A DNA stretch of 64,000 nt, taken from the NCBI GenBank assembly GCA_965230895.1, contig OZ246394.1:249316-313315 (forward strand), written 5' to 3'. The first letter of the stretch is position 1, and each line of letters starts with the position of its first letter. Source of the stretch: an uncultured Gammaproteobacteria bacterium. Lineage in GTDB: Bacteria > Patescibacteriota > Microgenomatia > Levybacterales > UBA12049. Positions 1 through 64,000 of this stretch are shown here, one piece after another. Both the position numbers and the translations under genes were made by a program. Under the pieces are notes generated by a model that saw nothing but the letters and a program-made list of their open reading frames with translations, had not been told where the DNA came from and did not search any database.

Positions 1-1430
1 AGATCCTTATTGGTTCGTTCAAAGACATTTGCGATTTCGAAGAGTTTGATATTTTCATGGTCTTGATTGTCTTTGACAACTTTCATCATCCCAGGAATTA
101 AAGTCTTTCTCATGTGGACGAATTCTTCAGTTAACGGATTATGAATCGTCACAGCATCAGTTTCTGTTCCTGTTAATAATTCTTTGGAGACCATTGGATA
201 TGTATAGACTTCAGTAAATCCCCAATACTTCAACGTATCTTTGATGCGATCTTCCCAATAGAATTGGTTTTTATCGACGTGGACGTAATCACTTTGGATT
301 GCTGGGGGCAATTGCCCTGGGATATTGTGGTAGCCATAGACACGCGCAATCTCTTCAATGATGTCTTCCTCTATTTGCATATCATCACCGGTCTTCTTGG
401 GCGGTACAGTGACCTCTAGAGTAGAATCCTTTTGCTTCACACTGAATCCAAGTTTGGTCAGAATTTCAATTGATTGTTTCAAAGGAATTGTGACACCGAC
501 GACTCGATTAATTTTTTCTTCTGAAATAGTGATTTTGGTCTCTTTTGGTTTGTCTGGATAAACATCAATAATGTTTGAAACGATCTTTCCCCCGGCTAAC
601 TTTTCAAACAATTTGATTCCAGCAGCAAATGCATCATCAATGTATTCTGGATTGATTCCTTTTTCATTGAGAACTGCTGCTTCGGTACGGATGCCGTATT
701 CCATTGATGCTTTTCTAATGCGAGTTGGTTCGACTGCTTCGATGAAGAACAGAATTCGTTTTGTTTCTTTGGTCACCACACTATTTGCTGTTCCCATCAA
801 TCCGAGCAAATCAACGATCTCGCCTTTGCCATTGTCTGCGACGAGATCTCCGCCTGAAAGTGTATATGTCTTATCATCAAGCGTGGTAACTTTCTCACCT
901 TTTTTAGATTCCCGGACGATGAGTGTGTGATTTTCCAATCGATCATAATCAAAGACATGGGTTGGGTGACCTGTTTCACGCATAACATAGTTAGTTATGT
1001 CGATGACATTGTTCAAGCTTCGGATGCCTGATGCTTCTAAACGATCTTTGATAACTTGAGGAGAATCTTTAATGCTTACTTCCATGATGACTGCACAGAT
1101 TCGATGCACGAGCTTTGGATCGTTTTTGATGATCATTTCCAAATCGTTTTTGATTTTGACTTTTGGTACTTCGAACTTTGGATCGACGAATGTCGCTTTG
1201 ATGCCATTTTGCGGCAAAACGGTTGCGGCTTCACGTGCCAAACCGATCACTGACATAAGATCTGGTCGGTTGGTTGTGACTTCGATGTCATAGACGAAAT
1301 CGTTCTTCCCAAACTTTTCGATGTGCTCGACGCCGACGCTTGTGAGCGAGAGGAGTTCTCCGATCTTTTGCGGCGTTGCTGATGTCTTTACATGTTCTCG
1401 TAACCACGAGTCTAAGATTTTTATGTTCAT
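1..1430 (-). CDS. pheT: phenylalanine--tRNA ligase beta subunit, N-terminal ~476 codons (gene continues past window start)
   Basis: Minus-strand frame opens with ATG (rc of 1428-1430, MNIKILDSWLREHV...) and runs without a stop to position 1. It contains ...TIHNPLTEEFVHMRKTLIPGMMKVVKDNQDHENIKLFEIANVF..., typical of PheT. It lies directly downstream of pheS. It is absent from the ORF track because it runs off the window edge. Confidence 0.85.
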   Translation of the reverse strand, partial: MNIKILDSWLREHVKTSATPQKIGELLSLTSVGVEHIEKFGKNDFVYDIEVTTNRPDLMSVIGLAREAATVLPQNGIKATFVDPKFEVPKVKIKNDLEMIIKNDPKLVHRICAVIMEVSIKDSPQVIKDRLEASGIRSLNNVIDITNYVMRETGHPTHVFDYDRLENHTLIVRESKKGEKVTTLDDKTYTLSGGDLVADNGKGEIVDLLGLMGTANSVVTKETKRILFFIEAVEPTRIRKASMEYGIRTEAAVLNEKGINPEYIDDAFAAGIKLFEKLAGGKIVSNIIDVYPDKPKETKITISEEKINRVVGVTIPLKQSIEILTKLGFSVKQKDSTLEVTVPPKKTGDDMQIEEDIIEEIARVYGYHNIPGQLPPAIQSDYVHVDKNQFYWEDRIKDTLKYWGFTEVYTYPMVSKELLTGTETDAVTIHNPLTEEFVHMRKTLIPGMMKVVKDNQDHENIKLFEIANVFERTNKD

Positions 1431-1534
1431 ATCTCTATGGAAGGGGTCCTGTCTCGCAACATCCCAATCCGATGTCCTCGCTTTGCTGCGGGCACTCGAT
1501 TGGGAGCCCTATGCGAGCCACCCCAGTTGTGATT

Positions 1535-2584
1535 TTAAAATTGTTTCAAGAAATCTAGATCGTTTGCGTAGAGTGTACGCAAGTCATCGATCTGAATTCC
1601 TTCTTTCATCATGAGTACACGCTCGACTCCCCAACCGGATGCAAATCCTGTATATTTCTTTGGATCGATGCCGCCGGCTTTTAAGACATTTGGATGAACC
1701 ATACCTGCGCCACCGAGTTCAAGCCAACCTTCTTTGCACAGTCTGCATTTTTCTTTCCCGACTCTGCCTGTCCCTTTACAGACTCCACATGATACATCGG
1801 TCTCAAATGATGGTTCAGTGAATCGGAAGTTGTATGGGCGGATGCGGGATTTTCGATTCTCGCCGAAATAGGATTTAACGAAATAATCCAAAACTCCCTT
1901 CAAGTGAGCGATTGAGATATTTTCTCCGACGACCAAGGTTTCAAACTGATGGAATGCTGGTGTGTGACTGACATCAATTTGTCTTCGATAGACTTTGGCG
2001 ATGTTTAGCATCTTAAATGGTGGCTTCACTTTCTCCATATGCTGGACTTGTCCGGTTGAAGTATGGACATTGAGCATCATTCGGCCTTTTTGGTGATGTG
2101 GTGGCTCGGCGATGTAAAAGGTTTCTAAGTCATCTCTTGCAGGATGATTTTGTGGGAAGTTTAACGCAGTGAAGTTATACCAATCCCAACTGATTTCAGG
2201 ATATCGTTCTCGAGTGAATCCGATACTTTCAAAGATTGTGGTAATTTCGCGAATTGCCTGAGTAACCAAGTGAAGATGTCCGAGTTCTGGGCGTTTGCCT
2301 GGTTCTGTGACATCAAGTTTTGGGCGGTTGGTAACTTTAATGTCTTTTAATTCTTTTTGCTTGTTCTTGATGGTATCTTCAATGATTCCTTTTACTTCGT
2401 TTACAACTCTTCCTGCTTCTGGTTTTTCAACTGCTGGGATTGTTTTCATCTCTTTCATTGCTTCAGTTAATGTCCCATTGCGACCAAGGAATTGAAGCCT
2501 GAGTTCTTCAAGTTCTGGAAGAGATTTTGCATCGATGATGAGGGAAAGTGCAGTGTTTTTAATTTGTAATAATTTTTCTTTCAT
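1535..2584 (-). CDS. pheS: phenylalanine--tRNA ligase alpha subunit
   Basis: 349 aa. Class II aaRS core motifs (FRFTEPSFE..., GWGVERV) and a PheS-like N-terminal coiled coil. Carries a Cys-rich insertion CGVCKGTGRVGKEKCRLC. Followed by pheT. Confidence 0.9.
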   Translation of the reverse strand: MKEKLLQIKNTALSLIIDAKSLPELEELRLQFLGRNGTLTEAMKEMKTIPAVEKPEAGRVVNEVKGIIEDTIKNKQKELKDIKVTNRPKLDVTEPGKRPELGHLHLVTQAIREITTIFESIGFTRERYPEISWDWYNFTALNFPQNHPARDDLETFYIAEPPHHQKGRMMLNVHTSTGQVQHMEKVKPPFKMLNIAKVYRRQIDVSHTPAFHQFETLVVGENISIAHLKGVLDYFVKSYFGENRKSRIRPYNFRFTEPSFETDVSCGVCKGTGRVGKEKCRLCKEGWLELGGAGMVHPNVLKAGGIDPKKYTGFASGWGVERVLMMKEGIQIDDLRTLYANDLDFLKQF

Positions 2585-2646
2585 TTTTGATTTCTTTATT
2601 ATAACGCAAGATTATTATTTCGTCAGCTTTTTGGACCTCACCCAGA

Positions 2647-2700
2647 CCCTCTCCTAAGAGGAGAGGGATTTAATTAGTTCCTTCTCCTATTAGGAGAAGG
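2647..2700 (-). terminator. tandem near-identical 9-bp-stem hairpins (ccctctcct-aag-aggagaggg and ccttctcct-att-aggagaagg) between the prephenate dehydratase stop and pheS
   Basis: Perfect inverted repeats at 2647-2667 and 2680-2700; the second abuts the TAA of the upstream gene. Arms are CU-rich/AG-rich (anti-SD/SD-like) and could cross-pair. No clean U-tract, so an attenuator role is as likely as simple termination. Confidence 0.45.
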
Positions 2701-3297
2701 TTAGGATGAGGTCTCGGTACTTTTCACCAACAAGAATGTTGTGTAATTGTTCTGATTGTCTTGGAGACCGTTTTCAATAAGTTTTAAACCATATACTTGT
2801 GCCAGCACAGCGCTCCCCATGACTGCTACATTTGCGGGTATAGTCTTTTGAGAGAGTTGCTCTGCCACTTTTGCATGATCGATGAGTTCTCCTTCACCGA
2901 CCACTTGCTTGAGTTTTGGATACTTTTGTTTTAATGTTTCTGAGCATTGTTTAAAGACTTGTGGATGAGCCATGATCGTATCAATATCTTCGATTTGACT
3001 GTCTTTCCGGATCATTAGTGCATGTTCGATTTTCAATTGATAATCAGTTACAAGTTCATAATTGTACTTCCCCATCGCTCTGATACTTTCATGGACAATG
3101 CCTCCAAGTGAATTGTGAATCGCAAACTGTCCTTGGTCGATTTCATTTTCATTAAGTGCCTTAAGGACATGTTCTGTGGTGTATAAGTATTTGAGAGCTG
3201 TATTTGGAACATTGTTGTGCTGCAAATACATAAGTACCGCTTCTTCATTGAAGCTTCCTCTTCCTCCTTGAATACCGATTGTTAATTGTTTTTTCAT
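2701..3297 (-). CDS. prephenate dehydratase (PDT domain only, no ACT domain)
   Basis: 198 aa. N-terminal IGIQGGRGSFNEEA resembles the PDT start (xAYLGPxGTFS), and C-terminal ...NYTTFLLV matches the TRF motif region. Sits between an aminotransferase and chorismate mutase. Confidence 0.6.
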   Translation of the reverse strand: MKKQLTIGIQGGRGSFNEEAVLMYLQHNNVPNTALKYLYTTEHVLKALNENEIDQGQFAIHNSLGGIVHESIRAMGKYNYELVTDYQLKIEHALMIRKDSQIEDIDTIMAHPQVFKQCSETLKQKYPKLKQVVGEGELIDHAKVAEQLSQKTIPANVAVMGSAVLAQVYGLKLIENGLQDNQNNYTTFLLVKSTETSS

Positions 3298-3354
3298 AAT
3301 TGTTTTCCCTGAGCAAACGAAGTGCGTCGAAGGGTTTTAAGACTTCGACTTCGC

Positions 3355-4506
3355 TCAGTCAAAATATTGATCAATCTTATCAATATTGACGCAGATACTG
3401 ACTCGGACAAAACGTTTTCCATTTTCTCCAAATGCTGTTCCTGGAGTTACCAGGATTTGTTTCTCGTTAAGGAGCTTCATGGCATAGGATTCTGCATCTG
3501 TTTCACTATCAGGAATCTTTGCCCAGATATAAAGACTAGCTTTTGGCAATGTGAACGTGAGTCCTAGTTTTTCCAAATAGTTCGCGATAATATCTCGTCG
3601 TGCTTTATAACTTTGGATCATTGCCTTTTGCCATTCTTCATCCGGGTGATTCAAGATATATGCTCCCAATTGTTGCAATGGCCTTGCGATACCGGAATCC
3701 ATTTGCGATTTTACTTTTGCAAAGATTGCGATGATGTCTTTATTGCCTACGACCCAGCCAAGTCTGTAGCCTGCAAGAGAAGATGATTTGGAGAATGAAT
3801 TGATTTCAATGGCGACATCTTTTGCTTCTGGAATTTGTAAAATGCTTGGTGCGACATACCCGTCAAATGTTATCTCAGAATAAGCATTGTCATAAACGAT
3901 AAAGACATTATGTTCTTTTGCAAAATCTACAAGTTGTGCTAAATCTTCCATTGAAGCGATTTGACCCAATGGGTTCGATGGGAAGTTGACCCAGATGAAT
4001 TTCGTTCGATCGGTTACTTTGGATTTGATGTCTTCGATGTTGAGTTTGTACTCATCGGCTTCATCCAAGGTATAGAAGATAGCTTTTGCTCCGATCATGA
4101 TCGCGGGGCCCGCAAAGCCTTGATATCCTGGATCCGGGATCATGACCTCATCTCCTTCGTTGAGAAATGCCAATGGTAAAAGTGAAATTACCTGCTTCTC
4201 TCCAACTGAGGAATATACTTCGTCTGGCTCGAGATCTACTCCAAACCGTTTTTTATGCCATGCAATCAATGCGTCACGGAATTCTGGAAGTGGTCCATAC
4301 CCAGGATACATATGCGCATTGGATGCATTAATGAATTCTTCAAGTTTCGCAACATATTTTGCACTCGGTGGGACATCGGGAGATCCTGCCCCAAAGTTCA
4401 ATACTTTTTTCCCGGTTTCTTTCTCAACCCGAGCGACTTCTCTATTGAGTCGTGAGAAAATATATTCCGGGAAATGATTAATTCTGTTTGCTGGTGTTAT
4501 GTTCAT
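3355..4506 (-). CDS. class I/II PLP-dependent aminotransferase (aromatic/aspartate/LL-DAP aminotransferase-like)
   Basis: 383 aa. SFSKSSSLAGYRLGW contains the PLP-lysine motif (SxSKxxxxxGxRxG); the length is typical of fold-type I aminotransferases. Confidence 0.8.
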   Translation of the reverse strand: MNITPANRINHFPEYIFSRLNREVARVEKETGKKVLNFGAGSPDVPPSAKYVAKLEEFINASNAHMYPGYGPLPEFRDALIAWHKKRFGVDLEPDEVYSSVGEKQVISLLPLAFLNEGDEVMIPDPGYQGFAGPAIMIGAKAIFYTLDEADEYKLNIEDIKSKVTDRTKFIWVNFPSNPLGQIASMEDLAQLVDFAKEHNVFIVYDNAYSEITFDGYVAPSILQIPEAKDVAIEINSFSKSSSLAGYRLGWVVGNKDIIAIFAKVKSQMDSGIARPLQQLGAYILNHPDEEWQKAMIQSYKARRDIIANYLEKLGLTFTLPKASLYIWAKIPDSETDAESYAMKLLNEKQILVTPGTAFGENGKRFVRVSICVNIDKIDQYFD

Positions 4507-4513
4507 AGCTCTT

Positions 4514-4804
4514 TCATTTCGCCCTATCTTCTATTTCGAGTGCTTCCTTATGGATTCGTTCATAGATATCTTTGATGAGATCTTCGGACAATCCTTTCTC
4601 TCCTGCTAGTGCAATCTTCGATTGCAAAACTTGTTCCCACCGTTTTGGATCAAGTGGTGGCAAATTATTTTCTTTTTTTAATTTTCCGACGCGTTGTACT
4701 ACAGCCATTCTTTCTGCTAAAGCGTCAAGTATCTTGGCATCAGCTGCATCAATTTCAGCTCGTAATTGTTCAAGCGTATCGGTCATAGTTCTTTGCAACA
4801 TCAT
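4514..4804 (-). CDS. chorismate mutase (AroQ class, monofunctional)
   Basis: 96 aa. LEQLRAEIDAADAKILDALAERMAVVQRVGKLKKENNLPPLDPKRWEQVL matches the AroQ helix-bundle pattern (LRxxIDxIDxxIxxLLxxR...P..DPxRE). Confidence 0.75.
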   Translation of the reverse strand: MMLQRTMTDTLEQLRAEIDAADAKILDALAERMAVVQRVGKLKKENNLPPLDPKRWEQVLQSKIALAGEKGLSEDLIKDIYERIHKEALEIEDRAK

Positions 4805-4866
4805 TTATACTATCATGCCCAGCCGATGTAAATCAGCGAAATGAAAAAAGAGCTCATTGCAAAAAA

Positions 4867-5301
4867 TTACCAACCTCTTCTTCTGCTCATAGTTGTACCT
4901 GCAGTACTTTGTGGTCTATTAAGTATTCCACTTCGTCCTGACATTGTTGCTTGCCCCTTAAACTTCCTTGTAAGCGCTTGTGCATCGACTACTACTTCGA
5001 CTCCTGGAGTTAACTCTTTTACACCTGTACCTTGCTTATCAAGTGTAACTTGTAAAGTCTCTTTGCCTAATTGTGGAGCACGAACTTCGATATGAGAATT
5101 TTCATCTCCTGGATTAACATGTGTCGTGTCTACCATTACTCCTTCTGGAAGAATTGGAGACCTGTCGAAGCGTCTTCGCCATTGTGGTATATCAGTGACG
5201 CGGTCTTCCCAGACAACTTCTTGTCCATCTCTCGATTTGTATTGTACGGTTATTCCATCTGGACTAAATTGAGCTATTGAATCTGATCTTCGTTCTGTCA
5301 T
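4867..5301 (-). CDS. hypothetical protein (144 aa), first gene after the rplT terminator
   Basis: Strong SD (AAGGGGGTGA) 8 nt upstream of the ATG. Relatively GC-rich. No confident family; faint Hsp20-like features only. Confidence 0.5.
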   Translation of the reverse strand: MTERRSDSIAQFSPDGITVQYKSRDGQEVVWEDRVTDIPQWRRRFDRSPILPEGVMVDTTHVNPGDENSHIEVRAPQLGKETLQVTLDKQGTGVKELTPGVEVVVDAQALTRKFKGQATMSGRSGILNRPQSTAGTTMSRRRGW

Positions 5302-5322
5302 AAATAAATCACCCCCTTAACG

Positions 5323-5347
5323 CAAAAAACCTCCCTTGTGAGGAGGT
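5323..5347 (-). terminator. rho-independent terminator after rplT
   Basis: Minus strand reads acctcc-ucacaag-ggaggu followed by UUUUUUg, about 110 nt downstream of the rplT stop. Confidence 0.75.
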
Positions 5348-5456
5348 CTTGGTAATGATTTTACCTATTGTTAGTGCATTTTACGCAGCCAACAAACCTC
5401 CTTGAGGGGAAGTAAAGTAAAACCAAAAATAAGCTTTGTTGACAATTCGCATAGGA

Positions 5457-5810
5457 TTATTTTGCAGACTTTGCTGCTGTTACAACATGTTTCCATGCTG
5501 TTGGGTCTTCAACGATCAAGTTACTCAATGATTTTCGATCAAGAGCGATATTTGCTTTTTGAAGCATGTTGATAAATGTACTGTAGTTCAAACCTTCTTT
5601 TTTAACAGCTTCAGAGATACGTGTAATCCAAAGTGTTCGGAAATCCTGCTTTCGGATCTTTCGTCCGTTGTATGCGTATTGTCCAGCATGAAGTGCTGCT
5701 TCTCGAGCAACTTTAACTAATTTACTTTTTGTTCCACGATATCCCTTTGTCAAAGACAAAAGTTTATTGTGTTTTCTTCTTGATACTAATCCTCTTTTAA
5801 CTCTAGCCAT
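5457..5810 (-). CDS. rplT: 50S ribosomal protein L20
   Basis: 117 aa. MARVKRGLVSRRKHNKLLSLTKGYRG... is canonical L20. Confidence 0.95.
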   Translation of the reverse strand: MARVKRGLVSRRKHNKLLSLTKGYRGTKSKLVKVAREAALHAGQYAYNGRKIRKQDFRTLWITRISEAVKKEGLNYSTFINMLQKANIALDRKSLSNLIVEDPTAWKHVVTAAKSAK

Positions 5811-5816
5811 AATATT

Positions 5817-5893
5817 AATTGAGAGTTGAAAATTGAAAGTTGAAAGTTATTGAAAATTTTAATTCTCAATTCTCAACTCTGAATTCCCAATTC
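5817..5893 (-). promoter_or_regulatory. long imperfect stem-loop built from tandem heptad repeats in the rpmI-rplT spacer
   Basis: aattgagaGTTGAAAATTGAAAGTTGAAAGtt ... aATTCTCAATTCTCAactctgaatt: R-TTGAAA heptads on one arm, ATTCYCA heptads on the other, with about 20/23 complementarity. Confidence 0.4.
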
Positions 5894-6105
5894 TATCCTA
5901 ATGCCATCATTTGCTTAATTTTCTTTGCAAATTTACCTGTTAACTCTGCTGGTTCTTTCAATCTTCGTAGTCTTCTCTTTGATTTACCGATCTTCAAATG
6001 TCCACCAAATTGCTTACCGTGCATGACTTTACCAGTCTTTGTAACTTTAAATCGCTTTGTTACAGCGCTTTTTGTTTTCTTTTTTAGTTTCATTCCTTTT
6101 TTCAT
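5893..6105 (-). CDS. rpmI: 50S ribosomal protein L35
   Basis: 70 aa, very basic. MKKGMKLKKKTKSAVTKRFKVTKTGKVMHGK... is L35-like. Confidence 0.9.
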   Translation of the reverse strand: MKKGMKLKKKTKSAVTKRFKVTKTGKVMHGKQFGGHLKIGKSKRRLRRLKEPAELTGKFAKKIKQMMALG

Positions 6106-6107
6106 AA

Positions 6108-6704
6108 TTATTCTTTTGGTGCTTCAGTTTCTTCAGTCTGAGCTTCTCCTTCTTCTTTTACTTTCTTTCCTTTTTCAGGAGACATTAACGCTACCATCTG
6201 TCTTCCTTCAAACTTTGCTTCTCTGTCGACTTTTGAAATGTCACTCAACGAGTCAACGACTTTTTGAATAACTTCCCGTCCAAATTCAGATCGAGTGATT
6301 TGTCTTCCTCTGAACTTTACAACCAATCTAATCTTGTCTCCGTCTTCTAAGAATTCTCGTCCGCGTCTGATCATTACTTGCAGATCATTATCAGACATAA
6401 AAGGGCCAAGGCGAATTTCCTTGGTTTCAGAAGTTTTGGCTTTCTTCTTCTCTTCCTGTTTCTTCTTCGATTGTTGATATAGGAATTTGTTGTAGTCGAT
6501 TATTTTTGCAACTGGTGGCTTTGCCGTAGCTGCGATCTCAACTAAATCAAGTTCCTGTTCTTCAGCAAGTTTTAAAGCTTCATCTCTCGTCAAAACTCCA
6601 ACCTGTTTTCCTTCAGCATCCAACACACGAAGTTGTGATGCGAAGATCCGTCCGTTAATTCTGTATCGTTTCTCTTGCTGTTTGAATTTAGATCTTTTTT
6701 GCAA
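6108..6704 (-). CDS. infC: translation initiation factor IF-3
   Basis: 198 aa. INGRIFASQLRVLDAEGKQVGVLTRDEALKLAEEQELDLVEI... and a C-terminal domain with a Lys/Glu-rich tail. Overlaps the thrS 3' end by 17 nt. Confidence 0.9.
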   Translation of the reverse strand: MQKRSKFKQQEKRYRINGRIFASQLRVLDAEGKQVGVLTRDEALKLAEEQELDLVEIAATAKPPVAKIIDYNKFLYQQSKKKQEEKKKAKTSETKEIRLGPFMSDNDLQVMIRRGREFLEDGDKIRLVVKFRGRQITRSEFGREVIQKVVDSLSDISKVDREAKFEGRQMVALMSPEKGKKVKEEGEAQTEETEAPKE

Positions 6705-8451
6705 TGTTTTCTAGTAATACCTCAAGAAATGCGTCGGTCTTGATCGATCCAAGATCTTCCCCATCTCTTTTACGCACAGAAACTGCCGACTCGGCAATTT
6801 CTTTGTCCCCTATTATACCCATAAAAGGTACTTTTTGTAAAGTAGCGTCTCGTATTTTGGCTTGAAGCCGTTCTGAACGTGTATCAAGCTCTGCTCTGAT
6901 GCCTGCATTTTGAAGCTGTTCTATAACTTTTTGGCCAAATTCAATGTGCCGATCAGCAATTGGCAAAAGGACAACTTGCACCGGTGCAAGCCATGTTGGG
7001 AACTTTCCGCCATAGTGTTCTATCAAAACTCCGAGGAATCGTTCGAGTGATCCGTATACAGCTCTGTGGAATGCCACTGGCTGTACTTCTTTTCCTTGGT
7101 TATCGATATATTTAAGTCCGAAGTTCTTTGGTTGTTGGAAATCTAGCTGAATTGTTCCTGTTTGCCATTGTCTTCCCAACGAGTCTTTCATCAAGATGTC
7201 AATCTTTGGACCATAGAACGCTCCTTCACCCGCAACAGTTATATATGCTTTTCCTGAATCATCAAGCGCTTCTTTCAATGAAGATTCTGCAATATCCCAA
7301 TCTTTTTCTGATCCCATAAACTTCTCTCCACGGGTTCCAAAACGAAGGATATACTCTAAACCAAATGGTTCATACATTTCAGCAATCATTTTAAGCATTG
7401 AATCAAATTCTGATTTGATCTGATCAATCGTTATAAAAACATGCGCATCATCCTGGCGAAATTGTCTTGTACGGAATAATCCATTGAGCGTGCCAGATAG
7501 TTCAAACCGGTGAAGCATACTTGTCTCCGCAAGGCGCATTGGAAGTTCATGGTATGAACGAAGTTTGTGTTTGAATATCGTCATGGCATTTGGACAGTTC
7601 ATCGGTTTCATTCCAAAAACTTCAGGCCCTTCCAAGACTTCTTTTGATTCTCCTCGCAAATAACTCATCGGAGAAAGGAACATGTCATCTCTGTAGTGCT
7701 GCCAATGTCCGGATGTTTCAAATAATGTTTTCTTATTAATTTGCGGCGCCATGACCTCCAGATATCCATATTTGCGATACATTTGGCGGGTGAAATCATA
7801 CAATGTGTTATACAGGACGAAACCTTTTGGTAACCAATACGGCATACCTGGCGCAGATTCTTCAAAAATAAAAAGTTCTAATTCTTTCCCAAGCTTTTTA
7901 TGATCTCGTGCCTTTGCTTCCTCAAGCATTTGGAGATGATCATCAAGATCTTTTTGTGTAGGCCAAGCTGTCCCGTAAACACGAGTCAACATCTTATTCT
8001 TCTCATCGCCTCTCCAATATGCTCCTGCAAGTGAAAGTAATTTAAATGCACCGATGTCTTTTCGCGGATCTTCGCTATGACCGCCTCGGCAAAGATCTTC
8101 GAAGTATCCAGCTTTATAAAATGTTAATTTCTCTCCGCGTTCGACGATGCCATTAATGAGTTCAAGTTTATACGGATTATCTTTATACACTTCCCGAGCT
8201 TCTTTCTCTGTGACTTCTCGATGTGTGAATCCTTCCCAACCCTTTAACGTCTCAGCCATTTTCTTCTCAATCTTTGGCAGATCTGCATCAGAGATAGGTT
8301 TGGCGAAATCAAAATCGTAATAAAATCCATTGTCGATTGCCGGTCCGATGGTTAATTTGGTATCCGGATACAACCGAAGCACAGCCGCAGCCAAAAGATG
8401 CGCTGCTGAGTGTCGGAGCTCTTCAAGGTGTTTGGAGTTTTCATTGCCCAT
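6688..8451 (-). CDS. thrS: threonine--tRNA ligase
   Basis: 587 aa. Editing-domain HxxxH/CxxxH-type segment (HSAAHLLAAAV), class II core, C-terminal anticodon-binding domain. Somewhat short at the N-terminus. Confidence 0.9.
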   Translation of the reverse strand: MGNENSKHLEELRHSAAHLLAAAVLRLYPDTKLTIGPAIDNGFYYDFDFAKPISDADLPKIEKKMAETLKGWEGFTHREVTEKEAREVYKDNPYKLELINGIVERGEKLTFYKAGYFEDLCRGGHSEDPRKDIGAFKLLSLAGAYWRGDEKNKMLTRVYGTAWPTQKDLDDHLQMLEEAKARDHKKLGKELELFIFEESAPGMPYWLPKGFVLYNTLYDFTRQMYRKYGYLEVMAPQINKKTLFETSGHWQHYRDDMFLSPMSYLRGESKEVLEGPEVFGMKPMNCPNAMTIFKHKLRSYHELPMRLAETSMLHRFELSGTLNGLFRTRQFRQDDAHVFITIDQIKSEFDSMLKMIAEMYEPFGLEYILRFGTRGEKFMGSEKDWDIAESSLKEALDDSGKAYITVAGEGAFYGPKIDILMKDSLGRQWQTGTIQLDFQQPKNFGLKYIDNQGKEVQPVAFHRAVYGSLERFLGVLIEHYGGKFPTWLAPVQVVLLPIADRHIEFGQKVIEQLQNAGIRAELDTRSERLQAKIRDATLQKVPFMGIIGDKEIAESAVSVRKRDGEDLGSIKTDAFLEVLLENIAKKI

Positions 8452-8519
8452 GTAGGCATTATAGTAAAAAAAGTATTCTTTATAAAGAGGAGAGAATATA
8501 TTATTAAGGTTAATTTTTT

Positions 8520-9012
8520 AGAAACTTCTTTAATGAAAGTGCTTCAGTAACTGAAACGTGATTAAATTCTTTTGTAACACTGTCAACCATACCTTTCCAT
8601 TTTATTATTGTGTATTGATAATAGTTCTTTCTTAAAATAACATCACTATAATGAACCTCTACTATCATATAGTGTTCTGATAGATTTTTATTTTTACTAT
8701 TCCATGGAGTTTCAAATGTTGGGTATATAGATATTCCCTTAGCTATCTCAGTTGGAGTTACTATTTGACTGGAAAATTTAGGTATGAAGTTCTTGTCTAT
8801 TATTTGGATCTTAGTTTCTAAATTTTTTAAAGGCCTTACTCCAACATTCGTTAAAGTAATAAAACAGCTTATGGGTCCTAAATTTTTACTAAAATATCCG
8901 ATATTAAATCCTTCAAAACCAATATATGGTCTATTGCCAAATATCGTAAGATAAATAGTCCAAGCGTAGCAACTGAAGAAATAGCTGCTAAGAGCACAGT
9001 TAAAAATTCATA
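8520..9012 (-). pseudogene. frameshifted small secreted/membrane protein gene (two consecutive frames)
   Basis: ATG at rc 9012 gives MNEYEFLTVLLAAISSVATLGLFILRYLAI... (signal/TM) ending after 47 codons. An overlapping shifted frame has no ATG/GTG/TTG start, continues about 165 codons (...GPISCFITLTNVGVRPLKNLETKIQIIDKNF...KKFLKN*) and ends about 8521. Neither piece is in the ORF track as a gene over 60 aa with its own start. Confidence 0.3.
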
Positions 9013-9025
9013 TTCATTCATGTTA

Positions 9026-9319
9026 TTAAGGCAGACTTTTTACTATTTGCCAAAGGATAAATACTGATGCAAAAGCAAGTCCAATCTGGATGAGGAGTGT
9101 GATACGGTTTATTCTTGTTGCTTTATTCGGTAATACTAGAAAATCTTTATATGTTAATTGAGGACCTTTTTTTCTATTTTGAAAAAGAGTTTTAGGGAAT
9201 CTCCCTCCATATCCCTTGAAAAATTTGTATAGCAAAAATAATCCCTGGTAAGTATTCCATATTCCAATTCCGTATGAAACCACAAGAAATGGAGCATATG
9301 GAGAAGATAAGTCAGGCAT
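9026..9319 (-). CDS. hypothetical membrane protein (97 aa)
   Basis: Two predicted TM helices; AT-rich locus of uncertain integrity. Confidence 0.35.
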   Translation of the reverse strand: MPDLSSPYAPFLVVSYGIGIWNTYQGLFLLYKFFKGYGGRFPKTLFQNRKKGPQLTYKDFLVLPNKATRINRITLLIQIGLAFASVFILWQIVKSLP

Positions 9320-9344
9320 GGAAGAATTATATCAAATATAATTA

Positions 9345-9373
9345 GGGGATTCTGAAACAAGTTCAGAATGACA
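9345..9373 (-). repeat. 29-nt hairpin repeat, copy 1 (minus orientation: tgtcaTTCTGAACTTGTTTCAGAAtcccc)
   Basis: 8-bp stem attctgaa/ttcagaat with loop cttgt. One of four copies with covarying stem positions (see findings). Lies 50 nt downstream of the minus-strand gene ending at 9426. Confidence 0.8.
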
Positions 9374-9425
9374 GTTCTAGAGATTGCCGCGTCGCTTTGC
9401 TCCTCGCAATGACGGTAAGTTGATA

Positions 9426-9689
9426 CTATCCCTTCAGCAGCTTTTCCAGCATGGTGGTGAATATTTGATTTGCTTCTTCTCTTGAAAAATTCTTCCCGTT
9501 GATTGAATCATTGGCCATAGAGTTCAGTTCTTCTATGACTTCCGCTAGGTGTTTATCCTTTATTATTTTATTCTTGGATTGCTCAGTGATGCCGATCATT
9601 GTGACTGAACTGAACGTTCTTTTGCCTTCGATGTATTCAAGGATTGATTCTAAAAGTCTGGTTTTTAGTTGCTGCTCTCGGTCATTCAT
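9426..9689 (-). CDS. hypothetical protein (87 aa), translationally coupled to the upstream XRE regulator
   Basis: Start overlaps the XRE stop (ATGA). Confidence 0.5.
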   Translation of the reverse strand: MNDREQQLKTRLLESILEYIEGKRTFSSVTMIGITEQSKNKIIKDKHLAEVIEELNSMANDSINGKNFSREEANQIFTTMLEKLLKG

Positions 9690-9889
9690 ATAAGTTCATT
9701 TACTTTCACTCTCAGTTGCTTGGCAATCTTCTGGAGCAGTTCAAGTGAAGGTTGCTTTCTTCCCTGCTCGATATGGCCCATATGCGTTCTGCTGATATTT
9801 AAATATTCTGCAAACTTCTCTTGCGTTATGCCAGAGGACTTCCTAAGCTTCTGAACGTTTTTCCCTAATTGCTTATATGTCTTACTCAT
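9686..9889 (-). CDS. XRE-family helix-turn-helix transcriptional regulator
   Basis: 67 aa. LRKSSGITQEKFAEYLNISRTHMGHIEQGRKQPSLELLQKIAKQL is a classic Cro/C1-type HTH. Confidence 0.8.
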   Translation of the reverse strand: MSKTYKQLGKNVQKLRKSSGITQEKFAEYLNISRTHMGHIEQGRKQPSLELLQKIAKQLRVKVNELI

Positions 9890-9993
9890 ATAATAATTAT
9901 CAATAGCTACCTACTATCAATCTACAAGCTGTAAGCTAGCATTTAGCTTCAGCCCGAATTCGCTCCAAACTCTATCTAAATTATAGTAACCTT

Positions 9994-10016
9994 AAACTCT
10001 ATTTTAAATAGAGTTT
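9994..10016. promoter_or_regulatory. near-perfect palindrome aaaCTCTATTT-t-AAATAGAGttt in the divergent XRE / hydrolase intergenic region (operator candidate)
   Basis: 8-bp arms ctctattt/aaatagag around a single centre base, about 105 nt upstream of the XRE start codon. Confidence 0.4.
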
Positions 10017-10103
10017 TTGAAGAAAGCAACTGAAGTGATGACGATTAAGAAGATTAAATAAATAAGTTTGACAAGCCAATCTGATCCGTGATTTACTGGA
10101 TGT

Positions 10104-11369
10104 ATGTTTAGTTTTCTTGAGAAGTTATTTAGTGCGTATCTAGCTTTTGCATTAAGTTTCATTCCTTTTGGAGGGTCACATAATCCTCCCTCTCCTACAC
10201 CCACTCCAACCCCTACAATTACATCTGCGCCAACAGTGACTTCAGTCCCAACCCTTACACTAACCCCATCTCCAACTGCTACTATGACTCCTATGCCATC
10301 ACTTACACCGACCAAAACCCCAACACCAACTATGAAGCCAACAGCTACACCTACTACATCTCCGACTGCGACATTAACACCGATGCCAAGTCCTACTGCT
10401 ACGCCCACACCGACGAAGACCCCGACTCCTACAATGACAATTTCGCCGACAGCTTCTCCGTCACCAAGTTTGACTATCACCCCGACAGCTTCTCCAAGTC
10501 CAACCATTACTGTTACTCCAACTGCCAGTCCAACTCCGACACTGACGCCAACGCCGACAGCATCAGCAACTCCCACACCGTCTCCGACTGTGACACCAAC
10601 TCCAACGCAAATCCCAACGCCGACAATCACTCGAATTGGGATTGATGTCTCATATCCACAATGTGGACGGACACTTCCATCAGGCCAAGGATTTGGGATA
10701 GTCGGAGTGAATGGAGGAATTGCATCGACCACCAATCCATGCCTTTCGACACAACTTCTTTGGGCGAAGACATCTGTCGGTACCCCGAATCAATCGCCAA
10801 TCCAACTCTATGTAAATACTGGAAATCCTGGAGGTTTGAACACTCCAACCTGGCCAAGAAATAACATTGATCCAAATGGAAATCCTACGCCAAATCCTTA
10901 TGGAACTTGTGATGGATCAGATTCTCTTGCTTGTGCGTGGCAATACGGTTGGAATCGGGCGTTAGAAGATGTTATTAGTCGGTTCACCCCGGCTGCGCAA
11001 GCTGCAGGTATTTCTACTGAACCATCGGTCTATCCTTGGTGGTTGGATGTCGAGACTGCAAACAGTTGGAAATATGGATCAGATTTTGCTTTCCAGAGTA
11101 ATCGGGCAATGCTTGAGGGAATGGTAACCTATTTTAAAGCGCGAGGAGTGAACATCGGAGTTTATTCAACGAATTATCAATGGACATTGATTATGGGAAC
11201 AGTTCCTTCAAGTAGTAATTTAGTAGGTCTTCGCAATTGGAGAGCTGGGGCTACTGATCTTGCGCAAGCGCAATCATATTGTGGGTTGGCTCCGTTGACT
11301 GCTGGATCAAGTGTCATCATGACGCAATTTGTTTTGGATAATCTTGACCACAATTACTCCTGTATTTAA
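10104..11369 (+). CDS. secreted protein with Thr/Pro-rich linker and C-terminal glycoside-hydrolase-like (GH25 / Rv2525c-DUF1906-like) domain
   Basis: N-terminal hydrophobic signal/anchor, about 150 aa of (S/T)PTPT repeats, then GIDVSYPQCG...WW...VYSTNYQW resembling lysozyme-like TIM-barrel hydrolases. TTGACA at 10068. Family assignment is tentative. Confidence 0.5.
   Translation: MFSFLEKLFSAYLAFALSFIPFGGSHNPPSPTPTPTPTITSAPTVTSVPTLTLTPSPTATMTPMPSLTPTKTPTPTMKPTATPTTSPTATLTPMPSPTATPTPTKTPTPTMTISPTASPSPSLTITPTASPSPTITVTPTASPTPTLTPTPTASATPTPSPTVTPTPTQIPTPTITRIGIDVSYPQCGRTLPSGQGFGIVGVNGGIASTTNPCLSTQLLWAKTSVGTPNQSPIQLYVNTGNPGGLNTPTWPRNNIDPNGNPTPNPYGTCDGSDSLACAWQYGWNRALEDVISRFTPAAQAAGISTEPSVYPWWLDVETANSWKYGSDFAFQSNRAMLEGMVTYFKARGVNIGVYSTNYQWTLIMGTVPSSSNLVGLRNWRAGATDLAQAQSYCGLAPLTAGSSVIMTQFVLDNLDHNYSCI
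10190..10630 (+). repeat. low-complexity PT/TP-repeat coding tract
   Basis: Repeated ccNacNccNac codons; generates a long GV-rich shadow ORF on the opposite strand. Confidence 0.8.
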
Positions 11370-11876
11370 TATTCAGGATCGTCTCGTTCCGTCCAGTGGT
11401 ATGGTGGTTGCGAAGCTCGTAGTTCCTGCATATATGCGCCAATTGTTTTATACCGTTGCTCAACTTTAATGCTTGGTTCTTTCTGACGCTTGTCATCAGC
11501 ACTGTATACTTCATGAATTTCAACGCCAGCTGTTTTTAATTCTTCGTATGTTCGTTCCCCTTCTCCACCAACAAAATTTACAAAGCCACTGTGGATTCCG
11601 GTAGGCTGTCCAACTTTTGTAAAAGGATCGTTTGTCGCAATGACTTCTCCCTGTGTTACATCATCCGTAACTTCGGTAACTCTTATTGTTGTTACACGAT
11701 ATTCAACTGGTGGATCAACAGTATAATTACTCACCCTAACCCATGACGTGTCTGGAGTTAATGATATTCCCATGCTCGCACCATTTGGTTTGGCATGAGC
11801 TGAAACAGCTGTTGCGACATCGTTTGGCCGTAAACCTAATTCTTTACTTGTTCCCATTGAGCGGAAGTATACCATG
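11366..11876 (-). CDS. hypothetical protein (170 aa from the SD-supported start; ORF track gives a longer 203-aa version)
   Basis: GGAGGA SD just upstream of ATG at rc 11876. The longer ORF would run through the terminator hairpin at 11893-11912. Confidence 0.5.
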
Positions 11877-11892
11877 ATCCTCCATAATAAAA

Positions 11893-11920
11893 AAGCCCAC
11901 CTTTGGGTGAGCTTTTTGTT
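11893..11920. terminator. bidirectional-looking terminator hairpin (agcccacc-tttg-ggtgagct) with T-runs on both strands
   Basis: On the minus strand it follows the VOC gene stop (11941): agctcaccc-aaa-ggtgggct followed by UUUUUUAUUAU. Confidence 0.6.
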
Positions 11921-11940
11921 TTTCATTTTTTGAATAAAGC

Positions 11941-12351
11941 TTATTCGGCTTTCTTTCCTGCGATGTTTACCATCCATTCGATGCCGAACTTATCAGTCAG
12001 CATACCAAATGTATCTCCCCATGGAGCTTTGTCCAAAGGTGCCGTGATGTTTGCACCTTCTGAAAGTTTTTCCCAATAACCTTTGAGCTCTGTTTCATCT
12101 TCTGCTCCTCCACTGAGTGAGATATTTCCAATCTTTCCTGGCGTAGCTACCATGTGACTTGGTGTATCAGAACCCATAATGGTAAAACCTTTATCGGTTA
12201 TCAATTCTGAATGCATGAGGCCTTCCTCATCAGGCATACCTGATTCTTTGAAAGTGCTCATGGTTAAATTACCGCCAAAGACTGTTTTGTAAAATTCCAT
12301 TGCCTCCTGAGCGCCGCTTTTGAAGTTAAGATATGGATTTAATTTTGTCAT
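11941..12351 (-). CDS. VOC/glyoxalase-superfamily protein (PhnB-like)
   Basis: 136 aa. NPYLNFKSGAQEAMEFYKTVFGG matches the PhnB/3-demethylubiquinone-methyltransferase-like family start (YLxFxGNAxEAxxFY). Confidence 0.7.
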   Translation of the reverse strand: MTKLNPYLNFKSGAQEAMEFYKTVFGGNLTMSTFKESGMPDEEGLMHSELITDKGFTIMGSDTPSHMVATPGKIGNISLSGGAEDETELKGYWEKLSEGANITAPLDKAPWGDTFGMLTDKFGIEWMVNIAGKKAE

Positions 12352-12426
12352 ATGAAACTCACCTCCTTTCGTTTATGCAAAAAGTATAGCAGAGGAAAGT
12401 TATGAGATTCGTAATAAGATTATTTT

Positions 12427-12455
12427 TGTCATCCCGAACTTGTTTCGGGATCCCC
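12427..12455 (+). repeat. 29-nt hairpin repeat, copy 2 (tgtcATCCCGAACTTGTTTCGGGATcccc)
   Basis: Stem atcccgaa/ttcgggat; same loop and flanks as the other copies. Confidence 0.8.
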
Positions 12456-12639
12456 AATTAAACTTTATTCTTTTCTGTTCTTTGACCGCAAAGAACCAAA
12501 CTCTTCAGCAGGCAGTGCTCGCTAAAAATCTTTTCTTATTCACTAAAAGACTTTCGTCTTTCTTCACGTTCATTCGTCGGATTTTTTTAACGCTGCGCGC
12601 TGATTGCTGAACTGTCGGAGATCTTTATAGAAGTTTTTG
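12456..12639 (-). ncRNA. conserved non-coding element A, homologous to 58049-58285; immediately 3' of a minus-strand gene
   Basis: Shares ordered blocks with element B (ttgttctttgaccgcaa, accaaaSctct, cgYtaaaaatc, tttttaacgct...). Contains ctttg-accg-caaag hairpin. No ORF. Strand inferred only from position after gene stops. Confidence 0.35.
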
Positions 12640-12885
12640 CTATTGGCCGACTCGGGGATTTGTGGCAAGGATGAAGTCAATAACTTCTGAAGCAAATGTT
12701 CCTACAATTGGGACAAGGTTTACGTTCTTTGCAATGATACCTAATATATAAAAGAAAACAGCCAAACCGACTGTTGCACCCACAGCCCATGCTACTCCAC
12801 CGATAAAGTTGTTCATGATGATTTCATACCAATGAAGCCGAGTGCTGGAGCGTTCATATGGTTGCATTGGTTTGGGTTTTGCCAT
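12640..12885 (-). CDS. small membrane protein (81 aa, 2 TM)
   Basis: Hydrophobic segments FIGGVAWAVGATVGLAVFFYILGII and VPIVGTFASEVIDFILA. Confidence 0.5.
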   Translation of the reverse strand: MAKPKPMQPYERSSTRLHWYEIIMNNFIGGVAWAVGATVGLAVFFYILGIIAKNVNLVPIVGTFASEVIDFILATNPRVGQ

Positions 12886-12920
12886 GCTTTTAGTATGCAG
12901 ATTATTGTTTGGACTGTCAA

Positions 12921-13544
12921 CTAAAGCCCAAGGTCTTTGTGGATCCCTTGCATTGCTTTTAATGTGATACTGACAAATTCATCCAAAGGGATATCAAGTT
13001 TACTTTCGCAAAGTTTAATTGCTTCTCGATCTGCTCCTGCGGCAAATGCCTTTTGTCCAAACTTTTTCAGCACAGCATCTTCTGTCACTGAAGCCAATGT
13101 CTTTTCTGGTCGTACTAATGCACATGCTGTAATCAATCCTGTCAATTGATCACATGCTGTTATTGCCCAATCCATCGGTTTGTGTGGCATAACGTTTGTT
13201 TCATGATAATTGTGTGACATGATTGCGTAGGCGATATCGTCCGGAAGCTCGATTTCATTATTACTAAAAAGCAAAATACCATGTTTGTTGAGCTGATTTG
13301 TTTCTTGGGCCAATTCATAGTCAATATCGTGTAAAAGGCCTGTGATTCCCCATATTTCTTCGGTTTCAGGGTTTTGCATCTCTTCGATCGTAAGATGCCT
13401 GTAGAGCGCTCTCATCGTCGCCTCGGTGGCAAGAGAATGCTTGATAAGGTTCTTACTCTTCATGTATTTTTGCAGTAATGCAAATGCTTCGTCTCTGTGC
13501 ATATTTTTATTATACTCCTTTCTTGCTACGTTCAAAAATGACAT
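12921..13544 (-). CDS. HD-domain phosphohydrolase
   Basis: H...HD signature (HSLATEATMRAL...GLLHDIDYE) and a downstream His (AIMSHNYH). The start may instead be the internal Met at rc 13502. Confidence 0.6.
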   Translation of the reverse strand: MSFLNVARKEYNKNMHRDEAFALLQKYMKSKNLIKHSLATEATMRALYRHLTIEEMQNPETEEIWGITGLLHDIDYELAQETNQLNKHGILLFSNNEIELPDDIAYAIMSHNYHETNVMPHKPMDWAITACDQLTGLITACALVRPEKTLASVTEDAVLKKFGQKAFAAGADREAIKLCESKLDIPLDEFVSITLKAMQGIHKDLGL

Positions 13545-14346
13545 ATGCTAATGCATTTACTCCTGCCTGGGGTTCCATGCGCATTTTTGTGAATCCGATG
13601 ACTTCTCTCAGTTTTTGCTGGGCAAATGTTTCATTCTCAGCTCTTTCTTGAAGAACTTGTTGGAAAAGTACCATCTCTTCGAGCTTTCCTTCGCTGAGTC
13701 TTTTCCATCTAGCTTCAAACTCTTCATCCGCTAATTCGTCACTTCTCAATGGACTATTTCCCACTGCCAGTTGATCCATAACTTTTATTGTTGGAACCTC
13801 AAGATTCGGATCATCCATATGCGCTTCAATAATAGCTTCAAAATATGGTCTTTTATCTTCGGCATCAGGATAACGGTCTTTTCCATTATTTTTATGACTT
13901 AATGCTACAATTCCGCGTGAAATATCAGGTTGGGTTCTTCTTGCAATCTCTTCCTGAGTATCAGGAGTATTTTCATACAAATCATGTCCCAAAGCTGTTG
14001 TAAATGTTTCCAGCGATAAAGTTCTCCAGCCGATTGCATGTGCTGTCAGTATACCTACTTGGAGTGCATGATTAATCTCATCTTCATCCGTAAACTTCCG
14101 CGTATCTCCTTCATATTTGGTTCCTAAATCACGCACGAATCCACGTATTAATCCTGAAGGAATATGCGGTGCTGCCTCTGCAATACTAAAAACCCGTTCT
14201 CGGAGAATATTTGTATCTCGAGTCTGTAATGTGCCTATTGCTGCTGGCCAAAATGGTTTATCTAAGCGTAGTCGTTCTTTTTTCCTTCTTTGCGTAAGAC
14301 TTTCTTCTGTGGAAATTGGTGGACGACTTTCGGGGGATTTTAACAT
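13510..14346 (-). CDS. HD-domain protein resembling the RelA/SpoT-type (p)ppGpp-hydrolase fold
   Basis: INHALQVGILTAHAIGW...ALGHDLYENT...EEIARRT...YFEAIIEA...KVMDQLAVGNS parallels HPLxVA...LLHDxxEDT...KLADRLHNM. The start was moved to the second Met because the first 16 codons overlap tRNA-Val. Confidence 0.45.
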   Translation of the reverse strand: MLKSPESRPPISTEESLTQRRKKERLRLDKPFWPAAIGTLQTRDTNILRERVFSIAEAAPHIPSGLIRGFVRDLGTKYEGDTRKFTDEDEINHALQVGILTAHAIGWRTLSLETFTTALGHDLYENTPDTQEEIARRTQPDISRGIVALSHKNNGKDRYPDAEDKRPYFEAIIEAHMDDPNLEVPTIKVMDQLAVGNSPLRSDELADEEFEARWKRLSEGKLEEMVLFQQVLQERAENETFAQQKLREVIGFTKMRMEPQAGVNALAYVIFERSKKGV

Positions 14347-14350
14347 AAAG

Positions 14351-14427
14351 GGTGGGCCCAAGAGAATTCGAATCTCTGACCTTTGCAATGTCAATGCAAC
14401 GCTCTAACCAACTGAGCTATGAGCCCG
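14351..14427 (-). tRNA. tRNA-Val (anticodon GAC)
   Basis: Cloverleaf readable: acceptor GGGCTCA/TGGGCCC, D-arm GCTCAGTTGGTTAGAGC, anticodon stem TTGCA/TGCAA with loop TTGACAT, T-loop TTCGAAT, discriminator A, CC encoded. Confidence 0.85.
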
Positions 14428-14488
14428 TATAAACTAATGTTTAATGTAGAAATTATAACACATTAATGAGCCTGTGATGATTGAAATC

Positions 14489-15667
14489 TTATTTTATAGA
14501 CATGAGGAACTTTTTAAGTATTTGATAGTAATCAGCTAAAGCTTGGATATCGACCCATTCATCACTATTATGTTGTCCATGACCTGTTGGTCCAAATTCT
14601 ACAGCGTCACAACCAACGTTTGAGAAAAATGTCGTATCTGATCCGCCGTGTGTCTTTTCAATTGGTAATTCTCTGCCCAAAACATCTGATCCGACTTCTT
14701 TCAATGTCTGCATGTAGCCACTATTTGGATCTGAGAAATGTGCATTGCGCATCTGACTTATTTCAAATTCTACGTCTTCAGGCAACATAGCTTTTATATC
14801 TTTCAAGATCGTATCTCGATCTTTCTTGTTAAATCGAATATCAAAAACAGCTGAGCAATGATCCGGTACTCTATTCCATGTCGGATTTGTCGTATGAATC
14901 TTTGAAACCGTGACTGTTGTCCCATCGGTTTCATCTGTCGGATGCGGGAAATGCTCTTGGATCTTTCTCAAAACTTCATACATCTTAAGGATCGCATTTT
15001 GTCCTTTCCAAGGATATGCTCCATGAGCTGCAGTTCCATTGACGGTGATGTGTGCAGTGATGATTCCTTTGGTTTCATGGATGATTCTAAAATTACTGCC
15101 ACATTCTCCCATGATCGCAAATTCCGTCCGGACACCATTTTGCAATTGATAATCTGTCCCATCTCCACCCGCAATTTCTTCTTCAGTTACGAGTTGTAAT
15201 CCCAAAGGATAATCAACTTTATCAGCGAGTTCATTAAACAACAAAATCATAACCGCAGCAGCGCCTTTCATGTCATATGCGCCACGACCGATCAGCTTGC
15301 CATCTTTCACTTCAGGGATATACTGCTCAGGAGATCCTGCAACCACATCCAAGTGAGCATTTAAAATGATTTTGAAGTTGTTTGTATTTTGATTTCGATA
15401 CAGAAGGCTTGGATACGAGTTTGAAACATATGGTGTAAATTCATGGTCGGATAATTGCTGCTTTGCAAGTTCAAGGACTTTGACTGCATTTTCTATATCT
15501 CCGGTTACTGATGGAACAACGATAAGTTGTTTTGCTAATGATACGATATCATCAGTTGGGGCTTCTTTTGTTGTTTGAGCAAGACTTTGAGATTCTCCTA
15601 CAGGAGTATACTCTTCTTCATCAAAAGACGTTGTATCTAAATTTTGATTATCGGTTATCTTTTTCAT
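14489..15667 (-). CDS. M20-family metallopeptidase / deacylase (ArgE/DapE-like)
   Basis: About 392 aa from MKKITDNQ. AHLDVV, GRGAYDMKG and EEEIAGG match the metal-binding motifs of M20 dimetallo-hydrolases. Confidence 0.75.
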   Translation of the reverse strand: MKKITDNQNLDTTSFDEEEYTPVGESQSLAQTTKEAPTDDIVSLAKQLIVVPSVTGDIENAVKVLELAKQQLSDHEFTPYVSNSYPSLLYRNQNTNNFKIILNAHLDVVAGSPEQYIPEVKDGKLIGRGAYDMKGAAAVMILLFNELADKVDYPLGLQLVTEEEIAGGDGTDYQLQNGVRTEFAIMGECGSNFRIIHETKGIITAHITVNGTAAHGAYPWKGQNAILKMYEVLRKIQEHFPHPTDETDGTTVTVSKIHTTNPTWNRVPDHCSAVFDIRFNKKDRDTILKDIKAMLPEDVEFEISQMRNAHFSDPNSGYMQTLKEVGSDVLGRELPIEKTHGGSDTTFFSNVGCDAVEFGPTGHGQHNSDEWVDIQALADYYQILKKFLMSIK

Positions 15668-15682
15668 AATTAAAAATAAAAA

Positions 15683-15714
15683 ACCCGCTTCTGAGAGCGG
15701 GTGCAAAACGTATC
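15683..15714 (-). terminator. terminator hairpin acccgct-ctcaga-agcgggt + UUUUUAUUUUU directly abutting the M20 start codon
   Basis: Near-identical to the hairpin at 17432-17450. A second small hairpin ccgcgt-cag-acgcgg at 15739-15753 precedes it on the transcript. Confidence 0.6.
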
Positions 15715-15816
15715 ACATAAGCCACCCGCCGCGTCAGACGCGGTTGATAAGGACAAACATGATTTGGCATTTCTTTACCATAAACTCATTATACTCCCCT
15801 CATCAAACGTGTCAAG

Positions 15817-17418
15817 TTACGCTGCTTCTTTTAAATCTTCAAAAATCGCATGCAATTCACCTTTGCGTATTGCTGCGTTTCCAGTCATGATTACACCTAT
15901 TGTTGCTAACTCGCCTTTTTTTGGAGCTTCTAATGGCCGAGTTCGTAATACTACCAGACCATCATCCCTTGAATCCTTCGTATAAGTCTCGAGTAATTCT
16001 TCAGTTAATTCGTCGACATTGACACCATTTGGCAGTGCATATTGATCTTCAGCTCTCAAACCGCCATCAAGAACAGTCCGCATATTTGCGACATTTTGTT
16101 CCATATCCTCCACTAAAAGGACCTCATCAATAGCCTCAATAAGATTTGTTCTTCTCGGATTACTTTCAGCTAGGAAATAGTCTGAAGCGTGATCTAATTG
16201 TCCATATTTACGGAGTTTTGCACGCAGACTTGAATCGATAGAACCATTTGCCAATCCTTCGACAATTCGTCGCTGCACTTCTTGTTCTTGTTCGCCCAAA
16301 ATCATGACGTCTACATTCATCGGTCCTCGAAGATCCAAAGGATCAACACCTTTCTTTTGCGCAAAGGTATGAACAAATTGTTTGCTTGCTTCAGTTACGC
16401 GCCCTTCAAAATCTTCCTGATGGGTTTGGATATACGGATCAGTTGGCTCATATGTAGTTGTTCCGATACATGCCTTTGTTTTCGCATCGAGTATTTGGCC
16501 ATTAAATCCTAATGGTAAGACATCTCCGTCCATAAAAAACATTGAAAGTCCAGGAACGTCCCGAAGATTTAACGATCGTGAGATAACCACATCAGCATTT
16601 TCATCTCCACCTGTACTAGTCTCCATATATGCTTGTGCATCTGCTAATGCATCAGCCCAATTCTCGTATGGTTGATGCTTCTTTTTGTCATCAGTTTCAA
16701 GAACGACTTTGCCATCTTTCTCATGGATATTAAAGCTTCCGAATCCTCCATCAGAGAAACTTAACCTTCCAAATATGCCTTTCTTATAATCTTGCATACC
16801 GATTGCTTCATAGAGCTCGTCTTCAAAGGCTACGAGTTCTTCTGCTTCTGCTGCAACTTCTCCAACTTTCACAACCTCATGATGTGGGACAGCGAAGTCT
16901 GGATCTTGCGCTTCTCGAACTAAATCATGAAATGTCCCTTTATCTTTCAAATCATGAACTACTTCTGAGTGGAGGGCGCTCACTTCGATATCATCACGTT
17001 GTAAACCATTTGTTTCTAAATATTTCGTAAATTTGCCGTTATTTAGATAAGGAGCTATGAGTGCTGTCCCTCCGTCTCTATCAAGTCTTTCTTTCAAAGT
17101 TTCTGCTGTAAAAATAGTAAACCTATTACTATCACCTGAAAGTTCCCCCAAGTATTTCGCTTGCTTTTCCGTGTTCTCTCTGCCTTTAGTAAGTAATCTG
17201 TTTACCGTTGGATTTGATGATCGTGGATCTTCTAAGAGTATTCCTTGTATTCCTCCAACTTGCGGAATATGTCCAAATCGTTGGCTATATTTAGCTTCAA
17301 TACCTGCTGCTTTTACAGCATCGAGCTCCAAAAGGTCACCGACATTATGTCGGCTGAAACCGCCCATAAACTTTTTATGTGGTGCGTATGTAAATTGTGC
17401 TTCTAAATTTCTTGGCAT
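15817..17418 (-). CDS. large conserved hypothetical protein (533 aa)
   Basis: Long acidic protein with no motif I can assign (ATP-grasp/ligase-like possibilities considered and not supported). Confidence 0.5.
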   Translation of the reverse strand: MPRNLEAQFTYAPHKKFMGGFSRHNVGDLLELDAVKAAGIEAKYSQRFGHIPQVGGIQGILLEDPRSSNPTVNRLLTKGRENTEKQAKYLGELSGDSNRFTIFTAETLKERLDRDGGTALIAPYLNNGKFTKYLETNGLQRDDIEVSALHSEVVHDLKDKGTFHDLVREAQDPDFAVPHHEVVKVGEVAAEAEELVAFEDELYEAIGMQDYKKGIFGRLSFSDGGFGSFNIHEKDGKVVLETDDKKKHQPYENWADALADAQAYMETSTGGDENADVVISRSLNLRDVPGLSMFFMDGDVLPLGFNGQILDAKTKACIGTTTYEPTDPYIQTHQEDFEGRVTEASKQFVHTFAQKKGVDPLDLRGPMNVDVMILGEQEQEVQRRIVEGLANGSIDSSLRAKLRKYGQLDHASDYFLAESNPRRTNLIEAIDEVLLVEDMEQNVANMRTVLDGGLRAEDQYALPNGVNVDELTEELLETYTKDSRDDGLVVLRTRPLEAPKKGELATIGVIMTGNAAIRKGELHAIFEDLKEAA

Positions 17419-17431
17419 AAATACAAAAAAA

Positions 17432-17458
17432 CCCGCTTCTTGAGCGGGTATTAGTTTA
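17432..17458 (-). terminator. terminator hairpin acccgct-caagaa-gcgggt + UUUUUUU, 6 nt upstream of the ATG of the 533-aa gene
   Basis: Second copy of the acccgcttctNagNgcgggt hairpin. Confidence 0.6.
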
Positions 17459-17575
17459 AAAACTACGTTAACTCCCGCCCCTAGGGGGTAATAATGAGAG
17501 CAACAATAATGAATGTTGAATGATTCGAAACCATAAATTTATTCTAAAGAAATGTCAGGAAAATGTCAACGAAGA

Positions 17576-18262
17576 TTAACCTGCAGCATTCTGGATCGTA
17601 GTTCGTTCTCCTGATTGATGCATTTTACCGTTTGCGACACTGAAATCAGTTGTAGCTTTGCCACTTCTTTTACCTTTTACTGCACTCAACCATGCACCAC
17701 TATCTTCTACTTTTTGTCGAGCTTGTCGAATTACGATAAGCATCCAATCAAAGAAGGTTTTGTGATATTCACCGGCATCTACAGGAGCTTGCTCCATTGC
17801 TACTTCAGCAAATTCCATTTGAAGCACTTTTGAAGATGAAAGCAAGTTCTGCAATTCTGCTTTAATTTCTTCAACTTCATTTCTGAATGCTTGTTTCTCA
17901 GATTTCACTGAACGTTCACTATTTTGTGCTACCTCTCGGCTATAATTCATTGCAGCTTCAATATGAGGAGCTTTTTCACTTGAAGGTTTCTTTTCAGCAC
18001 TTTGTTTATGCGCTAAGGCATTAAAAATTTCGACGACACCAGCAGTATCAGGTTTTTCTTCTTTTTTTGTATCATGCTTTTCTGATTTTTGTGCTGCACC
18101 AGCTAATTCCAGACCAAGAAGTTGTTTGAGGAATGTTTTTCCAGATTCACCAGCTTCGTTCACTGCTGCTTTTCTGGCTTCTTTCGCAAGCTTCGCGCCC
18201 TGCTCTCCGATACGTTCATGAGCGGCTGCTACACCTTGTGTTTTTTGCTTTGCGCCTGCCAT
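17576..18262 (-). CDS. coiled-coil hypothetical protein (228 aa)
   Basis: Lys/Glu/Ala-rich, heptad-like. No catalytic motif. Confidence 0.45.
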   Translation of the reverse strand: MAGAKQKTQGVAAAHERIGEQGAKLAKEARKAAVNEAGESGKTFLKQLLGLELAGAAQKSEKHDTKKEEKPDTAGVVEIFNALAHKQSAEKKPSSEKAPHIEAAMNYSREVAQNSERSVKSEKQAFRNEVEEIKAELQNLLSSSKVLQMEFAEVAMEQAPVDAGEYHKTFFDWMLIVIRQARQKVEDSGAWLSAVKGKRSGKATTDFSVANGKMHQSGERTTIQNAAG

Positions 18263-18277
18263 ACTTATAGGACTTTA

Positions 18278-19147
18278 TCACAGATTCATTAATAAATCAA
18301 GCGTCTTCTGCTGTCGGAGGATTCCAGCGAGGAGATAGCGGTTTTGCTCCATACTTTGTTTCTCTTGAGGACTTTTTGCTTTTGCTATAGCCTCTTCAAT
18401 TTCTGCCTCTTCAATAGAAACTTTCTCAAGCTCTGCAATCTTTTGGAGAACAAATTCTAGCTTGATATCTTCCTCAGCACGCTTTGCGTATTCTGCTCGA
18501 AGGTCTTCTGGTTTTCTATTGGTTGTTCCGAGATATTGATCGAGACTCAAGCCTAATCGTTTAATGTCATTTAACAACTGTGAGAGCAATCGATCTGCTT
18601 CCTGATCGATAAGCACTTGCGGAACTCGTACTTTTGCGTCAGCAAGAACTGCCTTCATAATTTCATCCATTGGGGGCTTTTTAGCTTCATTTTCTTTACC
18701 TGGGACGATAATTTTACTCTTTGCAGTAACATCTTTTACATTCTTTTTGTAGTCTCCTGCGTTCACTTCAGGCATTTCACATGTTAATGCGTTGAAAACC
18801 CAGTCCTGGCCTTCCTCGATCTTTTCTACATGCATCTTTGGATTCATAATTGGTTTGAGTTTGTGCTCTTCAACTGCTTTCATGTACGCATCAGGGAGTA
18901 ATCTCTTAAGGATTTCTTCCTGAACTGCTTCTGGATTCAATTGACTTGCTGCTAAATTAGTTGGTGCTTTGCCTTTTCTGAAGCCTGCAACGTTTGTTTG
19001 CTTTGCTAAATCGTCGATAACAACTGAGCCTACTTTTGCGATATCTGCTTGTGGGATAACGAGGGTTACTTTGATAGTTCCGTCTTCAAGTTTTTCAACT
19101 CCTGGTTTGAGTGTCTTTTCTGCTGTCTTTGGTTCTGCTTTTGCCAT
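18278..19147 (-). CDS. tig: trigger factor (short form lacking a recognisable PPIase domain)
   Basis: VTLVIPQADIAKVGSVVIDDLAKQTNVAGFRKGKAP carries the ribosome-binding GFRxGxxP signature. Only 289 aa. Confidence 0.7.
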   Translation of the reverse strand: MAKAEPKTAEKTLKPGVEKLEDGTIKVTLVIPQADIAKVGSVVIDDLAKQTNVAGFRKGKAPTNLAASQLNPEAVQEEILKRLLPDAYMKAVEEHKLKPIMNPKMHVEKIEEGQDWVFNALTCEMPEVNAGDYKKNVKDVTAKSKIIVPGKENEAKKPPMDEIMKAVLADAKVRVPQVLIDQEADRLLSQLLNDIKRLGLSLDQYLGTTNRKPEDLRAEYAKRAEEDIKLEFVLQKIAELEKVSIEEAEIEEAIAKAKSPQEKQSMEQNRYLLAGILRQQKTLDLLMNL

Positions 19148-19227
19148 AGTTAATCAAAAAATGAGCTCATCGCTCACTTTCATTACCCAGATTATAATCT
19201 ATTTTGCTTCTCGGATCAAGTTCATTG

Positions 19228-19309
19228 TGCGGGTGAGAGGATTCGAACCTCCACGTCTTTTGGACACTAGTTCCTAAAACTAGCGTGTCTACCATTTCAC
19301 CACACCCGC
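19228..19309 (-). tRNA. tRNA-Leu (anticodon TAG)
   Basis: Acceptor GCGGGTG/CACCCGC, anticodon stem CTAGT/ACTAG with loop TTTAGGA, long variable arm, T-loop TTCGAAT. Confidence 0.85.
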
Positions 19310-19331
19310 GGTAAAACGTATTATACTCAAT

Positions 19332-19910
19332 TTAGAGCGCGAGTGAAAGAGAAATGTTCGGTCTATTCTCTACTTCAGCTGCAACAGCATCAATTTCACT
19401 CATGAAACGAAGCGTCTTCACTGGCCAATTCGGGTCGGCGGCATATTTCGCACCGATCTGGTAGACATTTGTTTCTTCAGAATCATAGAGATAATCTGTT
19501 CGGATAGCCTTTGAAACCGTTGCAATACCATCATCCCACGAGGCAAATCGTCGGACATTATTTCCGTATACGCCATAACCCCATGCATTAAAGGAATATG
19601 CTGGAATTGCTTGTCCAAATGTTGATTCTCCACCAGCAATGGCTGCAATCAATCTCCAGTCAAGGTTATTTTTATCTGCTTCATCGATAAAAGTTTGCGC
19701 ATGAGCCGCAAGGGGTGAATTGTATGATTCAAGATACGTTTTTAGAATTTCAGCACGGTTATCTTTCTCCACATGTGGTGGAGTTACTGGTGCATTTGAA
19801 TGCGCAAGCACGGCAGAAGAACCTTTGGTAAGGTTAGCTTCGACTGTCTGGGGAGTAAACGCAGCTAGGAGCGTAAATGCTGCGAGGAAAAGAAATAATT
19901 TTCTTTTCAT
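19332..19910 (-). CDS. secreted peptidoglycan hydrolase, glucosaminidase-like domain
   Basis: Signal peptide. LIAAIAGGESTFGQAIPAYSFNAWGYGVYG matches the ExxWGxS...NNxFG pattern of the mannosyl-glycoprotein endo-beta-N-acetylglucosaminidase family. Confidence 0.55.
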   Translation of the reverse strand: MKRKLFLFLAAFTLLAAFTPQTVEANLTKGSSAVLAHSNAPVTPPHVEKDNRAEILKTYLESYNSPLAAHAQTFIDEADKNNLDWRLIAAIAGGESTFGQAIPAYSFNAWGYGVYGNNVRRFASWDDGIATVSKAIRTDYLYDSEETNVYQIGAKYAADPNWPVKTLRFMSEIDAVAAEVENRPNISLSLAL

Positions 19911-20133
19911 AATGGTTTCCTTTCTGATTACGATACGTAATCTTGTTTACCCACCTTCGTTTACTTTTTGCCTTAGTTCATTCGAACTGCGGCTCTAAGA
20001 GCACTCCTGGTGGGTTGAGTTTTTATTCAATAAAAAACTCAAAAAAAATCCTCTCGTAAGTGTTTTGGGCACTTACCAGAGGATCTGTTTGGTATTATAC
20101 ATTTAACTATAGGTTTTGTCAAGGGGGTGTATA

Positions 20134-20709
20134 CTATTCCAATTCTTCCATGAAATGGCGTACACTAAAGGCCCAACTCCCATTACTTGAGGGAGTGTAC
20201 ATAGTCATAATTTGTTCTGGTGTCACTAATCCTTTTGGCTTGTAACGAGTGGCTAAACCTTTTGTTACAGTATAGATTCCTTCTTTGTAATCCTTGAATT
20301 TTGTAATCTTTGATCCATAGATTCCATATCCCCAGCAATTGTATGAGCCGTGAGGGATTTTCTTGCATACATTGGACTCTTGCATTGCGATAGCTGGAAT
20401 AAGGCGGTGATCAATTCCATACATGTCTGCGGCCTCTACAATGTCACCAGCATAGGCTTCCATAGGTGAATTGTGCGCTTCAAGAAACTGTCTCACCTTT
20501 TCTTTTCTCCCATCTTCTTGTTCTACTTCTCCAGCCATAGTGTTCTGTGATGTCGGCAAAGCTGCGTAAGCTACTGTGTTTGTCCCAAGGACTTCAACAG
20601 AAGATGCTTTGGTTTGATGCTGATATGCAATTAAAATGCCTATGAGGGAAAACACCATTACAAATGGGGCGACAAAGAAGAGAGCAGTACTGAAAAGTAT
20701 CTTCTTCAT
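20134..20709 (-). CDS. membrane-anchored glucosaminidase-like peptidoglycan hydrolase (paralog of 19332-19910)
   Basis: LIPAIAMQESNVCKKIPHGSYNCWGYGIYG aligns with the neighbouring gene. Confidence 0.55.
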   Translation of the reverse strand: MKKILFSTALFFVAPFVMVFSLIGILIAYQHQTKASSVEVLGTNTVAYAALPTSQNTMAGEVEQEDGRKEKVRQFLEAHNSPMEAYAGDIVEAADMYGIDHRLIPAIAMQESNVCKKIPHGSYNCWGYGIYGSKITKFKDYKEGIYTVTKGLATRYKPKGLVTPEQIMTMYTPSSNGSWAFSVRHFMEELE

Positions 20710-20769
20710 GGGTTAACTCATATAATCACATACCATACAAGAGATTGTCAAGGGAAATACTTTCTGATA

Positions 20770-20853
20770 AAATCGTTTTTAGGCTAAGAAGCCCTGATGC
20801 TGGAATTGGTAGACAGGCTAGCTTCAGGTGCTAGTGTCAGTAATGGTGTGTGA
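20770..20853 (+). tRNA. tRNA-Leu (anticodon CAG)
   Basis: Acceptor GCCCTGA/TCAGGGC, anticodon stem CTAGC/GCTAG with loop TTCAGGT, long variable arm, T-loop TTCGAGT. Confidence 0.85.
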
Positions 20854-20902
20854 GTTCGAGTCTCTCTCAGGGCACATACTATCAACTATAATATAGTGTG
20901 GA

Positions 20903-20946
20903 CCTGCCTGCCGGCAGGCAGGGGTTCGACTCCTCTCTTGGGCACC
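20903..20946 (+). other. tRNA 3'-end remnant (T-arm + 3' acceptor: GGGGTTCGACTCCTCTCTTGGGCACC) preceded by a perfect 20-bp palindrome cctgcctgccggcaggcagg
   Basis: Resembles the 3' end of the adjacent tRNA-Leu(CAG) (TTCGAGTCTCTCTCAGGGCAC) with several changes; no 5' half. Typical of duplicated att-site scars left by tRNA-targeting integrases. Confidence 0.5.
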
Positions 20947-20972
20947 GAGCCAAACTCAGTTAAGAAAACAAT

Positions 20973-21055
20973 GCGGATGTGGTGAAATGGTATACACGCT
21001 ACCTTGAGGTGGTAGTGCTCGCAAGGGCGTGGAGGTTCAACTCCTCTCATCCGCA
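20973..21055 (+). tRNA. tRNA-Leu (anticodon GAG)
   Basis: Acceptor GCGGATG/CATCCGC, anticodon stem CTACC/GGTAG with loop TTGAGGT, long variable arm, T-loop TTCAACT. The last 19 nt overlap the stop-proximal codons of the convergent recombinase gene. Confidence 0.85.
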
Positions 21056-22569
21056 CTGAAGGAGAACTCCTCCGATTCGAATGCTCGAATAGACTGATAT
21101 ATCGGACTAATTGAAGTGTTGTAGTAGTCTGGATAGCCCCATCTGAGTCCCTCAGGGAAAATTGAACACAGTAAGACACGGAGCTGGCTAAGTGTAGACA
21201 TTTGGTATGTTTTTCCTAAATTTACAAATTTCTCTTTCATAAAAGTAATAATAATTTCAAGATTATATTTAGCAAGCAAAGCATCATCCTTTGTAATATG
21301 AAGAGCTGCTATTTGATCTTCAATAAGTTTATTCTGTTCTTTGAATATTTCATCTGAATAAGTTCCATTTAAATTCTTTTGTATAAGCTGTTGACGCATT
21401 TCAGAAAGTCTCTGCATCTCTTTATCTGCTTCATCTCTGCGTTTTTGTAGTTGTGCTACTCGTGCATAATAAGTTCTTCTAAGCAGTGCTATAAAAGCGT
21501 TAAGTGCTTCTTGCGTTGGTGTTATGCCTGATAAATAATGTGCAAGTTCTTTATGTGCTTTATCAGCAGAGATAGAGGTAGGTTTTGGACATTTTTGACA
21601 ACGATAGTAAGCATACTTCATACGTTTCCCTTTACTCCATCCTCCTGTCACAGGATTGCTACATCTATGGCAAATAAGTAGTCTTCGGAGTGGAAATTCC
21701 GCATTATCCTTATTTCTCCTGGTTAATGGAATATTTATATTAGTATTTCTGCCGTCAATCGCTGCCTGAACTCGATAGAAAAGAGCTTCTGATACCATTG
21801 GCAGGTGTTGTCCTTTCACTTCTTCAGGGTACTTTTCTGAGGATAGTATCCCAATATAAAATTTATTGCGAAACATTCGACTTAATGCTTGCTCTCGTAC
21901 AATATGTTTTTTCCCAGCAAAGTTTTGTCTCACTCCCCTATCATTCATTAATTTTGCCATTTCTTTTAATGTCTTTGTTCCTGTTGCCATAAGTTCCCAT
22001 GCAGCTTTTACTTTATCCCATGTTTGTGGATTTTTGACTGCATAACCATTCTCATTTTTGTATCCTAATGGCGGTGTTCCGCTCGTAAGTCCTGCCAAAA
22101 ATCGTGCTCGTAGACCGTTTTTAGTTCGCTCACTTCGTACATCATTATCCATTTGTGCAAAGCTAGCAAGCATAGACTCAATAAAGCGTTCTGTTGGTGT
22201 ATTTCCTGTTGGTTCTGAAGCTGAAAGTATCATTATGCCATAATCTGAAAGCTTTTTCCTAATGGCTAAATAGTCTTGCAACTGTCGGGATATACGATCC
22301 AATCTGTAGACAATTAAAGCATCAATATTCTGTTTGTTCTTTCTGCAATATTCCATAAGTTCCTTAAGCACAGGTCTTCCTGAAATATTTTTTGCAGATT
22401 TCCCTTCTTCTTTAAATACCTTAATAACTGTTAACCCTTTTCTTTCTGCTTCTTGCCTGCAAATTTTTTCTTGGGTTCCGAGTGAGAAATTATCTACTTG
22501 TTCTTCGCTTGAGACTCGAATATATGCAATTGATTGTTTAGTGCCTTTTGTAAAAGTTATTGATTCCAT
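21037..22569 (-). CDS. large serine recombinase (resolvase/invertase catalytic domain + recombinase domain + zinc-ribbon/coiled-coil)
   Basis: 510 aa. IAYIRVSSEEQVDNFSLGTQE (catalytic Ser motif), ...RLDRISR..., and downstream Cys pairs (CHRCSNP...CQKC). Confidence 0.85.
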   Translation of the reverse strand: MESITFTKGTKQSIAYIRVSSEEQVDNFSLGTQEKICRQEAERKGLTVIKVFKEEGKSAKNISGRPVLKELMEYCRKNKQNIDALIVYRLDRISRQLQDYLAIRKKLSDYGIMILSASEPTGNTPTERFIESMLASFAQMDNDVRSERTKNGLRARFLAGLTSGTPPLGYKNENGYAVKNPQTWDKVKAAWELMATGTKTLKEMAKLMNDRGVRQNFAGKKHIVREQALSRMFRNKFYIGILSSEKYPEEVKGQHLPMVSEALFYRVQAAIDGRNTNINIPLTRRNKDNAEFPLRRLLICHRCSNPVTGGWSKGKRMKYAYYRCQKCPKPTSISADKAHKELAHYLSGITPTQEALNAFIALLRRTYYARVAQLQKRRDEADKEMQRLSEMRQQLIQKNLNGTYSDEIFKEQNKLIEDQIAALHITKDDALLAKYNLEIIITFMKEKFVNLGKTYQMSTLSQLRVLLCSIFPEGLRWGYPDYYNTSISPIYQSIRAFESEEFSFSADERS

Positions 22570-22571
22570 GA

Positions 22572-22919
22572 TTATTTTTCGTTGAGTACTTCTTTTAGAG
22601 TCATCCCACTAAAGAGATCTTTTTCAAATTCATCGAGCCATGTATCTATAAGGAATTGAAACTCTGTAGTTACACATTGGATCTTTTCATCAGAAAAATC
22701 TTTCCCTTTTTCTCCAAACATCTTGCGCATTTTTATAACAGTATTTTCTTCTACACCATGGAAAAAGATGTCTTTCAAGCTATTTTCAAGAGGATTAAAT
22801 ATGTCGGCAGGTGGAGAGGCTATATCGGGACTTTCTTTTTGAGGAGTTTTTATATCAGAAGAAATAGAGGTTTCAAATATGGATAATTGTGGTAAGTTTA
22901 TATCTTGCATGATGTTCAA
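22572..22919 (-). CDS. hypothetical protein (115 aa), immediately upstream of and co-oriented with the recombinase
   Basis: Stop is 2 nt before the recombinase ATG. Acidic; could be a recombination directionality factor (speculative). Confidence 0.45.
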   Translation of the reverse strand: MNIMQDINLPQLSIFETSISSDIKTPQKESPDIASPPADIFNPLENSLKDIFFHGVEENTVIKMRKMFGEKGKDFSDEKIQCVTTEFQFLIDTWLDEFEKDLFSGMTLKEVLNEK

Positions 22920-22922
22920 TAA

Positions 22923-23035
22923 CTATCTCCTTAGGGATAGTATATATCTCTATCGGGATAGTGTTCAGTCAATATAAATGATTATTTTTATTGTCTTTCC
23001 GATAATGGCAATCAATAAAGATTATTGCCATAGTT
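22923..23035. promoter_or_regulatory. operator-like repeats in the divergent recombinase-operon / XRE promoter region
   Basis: actatc-N8-gatagt and ctatc-gg-gatag palindromes (gggatagt repeated 30 nt apart), plus aatggcaat-N14-attgccata inverted repeat. Confidence 0.4.
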
Positions 23036-23042
23036 CTTTCAT

Positions 23043-23291
23043 ATGTCATTTTTAGGAAATGATTCTGCAAAAACTCGTGAGCTTAAGAAAGAAGATTATG
23101 CTTTAGCTGAGAAAATCCAAAGATTTCGTAGAGAAAGAGGGATGACTCAAGAAGAACTTTCTGAAAAGATAGGCAGGAATTCTTCATATATTGCTTATGT
23201 TGAAACCCATAGAAGAGGCTTAAGTTTGCCTGTTGTTTATAAACTTGCACGAGTTTTAAAAGTGAAATTGAAAGAGTTGTTTGATTTCTAG
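23043..23291 (+). CDS. XRE-family HTH transcriptional regulator
   Basis: 82 aa. RRERGMTQEELSEKIGRNSSYIAYVETHRRGLSLPVVYKLARVL. Confidence 0.8.
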   Translation: MSFLGNDSAKTRELKKEDYALAEKIQRFRRERGMTQEELSEKIGRNSSYIAYVETHRRGLSLPVVYKLARVLKVKLKELFDF

Positions 23292-23299
23292 TTTAAGTT

Positions 23300-23375
23300 G
23301 CTCCTCAGTATAGACTTGAACTACAACCTTCTCGTAAACTGCGAGCTGCTCTACCAATTAAGCTACCGAGGAATA
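23300..23375 (-). tRNA. tRNA-like gene, most likely tRNA-Asn (GTT), with an atypical anticodon loop (CAGTTTA)
   Basis: Acceptor TCCTCGG/CTGAGGA (one G-U), D-arm GCTT-AATTGGTA-GAGC, T-arm TGTAG-TTCAAGT-CTATA. The anticodon stem has a 27-43 mismatch and A33/T37 in the loop, so identity is uncertain. Confidence 0.5.
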
Positions 23376-23383
23376 TTATTATC

Positions 23384-24574
23384 TTAAAATTGTAACAGAA
23401 TTTTTAGTTTCTTGACGGCTTCTTTGATTTCTTGCTTTGATGCACTTGAGAAGGAAATTCGGATATTCGAAGAATATTTATCACCGAAATAATTCCCTGG
23501 AACAATTGCTATGCCTTGGTCAAGTAATGCATCACAAAAATCTTGTGCATCACGAATCAATTTCCCTGCAATAGTTTTGCCGAAGAAAGAACTTATATTA
23601 GGAAATAAGAAGACTGCCCCTTCTCCATCAATATCTTTGAATCCTTGTATATCTCTTAATCCATCTTTAAGCAATGATTTCCTCTCACTAAATTTATTAA
23701 TTGTAGCTAAAAGAGATTTTTGATCTCCAGCCCAAGCTTCTATTGCCGCGACTTGTGCAAAAGAAACCGGGTTAGCTGTTACTTGTGCTTGTAACATCGA
23801 CATTGTCTTTATTACTTTATTATTCCCACATATAAATCCTATTCTAAACCCGCTCATTGAGTAATCTTTTGAAGTCGAACCAATCGTGAACGTTCTGTTA
23901 AATGCATCCTGCGAGATTGTTGCTATTGGAATATGTTTATTATTCCCATATGTAAAATTCGCCATTGTTTCATCAGAAATAATAAATAAATTCTTTTCAT
24001 TTGCCACATCAGCTATCATTTCAAGCGTTTTCTTTTTGTAAACACGGCCTGTGGGATTAGAAGGACTATTAATAATAATTATTTTAGTTTTTGGAGATAT
24101 AACTTCCAAAAGTTCTTTTTTTGTTGGTTCAAAATTATTCTCTTCTTGTGTATTAACAATAACTGGGATTCCACCCGCAATTTTTACTTGTTCTATATAA
24201 GTTTCCCAATAAGGAGCAAGTATTATTGTTTCATCACCCGTATTTAGAAGTGAGAAAATGCTGTTAAATAGTGCGTGTTTTGAGCCACAAGAAATAAGGC
24301 AATCAATTTGCGGATTATACTGCAAGTTATATTTTTTACGTAGCATGTGACATACTGTTTCTTTAAGTTCAATAATTCCTGAGTAAGTTGTATATTTTGT
24401 TTGGTTATCTTGAATTGCCTTAATTGCAATATCTTTAATATTTTGTGGAGTTTTTACATTAGTTTCAATTGTATCTAATCGAATAATTTTCTTGCCATTG
24501 CTTTCAAGAATTTTTATTTTCTCTTTAATAACATTTGTTGGTGAAATTCGTATGTCCTTAAGATTGTTCCGCAT
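23384..24574 (-). CDS. class I/II PLP-dependent aminotransferase (aspartate-aminotransferase fold)
   Basis: 396 aa. ...IINSPSNPTGRVY... and ...TFTIGSTSKDYSMSGFRIGF... (PLP-lysine region). AT-rich codon usage. Confidence 0.75.
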   Translation of the reverse strand: MRNNLKDIRISPTNVIKEKIKILESNGKKIIRLDTIETNVKTPQNIKDIAIKAIQDNQTKYTTYSGIIELKETVCHMLRKKYNLQYNPQIDCLISCGSKHALFNSIFSLLNTGDETIILAPYWETYIEQVKIAGGIPVIVNTQEENNFEPTKKELLEVISPKTKIIIINSPSNPTGRVYKKKTLEMIADVANEKNLFIISDETMANFTYGNNKHIPIATISQDAFNRTFTIGSTSKDYSMSGFRIGFICGNNKVIKTMSMLQAQVTANPVSFAQVAAIEAWAGDQKSLLATINKFSERKSLLKDGLRDIQGFKDIDGEGAVFLFPNISSFFGKTIAGKLIRDAQDFCDALLDQGIAIVPGNYFGDKYSSNIRISFSSASKQEIKEAVKKLKILLQF

Positions 24575-24671
24575 TGGAGTTTTATACTAAAAGTAGAGTT
24601 AATAGTTATTTTCCATCTTGAAAAAAATAGCTATGTTTGAGATTATACACTAATCGCTCTAGCTTTATATA

Positions 24672-26006
24672 ATGAAAAAAAAGTATATCATACATTTAGA
24701 GAAATTATTACAGAACAAGCATAAAGAGAATGAAGCGATTGCACTCCCCTGTTGGATAAAAGGAAAACGACTCTATAAAGACGTAATGTTTCTAGACATA
24801 ACTGATTCCACTGGCACTATTCAAGTTATTGCAAAAAAAGATCTAATGGGCGAAGAAGATTTTAAGCGTTTAAAAAATACTCCTCAGGAATCTTGTATAG
24901 AAGTAGAATGTGTTGCATCAACAGATCCAGTTAGTAAAGAAAAGAGTATTTTTATTAAGAAGTTCAATTTAGTGGGTGAATGGAAATTGAAATTACAGCC
25001 AGGACCTCGTTCTGATTTTGACGTTTTCTCCTCGGAGAACTCTGATTTTCTTCTTAAAAATAGACATCTTTATATCAGAAATCCAAAAGTAATGGCTATG
25101 TTAAAGTTTCGACATCAAATGATGGGTGCTGTACATGAGTGGTATCGAAAAAATGGATTTATAGAGATTACTGCTCCAGTTTTGACACAACTTCCTTTAT
25201 ATGAAGATGGGAGCGCGCTTTCTCTTAAAATTGATAAGGATGATATTTATCTAACGCAATGTGTAGGATTTTACTTAGAGAGTGCAGTTGCAGCATTTGA
25301 GAAAGTATATAATATTGGTCCGAGTTTTCGCGGTGAAGAAAGTAGAAGCAAACGGCATTTGATGGAATATTGGCATATCAAAGCAGAAGTCGCATTTATT
25401 AATTTAGAGGAAGGTCAAAAGATGGTTGAAGATTTATTAGCATTTATTGTTAATGATCTTATGGAGAATGGTCAAGATATTCTCAAAACGTTAAATGCTC
25501 AACCTGCGCTAGAGATATTAAAAGCACCTTTCCCTAAAATTACTTATCGTGAAGCAGTTAAATTACTTAATGATAATGGACACTCTTTTACATTTGGCAA
25601 AAGTCTGAGTTCTTTAGAAGAAGGCATTCTAGCAGAAAAGTTTACGACTCCTTTTTGGGTTGTGGGTATTCCGAAATCTTTAGAGCCATTTCCTTATGTC
25701 ATAGATCCAAAAGATGCTGAGGTCACAAGAGTCTCAGATCTTATTGCTCCAAGAGGGTATGGAGAGCTTTTAGGAGTAGCCGAAAAGATATATGATATTG
25801 ATGAACTTAACTCAAGAATGAAAGATAAAGGGAAACTTGATAATAAAAATTACAAATGGGTTCAAGAATTACGAGAATCTGGATATTTTCCACATGTTGG
25901 TTTTGGAATGGGAGTTGAAAGATTTATCCGTTATATTCTTGGGCAAGAACATGTTCGAGATGCAATACCTTTCCCTCGAGTATTTCGAAGAAAAATATAT
26001 CCATAA
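24672..26006 (+). CDS. class IIb aminoacyl-tRNA-synthetase homolog, AsnRS/AspRS-like (with N-terminal OB-fold)
   Basis: 444 aa. N-terminal OB-like segment (LPCWIKGKRLYKDVMFLDITDSTGTIQVIAKKD), motif 2-like FRGEESRSKRHLMEYWHIKAEVAF, motif 3-like GFGMGVERFIRYILG. Confidence 0.65.
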   Translation: MKKKYIIHLEKLLQNKHKENEAIALPCWIKGKRLYKDVMFLDITDSTGTIQVIAKKDLMGEEDFKRLKNTPQESCIEVECVASTDPVSKEKSIFIKKFNLVGEWKLKLQPGPRSDFDVFSSENSDFLLKNRHLYIRNPKVMAMLKFRHQMMGAVHEWYRKNGFIEITAPVLTQLPLYEDGSALSLKIDKDDIYLTQCVGFYLESAVAAFEKVYNIGPSFRGEESRSKRHLMEYWHIKAEVAFINLEEGQKMVEDLLAFIVNDLMENGQDILKTLNAQPALEILKAPFPKITYREAVKLLNDNGHSFTFGKSLSSLEEGILAEKFTTPFWVVGIPKSLEPFPYVIDPKDAEVTRVSDLIAPRGYGELLGVAEKIYDIDELNSRMKDKGKLDNKNYKWVQELRESGYFPHVGFGMGVERFIRYILGQEHVRDAIPFPRVFRRKIYP

Positions 26007-26011
26007 AGATT

Positions 26012-26521
26012 ATGACAAATACAAAATATTCTATTGAACCTCTCGACATTAAACATGCAGACCCACTTACTAATTGGTTTAATACATTTGTTGATCAAGA
26101 TCTAGGTGTTGTAGAGAATTTTCATGTAACCGTGGATTCCGAAAGGAGTTATATTGAAGATTACCTCTCTACAATTAAGACAGGCGAACCTATGTCATAT
26201 ATTATTTCCCATGATGAAATTATTGTTGGAAAAGTCGATATCCGTCCGTTTTCAAGATATATTGATAAACATGTTGTGGAGTTAGGTTTTGGAATGCTAA
26301 AGGACCATCCTGAAGCAGGTAAGCAACTCCTTCAATTTATTGAAGAACCTTTGAAGAAAAGAAATCTCGAAGTTGTACTCTATTTTATTTTAGCTCGTAA
26401 TAATTATTTTAGAGAACTTTTCAAACTATCTGGGTTTAAAGAAGTTGGTAAAATTGATAACTTTTATAAAGTAGATGAAGGTTATGACGCAAGAATTATT
26501 TTAGAAAAGATTTTGAAATAA
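26012..26521 (+). CDS. GNAT-like acetyltransferase-fold protein (tentative)
   Basis: 169 aa, 6 nt after the aaRS-like stop. Beta-strand/helix pattern and VVELGFGM... segment consistent with the acyl-CoA N-acyltransferase fold; weak. Confidence 0.35.
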   Translation: MTNTKYSIEPLDIKHADPLTNWFNTFVDQDLGVVENFHVTVDSERSYIEDYLSTIKTGEPMSYIISHDEIIVGKVDIRPFSRYIDKHVVELGFGMLKDHPEAGKQLLQFIEEPLKKRNLEVVLYFILARNNYFRELFKLSGFKEVGKIDNFYKVDEGYDARIILEKILK

Positions 26522-26559
26522 TTACTTCACTTATTGCTATATTTTCTCATTACTCAAGT

Positions 26560-27093
26560 TTACATTATATTATTAAACATAAATCCAATCATTGTTGGAG
26601 CATCAAAAATTTTACTCTTCTTGATCATATCCTGTATTTTCTTAGGCTCCACATATATAATGTCAATATCTGACTCAGAATCATCGAAATTGACCGAGTC
26701 TATCGATTGAGGTTTAGCGGCTATGAAGTGGCATACTTGTGAAGTTGCTCCTTTATTAAGCATACATTTGCCAAGATAAGTTATCTCATCTGGTTGTGCA
26801 ATAAGTCCTGTCTCTTCTTTTAATTCACGAATACCTGCTGTAGTAACATCTTCCCCTTCATGAAGTAAACCCATTGGAAATTCAGTCATACGTGCGTTTG
26901 CAAGATATCTATATTGCTCAATAAGGACATATTTATTTTTATAAACAGGAACAATTACTACAATATCATTCTTCTTATAGTGCTCATAAACACCTTCTTT
27001 ACCATTTGGAAAAACTATCTCATCGCGGAAAACTTGCATGTGTTTTCCTTTATAACACTGTTCTGAAGATATACGTTTATATTCACCTCGCAT
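26560..27093 (-). CDS. Nudix hydrolase
   Basis: GLLHEGEDVTTAGIRELKEETGL is a clear Nudix box (Gx5Ex7REUxEExGU). Confidence 0.8.
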   Translation of the reverse strand: MRGEYKRISSEQCYKGKHMQVFRDEIVFPNGKEGVYEHYKKNDIVVIVPVYKNKYVLIEQYRYLANARMTEFPMGLLHEGEDVTTAGIRELKEETGLIAQPDEITYLGKCMLNKGATSQVCHFIAAKPQSIDSVNFDDSESDIDIIYVEPKKIQDMIKKSKIFDAPTMIGFMFNNIM

Positions 27094-27102
27094 AGTTCAC
27101 GA

Positions 27103-28176
27103 TTAATTAATTTTTACATATGGACTGGCAGCATACCGTTTGCGTCCTTCTGTATTTAGCTCTCTAACCATTGTACCAGATATGTTATATCTTGGAGTAG
27201 GAAGTACAATTATTTCACTATCGAATTCTCTGCCGACTGTTTCTATAGCATCACCTACATCTAATGGATCAGCATCTCCTCGTACAGACAAAAATATAGC
27301 ATTTCCGCTATTAATTAAGTAATTAGAAACAGGATCATCTTCTCTCGCTTTGGCTATACGAGATAACAATGTATCACTCCCCATTACATGACGACCTCTT
27401 CCTTGAGAATCCATGCTTGCAACTAATTGTCTATACTCTATAACTTCTTCTACTTCTGTTAAATCACTTGGAATACCAAGCACAGTCACTCTTTCATGAT
27501 CTGCAAATCCTCTGACAAGATTATCTACTCTATCTGAAAAATTATCGCCAATAGATTTTTCAGTAGATCTTGTGATAGTACTAACCATAACTCTTCGGTC
27601 TTTTATGCCTTTATTCAATAAAACTCCTTCTACTTGTTCTGCGACTTCCGCATGTCCTACATGAGGAAATGGATTAAATGAACCTGGATATTGAGCAATT
27701 GTAACATTATCAGAACTAAGAAGCCCTTCTGCATGCCCTACTGTAAGAATCTGGCCTAATCTTGTTAAATCTCTTTCACCTGTACAAAATCCCATATTTT
27801 TCCTGTTAGCAGCTAAAAAATCTGCTACAACTTCAGGATCTCCAACTTCTGCAACATCCTCAAATTGATTTAAGAAGCTATGTGCTCGAGCTTCTGCCAT
27901 AGTGCTAAATTCGCTTCTCGGAGTTTCAGAGTCAAACTCAGATCCTCCTTTATAAGAACCTAACACTCTTCCAACTCGACCAAGTCTTTCTCCTGAACAG
28001 ATTTCTAATATATCTAAAGGTTTTTGTCCAGTACGAGCAACTCGTATTTCTTCGCCCAATAAAGTTCCCATAGGGACAGAACTTGAATCTGTTGTTAAAG
28101 GGGTGTGTAAGCGGTTTATTGATTGAAGGAAACCAATCTTATTTCTATATACTGATGCATCTGCTTCGGATCTCAT
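27103..28176 (-). CDS. nucleotidyltransferase of the HxGH cytidylyltransferase-like superfamily (PPAT/NadD-like C-terminal domain) with about 165-aa N-terminal domain of unknown function
   Basis: YPGSFNPFPHVGH (T/HxGH motif) and C-terminal ISGTMVRE (ISxTxxR motif). Confidence 0.6.
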   Translation of the reverse strand: MRSEADASVYRNKIGFLQSINRLHTPLTTDSSSVPMGTLLGEEIRVARTGQKPLDILEICSGERLGRVGRVLGSYKGGSEFDSETPRSEFSTMAEARAHSFLNQFEDVAEVGDPEVVADFLAANRKNMGFCTGERDLTRLGQILTVGHAEGLLSSDNVTIAQYPGSFNPFPHVGHAEVAEQVEGVLLNKGIKDRRVMVSTITRSTEKSIGDNFSDRVDNLVRGFADHERVTVLGIPSDLTEVEEVIEYRQLVASMDSQGRGRHVMGSDTLLSRIAKAREDDPVSNYLINSGNAIFLSVRGDADPLDVGDAIETVGREFDSEIIVLPTPRYNISGTMVRELNTEGRKRYAASPYVKIN

Positions 28177-28203
28177 ACTATATTATTGAGCAGGTTGTTA
28201 ATT

Positions 28204-29115
28204 TTAATCTATATAGCTCGGTAAAGCAATTTTGCCAAAAATTCTTTCAGACATTTGATTTAATTGTTTATAACTTTTAATTACTCCTGCTTCATTTAAT
28301 GAATGTAATACCTTATATGTATCATCATGGTTTGGAAGAATATATCGAAATCCTTTGTTATCAATTTCTTTGTGTATCCCTTTATATTTTTTGTCTACTG
28401 AAACGGGATAGAGGTCTGTTTTTTGTTTTTTAGCTATATCTTGAAACATAACCATGCTCGGATTAAACTCAATTTCTAATCTATTGCAAATCTTTTGAAT
28501 TACATTCTCTACACCTCCATCTGGATGTTCAAAAACTTTCATAACTACCATGCTTGTATCAATTCCTTGATCTTGTGCACTGATTATTGTCCCCAAAAAA
28601 CAATTATATGCTGCGATTAGATTCTTTAAAGCTAATTGTCCATATTTTTTATAAGCTTCATCCAGTGTTTTGGGATCTCTCGTTATCATCCAATATTTAA
28701 GCCAACCATTATAAATAGCAAGAGGATCTCTTGTTATTCCTAGTATCTTTGTTTTTTTTATAAATTCAGCCTCTGATACTCCTGCGTGTTCCGCCGCTAG
28801 CTGCAAAACACGGGTTGGATAGTGAACAATCATAGAGGGGGTTATTGGACCATATGTTTCTTTTAAAAATACTGATTTACCATTGCCAGGCATTTGGATA
28901 GTAATAGGTTCTTTGCCTTGATCCGTGGGGTATGCAATTGCATTTCTTAATACATCTTCACCAAATGCATCAAAACTAGATGAACATGATAGAACTTTAC
29001 TCATGGCGGTAGTTCCTCCTCTTCCTACGCCAAGCGTAATTATCATATTTGGATAACCATTGGGAAAGTGAATGTATTTCGCATAATCTTCAGGTTTCAG
29101 AAATTCTTTTTTCAT
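28204..29115 (-). CDS. PAPS-dependent sulfotransferase
   Basis: 5'-PSB-like P-loop ITLGVGRGGTTAM and 3'-PB-like LGITRDPLAIYNGW (RDP) motifs in correct order and spacing. Confidence 0.7.
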   Translation of the reverse strand: MKKEFLKPEDYAKYIHFPNGYPNMIITLGVGRGGTTAMSKVLSCSSSFDAFGEDVLRNAIAYPTDQGKEPITIQMPGNGKSVFLKETYGPITPSMIVHYPTRVLQLAAEHAGVSEAEFIKKTKILGITRDPLAIYNGWLKYWMITRDPKTLDEAYKKYGQLALKNLIAAYNCFLGTIISAQDQGIDTSMVVMKVFEHPDGGVENVIQKICNRLEIEFNPSMVMFQDIAKKQKTDLYPVSVDKKYKGIHKEIDNKGFRYILPNHDDTYKVLHSLNEAGVIKSYKQLNQMSERIFGKIALPSYID

Positions 29116-29172
29116 ATTCTAGGAGGCTGCAAAGTCTCGACAATTATATCATAATAATCTACAATTGCTTTT

Positions 29173-30903
29173 ATGAGAAATTCAAAAAAATCTGTGTCTC
29201 CAGCCCATGGTGGACTATTAAAGAACTTAATGGTTAAGGATAAAAAGCGTAAAGAAGAAATTTTGCAAAAGCTTCCAAATATTCCTCGTCTTAATCTAAG
29301 CATTAGACAATTATGTGATCTAGAACTTCTTATGAATGGCGGATTTTCTCCACTGGAAGGGTTTATGAGAAAAGAAGATTATGAGAGTGTTGTCTATAAT
29401 ATGCGGCTAAATGATGGAACATTGTGGCCAATCCCAGTAGTACTTGATGTAAATGATATTAAAAGTTACAAGCTAGGATCAGAATTACTATTATGCGATC
29501 AATATGGAAAACCACTAGCACTATTTACAATTAGTTCAATCTATGAACCTTCAAAAAGAATAGAAGCAGAAAATGTTTACGGTACAACAGATACAACTCA
29601 CTTTGGAGTAAATCAGTTGGTGGAACATACTGGAAATTTTTATTTAGGAGGGAAAGTAGAAGGTATTAATACTATTGATCATTACGATTTTACAGAAGTT
29701 AGGTTTACTCCTGAACAAATATATAAGTTGCTCAAGGAGGATAAAAATGACAAATTAATAGGATTTCAAACAAGAAATCCATTACACAAAGCCCATTATA
29801 CTATGATTCAGAAAGCTGCTGAAAAATACAAAGCAAAAGTATTAATCCATCCATCCGTTGGTATGACAAAAACTGACGACATTGACTATATTACTCGGAC
29901 TAAATCATATAAATTATTGCATAAGAATTATGCAAAGAATTTCTCATTCTTAAGTCTTTTACCTTTAGCTATGCGTATGGCGGGGCCAAGAGAAGCCTTA
30001 TGGCATGCCATTATACGAAAGAATTATGGTTGTACTCATTTTATTATAGGTAGAGATCATGCAGGTCCAGGTAAGGATAAAAATGGTACTCCTTTTTACG
30101 GAGTCTACGAAGCTCAAGAATTAGTCAAAAAATATTCTAAGGAATTAGATATTATTCCTATTTTTGTTAATGAAATGGTTTATGTTGAAGAGGCAAATGA
30201 ATATATGCAGGAAGACCAAGTTAATGAAACACACACTATTAAGAAAATTTCTGGAACTAGGTTTAGAGAAATGATTCAAAATGATGAACAAATTCCTGAA
30301 TGGTTCTCTTTCCCGGAAATAATAGCTGAGATTAAAAGAGGTGTTACTAGACAGAGAAAAGATGGTTTAACAATATTCTTTACAGGTCTTCCAAGTGCAG
30401 GTAAATCAACGATTGCTCTAAATCTCTATTATCATTTACTCGAGATTCAAGATAAAAACATTACTCTATTGGATGGTGATATTGTAAGAAACAATTTGTC
30501 GAAAGGATTAGGCTTCAGTAAAGAGGATCGAGATGCAAACATAGCACGTATTGGTTTTGTCGCAAATGAGATTACGAAGCATAGAGGAATCGCTATTTGC
30601 TCCGCAATTGCACCTTTCGAGCAAGCACGACAGTTGAATCGAAAGCTAATAAATTCAAATGGAAACTATGTAGAAGTCTATATATCAACTCCAGCAGAAA
30701 TATGTCAACAAAGAGATGTTAAAGGTTTATATAAAATGGCTTCTATGGGGAAAATTAAAGGCTTAACTGGAGTTGATGATTCTTATGAGGTACCTTCAAA
30801 TCCAGAAATGACAATAAATACTGAAAAAAGGACTCCTGAAGAATGTGTTGAAGAGATTATTAACTATCTTCTCAAAAAAAGACTTATACATGTAACTAAA
30901 TGA
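29173..30903 (+). CDS. bifunctional sulfate adenylyltransferase / adenylylsulfate (APS) kinase (PAPS synthase)
   Basis: N-terminal ATP sulfurylase motifs FQTRNPLHKAHYTM and HFIIGRDHAGPG. C-terminal APS kinase P-loop FFTGLPSAGKSTIA and ...RDANIARIGFVANE... Confidence 0.85.
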   Translation: MRNSKKSVSPAHGGLLKNLMVKDKKRKEEILQKLPNIPRLNLSIRQLCDLELLMNGGFSPLEGFMRKEDYESVVYNMRLNDGTLWPIPVVLDVNDIKSYKLGSELLLCDQYGKPLALFTISSIYEPSKRIEAENVYGTTDTTHFGVNQLVEHTGNFYLGGKVEGINTIDHYDFTEVRFTPEQIYKLLKEDKNDKLIGFQTRNPLHKAHYTMIQKAAEKYKAKVLIHPSVGMTKTDDIDYITRTKSYKLLHKNYAKNFSFLSLLPLAMRMAGPREALWHAIIRKNYGCTHFIIGRDHAGPGKDKNGTPFYGVYEAQELVKKYSKELDIIPIFVNEMVYVEEANEYMQEDQVNETHTIKKISGTRFREMIQNDEQIPEWFSFPEIIAEIKRGVTRQRKDGLTIFFTGLPSAGKSTIALNLYYHLLEIQDKNITLLDGDIVRNNLSKGLGFSKEDRDANIARIGFVANEITKHRGIAICSAIAPFEQARQLNRKLINSNGNYVEVYISTPAEICQQRDVKGLYKMASMGKIKGLTGVDDSYEVPSNPEMTINTEKRTPEECVEEIINYLLKKRLIHVTK

Positions 30904-31913
30904 AAATGTATCCAGAAGCCACGAGTATTTTTGAGTATATAAAAAAATCAGAAAATATCGTGATAAATATGCATCGTAATCCAGATCTAGACTCAGTTGG
31001 TAGTGCAAGTTCAATGTGTGAACTCTTACGGACGATGGGTAAGAAGGTAACTCTCATTTGTCCTCATAAACTAAGTAGTAAATTCTTCTTCATAAAACAT
31101 GCTCGATCTGTACTCCAAATAGACTATGCGGATTTTGATTTCACTCCTTATGACTTATTCATCTTAATTGATACAGCTAATTTCTATGTAGCATCTGATA
31201 AGCGAGATCTAACTTGGGCAAGTAAACTTACAGTACCTACTATGGTTTTAGATCATCACAAGACCAATTCAATTAAATCTACTTTTAAATTGATTGATGA
31301 GCAAGCAAATGCAGCTGGAGAAATTCTCTATTATTTGTTTGAACAATGGAAGGTTTCTTTTAATTGTGAGATTGCAACAGCTTTATATGCTTCAATTATT
31401 GGCGATACTGTTTTCTTACGCTATAAAAATAATCCGGAAAACTTATATAAAGTACTTGCTCATTTAATAGAATTAGGAGCTGATGAAAAATTAGTATTAA
31501 GCCAGTACTATGATTTCTTTTCACTTGAACATATTCAAATGTTTGGAGAGTTCTTAAAACATTTTGAGATAAATTCAACAGAAACATTCGCTTGGACAGC
31601 CCTTAATTATGAAACATATGTGCATTACAAAAAGCCTCTAGGAATACGTGAAGCTATAGCGGATGACTATGGTAGAGCTATCGGTAAAAGCAAGTTTGGG
31701 TTAGTCCTCCTTGAAGAGGAACCTGGAAAAGTTATGATGAGTTTTCGTTCATCGAAAGTAGACGTTTCTCAAGTGGCAAAGTTATTTAATGGAGGCGGGC
31801 ATGCTCATGCTGCTGGAGCCGTTATCTATGGAGATTTTGACAAAACTGTTAATAAAATTCTGAATGTAATCGAAAAATTTTTAGCTGAGAGAAGTAATAT
31901 TATTGACATCTAA
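30900..31913 (+). CDS. DHH/DHHA1 phosphoesterase, NrnA-like (candidate 3'-phosphoadenosine-5'-phosphate phosphatase / nanoRNase)
   Basis: DHH motif (MVLDHHKTN) and DHHA1 GGGHAHAAGA. Start overlaps the PAPS synthase stop (ATGA). Confidence 0.75.
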   Translation: MKMYPEATSIFEYIKKSENIVINMHRNPDLDSVGSASSMCELLRTMGKKVTLICPHKLSSKFFFIKHARSVLQIDYADFDFTPYDLFILIDTANFYVASDKRDLTWASKLTVPTMVLDHHKTNSIKSTFKLIDEQANAAGEILYYLFEQWKVSFNCEIATALYASIIGDTVFLRYKNNPENLYKVLAHLIELGADEKLVLSQYYDFFSLEHIQMFGEFLKHFEINSTETFAWTALNYETYVHYKKPLGIREAIADDYGRAIGKSKFGLVLLEEEPGKVMMSFRSSKVDVSQVAKLFNGGGHAHAAGAVIYGDFDKTVNKILNVIEKFLAERSNIIDI

Positions 31914-31971
31914 TATGCAATCTCTTAAATTAGTAATGATCCCCTACTTATAGCAATTTCTTGTGAACAAA

Positions 31972-33603
31972 ATGCTTAATCAAAACGCAGTAGCAGTAAT
32001 GCGGGTTTCCTCACAGAAGTAGGGCTTTGATGGTGATTCTATTGAGCACCAAAGAGTTCAGATTGAACTTTATGCTTCAACTCGCAACATCACGATTAAA
32101 AAATATTTCATATTAATAGAGTCAGCTGCGAAAGAACAACAACCAACACAAGAGGCTATCGAGTATTGCACAAATAAAAAGAATAACATTCAGCTTCTTA
32201 TTATTAAATCTATTGATAGATTTACTCGTGGAGGAGCCTACTTCTATGAGGATATGAAAGCGAAGCTAACAAAACATCGTGTGCAGTTAGTTGATCTCTA
32301 TGGTGTGATTAACAATCAAGAGGTTAATACGCTTGAGCATCTGGGAGTGAAGTATTCATGGAGCGTCTATAATCCAAGTAAAAAATCAGAGATCCTTGAA
32401 GCAGAACGTGGTAAGGATGAGCTACGAGATATCCTATCTCGCATGATTGGTTCTGAAGTTCGTTATACACGTTTGGGATATCGTGTTCGACAAGCACCTT
32501 TTGGATATCAGAATCAACGAATAGAAACTATACATGGAAAGCGGTTTATCCTCGTACCTCATCCAATAGAATCAGTATGGGTAAAACGAATGTTTGAATT
32601 AAAAGTTCAATCGCTTTATTCAGATCAAGAAATCGTTAAGCAAATCAATCTCATGGGTTTTAGAACAAGAAAAGTATATTTCCGTGACCCTAGAAATAAG
32701 GCACGAGCAATTGGTATAAAAGGTGGCAATCAACTAAATTTGACAAGTTTTGATAAATTCCTGCGTAATCCTATCTATACAGGGATTACTGTAGAAGTAT
32801 GGACATTGCAGAAACCTATCAAATGTCAATTTGAAGGTTTAGTTTCGATAGAAACATTTAATAAAGCAAATGCAGGGAAAGTAATGATTTTTGAAGAAAA
32901 TGGAGAATTACAAATATTAAAGGGTAAGGTTCTTAAGAAAAGAATAGTTGAAACAGCTATAAGTGTGAGATATCCTTATCGAAAGTTGGTATTGTGTAGT
33001 AATGGAAGACATCCCTTCTATGGGAGTGCTTCTCGTGGTAGAGGAAACGGTTATTTCCCTGCATATCATTGTGATACTAAAAGAAGAGCTCATTATATTC
33101 GAATTCCTGTTAAAAGATTTCATGCAGCTATTATTGACTACTTACAGAGCGTGCGCATAAAGGATGAGGCAATAGAGGAATTCCATAAAACTCTTTCCGA
33201 AAGACAGAATCTTAAGATGCATGATTCTACGTTTCAAACTACTGCAATTAAGCAAAGAGTATTGCAGATTGAAAAAGAGATTTTCCTTCTTATAGACAAA
33301 ATAAAGATGTTACATTCAGTAGTAGCACTACAAGCGCTTGAAATAGATATAGAAAAGCTGAGAGTAGAAAAAGAAGAATTACTAAAGAAGGAAAAAATGG
33401 TTGCTTTACAAAAGAAAAAAGATAATATAGCGAATAATGTTGTAGTGAGTACTCTAGACAGAATACCTGAAGATGTTATTAATGATCATAACGAAATGCT
33501 TAAAAAACAGCTTTTTGAGATGCTATTTGAAGAACTGCCGAGTTATGATGATCTTTTAAATAAAACAGCCCTTTTAAGGCCAGGATTTGAGCTAGCCTTA
33601 TAG
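31972..33603 (+). pseudogene. large serine recombinase gene interrupted by an in-frame TAG at codon 17 (position of the conserved catalytic-motif Gln)
   Basis: MLNQNAVAVMRVSSQK-TAG-GFDGDSIEHQ... aligns with IRVSSEEQVDNFSLGTQ of the intact paralog. The same frame continues 94 codons to the ATG of the 449-aa ORF (32254-33603), which carries recombinase-domain and coiled-coil regions but lacks the catalytic Ser. Confidence 0.7.
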
Positions 33604-33618
33604 GGATCGAAGCTTGAA

Positions 33619-33879
33619 TCATTTATCTTTTTTAAGATTCTTTGCTACTTTCTGCATTGCATCAACAACTTTTTCAGCATATCCTTCCGTAGCATTTCTT
33701 GGATCACGTTCTGTAAGTACTTTAAGCACTGTTTCCAGTACTTTCTGTCTATTATTTCCACTTGCTACCTCTTCAAAAACAGAAGGAGAAATATGCTTTA
33801 AAAAATCTTTATAACTACTTGCCTCCATATACTTCTTTAGCTCTTCCAAACTAATATCTGTGCTTTTTATTTTCATCAT
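33619..33879 (-). CDS. hypothetical protein (86 aa)
   Basis: Helical, Lys-rich; divergent from the XRE gene. Confidence 0.4.
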   Translation of the reverse strand: MMKIKSTDISLEELKKYMEASSYKDFLKHISPSVFEEVASGNNRQKVLETVLKVLTERDPRNATEGYAEKVVDAMQKVAKNLKKDK

Positions 33880-33953
33880 GGTGATTCTATCACAAAATTC
33901 AGTATTTTAAGCACACATAACCAAAAAGATGTATAATATCTGAAGAAGATATT

Positions 33954-34154
33954 ATGGATTTTTATAACAATATTGGCAAACTTTTTAGAGAAACTCGCGA
34001 AAAAGCTGGATTAACACAATCTGAAGTAGCTAAAAAAGCAGGGATTCATGTTAATTACTATGCGAGAATAGAACGAGGAGAACCCGAATTTCGGGCTGTA
34101 GTGCTTAACAAGGTGGCTAAAGCACTTAACCTGACCATTACACTACCTCTTTAG
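33954..34154 (+). CDS. XRE-family HTH transcriptional regulator
   Basis: 66 aa. REKAGLTQSEVAKKAGIHVNYYARIERGE. Confidence 0.75.
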   Translation: MDFYNNIGKLFRETREKAGLTQSEVAKKAGIHVNYYARIERGEPEFRAVVLNKVAKALNLTITLPL

Positions 34155-34320
34155 TTTACTGCACGTTTCTTCTTATAATGTCTTTTCGTCTTTGAGTAGC
34201 TTGAACCTTGCGGCAACATTTTGTCATCAGCTACACTTTCTTGATCTTTATAAACAAGGATTAGTTTCCAAATCCAAGGCAAAAAGTGTTCAAAAGAAAA
34301 TGCATCAGGGGCACAGACTT

Positions 34321-36147
34321 CTATTTCTTTAAAGGTAACGAGAAACAGAATGTAGATCCTTTACCTTTTTTACTTTCGACCCAGATTTCTCCCCGATGCC
34401 GTTTAATAATCTCAGCAGAAATATATAATCCCAAACCTAAATTCTTTTTACTTTTTTTATCTCTTTCATTCATCCGGAAGTATTTTTCGAAAATTTCTTT
34501 TTGCTTTCCGCTAGGGATTCCCTCGCCAAAATCCTGGATACAAACTCCAATCCTATTTTTTTCTTTATGCATCGTAATGATAATTTCATCGTTCTTTGGC
34601 GAATATTTAACTGCATTTGTCAATAAATTTAAAATTACCTGACTCAAACGTTCTTGATCGCCAGTAATAATACATTTCTCATGAGGAGTATATTTAATTG
34701 TATGTGTATCTGTAATATATTGAAAATCCTTCACTGTTTGTGTAACTAATCCTTGTAAATCAAATTTACTTTCTCGCAAAGCTAATTTCCCAACTTCAAT
34801 TTTACTTATATCAAGAAAATCTCCTACTAACGTCACAAGCTTCTCAACCTGCGTATTTATATTTTGTAAAAAATAAGTGCTTTTCTCGTCAACATTATTT
34901 GCGAGATGTTTTTGAAGAATCTGAGCATAGGCTTTAATGCTCGTGACTGGAGTTTTTATTTCATGAGCAGCCATACTCAGAAATTCGTCTTTTTGCTTTT
35001 GCTGCTCTTTAATGTCAGTAATATCTTTGAATACTACAAAAACAAGATGCTTCTCATTATCATATACTCGATTCATGACAACTCTGTACCATTTTTGAGA
35101 TTCATCATCAAAATGTTCAAACCGCTTGCGTTTTCCTGTCTGGGCAACTTTGGCATGAAGATCGCACCACCATTGTCTATCATCACGATCGGGGTAAACT
35201 TCTCCTGCGGTTTTTCCTACAAGATTTGTGATGCCAACCTGTTTCTCCCACGCGTCGTTGACGGCTAAGAATCGATAATCGTATGAAAAGCCTTCTTTAT
35301 TAAATAGTGCTTCAATAAGGCAAGCTCCATCTTCAAGAGAGTTAAATAAAGTACGATACTTCTCTTCTGATCTTTGTACGATGCTTTCGGCTTGTACACG
35401 TTCGAGGGCTTGTGCACATTGCCTGCCGAGAGCTTGGATGAATAATCTATCTTCTTCACTAAACTTCTTGCTTGAGGAGAAACTTAAACAAAGTACACCT
35501 ATTATTTTCTTATCTATTACTAGTGGTGCTGCTGCAAAAGATGTATTTTCACTTGCCTGCGCAATTTTAATTGTAAGTGGGTATCGTATCTTTCCTTCCT
35601 CTATCGATTCGATGAAGATAACATTTCCGGTCCGTACTGCATCCGCAAGATGAATTGGCGCTGTAATTGGCATATTATTCCAGTGATTGAGTTCGCGTTT
35701 TTTAAATCCAATAGCATGGAGTATTTTAAGCATCTGCCCAGAATCATCAAGGAGGTATATGAGCCCACTTTGGGCTTGCATTGTTTCCATCCCTTGTTTA
35801 ATAAGTATGTCGGCGATATCCAGAGACGTATGTGCCCCAGAAAGCTCATTAATCAGAAATTGGAATCGAGCTAAGCGTTCAATTGCTCGTTCGAAATCAT
35901 GTTTAAAGAAATCTATACTTGTTCCTTGTGAAAGACTTGGTTGGCTTGTGTCTGTACCCATAAGCTGGAGGACATCATCTCTTTTATATCTTCGATCTCC
36001 CCTCTTACCAAATCTAATCGCTTTTAAAATACCATTTTTATCCCAAAGTCTCAGTGTGTTTGGATGAACCTTTAGAATATTACTTGTTTGTTTAAAAGTG
36101 AGAAGTTCTTCTTGAGGTATATTATAATTTGCCATTTTACTTACCAA
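34321..36147 (-). CDS. sensor histidine kinase with N-terminal MerR/excisionase-type DNA-binding HTH, GAF and PAS domains
   Basis: N-term LLTFKQTSNILKVHPNTLRLWDKNGILKAIRFGKRGDRRY (HTH_17-like). Central GAF/PAS-like segments. HisKA H-box HEIKTPVTSIKAYAQIL. HATPase N/G boxes (LLTNAVKYSP..., DFGEGIP..., GLGLYISAEII). Confidence 0.75.
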   Translation of the reverse strand: MVSKMANYNIPQEELLTFKQTSNILKVHPNTLRLWDKNGILKAIRFGKRGDRRYKRDDVLQLMGTDTSQPSLSQGTSIDFFKHDFERAIERLARFQFLINELSGAHTSLDIADILIKQGMETMQAQSGLIYLLDDSGQMLKILHAIGFKKRELNHWNNMPITAPIHLADAVRTGNVIFIESIEEGKIRYPLTIKIAQASENTSFAAAPLVIDKKIIGVLCLSFSSSKKFSEEDRLFIQALGRQCAQALERVQAESIVQRSEEKYRTLFNSLEDGACLIEALFNKEGFSYDYRFLAVNDAWEKQVGITNLVGKTAGEVYPDRDDRQWWCDLHAKVAQTGKRKRFEHFDDESQKWYRVVMNRVYDNEKHLVFVVFKDITDIKEQQKQKDEFLSMAAHEIKTPVTSIKAYAQILQKHLANNVDEKSTYFLQNINTQVEKLVTLVGDFLDISKIEVGKLALRESKFDLQGLVTQTVKDFQYITDTHTIKYTPHEKCIITGDQERLSQVILNLLTNAVKYSPKNDEIIITMHKEKNRIGVCIQDFGEGIPSGKQKEIFEKYFRMNERDKKSKKNLGLGLYISAEIIKRHRGEIWVESKKGKGSTFCFSLPLKK

Positions 36148-36270
36148 TACATACTAACATTAGTAATAAAAGTTTACAAATCCTTATTTCCTTATTACCG
36201 TCTTCTCATCAAAAACTTTTACTCAGGCTTTATAGTGAAATTACATTAAAGAAAGGAGGTGAAATATATA

Positions 36271-36536
36271 TGGCAAATACAGATGATAAAAGACATCAAG
36301 ACAATCTCGATCCAGCAACAAGATCAAGTATTGGCTCAATGGGAGGCAATGCTTCTTCTTCAAAGCAGGATATGAGTGAATTAGGTAAAAAGGGTGGATC
36401 CGCAGCACAACAAAGTGGAAACGCCCATCAACTTACTCATGAAGAGCAAAGCCAAGGCGGCTCAAACAGTGGTGGTAACTTCGCAAACGATCCACAAAGA
36501 GCAAGTGAAGCCGGCCAGAAAGGCGGTAGTAAATAA
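36271..36536 (+). CDS. KGG-repeat stress-induced protein (YciG/GsiB-like)
   Basis: AAAGGAGGTGA SD 7 nt upstream of ATG. Repeats of ...KGGSAAQQSGN... / ...EAGQKGGSK. The ORF-track version starts earlier in non-coding sequence. Confidence 0.65.
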
Positions 36537-36612
36537 GTTACATTCTCTACCGCTAGGTAAAACGACAAGCTTTACTTAGCGGTAGAAATAAATTAAGAAA
36601 GGAATATAAATT

Positions 36613-37800
36613 TTGAAAGCAGTTATCTATAAAGAACCAAAGAAAATAGCAGTGGAAGATATTCCAATGCCAAAAATTGAAGAACCCACAGACATTATTC
36701 TAAAAGTTACAACAGCAGCAATCTGCGGTTCCGATATGCATATGTATGAGGGACGCACTCCTGCGGAATCAGGTGTTGTGCTTGGACATGAAATTATGGG
36801 AGTTGTTGATCAAGTCGGAGATGCCGTGAAGGAATTAAAGAAAGGAGATAGAATTGTTCTCCCATTTAATATTGGATGCGGTAATTGTCGAAATTGCCGC
36901 GTTGGGTTTACAAGTGCATGCATGGTGGCGAATCCAGAAGCAGTTGGTGCAGGATATGGATATGTCGGACTTGGCCCATTTAACGGTGGACAAGCTGAAT
37001 ATGTCCGAGTTCCTTTCGCAGATTTTAATGCGCTTAAAGTTCCAGGAGAACCGTTTGATACATGGGAAGATGATTTTATCCTCCTCGCCGACATTCTTCC
37101 CACTGGATGGCACGCGCTTGATCTAGCCATGTTTGAGCCAGGAGGTATTGTCGTCATCTATGGTGCGGGTCCCGTCGGTCTTTTGACTGCAGAAAGTGCC
37201 TTCATCCGTGGTGCTGCAAAGGTATTTGTCGTAGATTCATTAGAGGATCGATTAGCTTTGGCTCAAAAAATAGGTGCTATACCAATTAACTTTACCAAGT
37301 CTTCATCTGTAGAACAGATCAAAACAACTCTCAAGGCAGATAAAACGTTTCAAGAATCAAAAGACCCTGGTGTTGAAAAGGTAAATCGTATTCTCTATGG
37401 TATCGATGCTGTTGGTTATCAAGCTCAGGATGAACGAACCCAAAAAGATAATCCTTCGCAAGTCCTCAATAATTTAATTGAGCTTGTAGATCCAACAGGA
37501 CATATCGGGATTATCGGAGTATTTATGCCTCAGGATCCAGGTGGTGTTGATGATGAAGCAAAACAAGGGAATATCCGGTTTAACGTAGGTTTGGCATGGA
37601 ATAAAGGACTAACAATTGGTAATGGACAAGCTCCTGTTAAGAAATATAATACACAGCTTCGAGATCTTATCGTTCAAGGTAAAGCAAAGCCAAGTTTTAT
37701 CGTAAGTCATCATATTGATATTGATGAAGCACCAGATGCTTATGAGAAGTTTGACACGAAAGTAAATGGCTATACAAAGATAGTAATTCAATTTAAATAA
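36613..37800 (+). CDS. zinc-dependent medium-chain dehydrogenase (glutathione-independent formaldehyde dehydrogenase-like)
   Basis: 395 aa. CGSDMHMYEG catalytic Zn motif, structural Zn Cys cluster GCGNCRNCRVGFTSAC, Rossmann GAGPVGLL. Confidence 0.8.
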   Translation: MKAVIYKEPKKIAVEDIPMPKIEEPTDIILKVTTAAICGSDMHMYEGRTPAESGVVLGHEIMGVVDQVGDAVKELKKGDRIVLPFNIGCGNCRNCRVGFTSACMVANPEAVGAGYGYVGLGPFNGGQAEYVRVPFADFNALKVPGEPFDTWEDDFILLADILPTGWHALDLAMFEPGGIVVIYGAGPVGLLTAESAFIRGAAKVFVVDSLEDRLALAQKIGAIPINFTKSSSVEQIKTTLKADKTFQESKDPGVEKVNRILYGIDAVGYQAQDERTQKDNPSQVLNNLIELVDPTGHIGIIGVFMPQDPGGVDDEAKQGNIRFNVGLAWNKGLTIGNGQAPVKKYNTQLRDLIVQGKAKPSFIVSHHIDIDEAPDAYEKFDTKVNGYTKIVIQFK

Positions 37801-37801
37801 T

Positions 37802-38653
37802 ATGAAACAAAAAGGACAACCACCACAAGAACAAAAGCCGACAGGTACAGAGCAAAAAATGACTCCAAAGCCCGAAAGCGAAAATCTAAATTACAAAGCA
37901 TCGGACAAATTTGCTAGTAAAACAATACTTATTACAGGCGGTGATAGCGGGATTGGGAAAGCTACGGCTATTGCATTTGCAAAAGAGGGAGCAAATGTTT
38001 CAATTATCTATCTAGAAAATGATGGTGATGCCAATGAAACAAAGAAACGTATTGAAGAAATTGGCCAACAATGTCTTTTGCTTAAAGGTGACATTGGAGA
38101 TAAATCATTTTGTACAGAGGCTGTGAGTAAGACTATCGAAGAGTTTAATACTTTGGATATTCTTATTAACAATGCCGGAGAACAACATCCGCAAGAAAAA
38201 CTTGAAGATATTACAGAAGAACAACTCCGAAAAACCTTCCAAACGAACATCTTCTCAATGTTCTTTATGACGCAAGCTGCGCTTCCCTATCTACACAAAG
38301 GAAGTAGTATTATAAATACGACATCGATTACTGCATATAAAGGAAATCCAATGCTTCTTGATTATTCTTCTACAAAAGGCGCAATTACGAGCTTCACCAG
38401 AGCATTGTCGCAAAGTCTGGCAGAAAAAGAAATCCGGGTAAATGCTGTTGCGCCAGGTCCGATTTGGACACCGCTTATTCCATCAACTTTTCCAAAAGAT
38501 AAAGTTGCGAAATTTGGTACGGATACTCCTCTTGGTCGAGCTGGCCAACCATATGAAGTCGCTGCATGCTACCTCTTTCTTGCATCAGACGATGCTTCAT
38601 ATATCACAGGTCAAACCATTCATGTAAATGGTGGAACAGTGGTAAATGGTTAG
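37802..38653 (+). CDS. SDR-family oxidoreductase (general-stress YhdF-like)
   Basis: TGGDSGIGKA (TGxxxGIG), NNAG, and catalytic Y-x3-K (YSSTKGA). Confidence 0.8.
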   Translation: MKQKGQPPQEQKPTGTEQKMTPKPESENLNYKASDKFASKTILITGGDSGIGKATAIAFAKEGANVSIIYLENDGDANETKKRIEEIGQQCLLLKGDIGDKSFCTEAVSKTIEEFNTLDILINNAGEQHPQEKLEDITEEQLRKTFQTNIFSMFFMTQAALPYLHKGSSIINTTSITAYKGNPMLLDYSSTKGAITSFTRALSQSLAEKEIRVNAVAPGPIWTPLIPSTFPKDKVAKFGTDTPLGRAGQPYEVAACYLFLASDDASYITGQTIHVNGGTVVNG

Positions 38654-39079
38654 CTATTTTTCTCCTCTAAAGATCCATTGAACTCCATATTTATCGTAAA
38701 ATTGTCCATACATGCCAAAAGGCATTTCATGTAATTCCTGGAGCCAAGTATTATTTTTTCCATTTTTGAGTTTATCGAAAATTTCTTTTAACTCTTCAAA
38801 GTTATCTCCCTGAACAAAAATGGCTGTTGTGTTGCCTTGTTTTGGATCAAATGCTGGAGAGGCCATCCAATCCGTTGCTGAAATATCAACATTACCATTT
38901 TTTAAATGCGCATTGATAATCCGATCCCACTTTTCCTCTGGGAATGAATTTTTCATAGGTGTATCGCCAAGTTTGGTCATAGTCAATTCTCCCCCAATGC
39001 ATGCATGATAAAATTTCATCACTTCGGCACAGTTCCCATCAAATAAAAGAAATGGTGTTGTAAAAAGCATATAATTCAC
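38654..39079 (-). CDS. VOC/glyoxalase-superfamily protein (PhnB-like)
   Basis: FLLFDGNCAEVMKFYHACIGGE matches the same family start as 11941-12351. Confidence 0.65.
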   Translation of the reverse strand: MNYMLFTTPFLLFDGNCAEVMKFYHACIGGELTMTKLGDTPMKNSFPEEKWDRIINAHLKNGNVDISATDWMASPAFDPKQGNTTAIFVQGDNFEELKEIFDKLKNGKNNTWLQELHEMPFGMYGQFYDKYGVQWIFRGEK

Positions 39080-39176
39080 CTCCTTCCATACTTATAAAAG
39101 TAATAACAGCTGTTATATAGAAAAAATTGTAATCATTTAGCACAAGATTGACAAGCTCATCTTGTGGTGAAATACT

Positions 39177-39470
39177 GTGAATATGAAATGGATTGCAGTT
39201 GCCGCAGTAATTTTTGTTGTCTTTGCAAGTTGGTTCATATTCACAAAATCAGCTTCCCCACCAATTCCTTCAAAAGATTCTTCAACGATCAGTCCAACGG
39301 CTGAAGTGACTGATTTTGCTCCTGACTTGCCTTTGGACCAGAAGACTACAGTTGTTATCCGACACTCTGATAGTTCGGCAACAACATATTTGATCCCAGA
39401 CGATCAAGTAGAAACATTCACTTCCAAACTACCTGAAGGCGATGTCGTAGCTTCAAAGACAGAAAATTAA
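39177..39470 (+). CDS. small membrane-anchored hypothetical protein (97 aa)
   Basis: Single N-terminal TM helix. Confidence 0.4.
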   Translation: MNMKWIAVAAVIFVVFASWFIFTKSASPPIPSKDSSTISPTAEVTDFAPDLPLDQKTTVVIRHSDSSATTYLIPDDQVETFTSKLPEGDVVASKTEN

Positions 39471-39488
39471 GAATAAGTATCTCTACGC

Positions 39489-39518
39489 TTGTCTTCATGC
39501 CTTTGTATGATATATAAT
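39489..39518 (+). promoter_or_regulatory. candidate sigma70-type promoter for the tRNA-Val/tRNA-Phe pair (TTGTCT-N18-TATAAT)
   Basis: Perfect TATAAT at 39513-39518, 15 nt upstream of tRNA-Val. Confidence 0.4.
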
Positions 39519-39533
39519 TGGTACATTCTTTTC

Positions 39534-39609
39534 GGACGGTTAGCTCAGTTGGTAGAGCACCTGTTTTACACACAGGCTGTCAGGGGTTCGAGTCCCTTAC
39601 CGTCCACCA
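39534..39609 (+). tRNA. tRNA-Val (anticodon TAC), CCA encoded
   Basis: Acceptor GGACGGT/ACCGTCC, D-arm GCTCAGTTGGTAGAGC, anticodon stem CCTGT/ACAGG with loop TTTACAC, T-loop TTCGAGT. Confidence 0.9.
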
Positions 39610-39610
39610 A

Positions 39611-39683
39611 GCCAAGGTAGCCTAGGTGGTCATGGCGCATGTCTGAAGAACATGATATATCAGTTCGACTCTGATCCTTGGCA
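39611..39683 (+). tRNA. tRNA-Phe (anticodon GAA)
   Basis: Starts 1 nt after the previous CCA. Acceptor GCCAAGG/CCTTGGC, discriminator A, anticodon stem CATGT/ACATG with loop CTGAAGA, T-arm ATCAG-TTCGACT-CTGAT. D-arm slightly irregular. Confidence 0.75.
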
Positions 39684-39720
39684 CTGATGAAGGGAGCGGA
39701 AACGCTTCCTTTTTTTGTGG

Positions 39721-40869
39721 TTAGGCTGCATTTTGGAGTTCAAAGGCTTGAGGGGCTCTTTCTTGCAACCTGTCTTCAAGTTGGTCTTGAGTTGGAGGAT
39801 TTTCATGAGCTCCTATCGTCTCTACAGCAAACGATCCGCTTGCACTTCCCCAGCGCATACTTTCATGCAGATCACCTGTTTCAAAATACTTATGCACTGC
39901 GGCTGCCATGTATGCATCTCCAGCACCAACCGTACTTTTGACTTGGTCCACTTTCACCGACCCCACCCATAACTTTCTTTCTGCAGTCGCTCCAAAGGAT
40001 CCTTCTGCTCCATTTGTCACGAAAATTGCTTCTGCGCCGAGACTAAGTCCTTGATCTAATAATTCTGTAATATCTTCTGATGGCAAAATATCTTTTCCTT
40101 TTAAGAGAGTTTGTAATTCACTCATATCAACATTTAATGTTTTTGCGCCTCCGATTGCTTCATAAACTGCATTCATCTTTGCTATATCATTTTCCTTTAT
40201 CGCTTTTAATTGCGAAGATCCTGGTGTGTACGCATATTCAACGCCTTGAGCTTTTAAAACTCGTACTCCCTCAGCCAGATTCATATCCCATTGATCGCCA
40301 CTTAAAGAGTTAATAATCGCATATTCTGTATTCTTTGGTATTCCGCCAACAAATTCTGAAGGCAAACCTTCAGGCTTATTACTGAAAATAGTACGATCTA
40401 TCCCATGCTCTGTTCGTCGTGGAATTACTAGGCCTTGTGGTGTTGCGCCCTCGTACGAAATAATATCTGGTTGCATTCCTGGGTGAGTTAAATCTAAATC
40501 CATTAATTTCCTGAATCCATCAGAGCCTACCCATGTACGTACAACAACAGGACCTGCAGCTTCATTACCTCTGCGGAACTCTTTAATACGATGTGCAGCA
40601 TTAACACTATTTCCTCCTACGGTTGATTCAAAAGTGACGCCTCTATCCCGTAGCTCATCTTTAATCTTCTCAAAGTCAGCATTTGATATTGGTACTTTAT
40701 CACCAATAACGGCAGTCCGTATATCTTTGGGAAGTCTTTCTTCGGGGAGGACGGGAATTGTGGAATCTACAACAGACTTACTAACTGCAAAAACATTTCG
40801 TCGTTTTTCGCTTGCTTCTGTTCTAAATTTTCTTCCTTCGGGTATTATTCTTCTTTCTAAGACTGGCAT
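39721..40869 (-). CDS. PfkB-family carbohydrate/nucleoside kinase
   Basis: C-terminal GAGDAYMAAA (PfkB signature 2) and N-terminal GG motif region. Confidence 0.7.
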   Translation of the reverse strand: MPVLERRIIPEGRKFRTEASEKRRNVFAVSKSVVDSTIPVLPEERLPKDIRTAVIGDKVPISNADFEKIKDELRDRGVTFESTVGGNSVNAAHRIKEFRRGNEAAGPVVVRTWVGSDGFRKLMDLDLTHPGMQPDIISYEGATPQGLVIPRRTEHGIDRTIFSNKPEGLPSEFVGGIPKNTEYAIINSLSGDQWDMNLAEGVRVLKAQGVEYAYTPGSSQLKAIKENDIAKMNAVYEAIGGAKTLNVDMSELQTLLKGKDILPSEDITELLDQGLSLGAEAIFVTNGAEGSFGATAERKLWVGSVKVDQVKSTVGAGDAYMAAAVHKYFETGDLHESMRWGSASGSFAVETIGAHENPPTQDQLEDRLQERAPQAFELQNAA

Positions 40870-41116
40870 ACTTTTTAAAAATTTTCAAAAAACTCTGCGT
40901 AAGATTTATGTAATAATTACGTCAGAAAAAAACATTCTATGCCTGTTGTTATTAAATGTCAACAAGGAAACATTAACCTGACAAAATGTCTATTTAGCCT
41001 CGAATATTCCCTAAAAAGACTATCCCCAACATAACTATAGGCTTGACAAATGTTGACATCTCGTGTATAATGCCGCCGTTGTCTGAAAACTCATATTTTT
41101 AGACAAAAATAAAATT

Positions 41117-41845
41117 ATGTTAGAAACAATTTTTACAACAGTAGTATCATCAGCATTATTCATTACGTCTGCAGCGTTTGTGCCACAGACATCGAATGAT
41201 ATCGCCTTTACTCAGGTATTGCCTGAACAAAACTATGTGGCATATTCTGTCGAATCAGATGAATCTCTTGCTGCTGTTTCCAAAAAGTATTATGGGTCTG
41301 AAGATTATTGGACTAACATTTGGAATGACAATATGTGGGTTTCTGACCCAGAAAATGTGGAAGCAGGAAAACGTTTGCGTATTAATCACGTAAAGCCTGA
41401 ACAGCCTGCCGAGCTTACAACAGTTCTTGCAGACCGTGATGCACAGCTTACTGAGCAAAAGAATCAGGAATACCTTAAAAGTATTGGTTATTTGCAGGCT
41501 GTTCCTTCAGCTGCAGCTCCTACAGTTACACCTGTAATTACTCAGGCACCGGTTGTTAATGCAATTGTTGCATCAAACAATTCTGGAATCTCTGAAGAAG
41601 CTATTACAGCTTTGGGTGCTTGTGAAGCCGGAAATGATCCAGCAAAGAATACTGGTAATGGTTATTATGGCGCGTTCCAATTCTCACAAGGTACATGGAA
41701 CAGTATGAACACTGGATATGCACGAGCTGATCTTGCACCGATTGAAGTACAACGTGCTGCGGTGAAGCAGTTGCTTTCACGATCAAGTATCCATAATCAA
41801 TTCCCTGGATGCGCACGAAAAATGCAAGGTGCTGGTTTAATCTAA
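41117..41845 (+). CDS. secreted LysM-domain protein with C-terminal transglycosylase-like (Rpf-like) domain
   Basis: LysM: AYSVESDESLAAVSKKYYGS...EAGKRLRI. C-term: GNGYYGAFQFSQGTWNSMNTG. Confidence 0.7.
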   Translation: MLETIFTTVVSSALFITSAAFVPQTSNDIAFTQVLPEQNYVAYSVESDESLAAVSKKYYGSEDYWTNIWNDNMWVSDPENVEAGKRLRINHVKPEQPAELTTVLADRDAQLTEQKNQEYLKSIGYLQAVPSAAAPTVTPVITQAPVVNAIVASNNSGISEEAITALGACEAGNDPAKNTGNGYYGAFQFSQGTWNSMNTGYARADLAPIEVQRAAVKQLLSRSSIHNQFPGCARKMQGAGLI

Positions 41846-41846
41846 A

Positions 41847-42548
41847 CTAAACCTTCGGAGTTGTGCCGTAGATAACGAGCGGTATTGAAGCATCTTTAAA
41901 TGTCCACTCGTAAATCTTTGCTACATCAGCTTCTCTCATATTTACACAGCCGTGACTCATAGGTTGTCCAAAGTTATTATGCCAATATGCTCCATGGATA
42001 CCATAACCTCTCCACTTCGGCACTGAAGCGTTTGCAAAATACATGGTGTATGGAACATTTGGAAGGTTATAGTAGGTTCCATTAGCCTTACTTCCTCCCG
42101 ACATTCGAGTATATCTCAACCATGTCCAAATTCTAAATTCGCCTGTTGGAGTTGCGTACCATTTACCTGTTGATACTGGAAATTCATACACCAATCGTTC
42201 ACCCTCAAAAGCAAGGAGCTTTTGCTGCGTTAAATCTACATAAAGTCTCTTATTTGTATTACTTGTTGCATCACCAAGAACGTTTTGTGTCTCTTCAAGT
42301 GCATATTGTGTTTTTTCTTGAGTAGGTGCGTAGACAACTTTTCCTTCAAATTCTCCTTTATTGTCTTTTTGCATTTCACCAGTGAGGTTCTCAATACATG
42401 AAATAGAGTTTGCGCAGAATTCTTGATTCTTTACATTTAAAAAGACTGTGAGGCCAAGAGCTACAACAAATGCCCCAAAAATGAGCATTGTGACTCTTAA
42501 AGCGTAATGTTTTCCCTTTTTGACTGGTTTTGCAGTTTTCTTAGGCAT
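41847..42548 (-). CDS. L,D-transpeptidase (YkuD domain)
   Basis: Catalytic HG...SHGCVNM motif and an N-terminal TM anchor. Confidence 0.8.
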   Translation of the reverse strand: MPKKTAKPVKKGKHYALRVTMLIFGAFVVALGLTVFLNVKNQEFCANSISCIENLTGEMQKDNKGEFEGKVVYAPTQEKTQYALEETQNVLGDATSNTNKRLYVDLTQQKLLAFEGERLVYEFPVSTGKWYATPTGEFRIWTWLRYTRMSGGSKANGTYYNLPNVPYTMYFANASVPKWRGYGIHGAYWHNNFGQPMSHGCVNMREADVAKIYEWTFKDASIPLVIYGTTPKV

Positions 42549-42705
42549 TACTTAATTATTAGCCAAACTCTACAAGGATGTAAAGAGGGAGATTTCTTAT
42601 GGCATATTGAGGCTAAATGACTTAAAAGAAGCCTTATATGAGCTTGACATTTAGTCTTATAGTATGTATAATAATACACTATGGGACTAAAATTCCCTTA
42701 AGAAT

Positions 42706-43389
42706 ATGTTTAAAAAATTATTATTTATTATACCTATCGCAATCTTTCTCGGTGCTGTTCAAGTACAGGCCTTTTCTCATTCGATTGCTGGAGTTGAGGC
42801 TTCAAAAGAAGCTTCATTAACCCAAAAGAAACTTTTAAGTAGTGACTCTATGTCTTTGCAGAACCGTTATGCGAATGCATATATTAATGATGTTTTCAAA
42901 GATAATATTCTTTTGAATCTTGCGTATCTTTCAGGAAGAGTTGAAAATGCATCTCAAGTTAATTGGGATGATGTTAGAAAACCTTCTAGATACGAATTTA
43001 CGTTGCAACCAGGACAAGTTTTTGCATATCATGATGATGTTTTGCCTGAGTTTGCAGGTAAAGTAGAAAAGATCGGAGGATCGCATTTTGGTGCAGCTGA
43101 TGGTTATCGATCGAGTGGATTATTGTACGGTGATGGTGTTTGTCATTTTGCCACCCTTATTAATTGGGCAGCTCAAGATGCTGGTCTAAGAGTTGTTGCG
43201 CCAACAAATCATAACTTTGCTGTTATTCCTGGTATTGATCCAAAGTATGGTACTTCGATTTATTACTCGCCAGAGTCTCCTGCAGTAAGCCAAATGCAAA
43301 ACTTATATGTTGAAAATACTTTAGAGGTTCCAGTGACATTTGTATTTGAAAATAAGGGTGATTCTTTAGAAGTACGTATCTATAAATAA
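42706..43389 (+). CDS. secreted VanW-like domain protein
   Basis: Signal peptide. YGDGVCHFATLINWAAQDAGL resembles the VanW core GGGVCQVSSTLYNA. Confidence 0.5.
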   Translation: MFKKLLFIIPIAIFLGAVQVQAFSHSIAGVEASKEASLTQKKLLSSDSMSLQNRYANAYINDVFKDNILLNLAYLSGRVENASQVNWDDVRKPSRYEFTLQPGQVFAYHDDVLPEFAGKVEKIGGSHFGAADGYRSSGLLYGDGVCHFATLINWAAQDAGLRVVAPTNHNFAVIPGIDPKYGTSIYYSPESPAVSQMQNLYVENTLEVPVTFVFENKGDSLEVRIYK

Positions 43390-43391
43390 TT

Positions 43392-44567
43392 TTAGAGCGT
43401 AATCCCTAATGTCTGCAGCATATACCTTATCGCCTTTTGATTCTCAAATGTAGGACTCGCTTCTTGTTCCATAACGAGTTTACCAATAACTTCCAATGCT
43501 TTTGGCGTATCCAAGTCATTTTCTAAAGCATCTATGAACTGTTTTATCACTATCTTTGGTTCAGTCCCCCTGCCGATTGCAGGCTCTTGAAGTGCTTCTT
43601 CAATTTGTTCTATGTCTCGTTGTGCCTTATCAAGCTCTTTTTGTCGATATTCCCACGGTGTTCGGTAATGGTGGCGTAAAAGCATTAATCTAATTGCTTC
43701 AGGCGAATAAGTTTCAAGCAATGTAGAAACCATTACAAGATTACCCAAAGATTTGGACATTTTCTCCCCTTCATACATGACTGCGCCTGTGTGCATCCAA
43801 AATTGTGAAAAAGGTTTCTCACCCGTGAATTGTTCGGATTGAGCAATTTCGCTTTCATGATGTGGGTAAATAAGATCACTTCCCCCACCATGAATGTCAA
43901 TCTTTTTGTCAATATATTTGTAAATCATCGAAGAGCATTCAATATGCCATCCTGGTCTTCCTTCTCCAAATGGTGCTTTCCATGAAGGTTCGTCCTTCAA
44001 AGATTTTTGCCAAAGGATAAAATCCAGAGGGTTTTCTTTGTTCGGATCGTCTGGATTTGCACCCCGTTCTCTTGAGAGCTTTATCATCTCCTCTTTTGAA
44101 TATTTTGATAACTTTCCATACTCAGGATCTTTTTGTATACGGAAGTAAACGTTGCCATTCTTTTTATAAGCAAAATTATTCTTGAGTAATTTCTCGATAA
44201 ACTCGATAATTGTTGGCATAGTTTCTGTGGCTTTCACATAATGCGTTGGGGGAACATTATTCAAGGTTTTCATATCTTTTACATATTTATCAGTCCAAAA
44301 CTTACCTAGTTTTTTCCAATCTTCTTTCACCTGTTTGGCTTTTTTCAAAATATCATCATCAATATCTGTCACATTTTGCGTGTAATTAATTTTGTATTCC
44401 TTGTTTTCTAATACTCGATACAACACATCAAATACTGTATAGGTAAAAGCATGGCCCAAATGCGTTGTATCATATGGAGTAATTCCGCAAACATACATGC
44501 GGACTTCCTCACTATTCATTGGAGTAAATGTGTCTTTCTTTTTTGTTAACGTGTTATACAGTTTCAT
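43392..44567 (-). CDS. cysS: cysteine--tRNA ligase (short form)
   Basis: CGITPYDTTHLGH (HIGH) and KMSKSLGN. Confidence 0.9.
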   Translation of the reverse strand: MKLYNTLTKKKDTFTPMNSEEVRMYVCGITPYDTTHLGHAFTYTVFDVLYRVLENKEYKINYTQNVTDIDDDILKKAKQVKEDWKKLGKFWTDKYVKDMKTLNNVPPTHYVKATETMPTIIEFIEKLLKNNFAYKKNGNVYFRIQKDPEYGKLSKYSKEEMIKLSRERGANPDDPNKENPLDFILWQKSLKDEPSWKAPFGEGRPGWHIECSSMIYKYIDKKIDIHGGGSDLIYPHHESEIAQSEQFTGEKPFSQFWMHTGAVMYEGEKMSKSLGNLVMVSTLLETYSPEAIRLMLLRHHYRTPWEYRQKELDKAQRDIEQIEEALQEPAIGRGTEPKIVIKQFIDALENDLDTPKALEVIGKLVMEQEASPTFENQKAIRYMLQTLGITL

Positions 44568-44608
44568 AAAGCTAATAATAGTGTTTCTCCGACATTATTT
44601 CAATCAAT

Positions 44609-45076
44609 TTACCGAGAAGCAAATCGTGAGGCAAAACCTCTATAGTTCTCATAGGCAGTAGCGGACGCTCCGTTTATTCCAGCAATGGTAGTAACATCCG
44701 GCACAGTGATTCGTTCTATTTCACTTTCAGGATGCTCTACCAGTTGTTGCATCTGATCTGCAATAAGTGGTACCCAACGTAGTCCTGTGTTTACCCGATA
44801 CCCTGCTCCAGCAGCTCCTTGTAATTGCAATACTGTTAATTCACTATCTTCTACTGCAAAACTTGCAATTGCTCCGGGGTTCCTTCGCCCTTTTGATTCA
44901 TAAACGACAACGAGTGATGCATCTCCCGTAAAAGGCATTCGAATCTCTGCGCGTTCATCTCCTTCCATAAGATTGACTGCAAGTTTCTCCGCGCGTAATG
45001 GTGGAGTAATTGATCGTAAATATGGTTCAAAATCTTTTGCTGAAGGTGGAGTATACAGTTCCTTTAATCCAGGCAT
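44609..45076 (-). CDS. hypothetical protein (155 aa)
   Basis: No assignable motif. Confidence 0.4.
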   Translation of the reverse strand: MPGLKELYTPPSAKDFEPYLRSITPPLRAEKLAVNLMEGDERAEIRMPFTGDASLVVVYESKGRRNPGAIASFAVEDSELTVLQLQGAAGAGYRVNTGLRWVPLIADQMQQLVEHPESEIERITVPDVTTIAGINGASATAYENYRGFASRFASR

Positions 45077-45108
45077 ACCCTATTATACTATAGAGCATGA
45101 ATTGCTGA

Positions 45109-45723
45109 TCAGTATGTCTTGGAATCTGGTATAAAGATACTTTCAATAGTCTTTTTACCATCTTGATCAGCAGTAATTTGTAAGACTTCTCCATGTCGAA
45201 CATACCGAAATCCTTTACCCGTCCGTATGGAATCTATTTCCAAAGGCATCCCTTTGAGTACTGCTTTGACAGTCATGAGAATATCGCCATGACTTACAGC
45301 AACGACATGCTTCCCCTGATGCTTTGTGACAGCGTGATCGATAAAAGCTAATGATCTTTCTGCAAGATCTTCAAGTGTTTCATCCTCATCTTTCCGAAGA
45401 CCTTTCGCAAAAATATCAAATTTAATTTTTTGCAACTCTTCAATTGGCTGTCCCATAAAAGAGCTTCGTACTTCGAGCAAGTGATCAGAAAAAGTTATAT
45501 GCGGAAATTTAAGTTCCTTTTGAATTATTTCAGCCGTTTTCTTCGCTCTCAGTAAGGGACTTGCATAGAGTTCGCTTATTGGCTTATCTCGGAGGAACTT
45601 CGCTGTCTGAGCAATTTCTTCTTCACCGTTTTTTGTGAGGCCAAAACGAGGTAATCTACCGTACCAAACTTTATCTGGATTATCTACTTCCCCATGACGG
45701 ACAAGGTAAATGTATGTATTCAT
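45109..45723 (-). CDS. histidine phosphatase family protein (phosphoglycerate-mutase-like)
   Basis: LVRHGE motif at the N-terminus and a downstream catalytic His region (AVSHGD). Confidence 0.75.
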   Translation of the reverse strand: MNTYIYLVRHGEVDNPDKVWYGRLPRFGLTKNGEEEIAQTAKFLRDKPISELYASPLLRAKKTAEIIQKELKFPHITFSDHLLEVRSSFMGQPIEELQKIKFDIFAKGLRKDEDETLEDLAERSLAFIDHAVTKHQGKHVVAVSHGDILMTVKAVLKGMPLEIDSIRTGKGFRYVRHGEVLQITADQDGKKTIESIFIPDSKTY

Positions 45724-45747
45724 GAAATAGTATTATATAATATCCAA

Positions 45748-46989
45748 ATGCAAAAGAAACGTCTAGCAGTAATCCTCTATCATACTTGTCCGCTTTCAGA
45801 TGAAGTAGATGCCGAAATTGGTGGAGCAAATACGTATGTTCTCGAGCTTTCAAAGTCTCTGGCAAAGAAAGGAAAGGTACTTGATGTGTATACTCGTTTG
45901 CAGGATCCAAAAAGTGAACGAATTGTCCAAGTTAGCCCAAATCTTCGAGTCATTCATTTGCCTGCTGGACCATTAAAGAAACTTCATAAGAAAGAACAAG
46001 AGCAATACATACCTGATTTTCTCGATAATTTTTATACTTTTGTCGAAAAAGAAGAACTCGAATATTCCATAGTAAGTTGTCATTATTATTTGTCGGGCAT
46101 TGCAGGATTGGATATCAAAAAAAAGCTTGGTATTCCTATGATCATGACCTTCCATACATTGGGACTTATGAAGAATCTTGTTGCTCGAAGCGATGATGAG
46201 CGTGAAAGTATTGAGCGTATCCAGACCGAATTACAATTGGTTAAAGAATCAGATCAGATTATTGCAACGAGTGAGACTGATTCTGAATATATAGAAGCAC
46301 TTTATAGTGGCGATTCGAAAAAGATTAGTATTCTAATCCCCGGAGTAAATTTAACCTTGTTTAAACCATTAGACAAATTAAAAGCAAAAAAAGCTATTGG
46401 AGCAGAATCTGAACATAAGATTATTCTTTTTGTTGGTCGCATAGAACCTTTAAAGGGAATCGATGTACTTCTCTACTCACTTAAAATTATTCTTAATGAA
46501 TATCCTGATTTCAAGCTTTGTGTTTGGATTGTCGGTGGAGATGTTTCAAAGCCTGCTGATAACTGGTCGAAAGAATTGAAAAAGTTGAATGAGGTACGCA
46601 AGATTCTGTCTATTGATACTGCTGTAAAGTTTGTCGGGCGGAAAGAGCCATCTGAACTTCCTGCTTATTACAATGCATCCGAGGTGTTAGTACTACCTTC
46701 GCATTACGAGTCATTTGGTATTACGGCTGTTGAAGCTATGGCCTGTGGTGTGCCAGTAATTACTACCGATGTTGCTGGAGTTTCAGATCTTCTTGACCAT
46801 AAACATGATCAGTTGATCACATCAGCAAATAATCCTGTTTTGCTTGCAGATAAGATTAAATCTGTACTTTGCGATAAAAAAGAATATGCAAAATTGAGTA
46901 GTGAATTGCCTCAACGAGTAAAAGATTTAAGCTGGGATGATGCAGCGGATCGGTTTATGAAGCTCTGTCTAGCGTGTGCAAAGACTTAA
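45748..46989 (+). CDS. GT4-family glycosyltransferase
   Basis: PSHYESFGITAVEAMACGVPVI (ExFGxxxxEA). The start was moved to the internal Met (MQKKRLAV...) so it does not overlap the convergent gene. Confidence 0.75.
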   Translation: MQKKRLAVILYHTCPLSDEVDAEIGGANTYVLELSKSLAKKGKVLDVYTRLQDPKSERIVQVSPNLRVIHLPAGPLKKLHKKEQEQYIPDFLDNFYTFVEKEELEYSIVSCHYYLSGIAGLDIKKKLGIPMIMTFHTLGLMKNLVARSDDERESIERIQTELQLVKESDQIIATSETDSEYIEALYSGDSKKISILIPGVNLTLFKPLDKLKAKKAIGAESEHKIILFVGRIEPLKGIDVLLYSLKIILNEYPDFKLCVWIVGGDVSKPADNWSKELKKLNEVRKILSIDTAVKFVGRKEPSELPAYYNASEVLVLPSHYESFGITAVEAMACGVPVITTDVAGVSDLLDHKHDQLITSANNPVLLADKIKSVLCDKKEYAKLSSELPQRVKDLSWDDAADRFMKLCLACAKT

Positions 46990-47219
46990 GAATGAGCAGT
47001 ACAGAATTTAAACTTATGATATGCAGATTGATTCGTTTCTGTGAAGCATGAGGCTACCCTTTCCAATCCTCTCTCTTGAACCGCAAACGTTAGAGCTTGA
47101 AGTCCATAAAGTGAAAAGGTAACCATGACAATAATCAGGATTTTATTCCAATATGGCTCAAACGATTCTATCTCGGCAGGAGCAGGATCTGGAAAGATCT
47201 GCTTTGATCTTTTGGGCAT
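46986..47219 (-). CDS. small single-TM protein (77 aa)
   Basis: TM core IIVMVTFSLYGLQALTFAV; paralogous to 47267-47569. Confidence 0.4.
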   Translation of the reverse strand: MPKRSKQIFPDPAPAEIESFEPYWNKILIIVMVTFSLYGLQALTFAVQERGLERVASCFTETNQSAYHKFKFCTAHS

Positions 47220-47266
47220 TATAATTAGTATCGAGAATTACGTGGAAGATGTCAATATTTTGAGGT

Positions 47267-47569
47267 TTAGTTGAGGATGCCTTGCATTGCGTGAGCTTCA
47301 GGAATGAGGTTATCTATAAAACTTACTGTTTTTGTTCTTGTTTTGAGTTCAGAACATGCAGTAAGACTCATACTTGTGGTTTGATTATTTAGGTTATTAC
47401 AATTGGTAAATGCAGGAGCATCTGCTGCAGTAGCTTTTGCCACAAAACTTTGCGTACCATATCCTAGGAACGTGATGATCACGATACCGATCATTGCGGA
47501 AATGTATGGGGTAAATGAATCACTTGCACGGTAATTTTTGTAATCCGTGTATCTTTTTATTCCTGCCAT
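47267..47569 (-). CDS. small single-TM protein (100 aa), paralog of the preceding gene
   Basis: TM core IGIVIITFLGYGTQSFVAKA. Confidence 0.4.
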   Translation of the reverse strand: MAGIKRYTDYKNYRASDSFTPYISAMIGIVIITFLGYGTQSFVAKATAADAPAFTNCNNLNNQTTSMSLTACSELKTRTKTVSFIDNLIPEAHAMQGILN

Positions 47570-47671
47570 AGAATGTGATCATTATGCAATGCATAGCTGG
47601 TAAAGTCAACATATTATAGTAAGTTATTACAATAGTATTGAGAGTAAGTAATTTACTCTTATATGAATAGA

Positions 47672-48103
47672 CTATTCGTCAGAGAGGTCAAAAAGTTTTA
47701 GCCCAATTTCTTCACTCATTGATTTGGTAAATTCAGTTGGAAGAACTTCAATTTTAATTTCCATAGTTGCAGACACCGTTCCATGGACCAGATGTCCAGA
47801 AAGTGCTTGCATATTTTCATCACCCAATGTTATATGTGGATGAAGAAGTGGTTTCCCTTCAAAAAGTGCAATATTGCCTGTGAAGTTTGTCACTTCAAAA
47901 ATCCCCTCAATCTTTTTCTCACTATACTTTTTATTATCTACTTTGTAGTGTGCAAGAGTTGGATTGTCGATTGATCCAAGTCCGGTAAGCCATGCGTTTT
48001 TAATCCCATGTTTTTCGCAAAAAGAAGTAAGCGTTGAAACAACTTCCTCTTCCCTTTCGAGACGTAAAATATATTGATTATCTGAGATCTTTCCAATTTT
48101 CAT
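47672..48103 (-). CDS. PPC/DUF296-domain protein
   Basis: 143 aa. ...ILRLEREEEVVSTLTSFCEKHGIKNAWLTGLGSI...HPHITLGDENMQALSGHLVHGTVSATMEI matches the DUF296 pattern. Confidence 0.6.
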   Translation of the reverse strand: MKIGKISDNQYILRLEREEEVVSTLTSFCEKHGIKNAWLTGLGSIDNPTLAHYKVDNKKYSEKKIEGIFEVTNFTGNIALFEGKPLLHPHITLGDENMQALSGHLVHGTVSATMEIKIEVLPTEFTKSMSEEIGLKLFDLSDE

Positions 48104-48106
48104 AGA

Positions 48107-48379
48107 TTATTTTTTTAACGCAACTTCAATATCCATTTCAACTTCCTCAAGCCTTTTCTTTACAAGGTCTTTCGTGTCATCGACTCCCTTATTGTAAAGG
48201 TTTGCTCCAATATTTTGAAGGAACATATCAAGTAAGTTCTCTGCCGCAATAACTCCAATTTCTTCCCCGTGTTCTGTACTATAAAAATCGATAATGTCAT
48301 TAATAGCCTTTTGCTTTTGTTCTGGAGTAAGTATATCCCAACTTCTTTTTACATCTGTCATTGTTGCATTACTGTACAA
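48107..48379 (-). CDS. hypothetical protein (90 aa, DUF2164-like)
   Basis: 4 nt downstream of the PPC gene start; helical. Confidence 0.4.
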   Translation of the reverse strand: MYSNATMTDVKRSWDILTPEQKQKAINDIIDFYSTEHGEEIGVIAAENLLDMFLQNIGANLYNKGVDDTKDLVKKRLEEVEMDIEVALKK

Positions 48380-48395
48380 CTTCAGATTATTTCTG

Positions 48396-48938
48396 TCAAT
48401 GGAAATATGTTGTAGCTAAAATGACTATGAAGAATATAGCGTAATAAGCAATTTGTAAAAGTAAAGCATATTTGTAACCTTTCTGGTTCCTCAAAGCTAC
48501 GATAAGCAGCATTACCATACTAAAGAATGATAGCCAACATAGCATCCGTAGAAATTCAGATAGATGAGAAGAAGTCCCTATGATAACTACAAGTGGAAGG
48601 AGCGTAACTGCGGATATACTAGTTAAAATCCTATGAATCAAAGTTTTTCTGCCACCTTCTTCTGGTACAAATGTACAAAGGATTTGGAATAACATCGAAA
48701 TTGAAGCAATCCATAAAAAAATGTTTGGAAGATTTTTTGCTGGGACAAACCATTGCATAAAAAAGAACATAAGAAGCGGTAAGGTTAGTAAAAATAAAGA
48801 AGCGTAATATATTTTTGACCAACGATTTGTAGCAGCATGCTGGCTAAATGTCATGTGTAATCCACCTTTCCATTTTGTGACGGTAAAAAGAAGCCCTGCT
48901 ATAAGCATTAAGATGATATAGAGGATGAGATGCTGCAT
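48396..48938 (-). CDS. integral membrane protein (180 aa, 5-6 TM)
   Basis: Hydrophobicity only. Confidence 0.45.
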   Translation of the reverse strand: MQHLILYIILMLIAGLLFTVTKWKGGLHMTFSQHAATNRWSKIYYASLFLLTLPLLMFFFMQWFVPAKNLPNIFLWIASISMLFQILCTFVPEEGGRKTLIHRILTSISAVTLLPLVVIIGTSSHLSEFLRMLCWLSFFSMVMLLIVALRNQKGYKYALLLQIAYYAIFFIVILATTYFH

Positions 48939-48949
48939 TTGTTAATTAC

Positions 48950-48971
48950 AAAAAAAGCTCCTCTCGGAGCT
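48950..48971 (-). terminator. rho-independent terminator after tRNA-Gly (agctcc-gaga-ggagct + UUUUUUU)
   Basis: Hairpin 48956-48971 with a T-run (plus-strand A-run 48950-48956); 7 nt downstream of the tRNA 3' end. Confidence 0.7.
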
Positions 48972-48978
48972 TACACTG

Positions 48979-49050
48979 AGCGGGTGATGGGAATCGAACC
49001 CACTACATTCTCCTTGGCAAGGAGACATTCTACCGATGAACTACACCCGC
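48979..49050 (-). tRNA. tRNA-Gly (anticodon GCC)
   Basis: Acceptor GCGGGTG/CACCCGC, anticodon stem TCTCC/GGAGA with loop TTGCCAA, T-loop TTCGATT, discriminator U. Confidence 0.85.
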
Positions 49051-49114
49051 GATACAGAGAATTATACCAAAATCCCCCTTTTTCCTCAACTCATCACAAA
49101 ATATCAATACCATT

Positions 49115-49615
49115 TCATATTTTGCTATATGTATAAACTCCGTAAGTCTGAATACTTTTAGTTTGCGGGAGATTAAAAACAGATATAAATTTATAAATGT
49201 TTGTAGGAAAGTCTCTAGTATTTTTGGTAAACAAAAAAAGATTATCAGGATATTGCATAAGTACCCCTCCAAGGATAAGATCTGTCATGTCTATTCCTTT
49301 ACCATCGATACCAAACTTTTGAATCAATGTGTAAATATTCTCATACGTATCTTTCGTTATTGATAAATAAGCATCAATAATCCCCTTAAGTATCTCCATT
49401 TTTTCATTATATTTGATTTCATCCGTTGCTCCTTATAAAAACTCAAAAGCTACTGGATCAATACTAGTAATGATTGTTCCATTTGCTTTTAACTCTTTAA
49501 AAAAAGTTATAAAAGCTGTAGGTTTCGTCAAGTAATCAATAAAGATATTGGTATCTAAAATAATATGTTTATCTTTTAAGAGAGGTAATAAATCAGATGG
49601 TTTTACTAAGTCCAT
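49115..49615 (-). pseudogene. PIN-domain (VapC-like) toxin gene interrupted by a single in-frame TAA
   Basis: N-terminal ...HIILDTNIFIDYL... (canonical PIN start) ends with TAA at rc 49433-49435. Exactly 33 nt later, in the same frame, MEILKG...TKNTRDFPTNIY supplies the PIN C-terminal motif. Confidence 0.65.
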
Positions 49616-49750
49616 ACTTTTCGTTCTGTTCCTTTAAATATTTGTTTTCTTCCTCAAAATACTTCTTTACTTTTTTAGCTAAAATCTCAAGTTTTTTTGT
49701 ATCTAGTGTTTTCTTCTTTTCAATTGTAGGTAACTGGGGCTGTTTATTCA
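49593..49750 (-). CDS. small antitoxin-like protein (52 aa from the internal Met) overlapping the PIN gene start
   Basis: MNKQPQLPTIEKKKTLDTKKLEILAKKVKKYFEE... Its 3' end overlaps the PIN ATG by 23 nt. The longer ORF-track version would overlap polA. Confidence 0.45.
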
Positions 49751-49783
49751 TAATAATATTATTGTATAGAAGTAATCTAATAA

Positions 49784-51202
49784 TCAAGTAAGAATAGGTT
49801 TCAAATTTCCCCATTCCTTTCCTACTTTCACATCAACTGTGGTCGGGACAGAGAGTGGATAGACTGAAGTCATCACGTTTTGAATTTCTTTTATAATTCC
49901 TGATTCAACTTCTTCATCAGGAATTTCAAATACTAAATCATCATGGATCGTCAGAAGCAATGCGACTTCAGGGTGTTTGGTTAAAATTTCTTTGTGCACA
50001 TCGACCATTACCTTTTTCATAAAATCAGCAGCAGCTCCTTGAATCGGATAATTCATCAGAACTCTTCGCATACTGTTATCGATGAATTTTCGCTTTGGAT
50101 CCTCAAAAACATATCTTCTCCGTCCAAGAATCGTCTCGACTGTCCCATGGATTTTTGCGTTCTTGAGATAGTCATCGTAAAAGGTTTTGATGCTAGGATA
50201 TGATCCGTAAAATTGTTTGATGAATTGGTCAGCTGCTTCTTGAGGGATATTTAATCCAGCACTCATACCATAACTACTCATCCCGTAAACAATGCCGAAG
50301 TTAATAGTCTTGCCTATATGTCTTTGATCTTTTGTGACTTTATCATAATCAACTTCAAATAACTTGCTTGCTGTTATCTTGTGTACATCCTGATTTTTTG
50401 AGAAAGCTTCATTGAGTGCTTTCTCTCCGGTCAAATGAGCAAGAATTCGGAGCTCTTGTTGTGAGTAATCAAAGGAAACAAATGTGTGACCGGGTTTTGC
50501 TATGAAGCATGATTTAATCTCTTGTCCCATTTCTGAAGTCACGGGAATGTTTTGCAAATTCGGATTAAGTGAAGCGAGTCTTCCTGTGTTTACCATGACT
50601 TGATTGTATGTGGTGTGTACCAATCCGTTTTCATCAACTTTTTGAATCAAACTTTCGACATATGTCGATCGGAGTTTGCTCAATTCTCGATGCTTCAATA
50701 AGTTATGAATGATATCGAACTGATCAGCGAATTTTGAAAGCTCTGCTTCATTGGTGGCGTATTTTCCTGTTTTGGTTAAGCTTAGTGGTACACCCATTTT
50801 TTCAGCGAGGAATGTCCCAAGTTGCAGTGGAGATTTGAGATTAATTCCCCCGCCTGTTTCTTTGGCAATTTCTTCTTCGAGTTCTATCAAAAGCCTATCG
50901 ATCTTTTCTCCAACCGATGTAAGTTTCTCGACATTCAAAATAATGCCATGCTTTTCCATGTTACGAAGCACTTTTGCCAATGGTAATTCTATTTCAAAAT
51001 ATAATTTCTTAAGCTTTGGATAGTCTTTCAATTTTTCTTGCTGCTTCTTGGCTAATTCTTCAAGATCCTTTGCTCCATATTTCTTTAATGTCTCTTCTTC
51101 GGATTTGAGTCCTCGCCCTTCGAGGAGTAATGCTTCAGCGATGTAGCAGTCGAAGACCTCATCAAATGTTTCAGCAGTTTTACAATCCCATATTGCTTTC
51201 AT
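49784..51202 (-). CDS. polA: DNA polymerase I, polymerase-domain-only protein (no 5'-3' or 3'-5' exonuclease domains)
   Basis: 472 aa. Motif A SFDYSQQELRILAHL, motif B RHIGKTINFGIVYGMS, motif C IHDDLVFE. The ORF begins MKAIWDCK directly at the thumb/palm region. Confidence 0.8.
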   Translation of the reverse strand: MKAIWDCKTAETFDEVFDCYIAEALLLEGRGLKSEEETLKKYGAKDLEELAKKQQEKLKDYPKLKKLYFEIELPLAKVLRNMEKHGIILNVEKLTSVGEKIDRLLIELEEEIAKETGGGINLKSPLQLGTFLAEKMGVPLSLTKTGKYATNEAELSKFADQFDIIHNLLKHRELSKLRSTYVESLIQKVDENGLVHTTYNQVMVNTGRLASLNPNLQNIPVTSEMGQEIKSCFIAKPGHTFVSFDYSQQELRILAHLTGEKALNEAFSKNQDVHKITASKLFEVDYDKVTKDQRHIGKTINFGIVYGMSSYGMSAGLNIPQEAADQFIKQFYGSYPSIKTFYDDYLKNAKIHGTVETILGRRRYVFEDPKRKFIDNSMRRVLMNYPIQGAAADFMKKVMVDVHKEILTKHPEVALLLTIHDDLVFEIPDEEVESGIIKEIQNVMTSVYPLSVPTTVDVKVGKEWGNLKPILT

Positions 51203-51289
51203 GAGGTTATTATAGCGTATATTGTCTAGTAATTTTTCTTACCAAACTCTGCATTGAATTGTAGGGTGAGACTTGGTATTGTTTAACTA

Positions 51290-51703
51290 GTGAACTCTCT
51301 GTTTTACATAAAGCTTTTTCTCGCAACATTTATTGTTTTTCTGGCTGTTGATTTCGTCTGGTTAAGTTTTGTTGCAACGAGTTATTACAAAGAGCAAATC
51401 GGTTTTCTCCTCTCAACACAGCCAAATATCCTTGCTGCAGGTGTTTTCTATGCAGTTTATGTCATTGGATTACTTTATTTTGTCGTCCTACCGGCATTGA
51501 AAGTCAAAAAAAGTCATGCAGGCATTGTAGGGTTTGCCGGTGTTTTCTTCGGGTTTGTTGCTTATGGAACGTACGAACTTACTAACTTTGCGACTGTAGC
51601 AAATTGGCCGTTTGAGCTTGTTGTAGTGGATCTTATTTGGGGGACTGTTTTGACTGCCGTAACTGCCTGGGCTGGCTTTATCGTCGGGAGAAAATTACTC
51701 TAA
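51290..51703 (+). CDS. DUF2177-like membrane protein
   Basis: 137 aa, 4 TM, small conserved-looking membrane protein. Confidence 0.5.
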   Translation: MNSLFYIKLFLATFIVFLAVDFVWLSFVATSYYKEQIGFLLSTQPNILAAGVFYAVYVIGLLYFVVLPALKVKKSHAGIVGFAGVFFGFVAYGTYELTNFATVANWPFELVVVDLIWGTVLTAVTAWAGFIVGRKLL

Positions 51704-52485
51704 TGGAATTTCTATCTACTTTTGGCTTCGCTGCTCTTATCGTTTTTGTCTTTATGACATTGGCTTTTGCTATTTCTGTCATCCGCAAGAGAAATGATTT
51801 CGCTGATACTGCTTGGGGAATTGGATTTATTGTTGTCGCTGTTTCTACACTTCTTCTCAGTGGCTCTTATTATGAAAAGCAATTGCTCGTGACCGGATTA
51901 GTCACTCTTTGGGGGCTTCGTTTGGCGGGACACATCTATCTCCGTAATCGTGGACGAAAAGAAGATCATCGCTATGAAGAATTGAAAAAGAACTGGAAGG
52001 GAAATTTCTACGTCCAATCCTATCTCAATGTCTTCCTCGCTCAGGGTTTATTATTACTTTTAATAAGTACTCCTGTCATCTTTATTAATTCAAGCACAGA
52101 AGCAGGTTTCCAACTTCTTGATGGAATAGCTTTGGTAATCTGGTTTATTGGATTTTACTTCGAAGCAAATGGTGATTATGAACTGTCGGAGTTTATCAAA
52201 AATCCTGATAATAAGGGTCATGTTATGCAAGATGGTTTATGGAAGTATACAAGGCATCCAAATTACTTTGGTGAAGTGATGCAATGGTGGGGAATTTTTC
52301 TGATTGCAGCAAGTTTGCCAAATGGTATTTTTACTATCATTGGACCTTTGGTTATTACAATCTTAATTACAAAAGTTTCAGGTATTCCACTTCTCGAGAA
52401 GAAATATGCTGGCCGACCTGAATGGGAAGCATATAAGAGAAAGACAAGCGTATTCTTTCCTTTCCCTCCAAAGAGTGAACGTTAA
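51703..52485 (+). CDS. DUF1295 / ICMT-PEMT-like membrane protein (steroid-5alpha-reductase-fold family)
   Basis: WKYTRHPNYFGEVMQWWGIF (RHPNYxG motif). The start was set at the ATG overlapping the upstream stop (TAATGG). Confidence 0.6.
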   Translation: MEFLSTFGFAALIVFVFMTLAFAISVIRKRNDFADTAWGIGFIVVAVSTLLLSGSYYEKQLLVTGLVTLWGLRLAGHIYLRNRGRKEDHRYEELKKNWKGNFYVQSYLNVFLAQGLLLLLISTPVIFINSSTEAGFQLLDGIALVIWFIGFYFEANGDYELSEFIKNPDNKGHVMQDGLWKYTRHPNYFGEVMQWWGIFLIAASLPNGIFTIIGPLVITILITKVSGIPLLEKKYAGRPEWEAYKRKTSVFFPFPPKSER

Positions 52486-52934
52486 GCGACTTTCACAAGC
52501 GTATACTTTACAGTTCCTGATGGGATTACTAATTCGACTTCGTCACCCTGTTTCTTTCCTTCAACAGCTTTACCAATTGGAGAGAGTAATGATAGTTTGC
52601 CTTCGCTGGGATTTGCTTCGAGATCACCGACCATTTGGTAGGTCATCTCACGAGTTTCATTCTTCAAGGTAATTGTATTTCCAATTCCTACTCCATCGGC
52701 TTTATTATCGTCAACAATTTGTGCAACCTTCATGTAATATTTGATTCGCATTATTCTGGAATCAATTGAACGAAGCTTTTGTTTGGAAGCTTGATAATAT
52801 CCATTCTCTTTCAGATCTCCAAGTTCACGTGCTTTTTGGACATCTTCAATGACTCCGGGACGTTCTGCATTTAAATCATCCAATTCTTTCTTGAGGTCGT
52901 CAAATCCTTTTTGTGTAAAACGTATCTTATCCAT
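52482..52934 (-). CDS. greA: transcription elongation factor GreA
   Basis: 150 aa. ...ELGDLKENGYYQASKQKLRSIDSRIMRI... and a C-terminal FKBP-like domain. Confidence 0.9.
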   Translation of the reverse strand: MDKIRFTQKGFDDLKKELDDLNAERPGVIEDVQKARELGDLKENGYYQASKQKLRSIDSRIMRIKYYMKVAQIVDDNKADGVGIGNTITLKNETREMTYQMVGDLEANPSEGKLSLLSPIGKAVEGKKQGDEVELVIPSGTVKYTLVKVA

Positions 52935-52955
52935 GAATGTATTATACTATAAAGC

Positions 52956-53207
52956 ATGAGTTACTTTGTTTACATATTACAATGTGCTGATGGGACGTAC
53001 TATACAGGCAGTACCAACGACGTTGAGAAAAGAGTTCTCACACATAATACGAGTAAAACCGGTGCGAAATATACAAAGTCCCGAAGACCTGTGAGACTTG
53101 TTTATCAGGAAGAACTTGAAGATAAAGGAAAAGCTTTAACGAGAGAAAATGAGATTAAACGATTGAGTAGAGCAGAGAAAATCCGATTGGTACATTTGAT
53201 AAAATGA
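52956..53207 (+). CDS. GIY-YIG nuclease-domain protein (YhbQ/UPF0213-like)
   Basis: FVYILQCADGTYYTGSTNDVEKRVLTHN (GIY...YTG...R). Confidence 0.75.
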   Translation: MSYFVYILQCADGTYYTGSTNDVEKRVLTHNTSKTGAKYTKSRRPVRLVYQEELEDKGKALTRENEIKRLSRAEKIRLVHLIK

Positions 53208-53211
53208 TTGT

Positions 53212-53574
53212 GTGATTATATTTATTTTAAATTTTCCTTATACGTTTTTTGGTCTTATATTAGGATTAATATCAATCCCGACATCTGTAGGCATTCATAA
53301 AAAGCCTTTTGCAATCATAATATATATTAAGAGCTTTTGGTGGAGCTTCATGAGAGGATCGAGAGCAAAGACCTGTGGGAATGTCGTTCTATTAAGTAAT
53401 AGAATTTTAAAGAATGATTTAGAGCATGAGTTAATTCATGTTCAGCAGGCTGAACGATATCCATTTATCTTCCCTTTTCTTTATTATAATGAGTTCTTAT
53501 TTAAGGGCTATAAATCAAATAAATTTGAAGAAGAAGCTCATAACTCGTCTAATAGTACCTATAAAGATAATTAA
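53212..53574 (+). CDS. small membrane-associated protein with HExxH motif (putative metallopeptidase-like)
   Basis: N-terminal TM helix, then LEHELIHVQQAE. Confidence 0.4.
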   Translation: MIIFILNFPYTFFGLILGLISIPTSVGIHKKPFAIIIYIKSFWWSFMRGSRAKTCGNVVLLSNRILKNDLEHELIHVQQAERYPFIFPFLYYNEFLFKGYKSNKFEEEAHNSSNSTYKDN

Positions 53575-53621
53575 AGGTACTTTCTTACATACCTCTTAAG
53601 CTCTACTGTTATCATAGCTGG

Positions 53622-53957
53622 ATGGGAGTTCATAAGCCGAAACCATTATTACGCCGTTTAAGTTTCTTATATAAGGTCGTTAGCCATCCGTATAGCTTCC
53701 TCTTTATTTTTGCATCAATTATTGGATGGTTTATTTTTGGCTATATGCTTCATTTCGAAGAAGCTTGGTACAAATGGTTCCATGTCTACGAAATGGTTAT
53801 TACGCTAATCATGGTTTTTTTGATCGAAAATTCAACACATGCTGACAATAGAGCAATGCAAGAAAAATTAGATGAAATCATTCGCGCGTTACCAAAAGCG
53901 AGTGACAAGAAAATTGGATTAGAAAAAAAATTAAAGGGTGAAAAGATTCAGTTTTAA
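53622..53957 (+). CDS. small membrane protein (111 aa)
   Basis: Two TM helices. Confidence 0.4.
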   Translation: MGVHKPKPLLRRLSFLYKVVSHPYSFLFIFASIIGWFIFGYMLHFEEAWYKWFHVYEMVITLIMVFLIENSTHADNRAMQEKLDEIIRALPKASDKKIGLEKKLKGEKIQF

Positions 53958-54002
53958 TCAGATCCTTCGACTGCACTTCGTTTCGCTCAGGATAAAAATT
54001 AC

Positions 54003-54473
54003 TTAGGCTACTTTAGTTCGGTTGTAGAGTCCGATTAATTCAGCTTTATCTATAATATGACCATCCATCGCATCAATAACTGATTGTTTCGTTACCTCAT
54101 TTGGGTCAGGGAATTCGATCATTGTATCGAGCGCAAAGAGCTTGAAGAAATATCGATGTTCGCGATCTGGTGGACATGCTCCAGCATATGCATGTTTATT
54201 GGCAGAATTTAAACCTACTGCTCCTGGAGGGGCGATCGTATTTTCATCAATATCTGTTACAGTTGGATCAATATTATAAATGACCCAATGATCAAAGACA
54301 CCATCTGGTTTTAAATTCTTTGGAACATCTGGATCATCCATAAGTAGTACCAAACTTTGTGCTTCTTTCGGGATGTCACTAAATTTTAAAGGAGGATTTA
54401 CATTGTCACCGTCACATGTATACTTACTTGGAATTGGCTGGTTATTTTCAAAAGTGGAGCTGGTTATCTGCAT
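54003..54473 (-). CDS. YbhB/YbcL-family phosphatidylethanolamine-binding protein (PEBP)
   Basis: ...GACPPDREHRYFFKLFALD... matches the bacterial PEBP signature (HRYxFxLYALD). Confidence 0.75.
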   Translation of the reverse strand: MQITSSTFENNQPIPSKYTCDGDNVNPPLKFSDIPKEAQSLVLLMDDPDVPKNLKPDGVFDHWVIYNIDPTVTDIDENTIAPPGAVGLNSANKHAYAGACPPDREHRYFFKLFALDTMIEFPDPNEVTKQSVIDAMDGHIIDKAELIGLYNRTKVA

Positions 54474-54518
54474 ATATAAATTGTACTGCTCGACTATGTA
54501 CTCTGTGTAAGAATCAAC

Positions 54519-55643
54519 TTACATACCTTTTCCAATGATGTCTGCAATACTTTTAAATACTACTTCCATATCAGTTTGTTCTTTGACTGAAATAAATACT
54601 GGCTCATGATCGCTGTATTTTTCTTTGAGTGCTTCCTGGTCTAGGCCTTTTACTTTATCAATCTTGTTGAAAACGTATACCATGTGATCGTCTAAGTGAA
54701 TACCAATTTCATGAAGAATATTATTGACGACGTGGATCTTCTCTTCAAACTCTGGATCAGATACATCAATAACATGCAAAAGGACATCTGCGTGAATTGA
54801 TTCCATCAGCGTTGATTTAAAGGCCTGGATGAGTCTTGGAGGAAGATTTCTTATAAAACCAATCGTATCTGTAATTAAAACTTCCTTTTCAAGTTGCGGG
54901 ACGTAAACGTTACTTACACTACTATCGAGTGTGGCAAAGAGAGCATTCTTTTCCAACACGCCTTTATGTGTTAATAAATTAAACAATGAACTTTTTCCTG
55001 CGTTTGTATATCCAACGATCGAAACAGTTTGAAATCCAGCGCGTTTGCGCTGTTCGATTTGCGCATTTCGTGCTTCACTAATCTTATCCAATTTATCAGT
55101 TATTTCTTTGATCCCTTCTCTCCAGTGGCGTTTCATAAGTTCGGTATTGGTTTCTCCAACTCCAAGTGTTCCGATACCTCCACCTTGCTTTGAAAGAATT
55201 GCTCCCATACCATAAATCCTCGGTCCCATGTATCGCATCCGTGCTAACTCAATTTGTAGCTTTGCTTCAGTTGTCGTCGCATGTTTATCAAAGATCTGCA
55301 AAATAAGATCCATCCGATCCCAAACTTCAATCTGTGGATTTACTTCCTGAAATCGAGTTTTCAATGTATGGACTTGGCGAGGCTTTGCCATTGTATTTAG
55401 TACAACGACATCAATGTCATGTTCCTTAATCTTTTCTATAACTTCAAGCACTTTTCCTCGCCCGACAAAAGTTCCTTGATCAGGATGGTTGAGTTTCTGA
55501 ATAATTCTATCCGGTACTTCCCCACCCAATGTTTTGATCAATGATTCTAATTCTTCAGCAATACTGAGAGATCGTTCTTGGTTGGCTTGTGGGTTGATAA
55601 CATGGACTGGTAAAACACGTAATGTCTTTTCAAGTTCAATCAT
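54519..55643 (-). CDS. hflX: GTPase HflX
   Basis: N-terminal HflX domain, G1 GYTNAGKSSLFNLLT, G3 TDTIGF, G4 NKID. Confidence 0.9.
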   Translation of the reverse strand: MIELEKTLRVLPVHVINPQANQERSLSIAEELESLIKTLGGEVPDRIIQKLNHPDQGTFVGRGKVLEVIEKIKEHDIDVVVLNTMAKPRQVHTLKTRFQEVNPQIEVWDRMDLILQIFDKHATTTEAKLQIELARMRYMGPRIYGMGAILSKQGGGIGTLGVGETNTELMKRHWREGIKEITDKLDKISEARNAQIEQRKRAGFQTVSIVGYTNAGKSSLFNLLTHKGVLEKNALFATLDSSVSNVYVPQLEKEVLITDTIGFIRNLPPRLIQAFKSTLMESIHADVLLHVIDVSDPEFEEKIHVVNNILHEIGIHLDDHMVYVFNKIDKVKGLDQEALKEKYSDHEPVFISVKEQTDMEVVFKSIADIIGKGM

Positions 55644-55746
55644 ATGTCGTCATTATAACGGAATGATCTCTATAAAGGAAATTACATCTAATTTATAATT
55701 TCTCTATGCATTGGAGAAAATTCTATGATGATGTTATAATGCCGCA

Positions 55747-56541
55747 ATGTCAAAAGAATCACGATTTATATCTCCTGAGATTCCAGGAAAATCCGTCGGA
55801 GTTTCAGCTTTTCTTGCTGAATTGCGACCTACTGGACTCGTCCTGCAGGGAGGATTGAACATCAATAGACAATATGTCGATGCTGAGGGAAGATCTTATC
55901 TTCATCGAGCACCGAAAGAACGAGGCGTAGTGGTCGATAGCATGTTATTTTCTTATCATACGATAGGTTTTACTGCCCATGGAGGTGCCTTTCGTTATTT
56001 AGATACAGCTGAACAACTCGATAAAATGGATTACATGCATAGATTAGGGCTTAAAACGATTGTTCCGATTGTTGCTGAGGGTGAGGAAATGGTTGTACCG
56101 TTTTTAGAAGGAGAAATGCTTCAGAAATATCTTCAGGGAGGAAAAACAAGAATACTTCCTGATGTTCTTGATCATATGGTACATGCACATGATCAAGGGG
56201 TTATCTTTGGTGATCGATGGACATCAAATACATTGGTCTCACCTGAAGAAGATTTTACGGAGATTGATTTTGATGTGGAGTTGACCGGTAAAAGTGCAAA
56301 AGAGTTTGAACTATCACAATTTCTTTATCACGCAATTCTCTTCTCTAAATCTCGCCCTCAAATGATAGGGTTACTAGATAATTATTTCTCGCAGCGTCGT
56401 AGAGAAACCAAATCTTATGACAAAACTACCATTGCGGCTTTCCTACAAGGGCATCTCGATGTGTACGATGGACAAGTGTATGATGGAAGTGTCAATAATA
56501 TTCGTGAGGAAGTCGAACAAGTTTCAGGTATACTTATATGA
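55747..56541 (+). CDS. hypothetical protein (264 aa); faint protein-kinase-like character, unassigned
   Basis: HAHDQGVIFGDRWTSN is loosely kinase-catalytic-loop-like; not enough to call. Translationally coupled (ATGA) to the HAD gene. Confidence 0.4.
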   Translation: MSKESRFISPEIPGKSVGVSAFLAELRPTGLVLQGGLNINRQYVDAEGRSYLHRAPKERGVVVDSMLFSYHTIGFTAHGGAFRYLDTAEQLDKMDYMHRLGLKTIVPIVAEGEEMVVPFLEGEMLQKYLQGGKTRILPDVLDHMVHAHDQGVIFGDRWTSNTLVSPEEDFTEIDFDVELTGKSAKEFELSQFLYHAILFSKSRPQMIGLLDNYFSQRRRETKSYDKTTIAAFLQGHLDVYDGQVYDGSVNNIREEVEQVSGILI

Positions 56542-57128
56542 TGGATATTTCCTCATATGTACAGAAACATAATAAAACGCATATAATTTTTGACTTTGAT
56601 GAAACGCTTGTACAATTGATTCTTCCTTGGGATTCTTGTCTTGACGATATCAAAAGTGAACTGATTAACCTTGATCCAGCAATCTACAATAAATGGGGTG
56701 ACGGGACTATCGTCCCGAGTTATCTCCAAAACCTCTATGTTGAAAAGTATGGTGAGTCATTACGGAAATTACTTAACGAGAATACATATCAATTTGAATC
56801 GACGAAATTACAAAAAGTTCTTTACAATGACCAGCTGCTTGAGTTCATACATAACAGAAATGATTTGCAATTTTATGTATGGTCTTCGAACGCGAAAGCA
56901 ACGATAAATAAAATATTAACAGAGCAAAATCTGTTGGGGAAATTTGAAAAGGTAATCACTCGTGAAGATGTTTTTCTGCTTAAACCGCACATTGATGGCT
57001 TTTCGTTAATTAACTCCAATCATGTTGCGAAAGAACAGTTCCTGTTTGTTGGAGATAGTAGCGCTGACGAAAACGCAGCTAAGAAATTAGGGATCGAATT
57101 TTATAGGATTGATTACTTTGCTCAATAA
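56538..57128 (+). CDS. HAD-superfamily hydrolase
   Basis: Motif I IIFDFDETLV (DxDxT), motif IV FVGDSSADENAAKKLG. Confidence 0.7.
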   Translation: MMDISSYVQKHNKTHIIFDFDETLVQLILPWDSCLDDIKSELINLDPAIYNKWGDGTIVPSYLQNLYVEKYGESLRKLLNENTYQFESTKLQKVLYNDQLLEFIHNRNDLQFYVWSSNAKATINKILTEQNLLGKFEKVITREDVFLLKPHIDGFSLINSNHVAKEQFLFVGDSSADENAAKKLGIEFYRIDYFAQ

Positions 57129-57154
57129 GATCCACAATTTGATATAATCTCATC

Positions 57155-58048
57155 ATGAAGCTTTTAACTACTCCTGGCTGGGAGGAATATCAATTACTGG
57201 ATACTGGTGAAGGAATGCGGCTTGAACAATTTGGAAAATATCGAATTGTTCGTCCTGATCCACAAGTAATCTGGAAACCACATCTGCCACAATCCGAATG
57301 GATGAAAGCTGATGCAATTTTTAATGTAAATGCCAAAGGTTGGGAAAATCGAACTAATGTCCCCAAGCGTTGGATGATGCATTATAAAGATTTGTCTTTC
57401 TGGGCAGAGCTTTCTCCTTTTAAACACACTGGTGTTTTTCCTGAACAATCATTGCAATGGGATTGGATGACAGAAGTTATGCAAAAAGGTGCCGTCGGAG
57501 ACGAGCCTCGCCAAAGGCGGGAAATGCGAAATAAAAAGATACTTAATCTTTTTGGTTATACAGGAATTGCAAGTTTGGTCGCGGCCAAGAATGGTGCGCA
57601 AGTAACACATGTGGACGCTTCTAAGCCAACAATCGGTTGGGCAAAACAAAACCAATCAGTGTCAAAGCTTGAAGACAAACCGATCCGATGGATTCTCGAT
57701 GATGCTGTGAAATTCGTTCAGCGTGAAATAAAGCGAGGAGTGAAATACGATGGTATTATCATGGATCCACCTGTGTACGGACACGGACCAAATGGTGAGA
57801 AATGGGAATTTACAGAGTCGTTCCCTCATTTGCTTTCACTGTGCAAGCAAATACTTGCAGACAAACCGCTTTTTGTTTTAATTAATGCCTATGCGATTTC
57901 TGCATCTTCGCTTATGCTTGAGAATGTGCTTAAAGATTTTGTGCCGACAGCCAAGCAAAATATTGAAGTTGGAGAATTGATTATAGAAGAAAAGGATTCA
58001 AATAGATTGCTATCTACAGGCATTTTCGGACGTTGGAGTTCAGTTTAA
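57155..58048 (+). CDS. class I SAM-dependent (rRNA) methyltransferase, RlmI/RlmK-like
   Basis: LNLFGYTGIASLVAAKNGA (SAM-binding motif I) and IIMDPPVYG (DPP[FY] motif IV). Confidence 0.65.
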   Translation: MKLLTTPGWEEYQLLDTGEGMRLEQFGKYRIVRPDPQVIWKPHLPQSEWMKADAIFNVNAKGWENRTNVPKRWMMHYKDLSFWAELSPFKHTGVFPEQSLQWDWMTEVMQKGAVGDEPRQRREMRNKKILNLFGYTGIASLVAAKNGAQVTHVDASKPTIGWAKQNQSVSKLEDKPIRWILDDAVKFVQREIKRGVKYDGIIMDPPVYGHGPNGEKWEFTESFPHLLSLCKQILADKPLFVLINAYAISASSLMLENVLKDFVPTAKQNIEVGELIIEEKDSNRLLSTGIFGRWSSV

Positions 58049-58285
58049 TTTCTTTTTGTTCTTTGACCGCAATTCTTTTCTTGTGCTTTGTGCCGACAAA
58101 GTACCAAAGCTCTGCCTGTCGGCAGACAGGTCTTCGGCTAATCAGTACTCGTTAAAAATCATTTCTATTCCCGCTAAAGGACACGTTTCGCGATCGCTTC
58201 ACTTGCTGTCCTTTTTAACGCTTCATTCCAATGGTTTTCTTAACACTCCGTTCTGAGCGCCGAATCAATTAATTTATTAATATCA
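58049..58285 (-). ncRNA. conserved non-coding element B, homologous to 12456-12639; immediately 3' of obgE
   Basis: Same ordered sequence blocks as element A (ttgttctttgaccgcaa...accaaagctct...cgttaaaaatc...tttttaacgct...). Contains cctgtc-ggca-gacagg and ctttg...caaag hairpins. The 66-aa plus-strand ORF here is probably spurious. Confidence 0.35.
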
Positions 58286-59371
58286 TTAATAACGTCGTTT
58301 TTTTGGTGGGGGTGGGGTTTTGTAGAGATTTTCTATTGGGAACTTTTTAAATTTCTCAGTTCTTTCAACAATTGGTTCCTTAAATTCTTCTAATGCATGA
58401 ACGCGTTGTTTCAATGTGTTGAGACTCTCGTCATCATAAATAGAGCATGTGATGACTTCCAAACCTTTCTTGAGGAAAAGCTTTTCAGATTTCTCAACTT
58501 GTCCAACTGCTGCAAGATCTGTTTTGGTAAGTAGGATAACTTCTTGCTTCTCTAAAAGTTTGCCACTATGTTGTTCAAATTCTTTTCGGACGATTGTATA
58601 TGTTTTCAAAGGATCAGGATCTGTTGAATCGATACAATGAAGGAGGATTTTTGTTTTCTCAATATGTTTTAGAAAAGCAATTCCTAAACCTTTCCCCTGC
58701 GATGCGCCTTCAATAAGTCCAGGAATATCTGCAATTGTATATTCATCAAGCATACCGATATTTGGTTCAAGCGTTGTAAAAGGATAGTTACCGATCTTTG
58801 GGGATGCATTTGTTAATGTCGCAAGTAAACTACTCTTCCCTGCATTTGGTAAACCAATTAATCCAATATCCGCAATCATCTTTAGCTCTAGTTTGAGCAT
58901 TTTTTCTTCGCCGGGTGTTCCATCTTCTGCATAATTTGGGGATTGGTTGATTGCTGTTTTGAATTCAGTATTACCACGTCCACCTTTCCCACCTTTTGCA
59001 AAGAGCACAGGTTTGCTGTCATTTCGAATCTCGTAGATTCTTCCAGTATCAATATCAGTAATATGTGTGCCAAGTGGAACTAGTATTGTTAAGTCTTCTG
59101 CATTTTTACCGAAGAGTTTCTGATTCTTCCCATTTGTTCCGTTTTGCGCTTCAACCTTTTTCTTAAATCGGAACTGTTTGAGATCATTTATATTTCGTGA
59201 ACCTTGGAAATAGACATTTCCTCCATTCCCACCATTTCCTCCATCAGGTCCACCTCGAGCGGTTAATCCATTGCGCAAAAAAGTTGCGGCGCCATTACCA
59301 CCGTCTCCTGCTTTGATTGTAAGTGTGACATTATCAACTAACATAAGTGTATTATACCTCACTTGAGGCAA
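58286..59371 (-). CDS. obgE: GTPase ObgE/CgtA
   Basis: Gly-rich Obg fold (KAGDGGNGAATF...GGPDGGNGGNGGNVYF), G1 GLPNAGKSSLL, Lys-rich C-tail. Confidence 0.9.
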   Translation of the reverse strand: MPQVRYNTLMLVDNVTLTIKAGDGGNGAATFLRNGLTARGGPDGGNGGNGGNVYFQGSRNINDLKQFRFKKKVEAQNGTNGKNQKLFGKNAEDLTILVPLGTHITDIDTGRIYEIRNDSKPVLFAKGGKGGRGNTEFKTAINQSPNYAEDGTPGEEKMLKLELKMIADIGLIGLPNAGKSSLLATLTNASPKIGNYPFTTLEPNIGMLDEYTIADIPGLIEGASQGKGLGIAFLKHIEKTKILLHCIDSTDPDPLKTYTIVRKEFEQHSGKLLEKQEVILLTKTDLAAVGQVEKSEKLFLKKGLEVITCSIYDDESLNTLKQRVHALEEFKEPIVERTEKFKKFPIENLYKTPPPPKKRRY

Positions 59372-59442
59372 AGAAGCGAAAAAAGAGAAAACAATAACCT
59401 CTACTTTTTGGTTTTATCCAAAGAAATAGAGGCTATTGCGAG

Positions 59443-59895
59443 TTATTTATAGTGAGATTTAATCTCAAATAATAAATACAAACCGATAAGTGCTCCGATA
59501 AGTCCGGAAACAAAGGACATAGCGACAATTGAACCTAGTAAACTAGCAATTTCGCTCCAGAAAAGAAATTCCCATCCTTTATGCTTTCTTGCGTTTAGTC
59601 CTGGATATGCGGCAAGCATAAGTCCAGATGAAACTAACCAAATGAGCGATGCGACAAAGCCGCTACCGTACGCAGACATACCTTCAGTTCCTCCCATTAC
59701 TGCAAATGGAGATGTCGCCGTAAGTAATCCAAGTCCACTAATTGCTCCAAATACACCGAGTATTCCGAAAAGCAATGCAATATAAGGCATAACTTTTACT
59801 AGAACATCTTGGGCGTTTTTCGGCAAATGTGGAAGTTTCGCAAAATGCGGTTCGAGGATTCCTACTAAATCGTTTGATTTGTGTTGATGACTCAT
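59443..59895 (-). CDS. integral membrane protein (150 aa)
   Basis: Four hydrophobic helices. Confidence 0.45.
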   Translation of the reverse strand: MSHQHKSNDLVGILEPHFAKLPHLPKNAQDVLVKVMPYIALLFGILGVFGAISGLGLLTATSPFAVMGGTEGMSAYGSGFVASLIWLVSSGLMLAAYPGLNARKHKGWEFLFWSEIASLLGSIVAMSFVSGLIGALIGLYLLFEIKSHYK

Positions 59896-59996
59896 GATAT
59901 CACCGCCTTTCTTAGAGGGATGTTGTAGGTGTATTATCTCTAATCTCTTCTATTGAATGCAAGATATGAAATGAATAATATGCTATATTTATTTCC

Positions 59997-60584
59997 ATGA
60001 GTGAAAACGAGATGAAAAATACTGTTTACTTAGTTTCTTTTATCCTTTCACTTCTACAAGTCTTTTTTCCATCGTTTGTCCCTGATAATTTATCCAAAAC
60101 AGATCACCTCCCTACTCCGGCTCCGACAGCAGTTCTTGGGGAGCAAACTGCTGTTTCAAGCGAGTCAGCAAAAGTTATAAGAGTGGTTGATGGTGATACC
60201 ATTCGAGTTTCACTGAACAATCAGGAGAAAACGATCCGATTGATTGGGATAAATACACCTGAAACTGTTGATCCACGAAAAGAGGTAGAATGCTTTGGGA
60301 AAGAAGCTTCAGATAAAGCAAAAGAATTACTTTCAGGACAGGATATTTATCTTGAATCAGATGAATCACAAGGAAACACCGATAAGTACGATCGATTGCT
60401 TCGGTACGTGTGGTTGATGGACGGAAGATCGTTTAATAAACTGATGATTTCCCAAGGATATGCTTACGAATATACTTACGATTTACCTTACAAATATCAA
60501 GATGAATTTAAACGAGCACAAGCTCTTGCACAGGAATCGAAAGTCGGATTGTGGGCGGATACAACGTGTGGAAAAAGTTATTAG
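59997..60584 (+). CDS. secreted thermonuclease (SNase/micrococcal-nuclease family)
   Basis: VVDGDTIRV...IRLIGINTPET...YDRLLRYV... matches SNase catalytic residues. N-terminal TM/signal. Confidence 0.8.
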   Translation: MSENEMKNTVYLVSFILSLLQVFFPSFVPDNLSKTDHLPTPAPTAVLGEQTAVSSESAKVIRVVDGDTIRVSLNNQEKTIRLIGINTPETVDPRKEVECFGKEASDKAKELLSGQDIYLESDESQGNTDKYDRLLRYVWLMDGRSFNKLMISQGYAYEYTYDLPYKYQDEFKRAQALAQESKVGLWADTTCGKSY

Positions 60585-61273
60585 TCGATGTTTTCTTTTT
60601 TGAAGGTTTCTTTAATTTCACTAAAGCTTGTAGACTTCTTCTCCGGCTTTAACTCTTTCTTTGCTCGGATGTATTCAATAATTGGTGGAACAAGTGACAA
60701 TAAAATTATAAGGAAGATGGCTTTTTCAAAGTTGTCTTTGATAATTGGTAATGATCCGAGGAAATAACCTGCAACGGTAAGAGATGTGACCCAGATGAAT
60801 CCGCCAACGACATTGTAGTAAAGGAATGTTTTGTAGTCCATGCTTCCCATGCCTGCGACAAATGGTGCAAAGCTACGTACGATTGGAAGAAATCGTGCAA
60901 GAATGATCGTTTTTCCACCATGTTTTTCAAAGAACTCACGAGTTGTTTCAAGGTGTTGTCTGTTAAAGAGTTTTGAATTTTCTTTATTGAAGACTTTATG
61001 TCCAGTTTTGTTTCCAATCCAATAGTTAACTGAATCTCCAAGAATAGCTGCAACTAAAAGTGTGACATAGACAACCCAGAAATTGAGATATCCACTTCCT
61101 GCGAGACTTCCAACGACAAAAAGGAGCGAATCTCCTGGAAGAAAAGGTGTAACGACAAATCCAGTTTCAGCAAAGATAATTCCAAAAAGAAGGACGTATA
61201 CCCACGGTCCAAACATATTAATAAAGTTTGCGAGGTGCTCATCAAAGTGTAAAAGTAAATCAATTAATTCCAT
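60581..61273 (-). CDS. DedA-family membrane protein
   Basis: ...GDSVNYWIGNKTGHK... and ...ILARFLPIVRSFAPFVAGMG... (SNARE-associated/DedA motifs). Confidence 0.8.
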   Translation of the reverse strand: MELIDLLLHFDEHLANFINMFGPWVYVLLFGIIFAETGFVVTPFLPGDSLLFVVGSLAGSGYLNFWVVYVTLLVAAILGDSVNYWIGNKTGHKVFNKENSKLFNRQHLETTREFFEKHGGKTIILARFLPIVRSFAPFVAGMGSMDYKTFLYYNVVGGFIWVTSLTVAGYFLGSLPIIKDNFEKAIFLIILLSLVPPIIEYIRAKKELKPEKKSTSFSEIKETFKKENID

Positions 61274-61292
61274 AGCTCAAGTATAACACATT

Positions 61293-61321
61293 TGTCATCC
61301 TGAACTTGTTTCAGGATCTCC
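61293..61321 (+). repeat. 29-nt hairpin repeat, copy 3 (tgtcATCCTGAACTTGTTTCAGGATctcc)
   Basis: Stem atcctgaa/ttcaggat; same loop and flanks. Confidence 0.8.
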
Positions 61322-61335
61322 AATTAAAAGTTTTT

Positions 61336-62166
61336 TTATATCTTTTGAAGTCGTTTTACCCTTTCTTCAACAGGAGGATGTGTAGACAATAATTTCATCA
61401 TTTGTCCGCCCAAACCACCAGCAGGATTTTCAATATAGAGTGATGACATTGCTGGGTTTACTTGCGCTGGTGCGCGTCGAGTTGAATCATGGATTGCCAA
61501 AAGCGCATTTGCTAAGGCCTTCCCACTTCCGATTGTTTTGGCACCAGTATGATCTGCACCAAATTCTCGTTGTCTTGAAATAGCCATTTGTACAAGCGAA
61601 GCTGCTATCGGGACAAGAATTGCAGCAGCTATAGCGATAATCGGATTTGGAGCTTCTTCATCTCCACTATGCGAACTAAAAAAGCTCATATTTGCTAAGA
61701 ATGAAATAACACTGGCAAGCACAGCTGCAACTGTAGCGACGAGGACATCACGATTCTTAACATGCGCAAGTTCATGAGCCAGAACTCCTCGGAGTTCATC
61801 TTTGGATAGAATTTCTAAGATACCTTCTGTTACCGCAACTGATGCATGACCTGGACCTCTACCTGTTGCAAACGCATTTGCTTGGCGATCTGGGGTGATG
61901 TAAAGATCTGGCATTGGAATATCAATTCTTTTTGAAAGATCTTCAATCATTGCATAAATTTCAGGATATTTTTTCTTATCAAGAGGGACAGCTCTGCTCA
62001 TCTTCAGCGCAAGCTTATCAGAGAAGAAATACATGCCACCATTCATGAGTAATGCAAAGCCAAAGGCCATGTACATAAATTGCTCACCGCCAAAAATTCG
62101 AGCCATTGTAATGATGAGGACACTGAGGACGCCAAGAAGAAATATAGTTTTAATCGTATTACCCAT
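61336..62166 (-). CDS. htpX: protease HtpX (M48 family)
   Basis: HELAHVKNRD (HExxH) within a 4-TM topology; length and layout match HtpX. Confidence 0.85.
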   Translation of the reverse strand: MGNTIKTIFLLGVLSVLIITMARIFGGEQFMYMAFGFALLMNGGMYFFSDKLALKMSRAVPLDKKKYPEIYAMIEDLSKRIDIPMPDLYITPDRQANAFATGRGPGHASVAVTEGILEILSKDELRGVLAHELAHVKNRDVLVATVAAVLASVISFLANMSFFSSHSGDEEAPNPIIAIAAAILVPIAASLVQMAISRQREFGADHTGAKTIGSGKALANALLAIHDSTRRAPAQVNPAMSSLYIENPAGGLGGQMMKLLSTHPPVEERVKRLQKI

Positions 62167-62261
62167 AAACGTAGTATAACAATTTCATCGGTTTCAATCA
62201 AATGTGGTAGATTTCCCATTTAGCCCTGAAATTCTTAAGCTAATCTTGTATAATACTATGT

Positions 62262-63248
62262 ATGGATTTTGTTTCCGCTATATTAATTGTTATTGGATTA
62301 GTTCTTTTTGAAACTGTTAGTTCAATTGATAATGCTGTCATCAATGCTCAGGTTCTGGCCACAATGAGTGACAAGGCGAAGAAGTGGTTCCTTACATGGG
62401 GACTTCTTGTCGCAGTATTCCTGATGCGTGGTTTGCTTCCTTTCGCGATCATCTGGGCAGTCAATCCTGCACTTGGTCCGTGGGGTGCGATTACTGCAGC
62501 TTTCAGTGCCGACCCTGCTGTGAAAGAATCTGTTGAGCAATCCGCACCAGTGCTTCTTGCTGGTGGTGGTACGTTCCTCCTTTTCCTTTTCTTTCATTGG
62601 CTATTTATGGAACCAAAGCATTACGGTATTCGCGGAGAACGAACTTTTGAAAAGCTTGGTGTATGGTTTTATGCTGTTGTTTCTATCCTTTTGGCAGCAA
62701 TTGTATGGTACTCCTTACAGATTGATCCAATGATGGCATTTGGTGCAGTAGTCGGATCTACAGCGTTCTTTATCACACATGGATTTAAAGAAAACGCCGA
62801 AAAGGCGGAGGCGGATTTACTCAATGATAGTGGCAAATCTGATATGAGTAAGATTCTTTATCTTGAAGCGATTGATGCGACATTCTCAATTGATGGTGTC
62901 CTTGGTGCATTTGCTTTCACTTTGTCGGTGCCGTTAATTCTTTTGGGTAATGGTATTGGAGCATTTGTTGTCCGGGAAGCGACGATTAAGGGTATCAATA
63001 CTATTAAAAAATATATTTATCTCAAGAACGGTGCTATGTATTCTGTGTTCTTCCTTGGATGTGTCATGCTTTATGATAGTTTCGGACACCACTTGCCAGA
63101 ATGGTTAACTCCAGTTGCTACGATTATCATCATTTCATACTTCTTTGTTAAATCTCGAAACGAATGGAAGAAAGATCCTGCAAAGATTGCTGCGCTGACT
63201 GGTGCAGAGATGCATCCTCAAAAAAAAGCAAAAAGTAAGAAAAAGTAA
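62262..63248 (+). CDS. integral membrane protein, DUF475/TerC-like
   Basis: ETVSSIDNAVINA (DN motif in first TM). Duplicated topology with a Lys-rich C-tail. Confidence 0.5.
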   Translation: MDFVSAILIVIGLVLFETVSSIDNAVINAQVLATMSDKAKKWFLTWGLLVAVFLMRGLLPFAIIWAVNPALGPWGAITAAFSADPAVKESVEQSAPVLLAGGGTFLLFLFFHWLFMEPKHYGIRGERTFEKLGVWFYAVVSILLAAIVWYSLQIDPMMAFGAVVGSTAFFITHGFKENAEKAEADLLNDSGKSDMSKILYLEAIDATFSIDGVLGAFAFTLSVPLILLGNGIGAFVVREATIKGINTIKKYIYLKNGAMYSVFFLGCVMLYDSFGHHLPEWLTPVATIIIISYFFVKSRNEWKKDPAKIAALTGAEMHPQKKAKSKKK

Positions 63249-63266
63249 TTTTCAACAAAAGGATAT

Positions 63267-63294
63267 GGGATGCTGAAACAAGTTCAGCATGACA
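63267..63294 (-). repeat. 29-nt hairpin repeat, copy 4 (minus orientation: tgtcATGCTGAACTTGTTTCAGCATccc)
   Basis: Stem atgctgaa/ttcagcat. Lies 8 nt downstream of the stop of the minus-strand gene 63302-63808. Confidence 0.8.
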
Positions 63295-63301
63295 AATTAA
63301 T

Positions 63302-63808
63302 TTAGCCGTATTTTTCTTGGTGCTTCTTTTTTAGTTCTTTGTATTCTTGGTCTTCTCGTGCAAGGAGGTATTTCTCATAGAAAATTCTTGCTGATTGTGC
63401 TTTCTCACTATCTTTCCAATCTAATTCCTGGGGATTTATTTTGGTTCGTGCTATCTTTTCTTTTTCGGCAGTTTTTTCTAACTGAGGGTTGGATTCATAT
63501 TTTCGGCCGGTTTTATGGTTTGCATATCTTCTCGAACGAGTATAGCCCATTTGAAGGAACTTCCTTGCCATGTCCATCCCGACAAAATCATTTTGCTTTT
63601 TATATTCTAAAAACATGTTGTAAATTGTTTCAGAGGACTTTTTTGCAATATCGGGAGTTTTAAATCTCCAATGCTGAACAAGCTCAGACTTATATGGTTC
63701 CACAAGTAAAACTCCTTGTTCGCCTATTCCGACTTGATATAAATGAGGATTCTTTCGAAAGTCTATATTCTTAAAGTCTTTTGTATAATCAAACTTTGGC
63801 TTTGGCAT
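63302..63808 (-). CDS. DUF4385-like hypothetical protein
   Basis: 168 aa. MPKPKFDYTKDF...GIGEQGVLLVEPYKSEL...VGMDMARKFLQMGYTRSRRYANH. Family recalled from memory only. Confidence 0.45.
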   Translation of the reverse strand: MPKPKFDYTKDFKNIDFRKNPHLYQVGIGEQGVLLVEPYKSELVQHWRFKTPDIAKKSSETIYNMFLEYKKQNDFVGMDMARKFLQMGYTRSRRYANHKTGRKYESNPQLEKTAEKEKIARTKINPQELDWKDSEKAQSARIFYEKYLLAREDQEYKELKKKHQEKYG

Positions 63809-64000
63809 CGAGGTTCTTTTCTCCTTCTCGCATCATCACTTTCAAAAGGACTACAACTTCGTTTTCACTGGTATTCAGTCCACTGATCTTTCTCAAGTCG
63901 TCTTCCTTTAGTTTATCTTTGAGATTTGAAATAACGTAGCCGTTTGTATATGCTTCGAAAATAGTTGGATGGATGTAATATTTTCTACAAGTTGCTGGTT
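63789..64000 (-). CDS. C-terminal end of a gene running off the window, possibly a type IB DNA topoisomerase
   Basis: Minus-strand frame ...PATCRKYYIHPTIFEAYTNGYVISNLKDKL...GEKNLDAKAKV* resembles the TopIB catalytic-Tyr region (S/T-x-x-C-R-K-x-Y-I-H-P). Only about 70 codons visible. Confidence 0.35.
   Translation of the reverse strand, partial: PATCRKYYIHPTIFEAYTNGYVISNLKDKLKEDDLRKISGLNTSENEVVVLLKVMMREGEKNLDAKAKV

Follow-up and report, generated by a model that had tools for sequence, protein, structure and literature searches.

In the stretch of DNA analysed here (64,000 nucleotides, hereafter the window), a gene for a large serine recombinase (LSR) runs into the 3′ end of a tRNA-Leu(GAG) gene. 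The locus raises the question of whether this enzyme inserted itself at the tRNA and, if so, how much of the adjoining DNA arrived with it. We find an island of 13,258 bp (21057–34314), foreign DNA that abuts the 3′ tip of tRNA-Leu(GAG), and it is very probably a single integrated mobile element, inserted by its own LSR at the tRNA terminus. Because a second, dead recombinase lies inside the island, part of it may have come by a separate event.

Results

Extent of the island and architecture of the recombinase

The GC content of the island is 0.341, compared with 0.385–0.406 in the flanks, and no other segment of its length within the 64 kb is as low. Its distal junction falls at 34313/34314, beyond which GC returns to the host level and the stop codon of a histidine-kinase gene is found (34321–34323, within the B′ arm). 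The features of the locus are collected in Table 1.

Table 1. Features of the tRNA-Leu(GAG) locus, in window coordinates
Feature	Position	Strand	Remarks
tRNA-Leu(CAG)	20791–20875	+	xenologous copy replacing the ancestral gene
Perfect 20-bp palindrome	20903–20922		CCTGCCTGCC/GGCAGGCAGG; separates the new tRNA-Leu(CAG) from the remnant
tRNA 3′-end remnant	20923–20946	+	GGTTCGACTCCTCTCTTGGGCAC; T-arm and acceptor strand; immediately after the palindrome
Host tRNA-Leu(GAG)	20973–21055	+	3′ part is the B arm of the tRNA-proximal junction
LSR, integrated truncated form, 510 aa	21037–22569	−	Pfam PF00239, PF07508, PF13408
Inferred crossover dinucleotide AC (A73/C74), tRNA-proximal junction	21055–21056		shared block GCAC at 21053–21056
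P′ arm	21057–21085		contains CTGAAGGAGAAC and inverted box TCGAA (21077–21081); column conservation, 46 in-register rows
Small acidic partner protein, 112–115 aa	22572–22919	−	candidate directionality factor
Putative divergent promoter/operator spacer	22920–23042		inverted repeats
XRE-family regulator	23043–23291	+	divergent from the small-protein/LSR operon
Atypical tRNA-Asn(GTT)	23301–23372	−	cargo, not boundary
Cargo region	23384–31913		Asp aminotransferase, divergent AsnRS-like enzyme, GNAT, NUDIX, ATP sulfurylase/APS kinase, NrnA-like DHH phosphatase, two unknown proteins
Second LSR-like gene, inactivated	31978–33603	+	in-frame TAG at the conserved Gln of RVSSxxQ
Conserved far-end module	33619–34154		86-aa ORF (−), 66-aa XRE gene (+)
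Detached LSR 3′ end, 53 codons and stop	34151–34312	−	APDAFSFEHFLPWIWKLILVYKDQ...RAVN*; in frame with LSR codon 505
P arm, distal junction	34286–34314		mimic of a tRNA 3′ end
B′ arm	34315–34345		original host DNA downstream of tRNA-Leu(GAG); contains the 3′ end of the histidine-kinase gene
Host DNA beyond the distal junction	34315 onward		starts AGACTTCTATTTC

The 510-aa LSR is present as the original prediction described it, with the last 19 nt of its gene overlapping the 3′ end of tRNA-Leu(GAG), and its residues 506–510 (ADERS) come from the antisense of the tRNA. The protein matches PF00239 (Resolvase; E = 2.3e-33; motif YIRVSSEEQ), PF07508 (Recombinase; E = 2.9e-10), and PF13408 (Zn-ribbon; 22.4 bits, slightly under the 25.3 cut-off), and it is assigned to PHROG 95, integrase. 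Residues Arg18, Ser20, Arg89, Asp91, Arg92, and Arg95 are invariant in family alignment A1, with Arg18 and Ser20 being catalytic. Pfam matches in the window, together with an AF2 model of the homologue P0077 (pLDDT 83; beta ribbon 297–323, long helices 352–426), give the domain order of a serine integrase: a catalytic domain, a recombinase domain, and a zinc ribbon with an inserted coiled coil. The prediction of an integrase located at the junction between an integrated element and a tRNA 3′ end is supported.

The C terminus of the enzyme appears to be split off. When position 21056 is joined to 34314 at the shared GCAC, an in-frame ORF of 558 aa results, and because joining the ends restores this protein, attP is placed inside the integrase gene. 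The 53-aa extension gained in this way is 54–78% identical to those of P0122–P0127. At least 14 other elements have the same detached C-terminal peptide at their far end, next to an XRE gene of the same kind, and in P0077/L123 the LSR is complete with the extension contiguous. Such contiguous "attP-form" genes could reflect tandem arrays and not free circles; L091 and L127 are tandem junctions. No match to the exact reconstructed 558-aa protein was found in the protein collection.

An integrase family at tRNA 3′ ends

Of 81 family loci, 57 have the Tyr codon of an SPxYQxIR motif at a distance of exactly 44 nt from the discriminator base of a tRNA in convergent orientation; together, these 57 loci represent 23 anticodons for 10 amino acids. 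By visual inspection, some 12 more loci show the same register. The junction is thus identical to the nucleotide in ~70 of the loci examined, which come from a pool of >1,600 database homologues. LSRs that are 93% identical sit at Arg(TCT) and Leu(TAA), and LSRs that are 98% identical sit at Ser(CGA) and Ser(GGA). The family is spread across Patescibacteria, with tRNA 3′ ends of many types as attB, and is apparently a large and undescribed integrase family of candidate-phyla-radiation bacteria. A literature search on serine integrases that target tRNA genes, whether in Patescibacteria or elsewhere, returned no description; its coverage was incomplete, and an earlier description is possible.

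The majority of the family are small elements of conjugative type, encoding a VirD4/TraG-like ATPase and a Replic_Relax protein. Of the 58 family loci that hold 5 kb or more of interior, 50 have the ATPase and 49 have Replic_Relax; both genes are found on the element side and never on the tRNA side. The window element has no match to the VirD4-like or Replic_Relax proteins of the family and lacks the transfer genes of its own that an integrative and conjugative element (ICE) would carry.

Attachment sites and crossover

The two junctions in the window share only GCAC, in keeping with a serine integrase, and in six other elements the shared blocks are 4–14 nt long and centred on the tRNA terminus. 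Because the shared core is just 4 nt, the exact crossover dinucleotide is one that we infer: the shared blocks of the window, L019, L032, L057, L065, L068, and L070 overlap in AC. At the distal junction, this AC is at 34313–34314, where the sequence GGGGCAC ends (34314), and the P arm has a box GTTCAA at 34288–34293 (−25 to −20). The T-loop box of tRNA-Leu(GAG), also GTTCAA, is at 21035–21040, −20 to −15 from the discriminator. The same motif, GTTCRA, recurs throughout the family. In the P arms (n = 18; −25 to −20), T-T-C (−24 to −22) is found in 18/18, G and A in 17/18, and R in 15/18. In the tRNAs (−20 to −15), it is found in all 46 in-register rows (45 loci and the window) save three with A at C56 and one with A at G53. 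In serine integrases, the outer (ZD) motif lies 5 bp nearer the centre in attB than in attP (PMC3783163), and the present sites agree with this rule, as the P-arm box is 5 bp farther from the crossover than the tRNA T-loop box. A search for a copy of the tRNA 3′ half near this far end had been suggested, and a tRNA-3′-end-like sequence is indeed there at 34.3 kb, but it is a mimic with its box shifted by 5 bp and not a duplicate.

On the P′ side, the inverted box TCGAA encodes codons F-E of SIRAFE, and an 85%-identical relative has CTAAAGGAGAAC where the window has CTGAAGGAGAAC. In L127, a P arm identical at 48/49 nt is joined to a P′ arm. Inspection of the B′ half-sites of the compared elements revealed no consistent inverted box.

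Hotspot, mobility, and alternative readings

Relatives have the order tRNA-Leu(CAG)–tRNA-Leu(GAG)–variable segment–tRNA-Val(TAC), none of these with an LSR, and in L105 the variable segment measures 120 nt. At the same tRNA, L083, the closest relative, carries another LSR (55% identical) with a conjugative-type element. The tRNA-Leu(GAG) site is empty in some related genomes and filled by a different family element in another, as expected of the integration hotspot that was proposed. In the empty-site variants, synteny is conserved and tRNA-Leu(GAG) is 100% identical to that of the window. Public contig ends that coincide at window position 21028 were considered as evidence for an empty-site strain variant and rejected; because the same breaks occur inside unrelated tRNAs (14392, 39579), they reflect shared tRNA k-mers.

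Whether the element can still move is a separate matter. It is possible that the junction anatomy is as described above and that the element is a fixed, dead relic, its truncated integrase no longer able to excise, in which case it would therefore behave as ordinary chromosome. An empty site of this exact strain was sought via the neighbouring kinase gene, and every contig with that gene carries the island; no circular junction was found, and P-arm DNA is absent from the viral contigs searched. These observations favour a relic, as do the missing family-typical transfer genes and the pseudogene state of the internal second recombinase. On the other hand, no stop interrupts the LSR gene, the partner gene, or the detached 53-codon piece, this piece still has 54–78% identity to relatives, and the near-invariant box of the family is retained in both att arms. 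We regard a dead relic as a real possibility, somewhat short of an even chance.

It is very improbable that integration took place in the manner of a tyrosine integrase, with a crossover in the T-loop or anticodon loop of the tRNA and a replacement 3′ segment, identical to that of the host, supplied by the element. The tRNA is intact, an identical replacement segment would be invisible in one genome, and older scars of this type do exist at the same hotspot in relatives. However, the enzyme is a serine recombinase, the short shared blocks are centred on the tRNA terminus, and near-identical LSR tails beside different tRNAs part company exactly at A73/C74. A displaced fragment of tRNA-Leu(GAG) is also lacking: the suggested search for a second copy of its 3′ half found none in the 64-kb window and no repeat longer than GCAC. 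Family loci likewise show no direct repeat of the tRNA 3′ part within 10 kb except in L091, where the repeat proved to be a tandem-accretion junction.

More improbable still is the minimal 2.3-kb module of the original prediction, in which the 3′ ends of tRNA-Leu(GAG) and tRNA-Asn, turned towards each other, delimit the LSR, the small protein, and the XRE gene, with CTGAAGGAGAAC and CTGAGGAGCAAC as attL/attR half-sites. Both tRNAs are real, their 3′ ends do face one another, and the XRE gene ends 9 nt short of tRNA-Asn. The two 12-mers, however, are not a related inverted pair outside the tRNA ends: the second (23297–23308) is mostly within the tRNA-Asn acceptor stem, and the ungapped match of 8/12 is judged no better than chance. 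Beside tRNA-Asn there is neither a P-arm box nor an LSR C-terminal fragment. Low GC runs on to 34.3 kb, and the conserved far-end module and in-frame LSR extension sit at 33.6–34.3 kb. The true distal junction is 34313/34314, and tRNA-Asn does not mark the end of the module. Both the cargo and the second recombinase, which had been placed beyond the element, lie inside it. Finally, it is almost certainly wrong that the LSR is a resident host gene (invertase/resolvase) whose overlap with the tRNA is coincidental; chance gene overlaps are plausible in Patescibacteria because their genomes are gene-dense, but the junction is nucleotide-exact in ~70 loci and 23 tRNA types, presence and absence differ among relatives at the same site, and the domain set is that of an integrase.

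Partner protein, regulators, and cargo

The co-oriented small ORF adjacent to the LSR gene, the divergent XRE gene, and the inverted repeats in the spacer between them were all present as predicted, and L123 has an XRE gene in a like divergent arrangement. In 84 loci, a homologue of the small protein is encoded on the LSR strand, 5–57 nt ahead of the LSR gene. The small protein has no Pfam, NCBIfam, or PHROG family match and is a candidate directionality factor. Homology between its FQFLIDxWLDEFE motif and the detached LSR helix FEHFLPWI was considered and rejected (hhalign probability 0.7%, E = 0.078, not significant).

The interior of the element holds tRNA-Asn, the cargo cluster, and the second recombinase. 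The tRNA was expected to be atypical, and it has A33, U37, and a G·A pair in the anticodon stem; the second recombinase was expected to be inactive, and its gene has an in-frame TAG. Homologues of the cargo were not found inside other LSR elements; the only matches were two distant ones to the DHH protein, both on the tRNA side, outside elements. In the window copy, metabolic and translation cargo stands in place of the usual transfer genes of the family. The far-end module is more widely shared. Homologues of its 66-aa XRE protein (XRE66) occur in 16 other LSR elements, 0.5–9.7 kb from the LSR (mostly 4–10 kb) and on the opposite strand, and homologues of the 86-aa ORF adjoin XRE66 homologues in L032 and L034.

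The tRNA-Leu array upstream

Upstream of the junction, we detected both tRNA-Leu genes, the perfect 20-bp palindrome, and the copy of a tRNA 3′ end that follows it. This copy (20921–20946 as first delimited) had been read as an att relic of an integrative system. Judging by its sequence, 20923–20946 is instead a relic of the ancestral tRNA-Leu(CAG), unrelated to the LSR element: the intact tRNA-Leu(CAG) genes of L104, L105, L113, L114, and L117 have exactly GGTTCGACTCCTCTCTTGGGCAC at their 3′ ends, and L083 has the same acceptor end with one difference in the T-loop. The box spacing is of the tRNA type (−20), as opposed to −25 in a P arm, and this spacing and the identity to the ancestral tRNA rule out a P arm or att relic of the LSR family. 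The tRNA-Leu(CAG) of the window differs over its full length from those in L104, L105, L113, L114, L117, and L083. Among the compared relatives, only L122 shares the window's type, and it has a perfect hairpin of different sequence at the position of the palindrome.

Discussion

We propose that strand exchange would occur at or beside the discriminator base of tRNA-Leu(GAG) (A73/C74; core GCAC), with attP within the integrase gene, ~53 codons ahead of its stop. With attP so placed, integration would therefore leave a 510-aa truncated integrase running into tRNA antisense, and the last 53 codons would be left at the opposite end (34151–34312). By analogy, the zinc-ribbon domain may read the universal T-loop box GTTCRA, and the P arm may be a mimic of this tRNA box, placed 5 bp farther out. 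If the T-loop box is the binding motif of the zinc ribbon, then almost any tRNA gene end could be a landing site. The free element would make the 558-aa enzyme, in which the C-terminal helix might favour integration, whereas after integration the enzyme would be tail-less and might, in combination with the small partner protein, favour excision. It is possible, but in our view rather doubtful, that both parts of this proposal hold, with the family having co-opted the universal T-loop box for its zinc ribbon and also sensing its integration state through the split in its own gene.

As integration targets, tRNA genes have been ascribed to tyrosine integrases alone (PMC4383910), and a serine-integrase family at tRNA 3′ ends alters this view. 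Island finders that seek a displaced tRNA fragment would miss all such elements. In reduced candidate-phyla-radiation genomes, these elements, integrative and often of conjugative type, apparently make up a major family. For annotation, odd C-terminal tails of LSRs (...SADERS, ...GAxxERT) represent tRNA antisense, and small orphan ORFs at island ends represent detached integrase C termini. Serine integrases require no host factors and are used for genome engineering, and enzymes with a T-loop-based landing site could provide natural landing pads in many organisms.

The element resembles P4-like and Islander-type islands in its insertion at a tRNA 3′ end, the still functional tRNA, the adjoining integrase gene, and the repeated use of a hotspot. 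Those islands, however, are the work of tyrosine recombinases and have an intact tDNA with a displaced tRNA fragment as direct repeat, whereas here only serine recombinase domains are found, the repeat is 4 nt, and the far end is a mimic with shifted spacing. SSV1-type (fusellovirus) archaeal integrases have attP in the integrase ORF and a tRNA target, and their gene is split to opposite ends of the element. The present element is like these partitioned integrases in its integrase-internal attP, its tRNA target, and the two-part gene split. SSV integrases, though, are tyrosine recombinases of archaeal viruses, with a crossover in a long identity block inside the tRNA and a large loss of protein. 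Here the enzyme is not a tyrosine recombinase of an archaeal virus or plasmid; it is a bacterial (Patescibacteria) serine recombinase, and the loss is a C-terminal helix of ~53 residues.

The Ccr recombinases of SCCmec use the 3′ end of rlmH, a conserved housekeeping gene, as their insertion site. They too are large serine recombinases, but their target is protein-coding, they often work as pairs, and their genes are not partitioned; the NCBIfam CcrA and CcrB models match the present LSR weakly, far under the family cut-offs. Relatives of the element are similar to actinomycete ICEs and small Firmicute ICE/IMEs, being 6–12 kb or more with a single VirD4/FtsK-like ATPase, and their further ICE/IME-like content comprises a Replic_Relax protein, an integrase, and XRE regulators. 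Unlike those elements, the window copy is without transfer genes, and the host range is Patescibacteria.

The serine integrases of phages and ICEs (Listeria A118/LI, phiC31, Bxb1, and TP901-1) have a like domain order, short att sites, and a tiny shared core. To our knowledge, characterised serine integrases target protein-coding genes or intergenic sites, and their attP lies outside the integrase ORF. The closer position of the outer motif in attB, by 5 bp (PMC3783163), is common to these enzymes and the present family. The present family differs from the phage and ICE serine integrases in having a tRNA gene 3′ end as attB, the universal T-loop as the box, and an attP inside the integrase coding sequence.

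Features of the flagged region

The original prediction of two tRNA-Leu genes with a palindrome and a tRNA 3' remnant between them, and of a tRNA-Asn facing the pair, is borne out by the features detected (for the tRNA genes, by ARAGORN and Rfam), and the small acidic ORF next to the recombinase, the divergent XRE gene, and the palindromic spacer that it described are all present (see the table). Inverted repeats occupy the spacer that separates the XRE gene from the partner/recombinase pair, and the stretch directly 3' of the palindrome, GGTTCGACTCCTCTCTTGGGCAC, corresponds to a tRNA T-arm plus acceptor 3' strand. The predicted serine recombinase is likewise found: the ORF that shares its final 19 nt with the 3' end of tRNA-Leu(GAG) can be assigned as a large serine recombinase (LSR) because it carries Resolvase, Recombinase, and Zn-ribbon domains. 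What did not hold was the placement of attL and attR half-sites in related inverted 12-mers outside the facing tRNA ends, as positions 23297–23308 lie mostly within the acceptor stem of tRNA-Asn and the ungapped match is 8/12.

Features of the element and its surroundings (window coordinates)
Feature	Positions	Strand	Remarks
tRNA-Leu(CAG)	20791-20875	+	ARAGORN and Rfam
Perfect 20-bp palindrome	20903-20922		between both tRNA-Leu genes
tRNA-Leu(GAG)	20973-21055	+	ARAGORN and Rfam
LSR ORF	21037-22569	-	510 aa
Acidic partner ORF	22572-22919		112-115 aa; 2 nt upstream of LSR
XRE gene	23043-23291		divergent from partner/LSR pair
tRNA-Asn(GTT)	23301-23372	-	ARAGORN and Rfam
tRNA-Asn, AsnRS-like, and Asp aminotransferase genes	23301-26006
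ATP sulfurylase/APS kinase and NrnA-like phosphatase genes	29173-31913
Second LSR-like ORF	31978-33603		full-length
XRE66	33954-34154		homologues inside 16 other elements
Conserved peptide (detached LSR tail)	34154-34312	-	stop at 34151-34153

The split integrase gene

The far end of the element holds XRE66, a 66-aa XRE gene whose homologues lie 0.5–9.7 kb from an LSR (most at 4–10 kb) and on the opposite strand. Just past this gene, on the LSR strand, at least 14 elements encode the peptide ...L-x-F-E-H-x-L-x-W-I/L-x-x-I/L-x-x-A-Y... When the two ends in the window are aligned on the core GCAC common to both junctions (21053–21056 and 34311–34314), the peptide falls in frame with LSR codon 505, and the joined ORF of 558 aa reads ...FSFS followed by APDAFSFEHFLPWIWKLILVYKDQESVADDKMLPQGSSYSKTKRHYKKKRAVN and a stop. 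The same C-terminal extension is present in the homologous database proteins P0122–P0127 at 54–78% identity. Its conservation goes well beyond the needs of a 25-bp DNA site, and the extension is therefore under selection as protein.

The homologue P0077 (locus L123) is a complete LSR of 546 aa in which the extension is contiguous and no tRNA lies nearby. Apparent attP-type junctions occur at L044, L046, L088, and L093 as well, with the caveat that tandem arrays can also yield junctions of this type: L091 and L127 consist of a P arm, the element-side half of an att site, plus a 50–66-nt relic of an LSR tail. We read these two (L091 1340–1500 and L127 280–400) as junctions that arose when two family members accumulated in tandem at a single tRNA and the older one then decayed. 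In the AlphaFold model of P0077 (mean pLDDT 83), the att-core codons are located in a disordered linker (residues 495–512), and the detached part is the terminal helix (residues 513–531). Such a linker placement of the core helps to explain how a DNA site can lie inside a coding region.

Anatomy of the att sites

With positions counted from the discriminator base as 0, the T-loop box G53-T54-T55-C56-R57-A58 sits at −20 to −15 in the 46 in-register rows (45 loci and the window), and +1 is C in every row. The box GTTCRA is found at −25 to −20 in 18 P arms, where T-T-C is invariant (18/18), G and A are each present in 17/18, and R in 15/18; the final 3–7 nt of every P arm match the acceptor end of its own target tRNA. 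Different amino acids are encoded across the P-arm box (F/Y/L/I/V, then E, then H/P/L/S), but its nucleotide motif stays constant, which suggests selection acting on the DNA itself. An inverted box, TCRAA, lies in the P' arm at +22 to +26 and encodes F-E of SIRxFE. The B' half-sites on the host side have no consistent box. In serine integrases, the outer motif is 5 bp further inward in attB than in attP, as seen from the structure of a Listeria integrase bound to attP (PMC3783163). The geometry of the att boxes suggests that the T-loop box is what the zinc-ribbon domain recognises.

The blocks common to both junctions are 4–14 nt long and overlap at −2 to +1, and the crossover is therefore placed at A73/C74 (21055–21056 and 34313–34314). 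The reconstructed attP is AAGTGTTCAAAAGAAAATGCATCAGGGGCAC joined to TGAAGGAGAACTCCTCCGATTCGAATGC, with the predicted junction form AAAATGCATCAGGGGCAC joined to TGAAGGAGAACTCC; the reconstructed attB is GGAGGTTCAACTCCTCTCATCCGCAC joined to AGACTTCTATTTCTTTAAAGG, with the predicted junction form CTCCTCTCATCCGCAC joined to AGACTTCTATTTC. To the right of the crossover, attB is made up of the 3' end of a histidine-kinase gene, with its stop codon at 34321–34323.

A recombinase family at tRNA 3' ends

Database homologues of the LSR number more than 1,600 (56–87% identity for the best 120), and a scan of species-representative genomes yielded 80 family loci. Most are titled as Patescibacteria (Roizman-, Shapiro-, Levy-, Davies-, Woese-, and Gottesmanbacteria, Berkelbacteria, Saccharibacteria, and WWE3); many others stand under generic titles ("uncultured Gammaproteobacteria") and a few under other phyla, which we take to be binning or submission labels and not true hosts. 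In 57/81 loci, the Tyr codon of SPxYQxIR begins precisely 44 nt away from the discriminator of a convergent tRNA, and these tRNAs span 23 anticodons and 10 amino acids. About a dozen further loci are in register by eye or with tRNAs that ARAGORN missed, and most of the remainder are truncated at contig ends or are attP-type junctions.

Nearly identical recombinases are found next to different tRNA genes: a pair at Arg(TCT) and Leu(TAA) shares 93% identity, one at Ser(CGA) and Ser(GGA) 98%, and one at Asp(GTC) and Ser(TGA) 88%. The sequences of such pairs part at the discriminator/C74 position. The closest homologue of the window LSR (85% identical) lies at tRNA-Leu(GAG) of a different host, where it heads a conjugative-type element with the junction CATCCGCA joined to CTAAAGGAGAAC.

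The "GAxxERT / SRT" C-terminal tails of database LSRs (P0001–P0120) are translated tRNA antisense (CCA, acceptor strand, and T-loop); their apparent conservation is an annotation artefact of the integrated state. The partner protein, with homologues in 84 loci, has a strongly conserved C-terminal motif, TEFQFLIDxWLDEFEKxxFxGxTLKE. Its likeness to the detached LSR helix (FEHFLPWI) is loose and was not significant in a profile comparison.

An insertion hotspot

In 19 metagenomic loci with a trigger factor 59–83% identical to that of the window, those long enough share the order tRNA-Val(GAC), DUF5660, trigger factor, tRNA-Leu(TAG), two glucosaminidase-like genes, tRNA-Leu(CAG), tRNA-Leu(GAG), a variable region, and tRNA-Val(TAC), beyond which tRNA-Phe(GAA) follows in L105, L118, and the window. 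L105 has a variable region of 120 nt, L118 one of 686 nt, and the window one of 18.5 kb; in five further relatives it spans 3.6–7 kb and holds unrelated genes and no LSR. Six relatives have a tRNA-Leu(GAG) that is 100% identical to that of the window, and similarity stops directly after ...CCGCAC. At the same tRNA-Leu(GAG), the closest relative, L083, whose trigger factor is 80% identical, has a different LSR (55% identical), and the element of that LSR carries a TrbC/VirB2-like pilin, a VirD4-like ATPase, Replic_Relax, and Fic. Judged by synteny, the tRNA-Leu(GAG) locus is a hotspot for insertion, where some relatives have an empty site and others a different insert. Neither a circular form nor an island-free strain was found in the protein collection, the viral contigs, or the contigs with the neighbouring kinase gene.

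Degenerate copies of the tRNA-Leu(GAG) 3' end lie about 45 nt downstream of the intact gene in L104, L113, L114, L115, and L117, with a second copy about 1.8 kb downstream in L114 and L117, and in L104 the 5' half of a tRNA-Val precedes the intact tRNA-Val(TAC). These are scars of other integration events at the same hotspot. The 1.8-kb stretch of L114 contains a pair that, by eye, resembles a HigB/HigA-type toxin-antitoxin system. In public short-read assemblies of this population, contigs are interrupted within every tRNA gene (window 14392, 20973–21057, and 39579), so contig ends at tRNAs are no evidence of strain variation.

The tRNA-Leu(CAG) remnant

The remnant between the two tRNA-Leu genes had been proposed as an att relic. 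Its box spacing is of the tRNA type and not the P-arm type, and positions 20923–20946 are identical to the 3' end of intact, ancestral-type tRNA-Leu(CAG) in L104, L105, L113, L114, and L117; both features speak against that proposal. The ancestral-type gene of L083 shares this acceptor end but differs at one position in the T-loop. The window and L122 carry a tRNA-Leu(CAG) that departs from the ancestral type over its whole length, with a decayed ancestral copy behind it. The remnant is the record of an older tRNA-Leu(CAG) replacement, not an att site of the LSR element. At both places (window 20791–20946; L122 563–737) the ancestral gene has been replaced by a xenologous copy and has decayed from its 5' side, and a perfect hairpin that differs in sequence between the two stands at the former position of the anticodon arm.

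The element and its cargo

The element (21057–34314; 13,258 bp) has a GC content of 0.341, compared with 0.385–0.406 in the flanks, and coincides with the lowest-GC stretch of that length within the 64 kb. It consists, in order, of the truncated LSR and its partner gene, the XRE regulator, an atypical tRNA-Asn (A33, U37), an Asp aminotransferase, a divergent AsnRS-like enzyme, GNAT, NUDIX, two unknown proteins, an ATP sulfurylase/APS kinase, an NrnA-like phosphatase, the second LSR-like gene, a conserved 86-aa ORF with XRE66 as a module, and the detached LSR tail. Among family loci, 58 hold at least 5 kb of interior; VirD4-like genes occur in 50 loci and Replic_Relax in 49, always on the element side. 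Neither gene is present in the window, and its copy is therefore a cargo-carrying derivative without self-transfer.

In the tRNA-Asn(GTT), the anticodon loop is non-canonical (A33, U37) and the anticodon stem contains a G.A pair; the genes for the AsnRS-like enzyme (319 bits against a 414-bit cut-off) and the aminotransferase adjoin this tRNA gene. Together, the three could represent a mobile "asparagine decoding kit", or else an orthogonal pair. The bifunctional ATP sulfurylase/APS kinase and the NrnA-like pAp phosphatase would form a sulfate-activation module on a mobile element in a reduced-genome bacterium. The second LSR-like ORF contains one in-frame TAG, located precisely at the Gln that is conserved in RVSSxxQ, which makes it either a one-step pseudogene or a case of a recoded codon; a pseudogene is favoured because TAG serves as the stop codon of the neighbouring kinase gene and of XRE66.

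Comparison with known systems

The LSR is a genuine large serine integrase that follows the known attP/attB geometry. In literature coverage that is incomplete, we found no description of serine integrases at tRNA genes, in Patescibacteria or in general. To our knowledge, and as far as we could find, two features set the LSR apart from all characterised serine integrases: its targeting of tRNA gene ends and the location of attP inside its own coding sequence. For the splitting of the gene, the closest parallel comes from archaeal viruses, whose SSV-type tyrosine integrase is a member of an unrelated enzyme family.

Follow-up and report, generated by a model that had tools for sequence, protein, structure and literature searches.

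A rare mobile gene cassette of CPR bacteria combines a putative PAPS-dependent sulfation pathway with an unusual tRNA-Asn unit

The analyzed 64-kb stretch of DNA (the window) contains a rare mobile gene cassette that is composed of three modules, i.e., an unusual tRNA-Asn with an aminotransferase, an asparaginyl-tRNA synthetase (AsnRS), and a GNAT-fold protein (module A), a sulfotransferase with an HxGH nucleotidyltransferase-like protein and a Nudix hydrolase (module B), and a PAPS synthase (Sat/CysC) with a DHH/DHHA1 phosphoesterase (module C). Our preferred, tentative reading, to which we assign a probability of about 0.4, is that the sulfotransferase uses PAPS to sulfate a cytoplasmic acceptor linked to a nucleotide, and that this gene set travels with a distinct Asn-tRNA unit that probably does not serve in housekeeping.

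The initial annotation had described eight genes in four transcription units, and exactly the same eight ORFs were called here (23384-31913), from the aminotransferase (-) to the phosphoesterase (+), in four units by orientation (Table 1). The low GC content was also confirmed, with 0.336 in the cluster and 0.390 outside it (p = 3e-9, Mann-Whitney); of all 8.5-kb stretches in the window, the one with the lowest GC falls at the cluster, and the tetranucleotide distance peaks at 20-35 kb. HMM searches matched Aminotran_1_2, tRNA-synt_2, NUDIX, Sat/CysC, and DHH/DHHA1, whereas the GNAT protein (20.7 versus 24.3) and the HxGH protein (18.3 versus 21) stayed under the Pfam cut-offs.

Table 1. Features of the cassette and its borders (positions in the window).
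Feature	Position	Strand	Basis
tRNA-Leu(GAG)	20973..21056	+	ARAGORN; Rfam 54.6 bits
Large serine recombinase, intact	21037..22569	-	Pfam Resolvase, Recombinase, Zn ribbon (E 2e-33, 3e-10, 1.6e-4); GC 0.368
tRNA-Asn(GUU)	23300..23372	-	ARAGORN fold; Rfam tRNA 44.9 bits
Class I PLP aminotransferase	23384..24574	-	Pfam Aminotran_1_2, E 1e-63
Asparaginyl-tRNA synthetase (AsnRS)	24672..26006	+	tRNA-synt_2 and OB anticodon domain, Pfam E 1e-59
Small GNAT-fold protein	26012..26521	+	Weak Pfam Acetyltransf_3/4; orthologue alignment
Nudix hydrolase, ADP-ribose / ADP-sugar pyrophosphatase family	26560..27093	-	Pfam NUDIX, E 1e-10; family alignment
HxGH nucleotidyltransferase-like protein, putative new family	27103..28176	-	Invariant motifs; 9 homologues
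PAPS-type sulfotransferase, putative new divergent family	28204..29115	-	5'-PSB-like GV[GA]RGGTTAM, 3'-PB-like T[RK][DE]P
Bifunctional ATP sulfurylase / APS kinase (PAPS synthase, Sat/CysC)	29173..30903	+	ATP-sulfurylase, APS_kinase, PUA_2
DHH/DHHA1 phosphoesterase, NrnA-like	30900..31913	+	Pfam DHH, E 1e-16; DHHA1, E 5e-10
Second large serine recombinase, pseudogene	31975..33603	+	tblastn with the first recombinase; frame analysis

In all four hosts examined (host GC 0.36 to 0.50), the AT content of the cassette exceeds that of the host or the flanks. Its gene order is kept in unrelated genomic contexts, the flanking genes are wholly different between lineages (ribosomal operon, T4SS, recombinases), and in the sister strain the cassette is flanked left and right by conjugation genes. 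All hosts that could be identified are CPR bacteria. These observations support the earlier proposal that the cassette is accessory cargo, not a core locus, and that it moves horizontally among CPR/Patescibacteria. The description as a recombinase-bounded island applies to the left border; the right recombinase is a pseudogene, and its frame with the catalytic RVSSQK is broken by an in-frame TAG (32020-32022) just past this motif. A search for att repeats yielded none. The 3' ends of tRNA-Leu(GAG) and the intact recombinase gene overlap at the left border of the region with deviant composition, and as no duplicated tRNA 3' end is present elsewhere in the window, tRNA-Leu is not proven as the integration site.

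Each new family is represented by only about 10 protein clusters in 5.8 billion proteins. Module A also occurs beside ddl/mur genes without any sulfation gene; within mur operons it is co-transcribed with ddl, and in one case (L022) a FemAB gene is located nearby. Conversely, module B was found without module A at one locus. The proteins of both modules diverge congruently, which indicates that the two travel together, but since each also occurs alone, they need not form one common pathway. Module A is an older, separable unit.

The bifunctional nature of Sat/CysC is underscored by the NCBIfam model NF004040 (779 bits, cut-off 669), and the motifs quoted in the initial annotation are located at residues 199 (QTRNPLH), 293 (GRDHAG), and 405 (GLPSAGKS). 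The phosphoesterase, with DHH at residue 118 and GGGH at residue 298, scored 97.9 bits with the NrnA model, under the cut-off of 350; it is probably a pAp phosphatase. Its start overlaps the Sat/CysC stop codon (ATGA), and the pair has the same arrangement in L004. Sat/CysC and the sulfotransferase operon are divergent and separated by a spacer of 57 bp. In Chisholmbacteria Sat/CysC again adjoins the sulfotransferase, though it is only 45% identical and has two nonsense codons, while the remaining cassette is intact. Two further module B lineages (L008 and L016) have no Sat/CysC within 5-10 kb. Altogether, 28204-31913 is best read, as previously suggested, as a self-contained module in which PAPS is made, a sulfotransferase uses it, and the by-product pAp is cleared.

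For the sulfotransferase, the previous assignment is supported by the fold, which is TPST-like, and by the 5'-PSB and 3'-PB-like motifs, but no existing HMM family of Pfam or NCBIfam was matched. The nucleotidyltransferase-like protein consists of an uncharacterised N-terminal region of about 150 aa and a C-terminal HxGH-type domain (PGSFNPFPHVGH ... ISGTxVR). Its HxGH and ISGT motifs are invariant across the family, which has only 9 homologues among 5.8 billion proteins, six of the nine members match CTP_transf_like weakly, and the structure model is poor (pLDDT 47). From their sequences, both proteins seem to represent previously unclassified enzyme families. The Nudix hydrolase is closest in the PDB to ADP-ribose pyrophosphatases (E 4e-18). 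The order sulfotransferase, nucleotidyltransferase, Nudix with gaps of 9-27 bp is found in every lineage, including the locus with module B only.

The latter two proteins might be an NAD/ADP-ribose salvage pair that is split in the manner of a NadM-Nudix fusion, with the sulfotransferase-like protein acting on a pyridine nucleoside or ADP-ribose derivative. This view can build on the PDB matches of the Nudix protein, on the adjacency of the two genes, which mimics NadM-Nudix fusions, and on the motifs GxFxPxxHxGH and SGTxxR, which resemble those of NMN adenylyltransferases. However, hhalign against remembered NadD/NMNAT sequences gave motif-level matches only, with low probabilities (<=31%), and the Nudix family has a Lys in place of the Pro of the SPG motif in the aligned Bacillus ADP-ribose pyrophosphatase, a residue that we take to mark ADP-ribose specificity. 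In addition, PnuC, NadV or NadE are not encoded nearby, and to our knowledge no sulfated NAD metabolite has been described, so that we regard NAD salvage as very improbable.

Bacterial PAPS-sulfation loci include NodPQ/NodH of rhizobia, RaxPQ/RaxST of Xanthomonas, and CysDNC/Stf0 of mycobacteria. The cassette differs from all three in that its sulfotransferase belongs to no existing HMM family, the probable pAp phosphatase is coupled translationally to the PAPS synthase, the sulfation genes are accompanied by nucleotide enzymes and the AsnRS set instead of glycosyltransferases, peptides or lipid enzymes, and the host is a CPR bacterium. The initial annotation had offered a NodPQ/NodH-style pathway as its alternative. 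The sulfation of a surface glycan, lipid or wall polymer in the NodPQ/NodH or Stf style, with module A separately decorating peptidoglycan precursors with Asn/Asp, would be in agreement with the repeated proximity of module A to genes for Ddl, Mur ligases and FemAB, and with the motifs of the nucleotidyltransferase, which are compatible as well with cytidylyltransferases acting in the activation of precursors for wall polymers. Nevertheless, we consider it unlikely and found no specific support for it: all cassette proteins appear soluble, exporters are absent from the cassette genes, as are glycosyltransferases, flippases, lipid enzymes or membrane proteins from the cassette at any locus compared, and the Nudix protein is of the ADP-ribose type and no obvious wall enzyme.

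The tRNA-Asn, which had been missed in the initial annotation, follows the aminotransferase gene on the minus strand at a distance of 11 nt. Generic CPR tRNA-Asn have U33/A37, whereas its anticodon loop is non-canonical (C-A33-GUU-U37-A); the tRNA has kept its GUU anticodon and the discriminator G. The same A33/U37 loop is present at the same position in the sister strain (L029) and at a divergent locus (L020), and the stem substitutions all keep pairing. Three module A lineages lack the tRNA. The aminotransferase, with orthologues of 54-71% identity in all module A loci, has an archaeal-type aspartate aminotransferase as best match (NF041091, 315 bits, under the equivalog cut-off of 550). The GNAT protein is likewise orthologous in every module A locus; its usual acetyl-CoA loop motif is shortened, and the family profile matched solved GNATs in the PDB (E 4e-7).

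The AsnRS had been introduced as "aaRS-like", which is an understatement for a near-canonical AsnRS. It keeps the N-terminal OB anticodon-binding domain and all class II motifs, is about 50% identical to hundreds of Patescibacteria AsnRS, and scored 318.7 bits with NCBIfam asnS (cut-off 414). In an NJ tree the cassette AsnRS form a distinct monophyletic clade within the CPR AsnRS (about 10 clusters, versus hundreds of generic ones) and no accelerated divergence was seen. The clade keeps 137 generic-conserved columns and has 8 specific substitutions, two of which are located just before motif 3. The enzyme may simply be the working AsnRS of the host, and a search of the 64-kb window for a second asnS/aspS revealed no other class IIb aaRS. 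Taken further, the locus would be an ordinary housekeeping one, in which the only AsnRS and tRNA-Asn of the genome lie among core neighbours and are kept by descent: the species phylogeny might be reflected in the NJ topology, generic CPR genomes also have tRNA-Asn close to asnS, and in the same genome PheS adjoins prephenate dehydratase and an aminotransferase, so that pairing an aaRS with an amino-acid-forming enzyme seems to be a local habit. This is the least probable explanation in our view, because it does not agree with the AT-richness in four hosts, the completely different flanking genes, the rarity of the AsnRS clade, and a tRNA without U33 and A37.

Staphylococcal tRNA-Gly, which operate with Fem transferases, are non-proteinogenic cell-wall tRNAs. 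Like them, the module A tRNA deviates from conserved tRNA features and is encoded together with an aminoacylation/transfer system, and its module has peptidoglycan genes as neighbours at other loci. In contrast to them, the deviation resides in the anticodon loop, not in the T or D arm, and the role of candidate transferase falls to one small GNAT instead of a Fem protein.

Alternatively, module A could be a translation-protection set on a mobile element, in which the altered-loop tRNA-Asn escapes anticodon nucleases or toxins and is charged by the AsnRS, with modules B and C as unrelated hitch-hiking cargo. A33 and U37 indeed flank an unchanged GUU and are kept across divergent lineages, in conjugative-element or recombinase surroundings. 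Yet with A33 the tRNA has lost the U-turn nucleotide, and decoding should thereby be impaired, not preserved, the absence of the tRNA from three lineages is not expected, and the always-linked aminotransferase and GNAT as well as the embedding in mur/ddl operons would be left unexplained; we therefore judge this to be quite unlikely. Phage tRNAs, which have been proposed to evade anticodon nucleases by loop mutations (PMC10264068), are a precedent for a mobile-element tRNA with retained anticodon and mutated loop; the tRNA described here differs as conjugative-element or island cargo in CPR with its own synthetase, aminotransferase and GNAT, and a change of U33 was not found in the main text of that study.

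The initial annotation had favored an analogy to sulfamoyl-adenosine clusters. The ascamycin/dealanylascamycin cluster of Streptomyces sp. JCM9888 encodes a sulfate adenylyltransferase, an APS kinase, and a sulfotransferase, which are proposed to sulfate the adenosine 5' position, and two aaRS homologues (AlaRS-like genes), and the product class inhibits aaRSs (PMC4257720). Sulfate activation, a sulfotransferase, and an aaRS homologue are shared with the cassette, but here the aaRS is a complete AsnRS that comes with a tRNA of its own, and the PLP enzyme is a class I aminotransferase, while the presumed aminotransferase AcmN of ascamycin is an amidinotransferase homologue (PMC4257720). In the sbz cluster (SB-203208/altemicidin), the IleRS-like SbzA builds an aminoacyl-sulfonamide from Ile-tRNA, a non-ribosomal transfer from an aminoacyl-tRNA donor onto a sulfur-containing group, and GNATs perform acyl transfers (PMC6331615). 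The cassette likewise has an aaRS homologue and a GNAT; however, the sbz sulfonamide derives from cysteine via a cupin dioxygenase, not from PAPS, and sbz has carrier proteins and adenylating enzymes, which the cassette lacks, and no dedicated tRNA.

With these precedents, the product could be an aminoacyl-nucleoside with a sulfate or sulfamoyl group that mimics Asn-AMP or Asp-AMP. The AsnRS would then be a resistant copy or would provide the aminoacyl group in a tRNA-dependent manner, and the GNAT would act in detoxification or acyl transfer. The assembly of PAPS synthesis, sulfotransferase, nucleotide enzymes, aaRS, GNAT, and PLP enzyme in one rare mobile cassette would fit, as would the 8 substitutions by which the clade departs from residues that other CPR AsnRS conserve and a private tRNA-Asn that could act as donor. 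This support is generic, and the proposal appears quite improbable in view of the missing sulfatase, acylsulfatase, AcmN, radical SAM and nucleoside-forming enzymes and MFS exporter, all of which ascamycin involves (PMC4257720), the lack of any antibiotic-type transporter or regulator in the cassette, the lack of accelerated divergence in the AsnRS, and the occurrence of A in mur operons without sulfation genes and of B without A.

The gene identities, the modularity, the rarity and mobility of the cassette, and the conserved unusual tRNA are shown by the data; for the sulfation of a nucleotide-linked cytoplasmic acceptor, we infer from the gene set which acceptor may be used, in which order the steps would proceed, and whether module A feeds into B and C. 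Against this reading speak the two lineages without a nearby Sat/CysC, the interrupted Sat/CysC of Chisholmbacteria, the separate occurrence of modules A and B, the chance that the AsnRS serves its host as the ordinary enzyme, and the lack of any exporter, glycosyltransferase or membrane protein that would hint at where the product ends up. Sat/CysC would use ATP to activate sulfate to APS and further to PAPS, and the translationally coupled phosphoesterase would remove the by-product pAp. The nucleotidyltransferase would attach an NMP such as AMP to a small phosphorylated molecule, PAPS would serve the sulfotransferase as donor for sulfating this nucleotide-linked acceptor, and the Nudix hydrolase would take off the nucleotide handle or clear side products. 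Module A would make Asp and charge its own unusual tRNA, and the GNAT would transfer or N-acylate the aminoacyl group; because the unit adjoins ddl/mur genes elsewhere, its target would most likely be a cell-envelope precursor.

The gene calls agree exactly with the eight open reading frame positions of the initial annotation, and by orientation the genes form four transcription units (see the table). The functions discussed here are inferred. The order sulfotransferase, nucleotidyltransferase, Nudix, GNAT, convergently oriented AsnRS, and aminotransferase recurs at homologous contig loci of a sister strain (L005/L029/L030), of Chisholmbacteria from Rifle-type groundwater (L009-L015), and of a third lineage (L016-L019). 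The flanks are wholly different in different lineages: a ribosomal-protein operon in Chisholmbacteria, type IV secretion (T4SS) genes in L016, and, for the sister strain, conjugation genes to either side, with a relaxase-like gene and a T4 coupling protein opposite TrbC, TrbL, TraC, and VirB4. Parts of the cassette are also found separately. The trio of sulfotransferase, nucleotidyltransferase, and Nudix genes (module B) stands alone in L008, while aminotransferase, AsnRS, and orthologous GNAT (module A) occur without sulfation genes at three loci, i.e., in the mur/dcw cluster between MraY and Ddl, with the GNAT gene 2 bp downstream of ddl (L020), together with MurA, MurB, a Mur ligase, and a FemAB gene (L022), and as an aminotransferase-Ddl-GNAT operon convergent with AsnRS (L028). 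The pairwise identities of module A and module B proteins are congruent across lineages, and therefore the two modules co-travel wherever both occur. The only species-representative genome contig with the cassette is L019 (CAYPEN010000009.1), which is labeled "uncultured Gammaproteobacteria bacterium"; its cassette proteins are closest to sequences of Patescibacteria (CPR), and the taxonomy label of this metagenome-assembled genome may be wrong. L016 encodes the same cassette proteins as L019 (P0019, P0036), plus the T4SS genes and small ORFs.

Coordinates of cassette genes, variant tRNAs, and further features (window positions unless a locus is named)
Feature	Position	Strand	Remark
tRNA-Asn(GUU)	23300-23372	-	11 nt downstream of the aminotransferase gene, same strand; not mentioned in the initial annotation
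Aminotransferase	23384-24574	-	transcription unit 1
AsnRS	24672-26006	+	transcription unit 2
GNAT	26012-26521	+	transcription unit 2
Nudix	26560-27093	-	transcription unit 3
HxGH nucleotidyltransferase, 357 aa	27103-28176	-	transcription unit 3
Sulfotransferase-like, 303 aa	28204-29115	-	transcription unit 3
Sat/CysC	29173-30903	+	transcription unit 4
DHH/DHHA1 protein	30900-31913	+	transcription unit 4
Variant tRNA-Asn, sister strain	L029 5441-5513	-	loop and position after the aminotransferase shared with the window
Variant tRNA-Asn, divergent mur-cluster locus	L020 8669-8741	-	loop and position shared with the window
Sat/CysC with nonsense codons, Chisholmbacteria	L012 6869-8656		
Sat/CysC with nonsense codons, Chisholmbacteria	L013 4915-6702		
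Sat/CysC with nonsense codons, Chisholmbacteria	L015 3351-5138		
Right large serine recombinase, pseudogene	31975-33603	+	in-frame TAG at 32020-32022
tRNA 3'-half-like fragment	20923-20946	+	GGTTCGACTCCTCTCTTGGGCACC
86-aa ORF	33619-33879	-	beside the histidine kinase
Sensor histidine kinase	34321-36147	-	in the AT-rich region
PheRS alpha, prephenate dehydratase, second class I aminotransferase	1535-4506	-	adjoining genes
asnS and second class IIb synthetase, ordinary CPR	L025 3015-5660		second gene presumably aspS
asnS and second class IIb synthetase, ordinary CPR	L027 6001-8646		second gene presumably aspS

In four hosts the cassette is AT-richer than its flanks, with GC contents of 0.34 versus 0.39 in the window, 0.36-0.40 versus 0.505 in Chisholmbacteria, 0.36-0.39 versus 0.44 in L008, and 0.36-0.39 versus 0.41-0.44 for the module A trio of L020. 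The lower GC content noted initially for the window was confirmed (0.336 versus 0.390, Mann-Whitney p = 3e-9). GC content reaches its window minimum here and tetranucleotide distance its maximum, and the anomaly extends between about 21 and about 36 kb. The flanking genes (ThrRS, trigger factor, DUF5660, CysRS, PolA, Obg, PheS) look like a chromosome of the small-genome Patescibacteria type, and the sequence comes from a contig of 1.61 Mb. The AT-richness, together with the bordering recombinase or conjugation genes and the variable insertion context, indicates that the cassette is horizontally mobile cargo and not a core locus, as had been proposed. The description of the island as bounded by recombinases holds for the left side, where the serine recombinase is intact, but not for the right side, where the gene is a pseudogene interrupted by an in-frame TAG immediately after the catalytic RVSSQK, and the annotated 449-aa ORF represents only its remaining downstream part. 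As, in addition, searches of the window revealed neither att direct repeats nor duplicated tRNA 3' ends, the boundaries of the island are compositional only. An Rfam scan of 19-40 kb identified tRNAs only and no riboswitch, and promoter and terminator scans of the region gave signals at shuffle level. Scans of genome and metagenome collections with the sulfotransferase and GNAT profiles yielded only 1 and 2 loci, relatives of these profiles were absent from IMG/VR, phage, and plasmid collections, and PADLOC gave no defense-system match beyond a weak one for the Nudix protein.

Several further features were observed in this region. Just left of the recombinase, between tRNA-Leu(CAG) and tRNA-Leu(GAG), lies an isolated tRNA 3'-half-like fragment, which has no second copy in the window and may be a remnant of integration or rearrangement. 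The sensor histidine kinase has an N-terminal DNA-binding domain (MerR/HTH_17) as well as GAF, PAS, HisKA, and HATPase domains. Beside it are an 86-aa ORF and, as called on contig L001 of identical sequence, an HTH_3-family gene of 66 aa; a response regulator was not seen nearby.

The Pfam and NCBIfam searches recovered most of the families that had been assigned from motifs, namely, Aminotran_1_2 (E 1e-63 for the aminotransferase), tRNA-synt_2, NUDIX, ATP-sulfurylase, APS_kinase, and DHH/DHHA1, but the GNAT and HxGH assignments stayed below threshold, and the sulfotransferase was not recognized by any model. The PAPS synthase Sat/CysC contains ATP-sulfurylase, APS_kinase, and PUA_2 domains (Pfam), scores 779.3 bits against the bifunctional NCBIfam equivalog NF004040 (cut-off 669), and indeed carries the quoted motifs QTRNPLH, GRDHAG, and GLPSAGKS. 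The start codon of the DHH gene lies inside the Sat/CysC stop codon (ATGA). The DHH protein matches Pfam DHH (E 1e-16) and DHHA1 (E 5e-10), with DHH at residue 118 and GGGH at residue 298, and is below the cut-off of the NrnA equivalog NF053633 (97.9 versus 350 bits). In view of the translational coupling to Sat/CysC, its predicted role is most plausibly the removal of pAp, the by-product of sulfotransferases. The window, the sister strain, and Chisholmbacteria all have Sat/CysC next to the sulfotransferase gene, with only 45% identity for the Chisholmbacteria protein. Two lineages that carry module B are without a nearby Sat/CysC. In Chisholmbacteria, the Sat/CysC gene contains two in-frame nonsense codons at positions 291 (W, TGG to TGA) and 463 (K, AAR to TAA), which are identical in three independent assemblies, and the other six cassette genes are intact. 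These codons could represent a recent pseudogenization or be subject to read-through.

The 303-aa protein is judged to be a real sulfotransferase, but of a new family. It shows the alpha/beta fold of sulfotransferases, including a P-loop-like core, and R32-G33-G34-T35-T36, invariant in the ten aligned members, forms a TPST-like 5'-phosphosulfate loop in which the Walker lysine is replaced by Thr. Also conserved across the ten members are T128, [RK]129-[DE]130, and P131, which lie where a 3'-phosphate-binding segment would be expected. Matches to Pfam (Sulfotransfer_1/_3), NCBIfam, or PDB sequences were not obtained for the protein itself, and searches of the PDB with the sequences and family profiles of both the 303-aa and the 357-aa protein gave chance-level matches only; a single distant relative, P0022, passes the Sulfotransfer_1 threshold (26.3 versus 22 bits). 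Among 5.8 billion clusters only 10 relatives (51-86% identity) are found, and a profile search of 1.84 billion representatives gave 12 matches, only two of them below E 1e-10. The predicted transfer of sulfate from PAPS gains indirect support from the adjacency to Sat/CysC in three lineages. The representative search also gave P0023 (633 aa), a distant relative of the family in which a sulfotransferase-like domain (residues 15-209) is fused to two Pfam Tad4 (Thoeris inhibitor) repeats. The Tad4-like domain was rejected as a functional clue, because Tad4 has been described as an active-site-blocking protein.

The sulfotransferase gene is always followed by the nucleotidyltransferase gene within 9-27 bp and then by the Nudix gene. 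The 357-aa nucleotidyltransferase has nine relatives in 5.8 billion clusters, of which one, from Candidatus Chisholmbacteria, is annotated just as a hypothetical protein. All 9 members share an invariant PGSFNPFPHVGH, with one additional residue preceding the His, and an invariant ISGTxVR, which makes the C-terminal half a probable member of the HxGH nucleotidyltransferase superfamily (PF01467). The protein itself is below the Pfam cut-off, six of nine family members have weak CTP_transf_like matches, the predicted structure is a poor model (pLDDT 47), and the N-terminal part of about 150 residues has no recognizable relatives. A subfamily assignment by hhalign against NadD, PPAT, TagD, and NMNAT sequences was rejected, as only motif-level matches with probabilities of at most 31% were obtained. 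The Nudix protein has a Nudix box, scores 41.9 bits against PF00293 (cut-off 21.1), and is closest to ADP-ribose pyrophosphatases (PDB matches, E 4e-18). Its family has an invariant NKG aligned to the SPG of the Bacillus enzyme and is thus devoid of the conserved Pro downstream of the Nudix box, a specificity marker of ADP-ribose pyrophosphatases. The constant gene order and the ADP-ribose-type Nudix protein suggest, as the acceptor, a small molecule of the cytoplasm that is linked to a nucleotide.

The initial annotation had called the synthetase of module A "aaRS-like". This label is too cautious, because all class II motifs and 137 columns conserved in generic enzymes are retained, which makes it a genuine, non-degenerate AsnRS. 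It has a class IIb core (tRNA-synt_2, E 1e-59), an N-terminal OB domain (tRNA_anti-codon, E 5e-7), and the motifs FRGEESRSKRHLMEYWH and GFGMGVER, which are the same in generic CPR AsnRS. Hundreds of Patescibacteria proteins that bear the name asparagine--tRNA ligase in their sources share about 50% identity with it; its scores are below the NCBIfam asnS equivalog cut-offs (318.7 versus 414 and 300.2 versus 342.6). The cassette enzymes form a monophyletic clade of about 10 clusters with ordinary branch lengths, in which mur/ddl-linked members are basal and sulfation-linked members are derived, and which is characterized by eight specific substitutions (G80C, H207A, R289K, R335K, A355S, C405F/Y, V406F, W421Y). 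A 386-aa truncated version in Chisholmbacteria turned out to be a gene-calling artifact, as the frame reaches an upstream GTG and encodes 444 aa with the OB domain. The 64-kb window contains no further class IIb aaRS. Where examined, generic CPR asnS genes lie in asnS-aspS tandems without GNAT or aminotransferase genes. In the ordinary CPR loci L025 and L027 asnS is immediately followed by a second class IIb synthetase gene; a canonical tRNA-Asn is found about 0.9 kb downstream in L025/L026, and the L027 neighborhood also holds an Asp/Glu racemase. The PheRS alpha locus of the window is a further case of an aaRS gene adjoining enzymes that form its amino acid from a keto acid; the aminotransferase encoded there is 23% identical to that of the cassette. 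The GNAT sequence is below Pfam cut-offs as a single sequence, while the family profile matches solved GNATs at E 4e-7. In the region corresponding to the acetyl-CoA pyrophosphate-binding loop of GNATs (Q/R-x-x-G-x-G/A) G103 is the sole invariant Gly, and the profile alignment to 2ge3 shows a loop shortened by two residues.

The tRNA-Asn next to the aminotransferase gene has the anticodon loop C-A-G-U-U-U-A, i.e., A33 instead of U33 and U37 instead of A37, and keeps the GUU anticodon and the discriminator G. Generic CPR tRNA-Asn near asnS-aspS has the canonical C-U-GUU-A-A loop. The variant is shared by the sister strain and by L020, whose AsnRS is only 71% identical to that of the window; searches of the Chisholmbacteria, L016, L022, and L028 loci did not reveal it. 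Low-stringency ARAGORN runs on the loci added only intragenic false positives. The tRNAs of the window and of L020 differ at seven positions, and pairing is kept in all stem changes (U4-A69 to C-G; in the T stem G·U to G-C and U-A to U·G), which argues for a functional RNA under selection. The anticodon U-turn is formed by the near-universal U33, and in tRNAs decoding ANN codons A37 is modified to t6A. In the light of these roles, the variant is a candidate for one of three special functions: it may be a non-ribosomal aminoacyl carrier, comparable to the staphylococcal tRNA-Gly of cell-wall synthesis, a donor of the kind that SbzA uses (PMC6331615), or a mobile-element tRNA that evades nucleases (PMC10264068).

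The secure part of the proposed mechanism is that Sat/CysC makes PAPS, which the new sulfotransferase would use, and that the coupled DHH enzyme most plausibly clears pAp. The nucleotidyltransferase would make the nucleotide-linked acceptor, and the Nudix protein would trim it. Module A would be a separable Asn-tRNA unit with cell-wall synthesis as its ancestral context. A strict eight-gene pathway is weakened by the separate occurrence of modules A and B, by the module B lineages without a nearby Sat/CysC, and by the interrupted Sat/CysC of Chisholmbacteria amid intact genes. The initial annotation had raised a sulfamoyl-nucleoside product as one reading. The ascamycin cluster indeed comprises sulfate activation, a sulfotransferase, and aaRS homologs, whereas its "aminotransferase" is an amidinotransferase homolog and it requires sulfatases, radical-SAM, and nucleoside-forming enzymes (PMC4257720). 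None of the cassette genes at any locus encodes a sulfatase/acylsulfatase, an AcmN-type amidinotransferase, a radical-SAM protein, a nucleoside-forming enzyme, or an exporter; the likeness is generic, and this product is a minority possibility. In the sbz cluster, an aaRS homolog makes an aminoacyl-sulfonamide from aminoacyl-tRNA alongside GNATs, but sulfur chemistry and carrier proteins are different (PMC6331615). The second earlier proposal, sulfation of a cell-surface glycan or lipid as by NodPQ/NodH, shares the PAPS logic alone, and the conserved cassette lacks a glycosyltransferase, an acyltransferase, and a transporter, which speaks against it. Rather improbable is a further reading, in which module A is a dedicated non-ribosomal aminoacyl-tRNA system that together with the new sulfotransferase and nucleotidyltransferase would lead to a sulfated aminoacyl-nucleotide, the whole set being carried on conjugative elements of CPR. 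Its parts would be the private AsnRS, the decoding-impaired tRNA-Asn (A33, U37), the PLP enzyme, and the GNAT-fold transferase, and the product would be either a naturally occurring mimic of Asn/Asp-adenylate or an envelope precursor of a new kind.

Literature searches for this combination of genes did not find a paper describing it. The new aspects are the three-module anatomy, two protein families not recognized by HMM libraries, the conjugative-element context, and the conserved non-canonical tRNA-Asn. CPR/Patescibacteria are thought to be minimal in metabolism and almost devoid of specialized chemistry. A rare, mobile, and conserved cassette of eight genes and a tRNA is here devoted to sulfate activation, new enzyme families, and a private AsnRS/tRNA pair. 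A tRNA-Asn without U33 and A37, yet conserved with compensatory stem changes, is a candidate for a non-ribosomal or nuclease-evading tRNA. The non-ribosomal reading of module A, if true, would give Patescibacteria their first secondary-metabolite-like pathway of this type and would introduce a new class of specialized tRNA. Identification of the sulfated product would add a new sulfotransferase family and substrate class, and could show how these episymbionts alter their envelope or act on hosts or competitors.

Follow-up and report, generated by a model that had tools for sequence, protein, structure and literature searches.

The analysed window, a stretch of 64 kb of DNA, carries a histidine kinase gene with the domain order HTH-GAF-PAS-HisKA-HATPase_c (34321..36135, minus strand, stop included), which reads as 604 aa from an ATG at 36135. 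The earlier note had given this protein as 608 aa; the underlying frame (34321..36147, minus strand) is indeed open without interruption, but the length was not upheld. The most likely start codon is the ATG at 36135, because the public protein collection contains the 604-aa form and the N-termini of homologs align there. The ambiguity in the start is one of 12 nt, the alternative codon being a TTG at 36147. A database protein (P0001) matches the 604-aa form exactly, and the identical protein is present on three independent contigs. Pfam domain coordinates are given below in 608-aa numbering, and the coordinates of parts and of the structural model in 604-aa numbering. The full-length model has a mean pLDDT of 89.4, and a search for membrane segments in the kinase protein found none, indicating that it is soluble.

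Past the 3' end of the kinase gene lies a gene for a 66-aa XRE-family HTH protein (33954..34154, plus strand; Pfam HTH_3, 55.4 bits); it had been described as convergent, which is correct, but also as upstream, which is not. On the other side, the stress-protein block reported to adjoin the kinase gene was recovered with Pfam and NCBIfam. It consists of an 88-aa KGG-repeat stress protein (36270..36536, plus strand; Pfam KGG, 30.1 bits, cut-off 20.4) encoded divergently from the kinase, a Zn-dependent dehydrogenase (Zn-ADH) closest to formaldehyde dehydrogenases (36613..37800, plus strand; Pfam, NCBIfam), an SDR of the PRK06701 type (37802..38653, plus strand; Pfam, NCBIfam), and a VOC/PhnB(YjdN)-like protein (38654..39079, minus strand; Pfam PF06983 and Glyoxalase, with NCBIfam YjdN below cut-off). 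No terminator-like site was found on the plus strand between the KGG and ADH genes, and the Zn-ADH and SDR genes are probably co-transcribed with the KGG gene. The Pfam family of the VOC protein also occurs beside the relative P0010, in locus L003. The further suggestion that the kinase gene sits at the edge of an island is doubtful, because the low-GC stretch at 22-34 kb contains housekeeping genes and the adjacent recombinase, which is of the serine type, looks 5'-disrupted. The window also encodes a polymerase-only PolA, a short CysRS and an Rpf-like transglycosylase, with no outer-membrane genes, a content that would fit a Patescibacteria-like organism. Compared by BLAST with loci of named origin, window proteins gave conflicting labels: a 'Gammaproteobacteria' MAG (L076) at 56-60% and Doudnabacteria (L078) at 68%.

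The N-terminal part of the kinase forms a winged HTH of the BldC/Xis/MerR type (aa 11-60; 35956..36105, minus strand) with the order beta-alpha-alpha-beta-beta-alpha, as assigned from Pfam, a profile comparison with the PDB and the AF2 fold. Pfam HTH_17 matched at aa 15-63 with 30.1 bits (cut-off 27), and MerR_1 with 31.0 bits (cut-off 21.6), the latter covering just profile positions 2-46 of 69. In the PDB, the HTH profile matched DNA-bound BldC best (6AMA, E=6e-6), followed by Xis (4J2N, E=7e-4), and BldC was also the best fold match to the AF2 model (RMSD 1.5 A, target TM 0.77-0.83), at a sequence identity of 36-38%. The pLDDT of the winged HTH exceeds 90 in the full-length model, and the domain is among the best-conserved parts of the protein and lies in register across relatives. 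Taken together, profile and model place the N-terminal module in the BldC/excisionase-type DNA-binding fold, bearing out the HTH_17/MerR/Xis-type assignment made earlier; we infer that this domain binds DNA. The concern voiced with that assignment, that the N-terminus might score as no DNA-binding fold and the protein begin at a downstream Met, does not apply, since Pfam, the PDB profile and the fold all score the winged HTH and relatives conserve it in register. A flexible tether of about 13 residues, TDTSQPSLSQGTS (aa 61-73; 35917..35955, minus strand), links the winged HTH to the sensor-kinase body; it has no secondary structure, is the sole internal segment of the full-length model with a pLDDT <50, and shows no conservation among relatives. 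The helix that follows it is part of the GAF module in the model.

The architecture claimed for the remainder of the protein was likewise found, with the GAF, PAS, HisKA and HATPase_c domains all above the curated Pfam cut-offs and the catalytic motifs intact. Pfam placed GAF_2 at 110-249 (62.5 bits, with GAF and GAF_3 also matched), PAS_4 at 290-378 (26.0 bits, cut-off 23.1), HisKA at 385-451 (62.4 bits, cut-off 26.9) and HATPase_c at 496-607 (99.3 bits), the last being the C-terminal-most domain with nothing beyond it. By Pfam, relatives and model, the sensor begins with an N-terminal helix (aa 74-99) that carries a conserved DFF motif, with F76, F77 and A84 invariant among relatives, and continues as GAF to aa 226 (35458..35916, minus strand). 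A single 40-residue connecting (signalling) helix with a pLDDT >90 (aa 227-266; 35338..35457, minus strand) leads into the PAS domain (aa 267-372; 35020..35337, minus strand), which has the PAS-type pattern of strands and helices in the model. The DHp/HisKA helical hairpin (aa 373-447; 34795..35019, minus strand) is built from two long helices, 373-411 and 417-447, and contains the phospho-acceptor His391 in the H-box HEIKTP (codon 34963-34965). In the ATP-binding HATPase_c domain (aa 456-604; 34324..34770, minus strand), a motif search found the N, G1, F and G2 boxes (NLLTNAVKY, DFGEG, FEKY and GLGL, respectively). The core is nearest to HisKA families of the PhoR/PnpS/WalK type. Of the features of the histidine kinase class, the HisKA/DHp with its H-box His and the full HATPase_c are therefore present, and an adjacent cognate receiver is not; the kinase transmitter is predicted from the sequence to be complete and catalytically competent.

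Orthologous architectures, which the earlier note had proposed to look for, were found. Among the 120 best relatives, 15 other clusters carry the HTH-kinase fusion, relatives at 31-45% identity keep it in register, and further HTH-kinases with varied sensor modules occur in Levybacteria and other Patescibacteria MAGs. The HTH-kinase fusion also occurs with other sensors, namely PAS repeats, MEDS and a helical domain, and an exhaustive search of representatives with a family profile added two further HTH-kinases (P0336 and P0351). That profile is unfit for counting the fusion, because it had taken up PAS columns and its top 150 matches were large multi-PAS kinases. Kinase-less HTH-GAF and HTH-GAF-PAS relatives also exist (P0397, P0083, P0400 and L007); they share the same N-terminal 250 aa, with 33-43% identity over the HTH-linker-GAF part, and one of them is encoded by a complete gene of 400 aa in a Parcubacteria MAG. 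Elsewhere this HTH is joined to an S24 peptidase of the LexA type, the layout of a classical repressor, and its common form in databases is stand-alone (thousands of proteins of 60-75 aa). Of the 81 HTH ORFs, 72 were stand-alone, with few kinase genes in those loci. A metagenome scan with a linker-GAF profile returned 80 loci, of which one alone (L087) had the HTH, and no new orthologous loci; the GAF module is thus widely reused. Five loci from Nocardia and other Actinomycetota (L010, L011, L014, L021 and L022) were rejected as members, having the kinase core with no HTH in the same ORF. Altogether, the fusion is a genuine, rare but recurrent design in Patescibacteria-like bacteria, and literature searches found no description of this N-terminal winged HTH-kinase architecture.

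The kinase and KGG genes share a divergent intergenic region of 134 bp (36136..36269), which is a candidate operator on the basis of its sequence and of a comparison with L086. The L086 locus, the closest full-length relative compared at the DNA level, has the same divergent layout of kinase and small gene with a spacer of 151 bp, and in an alignment of the two regions a block immediately before the kinase start is conserved. A repeat search of the window region identified a perfect tandem direct repeat of AATAAGGA, present twice and followed by a degenerate third unit (36181..36204, minus strand). It is the sole perfect copy in the window; matches with <=3 mismatches numbered 8 versus 1.97 expected, those outside the site being A-rich near-matches. 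The tandem is not conserved in the divergent region of L086, and its period is 8 nt (not 9-11) compared with the 9-bp sites of BldC, so that its role as a candidate binding site is speculative. A scan for promoters and terminators gave background level only. Divergent pairing with a small KGG-type gene was seen at two loci only, the window and L086; it is absent at L003 and L006, and nothing recognisable lay around P0399 and P0401 in the synteny check for KGG genes. The small neighbours in L086 and L007 fell below match level against the Pfam KGG model, stress-type genes lie near both L007 and L086, and the KGG protein of the window is related to the 56-aa divergent neighbour of P0003 (BLASTP E=1e-4).

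The absence of a nearby response regulator, remarked on earlier, extends to the whole 64 kb: no receiver domain was found in the window by phmmer (E<=1) or by an HMM (E<=10), each built on CheY, PhoB, Spo0F, NarL and OmpR, and none lies within 10 kb of the relative P0017. Around fused relatives, the closest receivers mostly consist of the receiver domain alone, without an output domain. Both L003 and L006 have receiver-only genes close to their fused kinases, and in L008 a receiver with a C-terminal extension lies 8 kb from the HTH-kinase. In L004, from Levybacteria, the gene for the HTH-kinase P0012 overlaps that of a second kinase, after which comes a 123-aa receiver-only gene; upstream there are two further receiver-only genes, and another kinase is preceded, at a distance of 8 nt, by a stand-alone HTH_17 gene.

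The reading that we favour, with about even confidence, is that the protein combines a regulator of the one-component type with an active kinase transmitter and has two outputs, DNA and phosphotransfer. Its core would be a one-component-type regulator made of the BldC/Xis-type winged HTH, the short tether and the GAF-PAS sensor, to which the kinase transmitter has been added C-terminally. Like other histidine kinases, the protein would dimerise via DHp and its long helices, and this would place two otherwise monomeric HTH copies side by side for binding to adjacent DNA sites. The most likely target would be the 134-bp region shared with the divergent KGG-ADH-SDR stress-type genes. Input to GAF and PAS would set the state of the kinase, which may pass its phosphate to an unlinked and probably single-domain receiver. 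The earlier note had left two options side by side, a kinase acting directly at DNA and a one-component-like regulator with an unlinked partner. The latter gains comparative support from the kinase-less relatives, the intact catalytic motifs and the lack of a receiver within the window. The island framing of the gene is weak.

The strongest competing explanation is a conventional orphan kinase, whose output would be a response regulator of the classical DNA-binding type, encoded at another place in the 1.6 Mb genome, with the HTH autoregulating its own promoter or loosely tethering the kinase to the nucleoid. Orphan kinases are common, the core is canonical, the PhoR/PnpS/WalK-type families closest to it are normally paired with OmpR-type regulators, and the extended receiver in L008 also counts in its favour. 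However, the existence of kinase-less HTH-GAF(-PAS) relatives implies that the HTH-sensor part works without phosphotransfer, and both the predominance of single-domain receivers near fused relatives and the strong conservation of the HTH also count against it; we regard it as unlikely, though worth serious weight.

A less probable explanation inverts the wiring, such that the kinase itself is the transcription factor and the tethered HTH is controlled by its phosphorylation state or by a single-domain receiver, acting as phosphate sink or allosteric partner and thereby modulating the kinase. The gene order in L004, with its receiver-only genes and its HTH_17 gene directly before a kinase, and the receiver-only genes in L003 and L006 are, as gene context, consistent with such wiring; ChiS offers a precedent for direct DNA binding (PMC8092284), and kinase inhibition by single-domain receivers has been described (PMC12471899). 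On the other hand, neither the window nor the 10 kb around P0017 contains a receiver, and stand-alone HTH genes, which make up most of the HTH ORFs, as a rule do not adjoin a kinase gene, which makes inverted wiring distinctly doubtful. The same low expectation attaches to its broadest form, in which a soluble kinase family of Patescibacteria-like lineages would have taken over the transcriptional role of response regulators, with single-domain receivers acting back as phosphate sinks or allosteric partners and the phosphorylation cycle of the kinase setting promoter occupancy. If inverted wiring were true, the usual two-component logic would be reversed.

It is very unlikely that the N-terminal domain no longer binds DNA and instead mediates protein interactions or regulates the kinase. 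Mutation of Arg30 or His46, for example H46E, abolishes DNA binding by BldC (PMC5859096), and in an alignment with the residues listed there neither is conserved: the position of Arg30 (major groove) is Leu30 here and variable in the family, and that of His46 (minor groove) is an invariant Asp47. However, aa 1-65 keep a net basic charge (12 K+R versus 7 D+E), the wing is basic (KRGDRR), and Arg29, Arg41, Arg45 and Arg48 are invariant among relatives. Basic residues also lie near the reading positions (the neighbouring Arg29 and K44, R45, R48 and R49 of the wing), and the BldC contact or interface positions L11, T27, W31, K33, I40 and the RR before Y are retained in the same alignment. Moreover, the domain is indistinguishable from the thousands of stand-alone proteins, which could act through no other domain, and it takes the place of the DNA-binding domain in the LexA-type S24 fusion. 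Finally, an artefact of annotation or assembly, by a wrong start codon or by two genes fused through sequencing error, has the 12-nt start ambiguity as its sole support and is already refuted by the three contigs, the in-register fusion in many relatives and the uninterrupted frame.

A one-component-type regulator with an added kinase would bear on a rare class of proteins, as DNA-reading histidine kinases are few and ChiS is the main characterised case found. An N-terminal BldC-type winged HTH on a soluble kinase without a receiver would be a second, unrelated solution, recurring across several Patescibacteria lineages. The fused and kinase-less forms would provide a natural series for the coupling of sensing, phosphorylation and promoter binding in one chain, and the divergent KGG-ADH-SDR stress-type genes a testable target. 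In organisms whose regulatory repertoires are very small, concrete leads on regulation are few, and this system would be one of them.

The closest structural counterpart is BldC of Streptomyces (6AMA, 6AMK; PMC5859096), which, like the present domain, is a minimal winged HTH of the MerR-like kind that lacks a coiled coil, and most of its hydrophobic head-to-tail interface and several of its phosphate-contact positions are kept here. BldC, however, is a free monomer of 68 residues that oligomerises on 9-bp direct repeats, whereas the domain here is tethered to a 540-residue sensor kinase and so departs from the stand-alone size of the family (~60-70 residues); its wing is also one residue longer, and neither Arg30 nor His46 of BldC is retained. 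Xis of mycobacteriophage Pukovnik (4J2N) has the same fold and belongs to the same Pfam family, HTH_17. Unlike excisionases (RDFs), the present domain is a module of a signalling protein with no link to a tyrosine integrase or attachment site, and the nearest recombinases are of the serine type.

Hybrid two-component systems of Bacteroides combine sensor, kinase, receiver and AraC-type HTH in a single protein, which sits in the membrane with its sensor in the periplasm and in which phosphotransfer runs intramolecularly via its own receiver. The present protein similarly unites sensor, kinase and DNA-binding domain in one polypeptide, but has no receiver. ChiS of Vibrio cholerae, which is membrane-anchored, is the functional precedent for a kinase that controls transcription directly through a DNA-binding domain of its own. 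ChiS binds DNA directly (PMC8092284, citing Klancher et al. 2020 PNAS), a finding presented as unexpected, given that DNA binding is not a property of most histidine kinases. It is a proteobacterial hybrid with HAMP, kinase, receiver and a cryptic C-terminal 'helix-sheet-helix' domain, and the DNA-binding domain of its family is exclusively C-terminal (PMC8092284); in contrast, the protein described here is soluble, lacks a receiver, carries a BldC-type winged HTH at the N-terminus and has nothing after HATPase_c. In classical MerR proteins the winged HTH runs directly into a long helix that forms an antiparallel coiled coil, followed by an effector domain at the C-terminus; here a disordered tether comes after the winged HTH instead. 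MerR-type one-component regulators such as CarH/LitR share with it the arrangement of an N-terminal winged HTH followed by a cytoplasmic sensor; unlike them, this protein goes on into a complete HisKA/HATPase_c.

The minus-strand open reading frame at 34321..36147 that had been read as a DNA-binding histidine kinase is real, and Pfam bore out its proposed architecture: HTH_17 and MerR_1 (both aa 15-63; 30.1 bits against a cut-off of 27 and 31.0 bits against a cut-off of 21.6, respectively), GAF_2 (aa 110-249), PAS_4 (aa 290-378), HisKA (aa 385-451) and HATPase_c (aa 496-607). The length of 608 aa is probably slightly too long; the N-termini of relatives align in register with a 604-aa form, and the ATG at 36135 is the likely start. 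An exact match to the 604-aa form (P0001) is present on three contigs in the public collection, one of 1.61 Mb. NCBIfam returned generic kinase similarity only (PnpS, PhoR and WalK types), all under the family cut-offs. The H-box (His391) and the N, G1, F and G2 boxes are retained, and no membrane segment was found in the protein.

A full-length model (mean pLDDT 89.4) places the wHTH at aa 11-60 (pLDDT above 90), followed by aa 61-73, which have no secondary structure and pLDDT below 50 and are most likely a flexible tether. Helices lead into the GAF domain (aa 74-99) and, over 40 residues, into the PAS domain (aa 227-266); the DHp hairpin (aa 373-447) and the catalytic domain (aa 456-601) follow. 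In histidine kinases, long helices and the DHp domain give parallel dimers; by analogy, the window's kinase should dimerize in this way, which would keep the two tethered HTHs near each other.

The earlier note had seen no response regulator nearby, and indeed no receiver domain was found in the whole 64 kb window, which encodes no other kinase or second HTH_17 either; likewise, no receiver was found within 10 kb of the relative P0017. Receiver-only genes are close to the fused kinases of loci L003 and L006, and in Levybacteria locus L004 the reading frame of P0012 overlaps that of another kinase, with one receiver-only gene after the pair and two more upstream. L004 (GCA_013816255.1, 1737-5643) also has a stand-alone 73-aa HTH_17 gene 8 nt ahead of a gene for a 1225-aa CheB-CheR-PAS-histidine kinase, within a cluster of four kinases and three receiver-only genes; this pair corresponds to the fused architecture in 'split' form. 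In Parcubacteria locus L007, a 604-aa membrane kinase (6552-8366, minus strand) of the same kinase-core subfamily as the window's kinase (…EKQKDEFIGIASHELKTPLTSIKAYYQ…) is encoded 1.6 kb away from, and on the strand opposite to, the kinase-less HTH-GAF-PAS gene, a possible split regulator/kinase arrangement. We favor, at about an even chance, the view that the window's kinase is a one-component-type regulator with an active transmitter, in which the HTH would bind DNA and the transmitter would relay the GAF/PAS signal on to an unlinked receiver. A conventional orphan kinase bearing the HTH as an accessory is a less likely reading. That the wiring is inverted, so that DNA binding by the kinase itself would be gated by its phosphorylation or by a single-domain receiver, is rather unlikely.

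A profile built from ten N-termini of the family was searched against solved structures, and its closest relatives were BldC (6AMA, E=6e-6; also 6AMK) and mycobacteriophage Pukovnik Xis (4J2N, E=7e-4), with MerR-family proteins ranking after both. An AlphaFold model of aa 1-75 (mean pLDDT 75; topology beta-alpha-alpha-beta-beta-alpha) matches DNA-bound BldC over 50 residues with an RMSD of 1.5 A (38% identity, target TM 0.83), and Xis and classical MerR N-domains come next in the fold ranking. By profile and predicted fold the module is thus BldC/Xis-like, in keeping with the HTH_17/MerR_1 scores and with the DNA-binding type of N-terminus claimed for it. DNA-contact and interface residues of BldC (PMC5859096) were placed on the window HTH through the profile-search alignment; Leu11, Thr27, Trp31, Lys33, Ile40 and the Arg-Arg pair preceding Tyr are retained. 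BldC Arg30 aligns with a variable position (Leu30 in the window's kinase) adjoining an invariant Arg29, and BldC His46 aligns with an invariant Asp; the wing is one residue longer than BldC's and otherwise basic. Because the Arg30 and His46 positions differ, DNA reading need not equal that of BldC. Loss of DNA binding by the domain is improbable.

The same architecture recurs in databases, as revealed by a full-length search and additional loci. Of the 120 relatives that match the full-length protein best, 17 have PF12728, and 16 of these (15 without the query) also have the kinase core; further HTH-kinases come from Levybacteria (L006, 745 aa) and Patescibacteria (L008, in an open frame of 926 codons), with P0336 and P0351 besides, and these counts are lower bounds. 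The middle module is GAF-PAS in P0002, P0003 and P0010, several PAS domains in P0009, P0026, P0029, P0031 and P0037, MEDS in P0069, and helical and unannotated in P0012 and P0017. A conserved helical region of ~150 aa (about aa 65-225) lies between the HTH and the kinase/PAS part in P0012, P0017, P0007, P0058, P0059 and P0084; nothing in Pfam matches this region, and it could represent a sensor domain not described before.

Kinase-less relatives, 31-43% identical to the window's kinase over the first 250 residues, are HTH-GAF (P0400, 250 aa; P0402), HTH-GAF-GAF (P0399, P0401) or HTH-GAF-PAS (P0397, P0083, P0398 and the complete 400-aa gene of L007). The HTH is very common as a stand-alone protein of 55-106 aa (named records from Patescibacteria, Nanoarchaeota and Atribacteria) and stands alone in 72 of 81 HTH-bearing ORFs in the loci retrieved; of 80 metagenomic relatives of the GAF module from a linker-GAF search, a single one carries it. 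It also forms the N-terminal part of fusions with an S24 LexA-type peptidase, a NUDIX hydrolase and DNA/SAM methyltransferases (P0406, P0408, P0410, P0411) and is a promiscuous module in those lineages. Taken together, the HTH-kinases, the kinase-less series, the mostly stand-alone HTH and its rarity among GAF relatives indicate that the fusion is real, recurrent and rare, and an artefact is highly improbable; the gradation from HTH-sensor to HTH-sensor-kinase proteins speaks for a one-component regulator that acquired a kinase.

The claimed stress-protein block adjoins the kinase gene: a KGG-repeat stress gene (36270..36536, plus strand) is divergent from it, with 134 bp between, and is followed on the same strand by Zn-dehydrogenase and PRK06701-type SDR genes; beyond these lies a PhnB/YjdN-like VOC gene on the minus strand. 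P0003 (45% identical; locus L086), the closest full-length relative among those with DNA examined, has the same divergent arrangement, with a 56-aa KGG-related protein (BLASTP E=1e-4) encoded 151 bp from its gene, together with a DJ-1/PfpI gene; at L007, a KGG-like ORF of 50 aa and two genes of the transglycosylase-associated (YeaQ/GlsB) type all lie within 3 kb. Because the divergent KGG pairing is absent in more distant relatives among the loci examined, and the small ORFs of L086 and L007 fall short of the Pfam KGG model, the divergent region as a target is a lead only. The shared divergent region contains a perfect tandem repeat, AATAAGGA-AATAAGGA, with a degenerate third unit (36181-36204); the perfect tandem is unique within the window and, by alignment, not conserved in the L086 divergent region. 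For a DNA-binding regulator with an active transmitter, the likeliest site of the tethered BldC-like HTH would be its own divergent promoter region.

The proposed island edge is doubtful. The low-GC stretch (0.32-0.35) at 22000-34000, between two recombinases, holds housekeeping genes (Asp/Asn-tRNA synthetase, aminotransferases and an ATP sulfurylase/APS kinase fusion), so it does not qualify as a clean genomic island. The recombinase adjoining the kinase gene (32023-33603, plus strand) is listed at 449 aa with the Pfam 'Recombinase' domain only; its open frame from 32023 includes a partial resolvase catalytic domain (…IKSIDRFTRGG…) without a start codon or N-terminal serine region, and a homolog in L076, which among the loci retrieved is closest to the window's host, can be aligned with it along 538 residues. 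This has the look of a gene disrupted at its 5' end, or else of one with an unusual start. Within 20791-22569, the second (21037-22569) is a complete large serine recombinase (Resolvase and Recombinase) with two tRNA-Leu genes alongside. The window's gene content, including a polymerase-domain-only PolA (472 aa; 49784-51202, minus strand), a short CysRS (391 aa; 43392-44567, minus strand), an Rpf-like transglycosylase (41117-41845, plus strand) and no outer-membrane genes among the ORFs scanned, suggests a small-genome, Patescibacteria-like host, though the host contig is 1.61 Mb. The stand-alone HTH, otherwise seen in Patescibacteria, also occurs in many MAGs that bear the titles 'uncultured Gammaproteobacteria', 'Pseudomonadales' or 'Bdellovibrionales' (L016, L018, L025-L027, L030, L036, L060, L073, L075, L076, L081 and L082), and such labels may be unreliable.

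A full-text literature search turned up no account of a kinase fused to an HTH_17/BldC-type domain; annotation pipelines already give both domains for some members, as in the JGI name of P0037. Bacteroides hybrid two-component systems are kinases with DNA-binding domains and, together with ChiS, show that kinases can bear such domains; unlike the window's kinase, these hybrids have a receiver and a C-terminal DNA-binding domain unrelated to the BldC-type HTH. ChiS, a kinase with its own DNA-binding domain (PMC8092284), differs in the same respects, having a receiver domain and an unrelated, C-terminal DNA-binding domain. BldC (PMC5859096), the closest relative of the HTH module, is itself a free monomer, whereas the HTH of the window's kinase is fused to the front of a sensor kinase.
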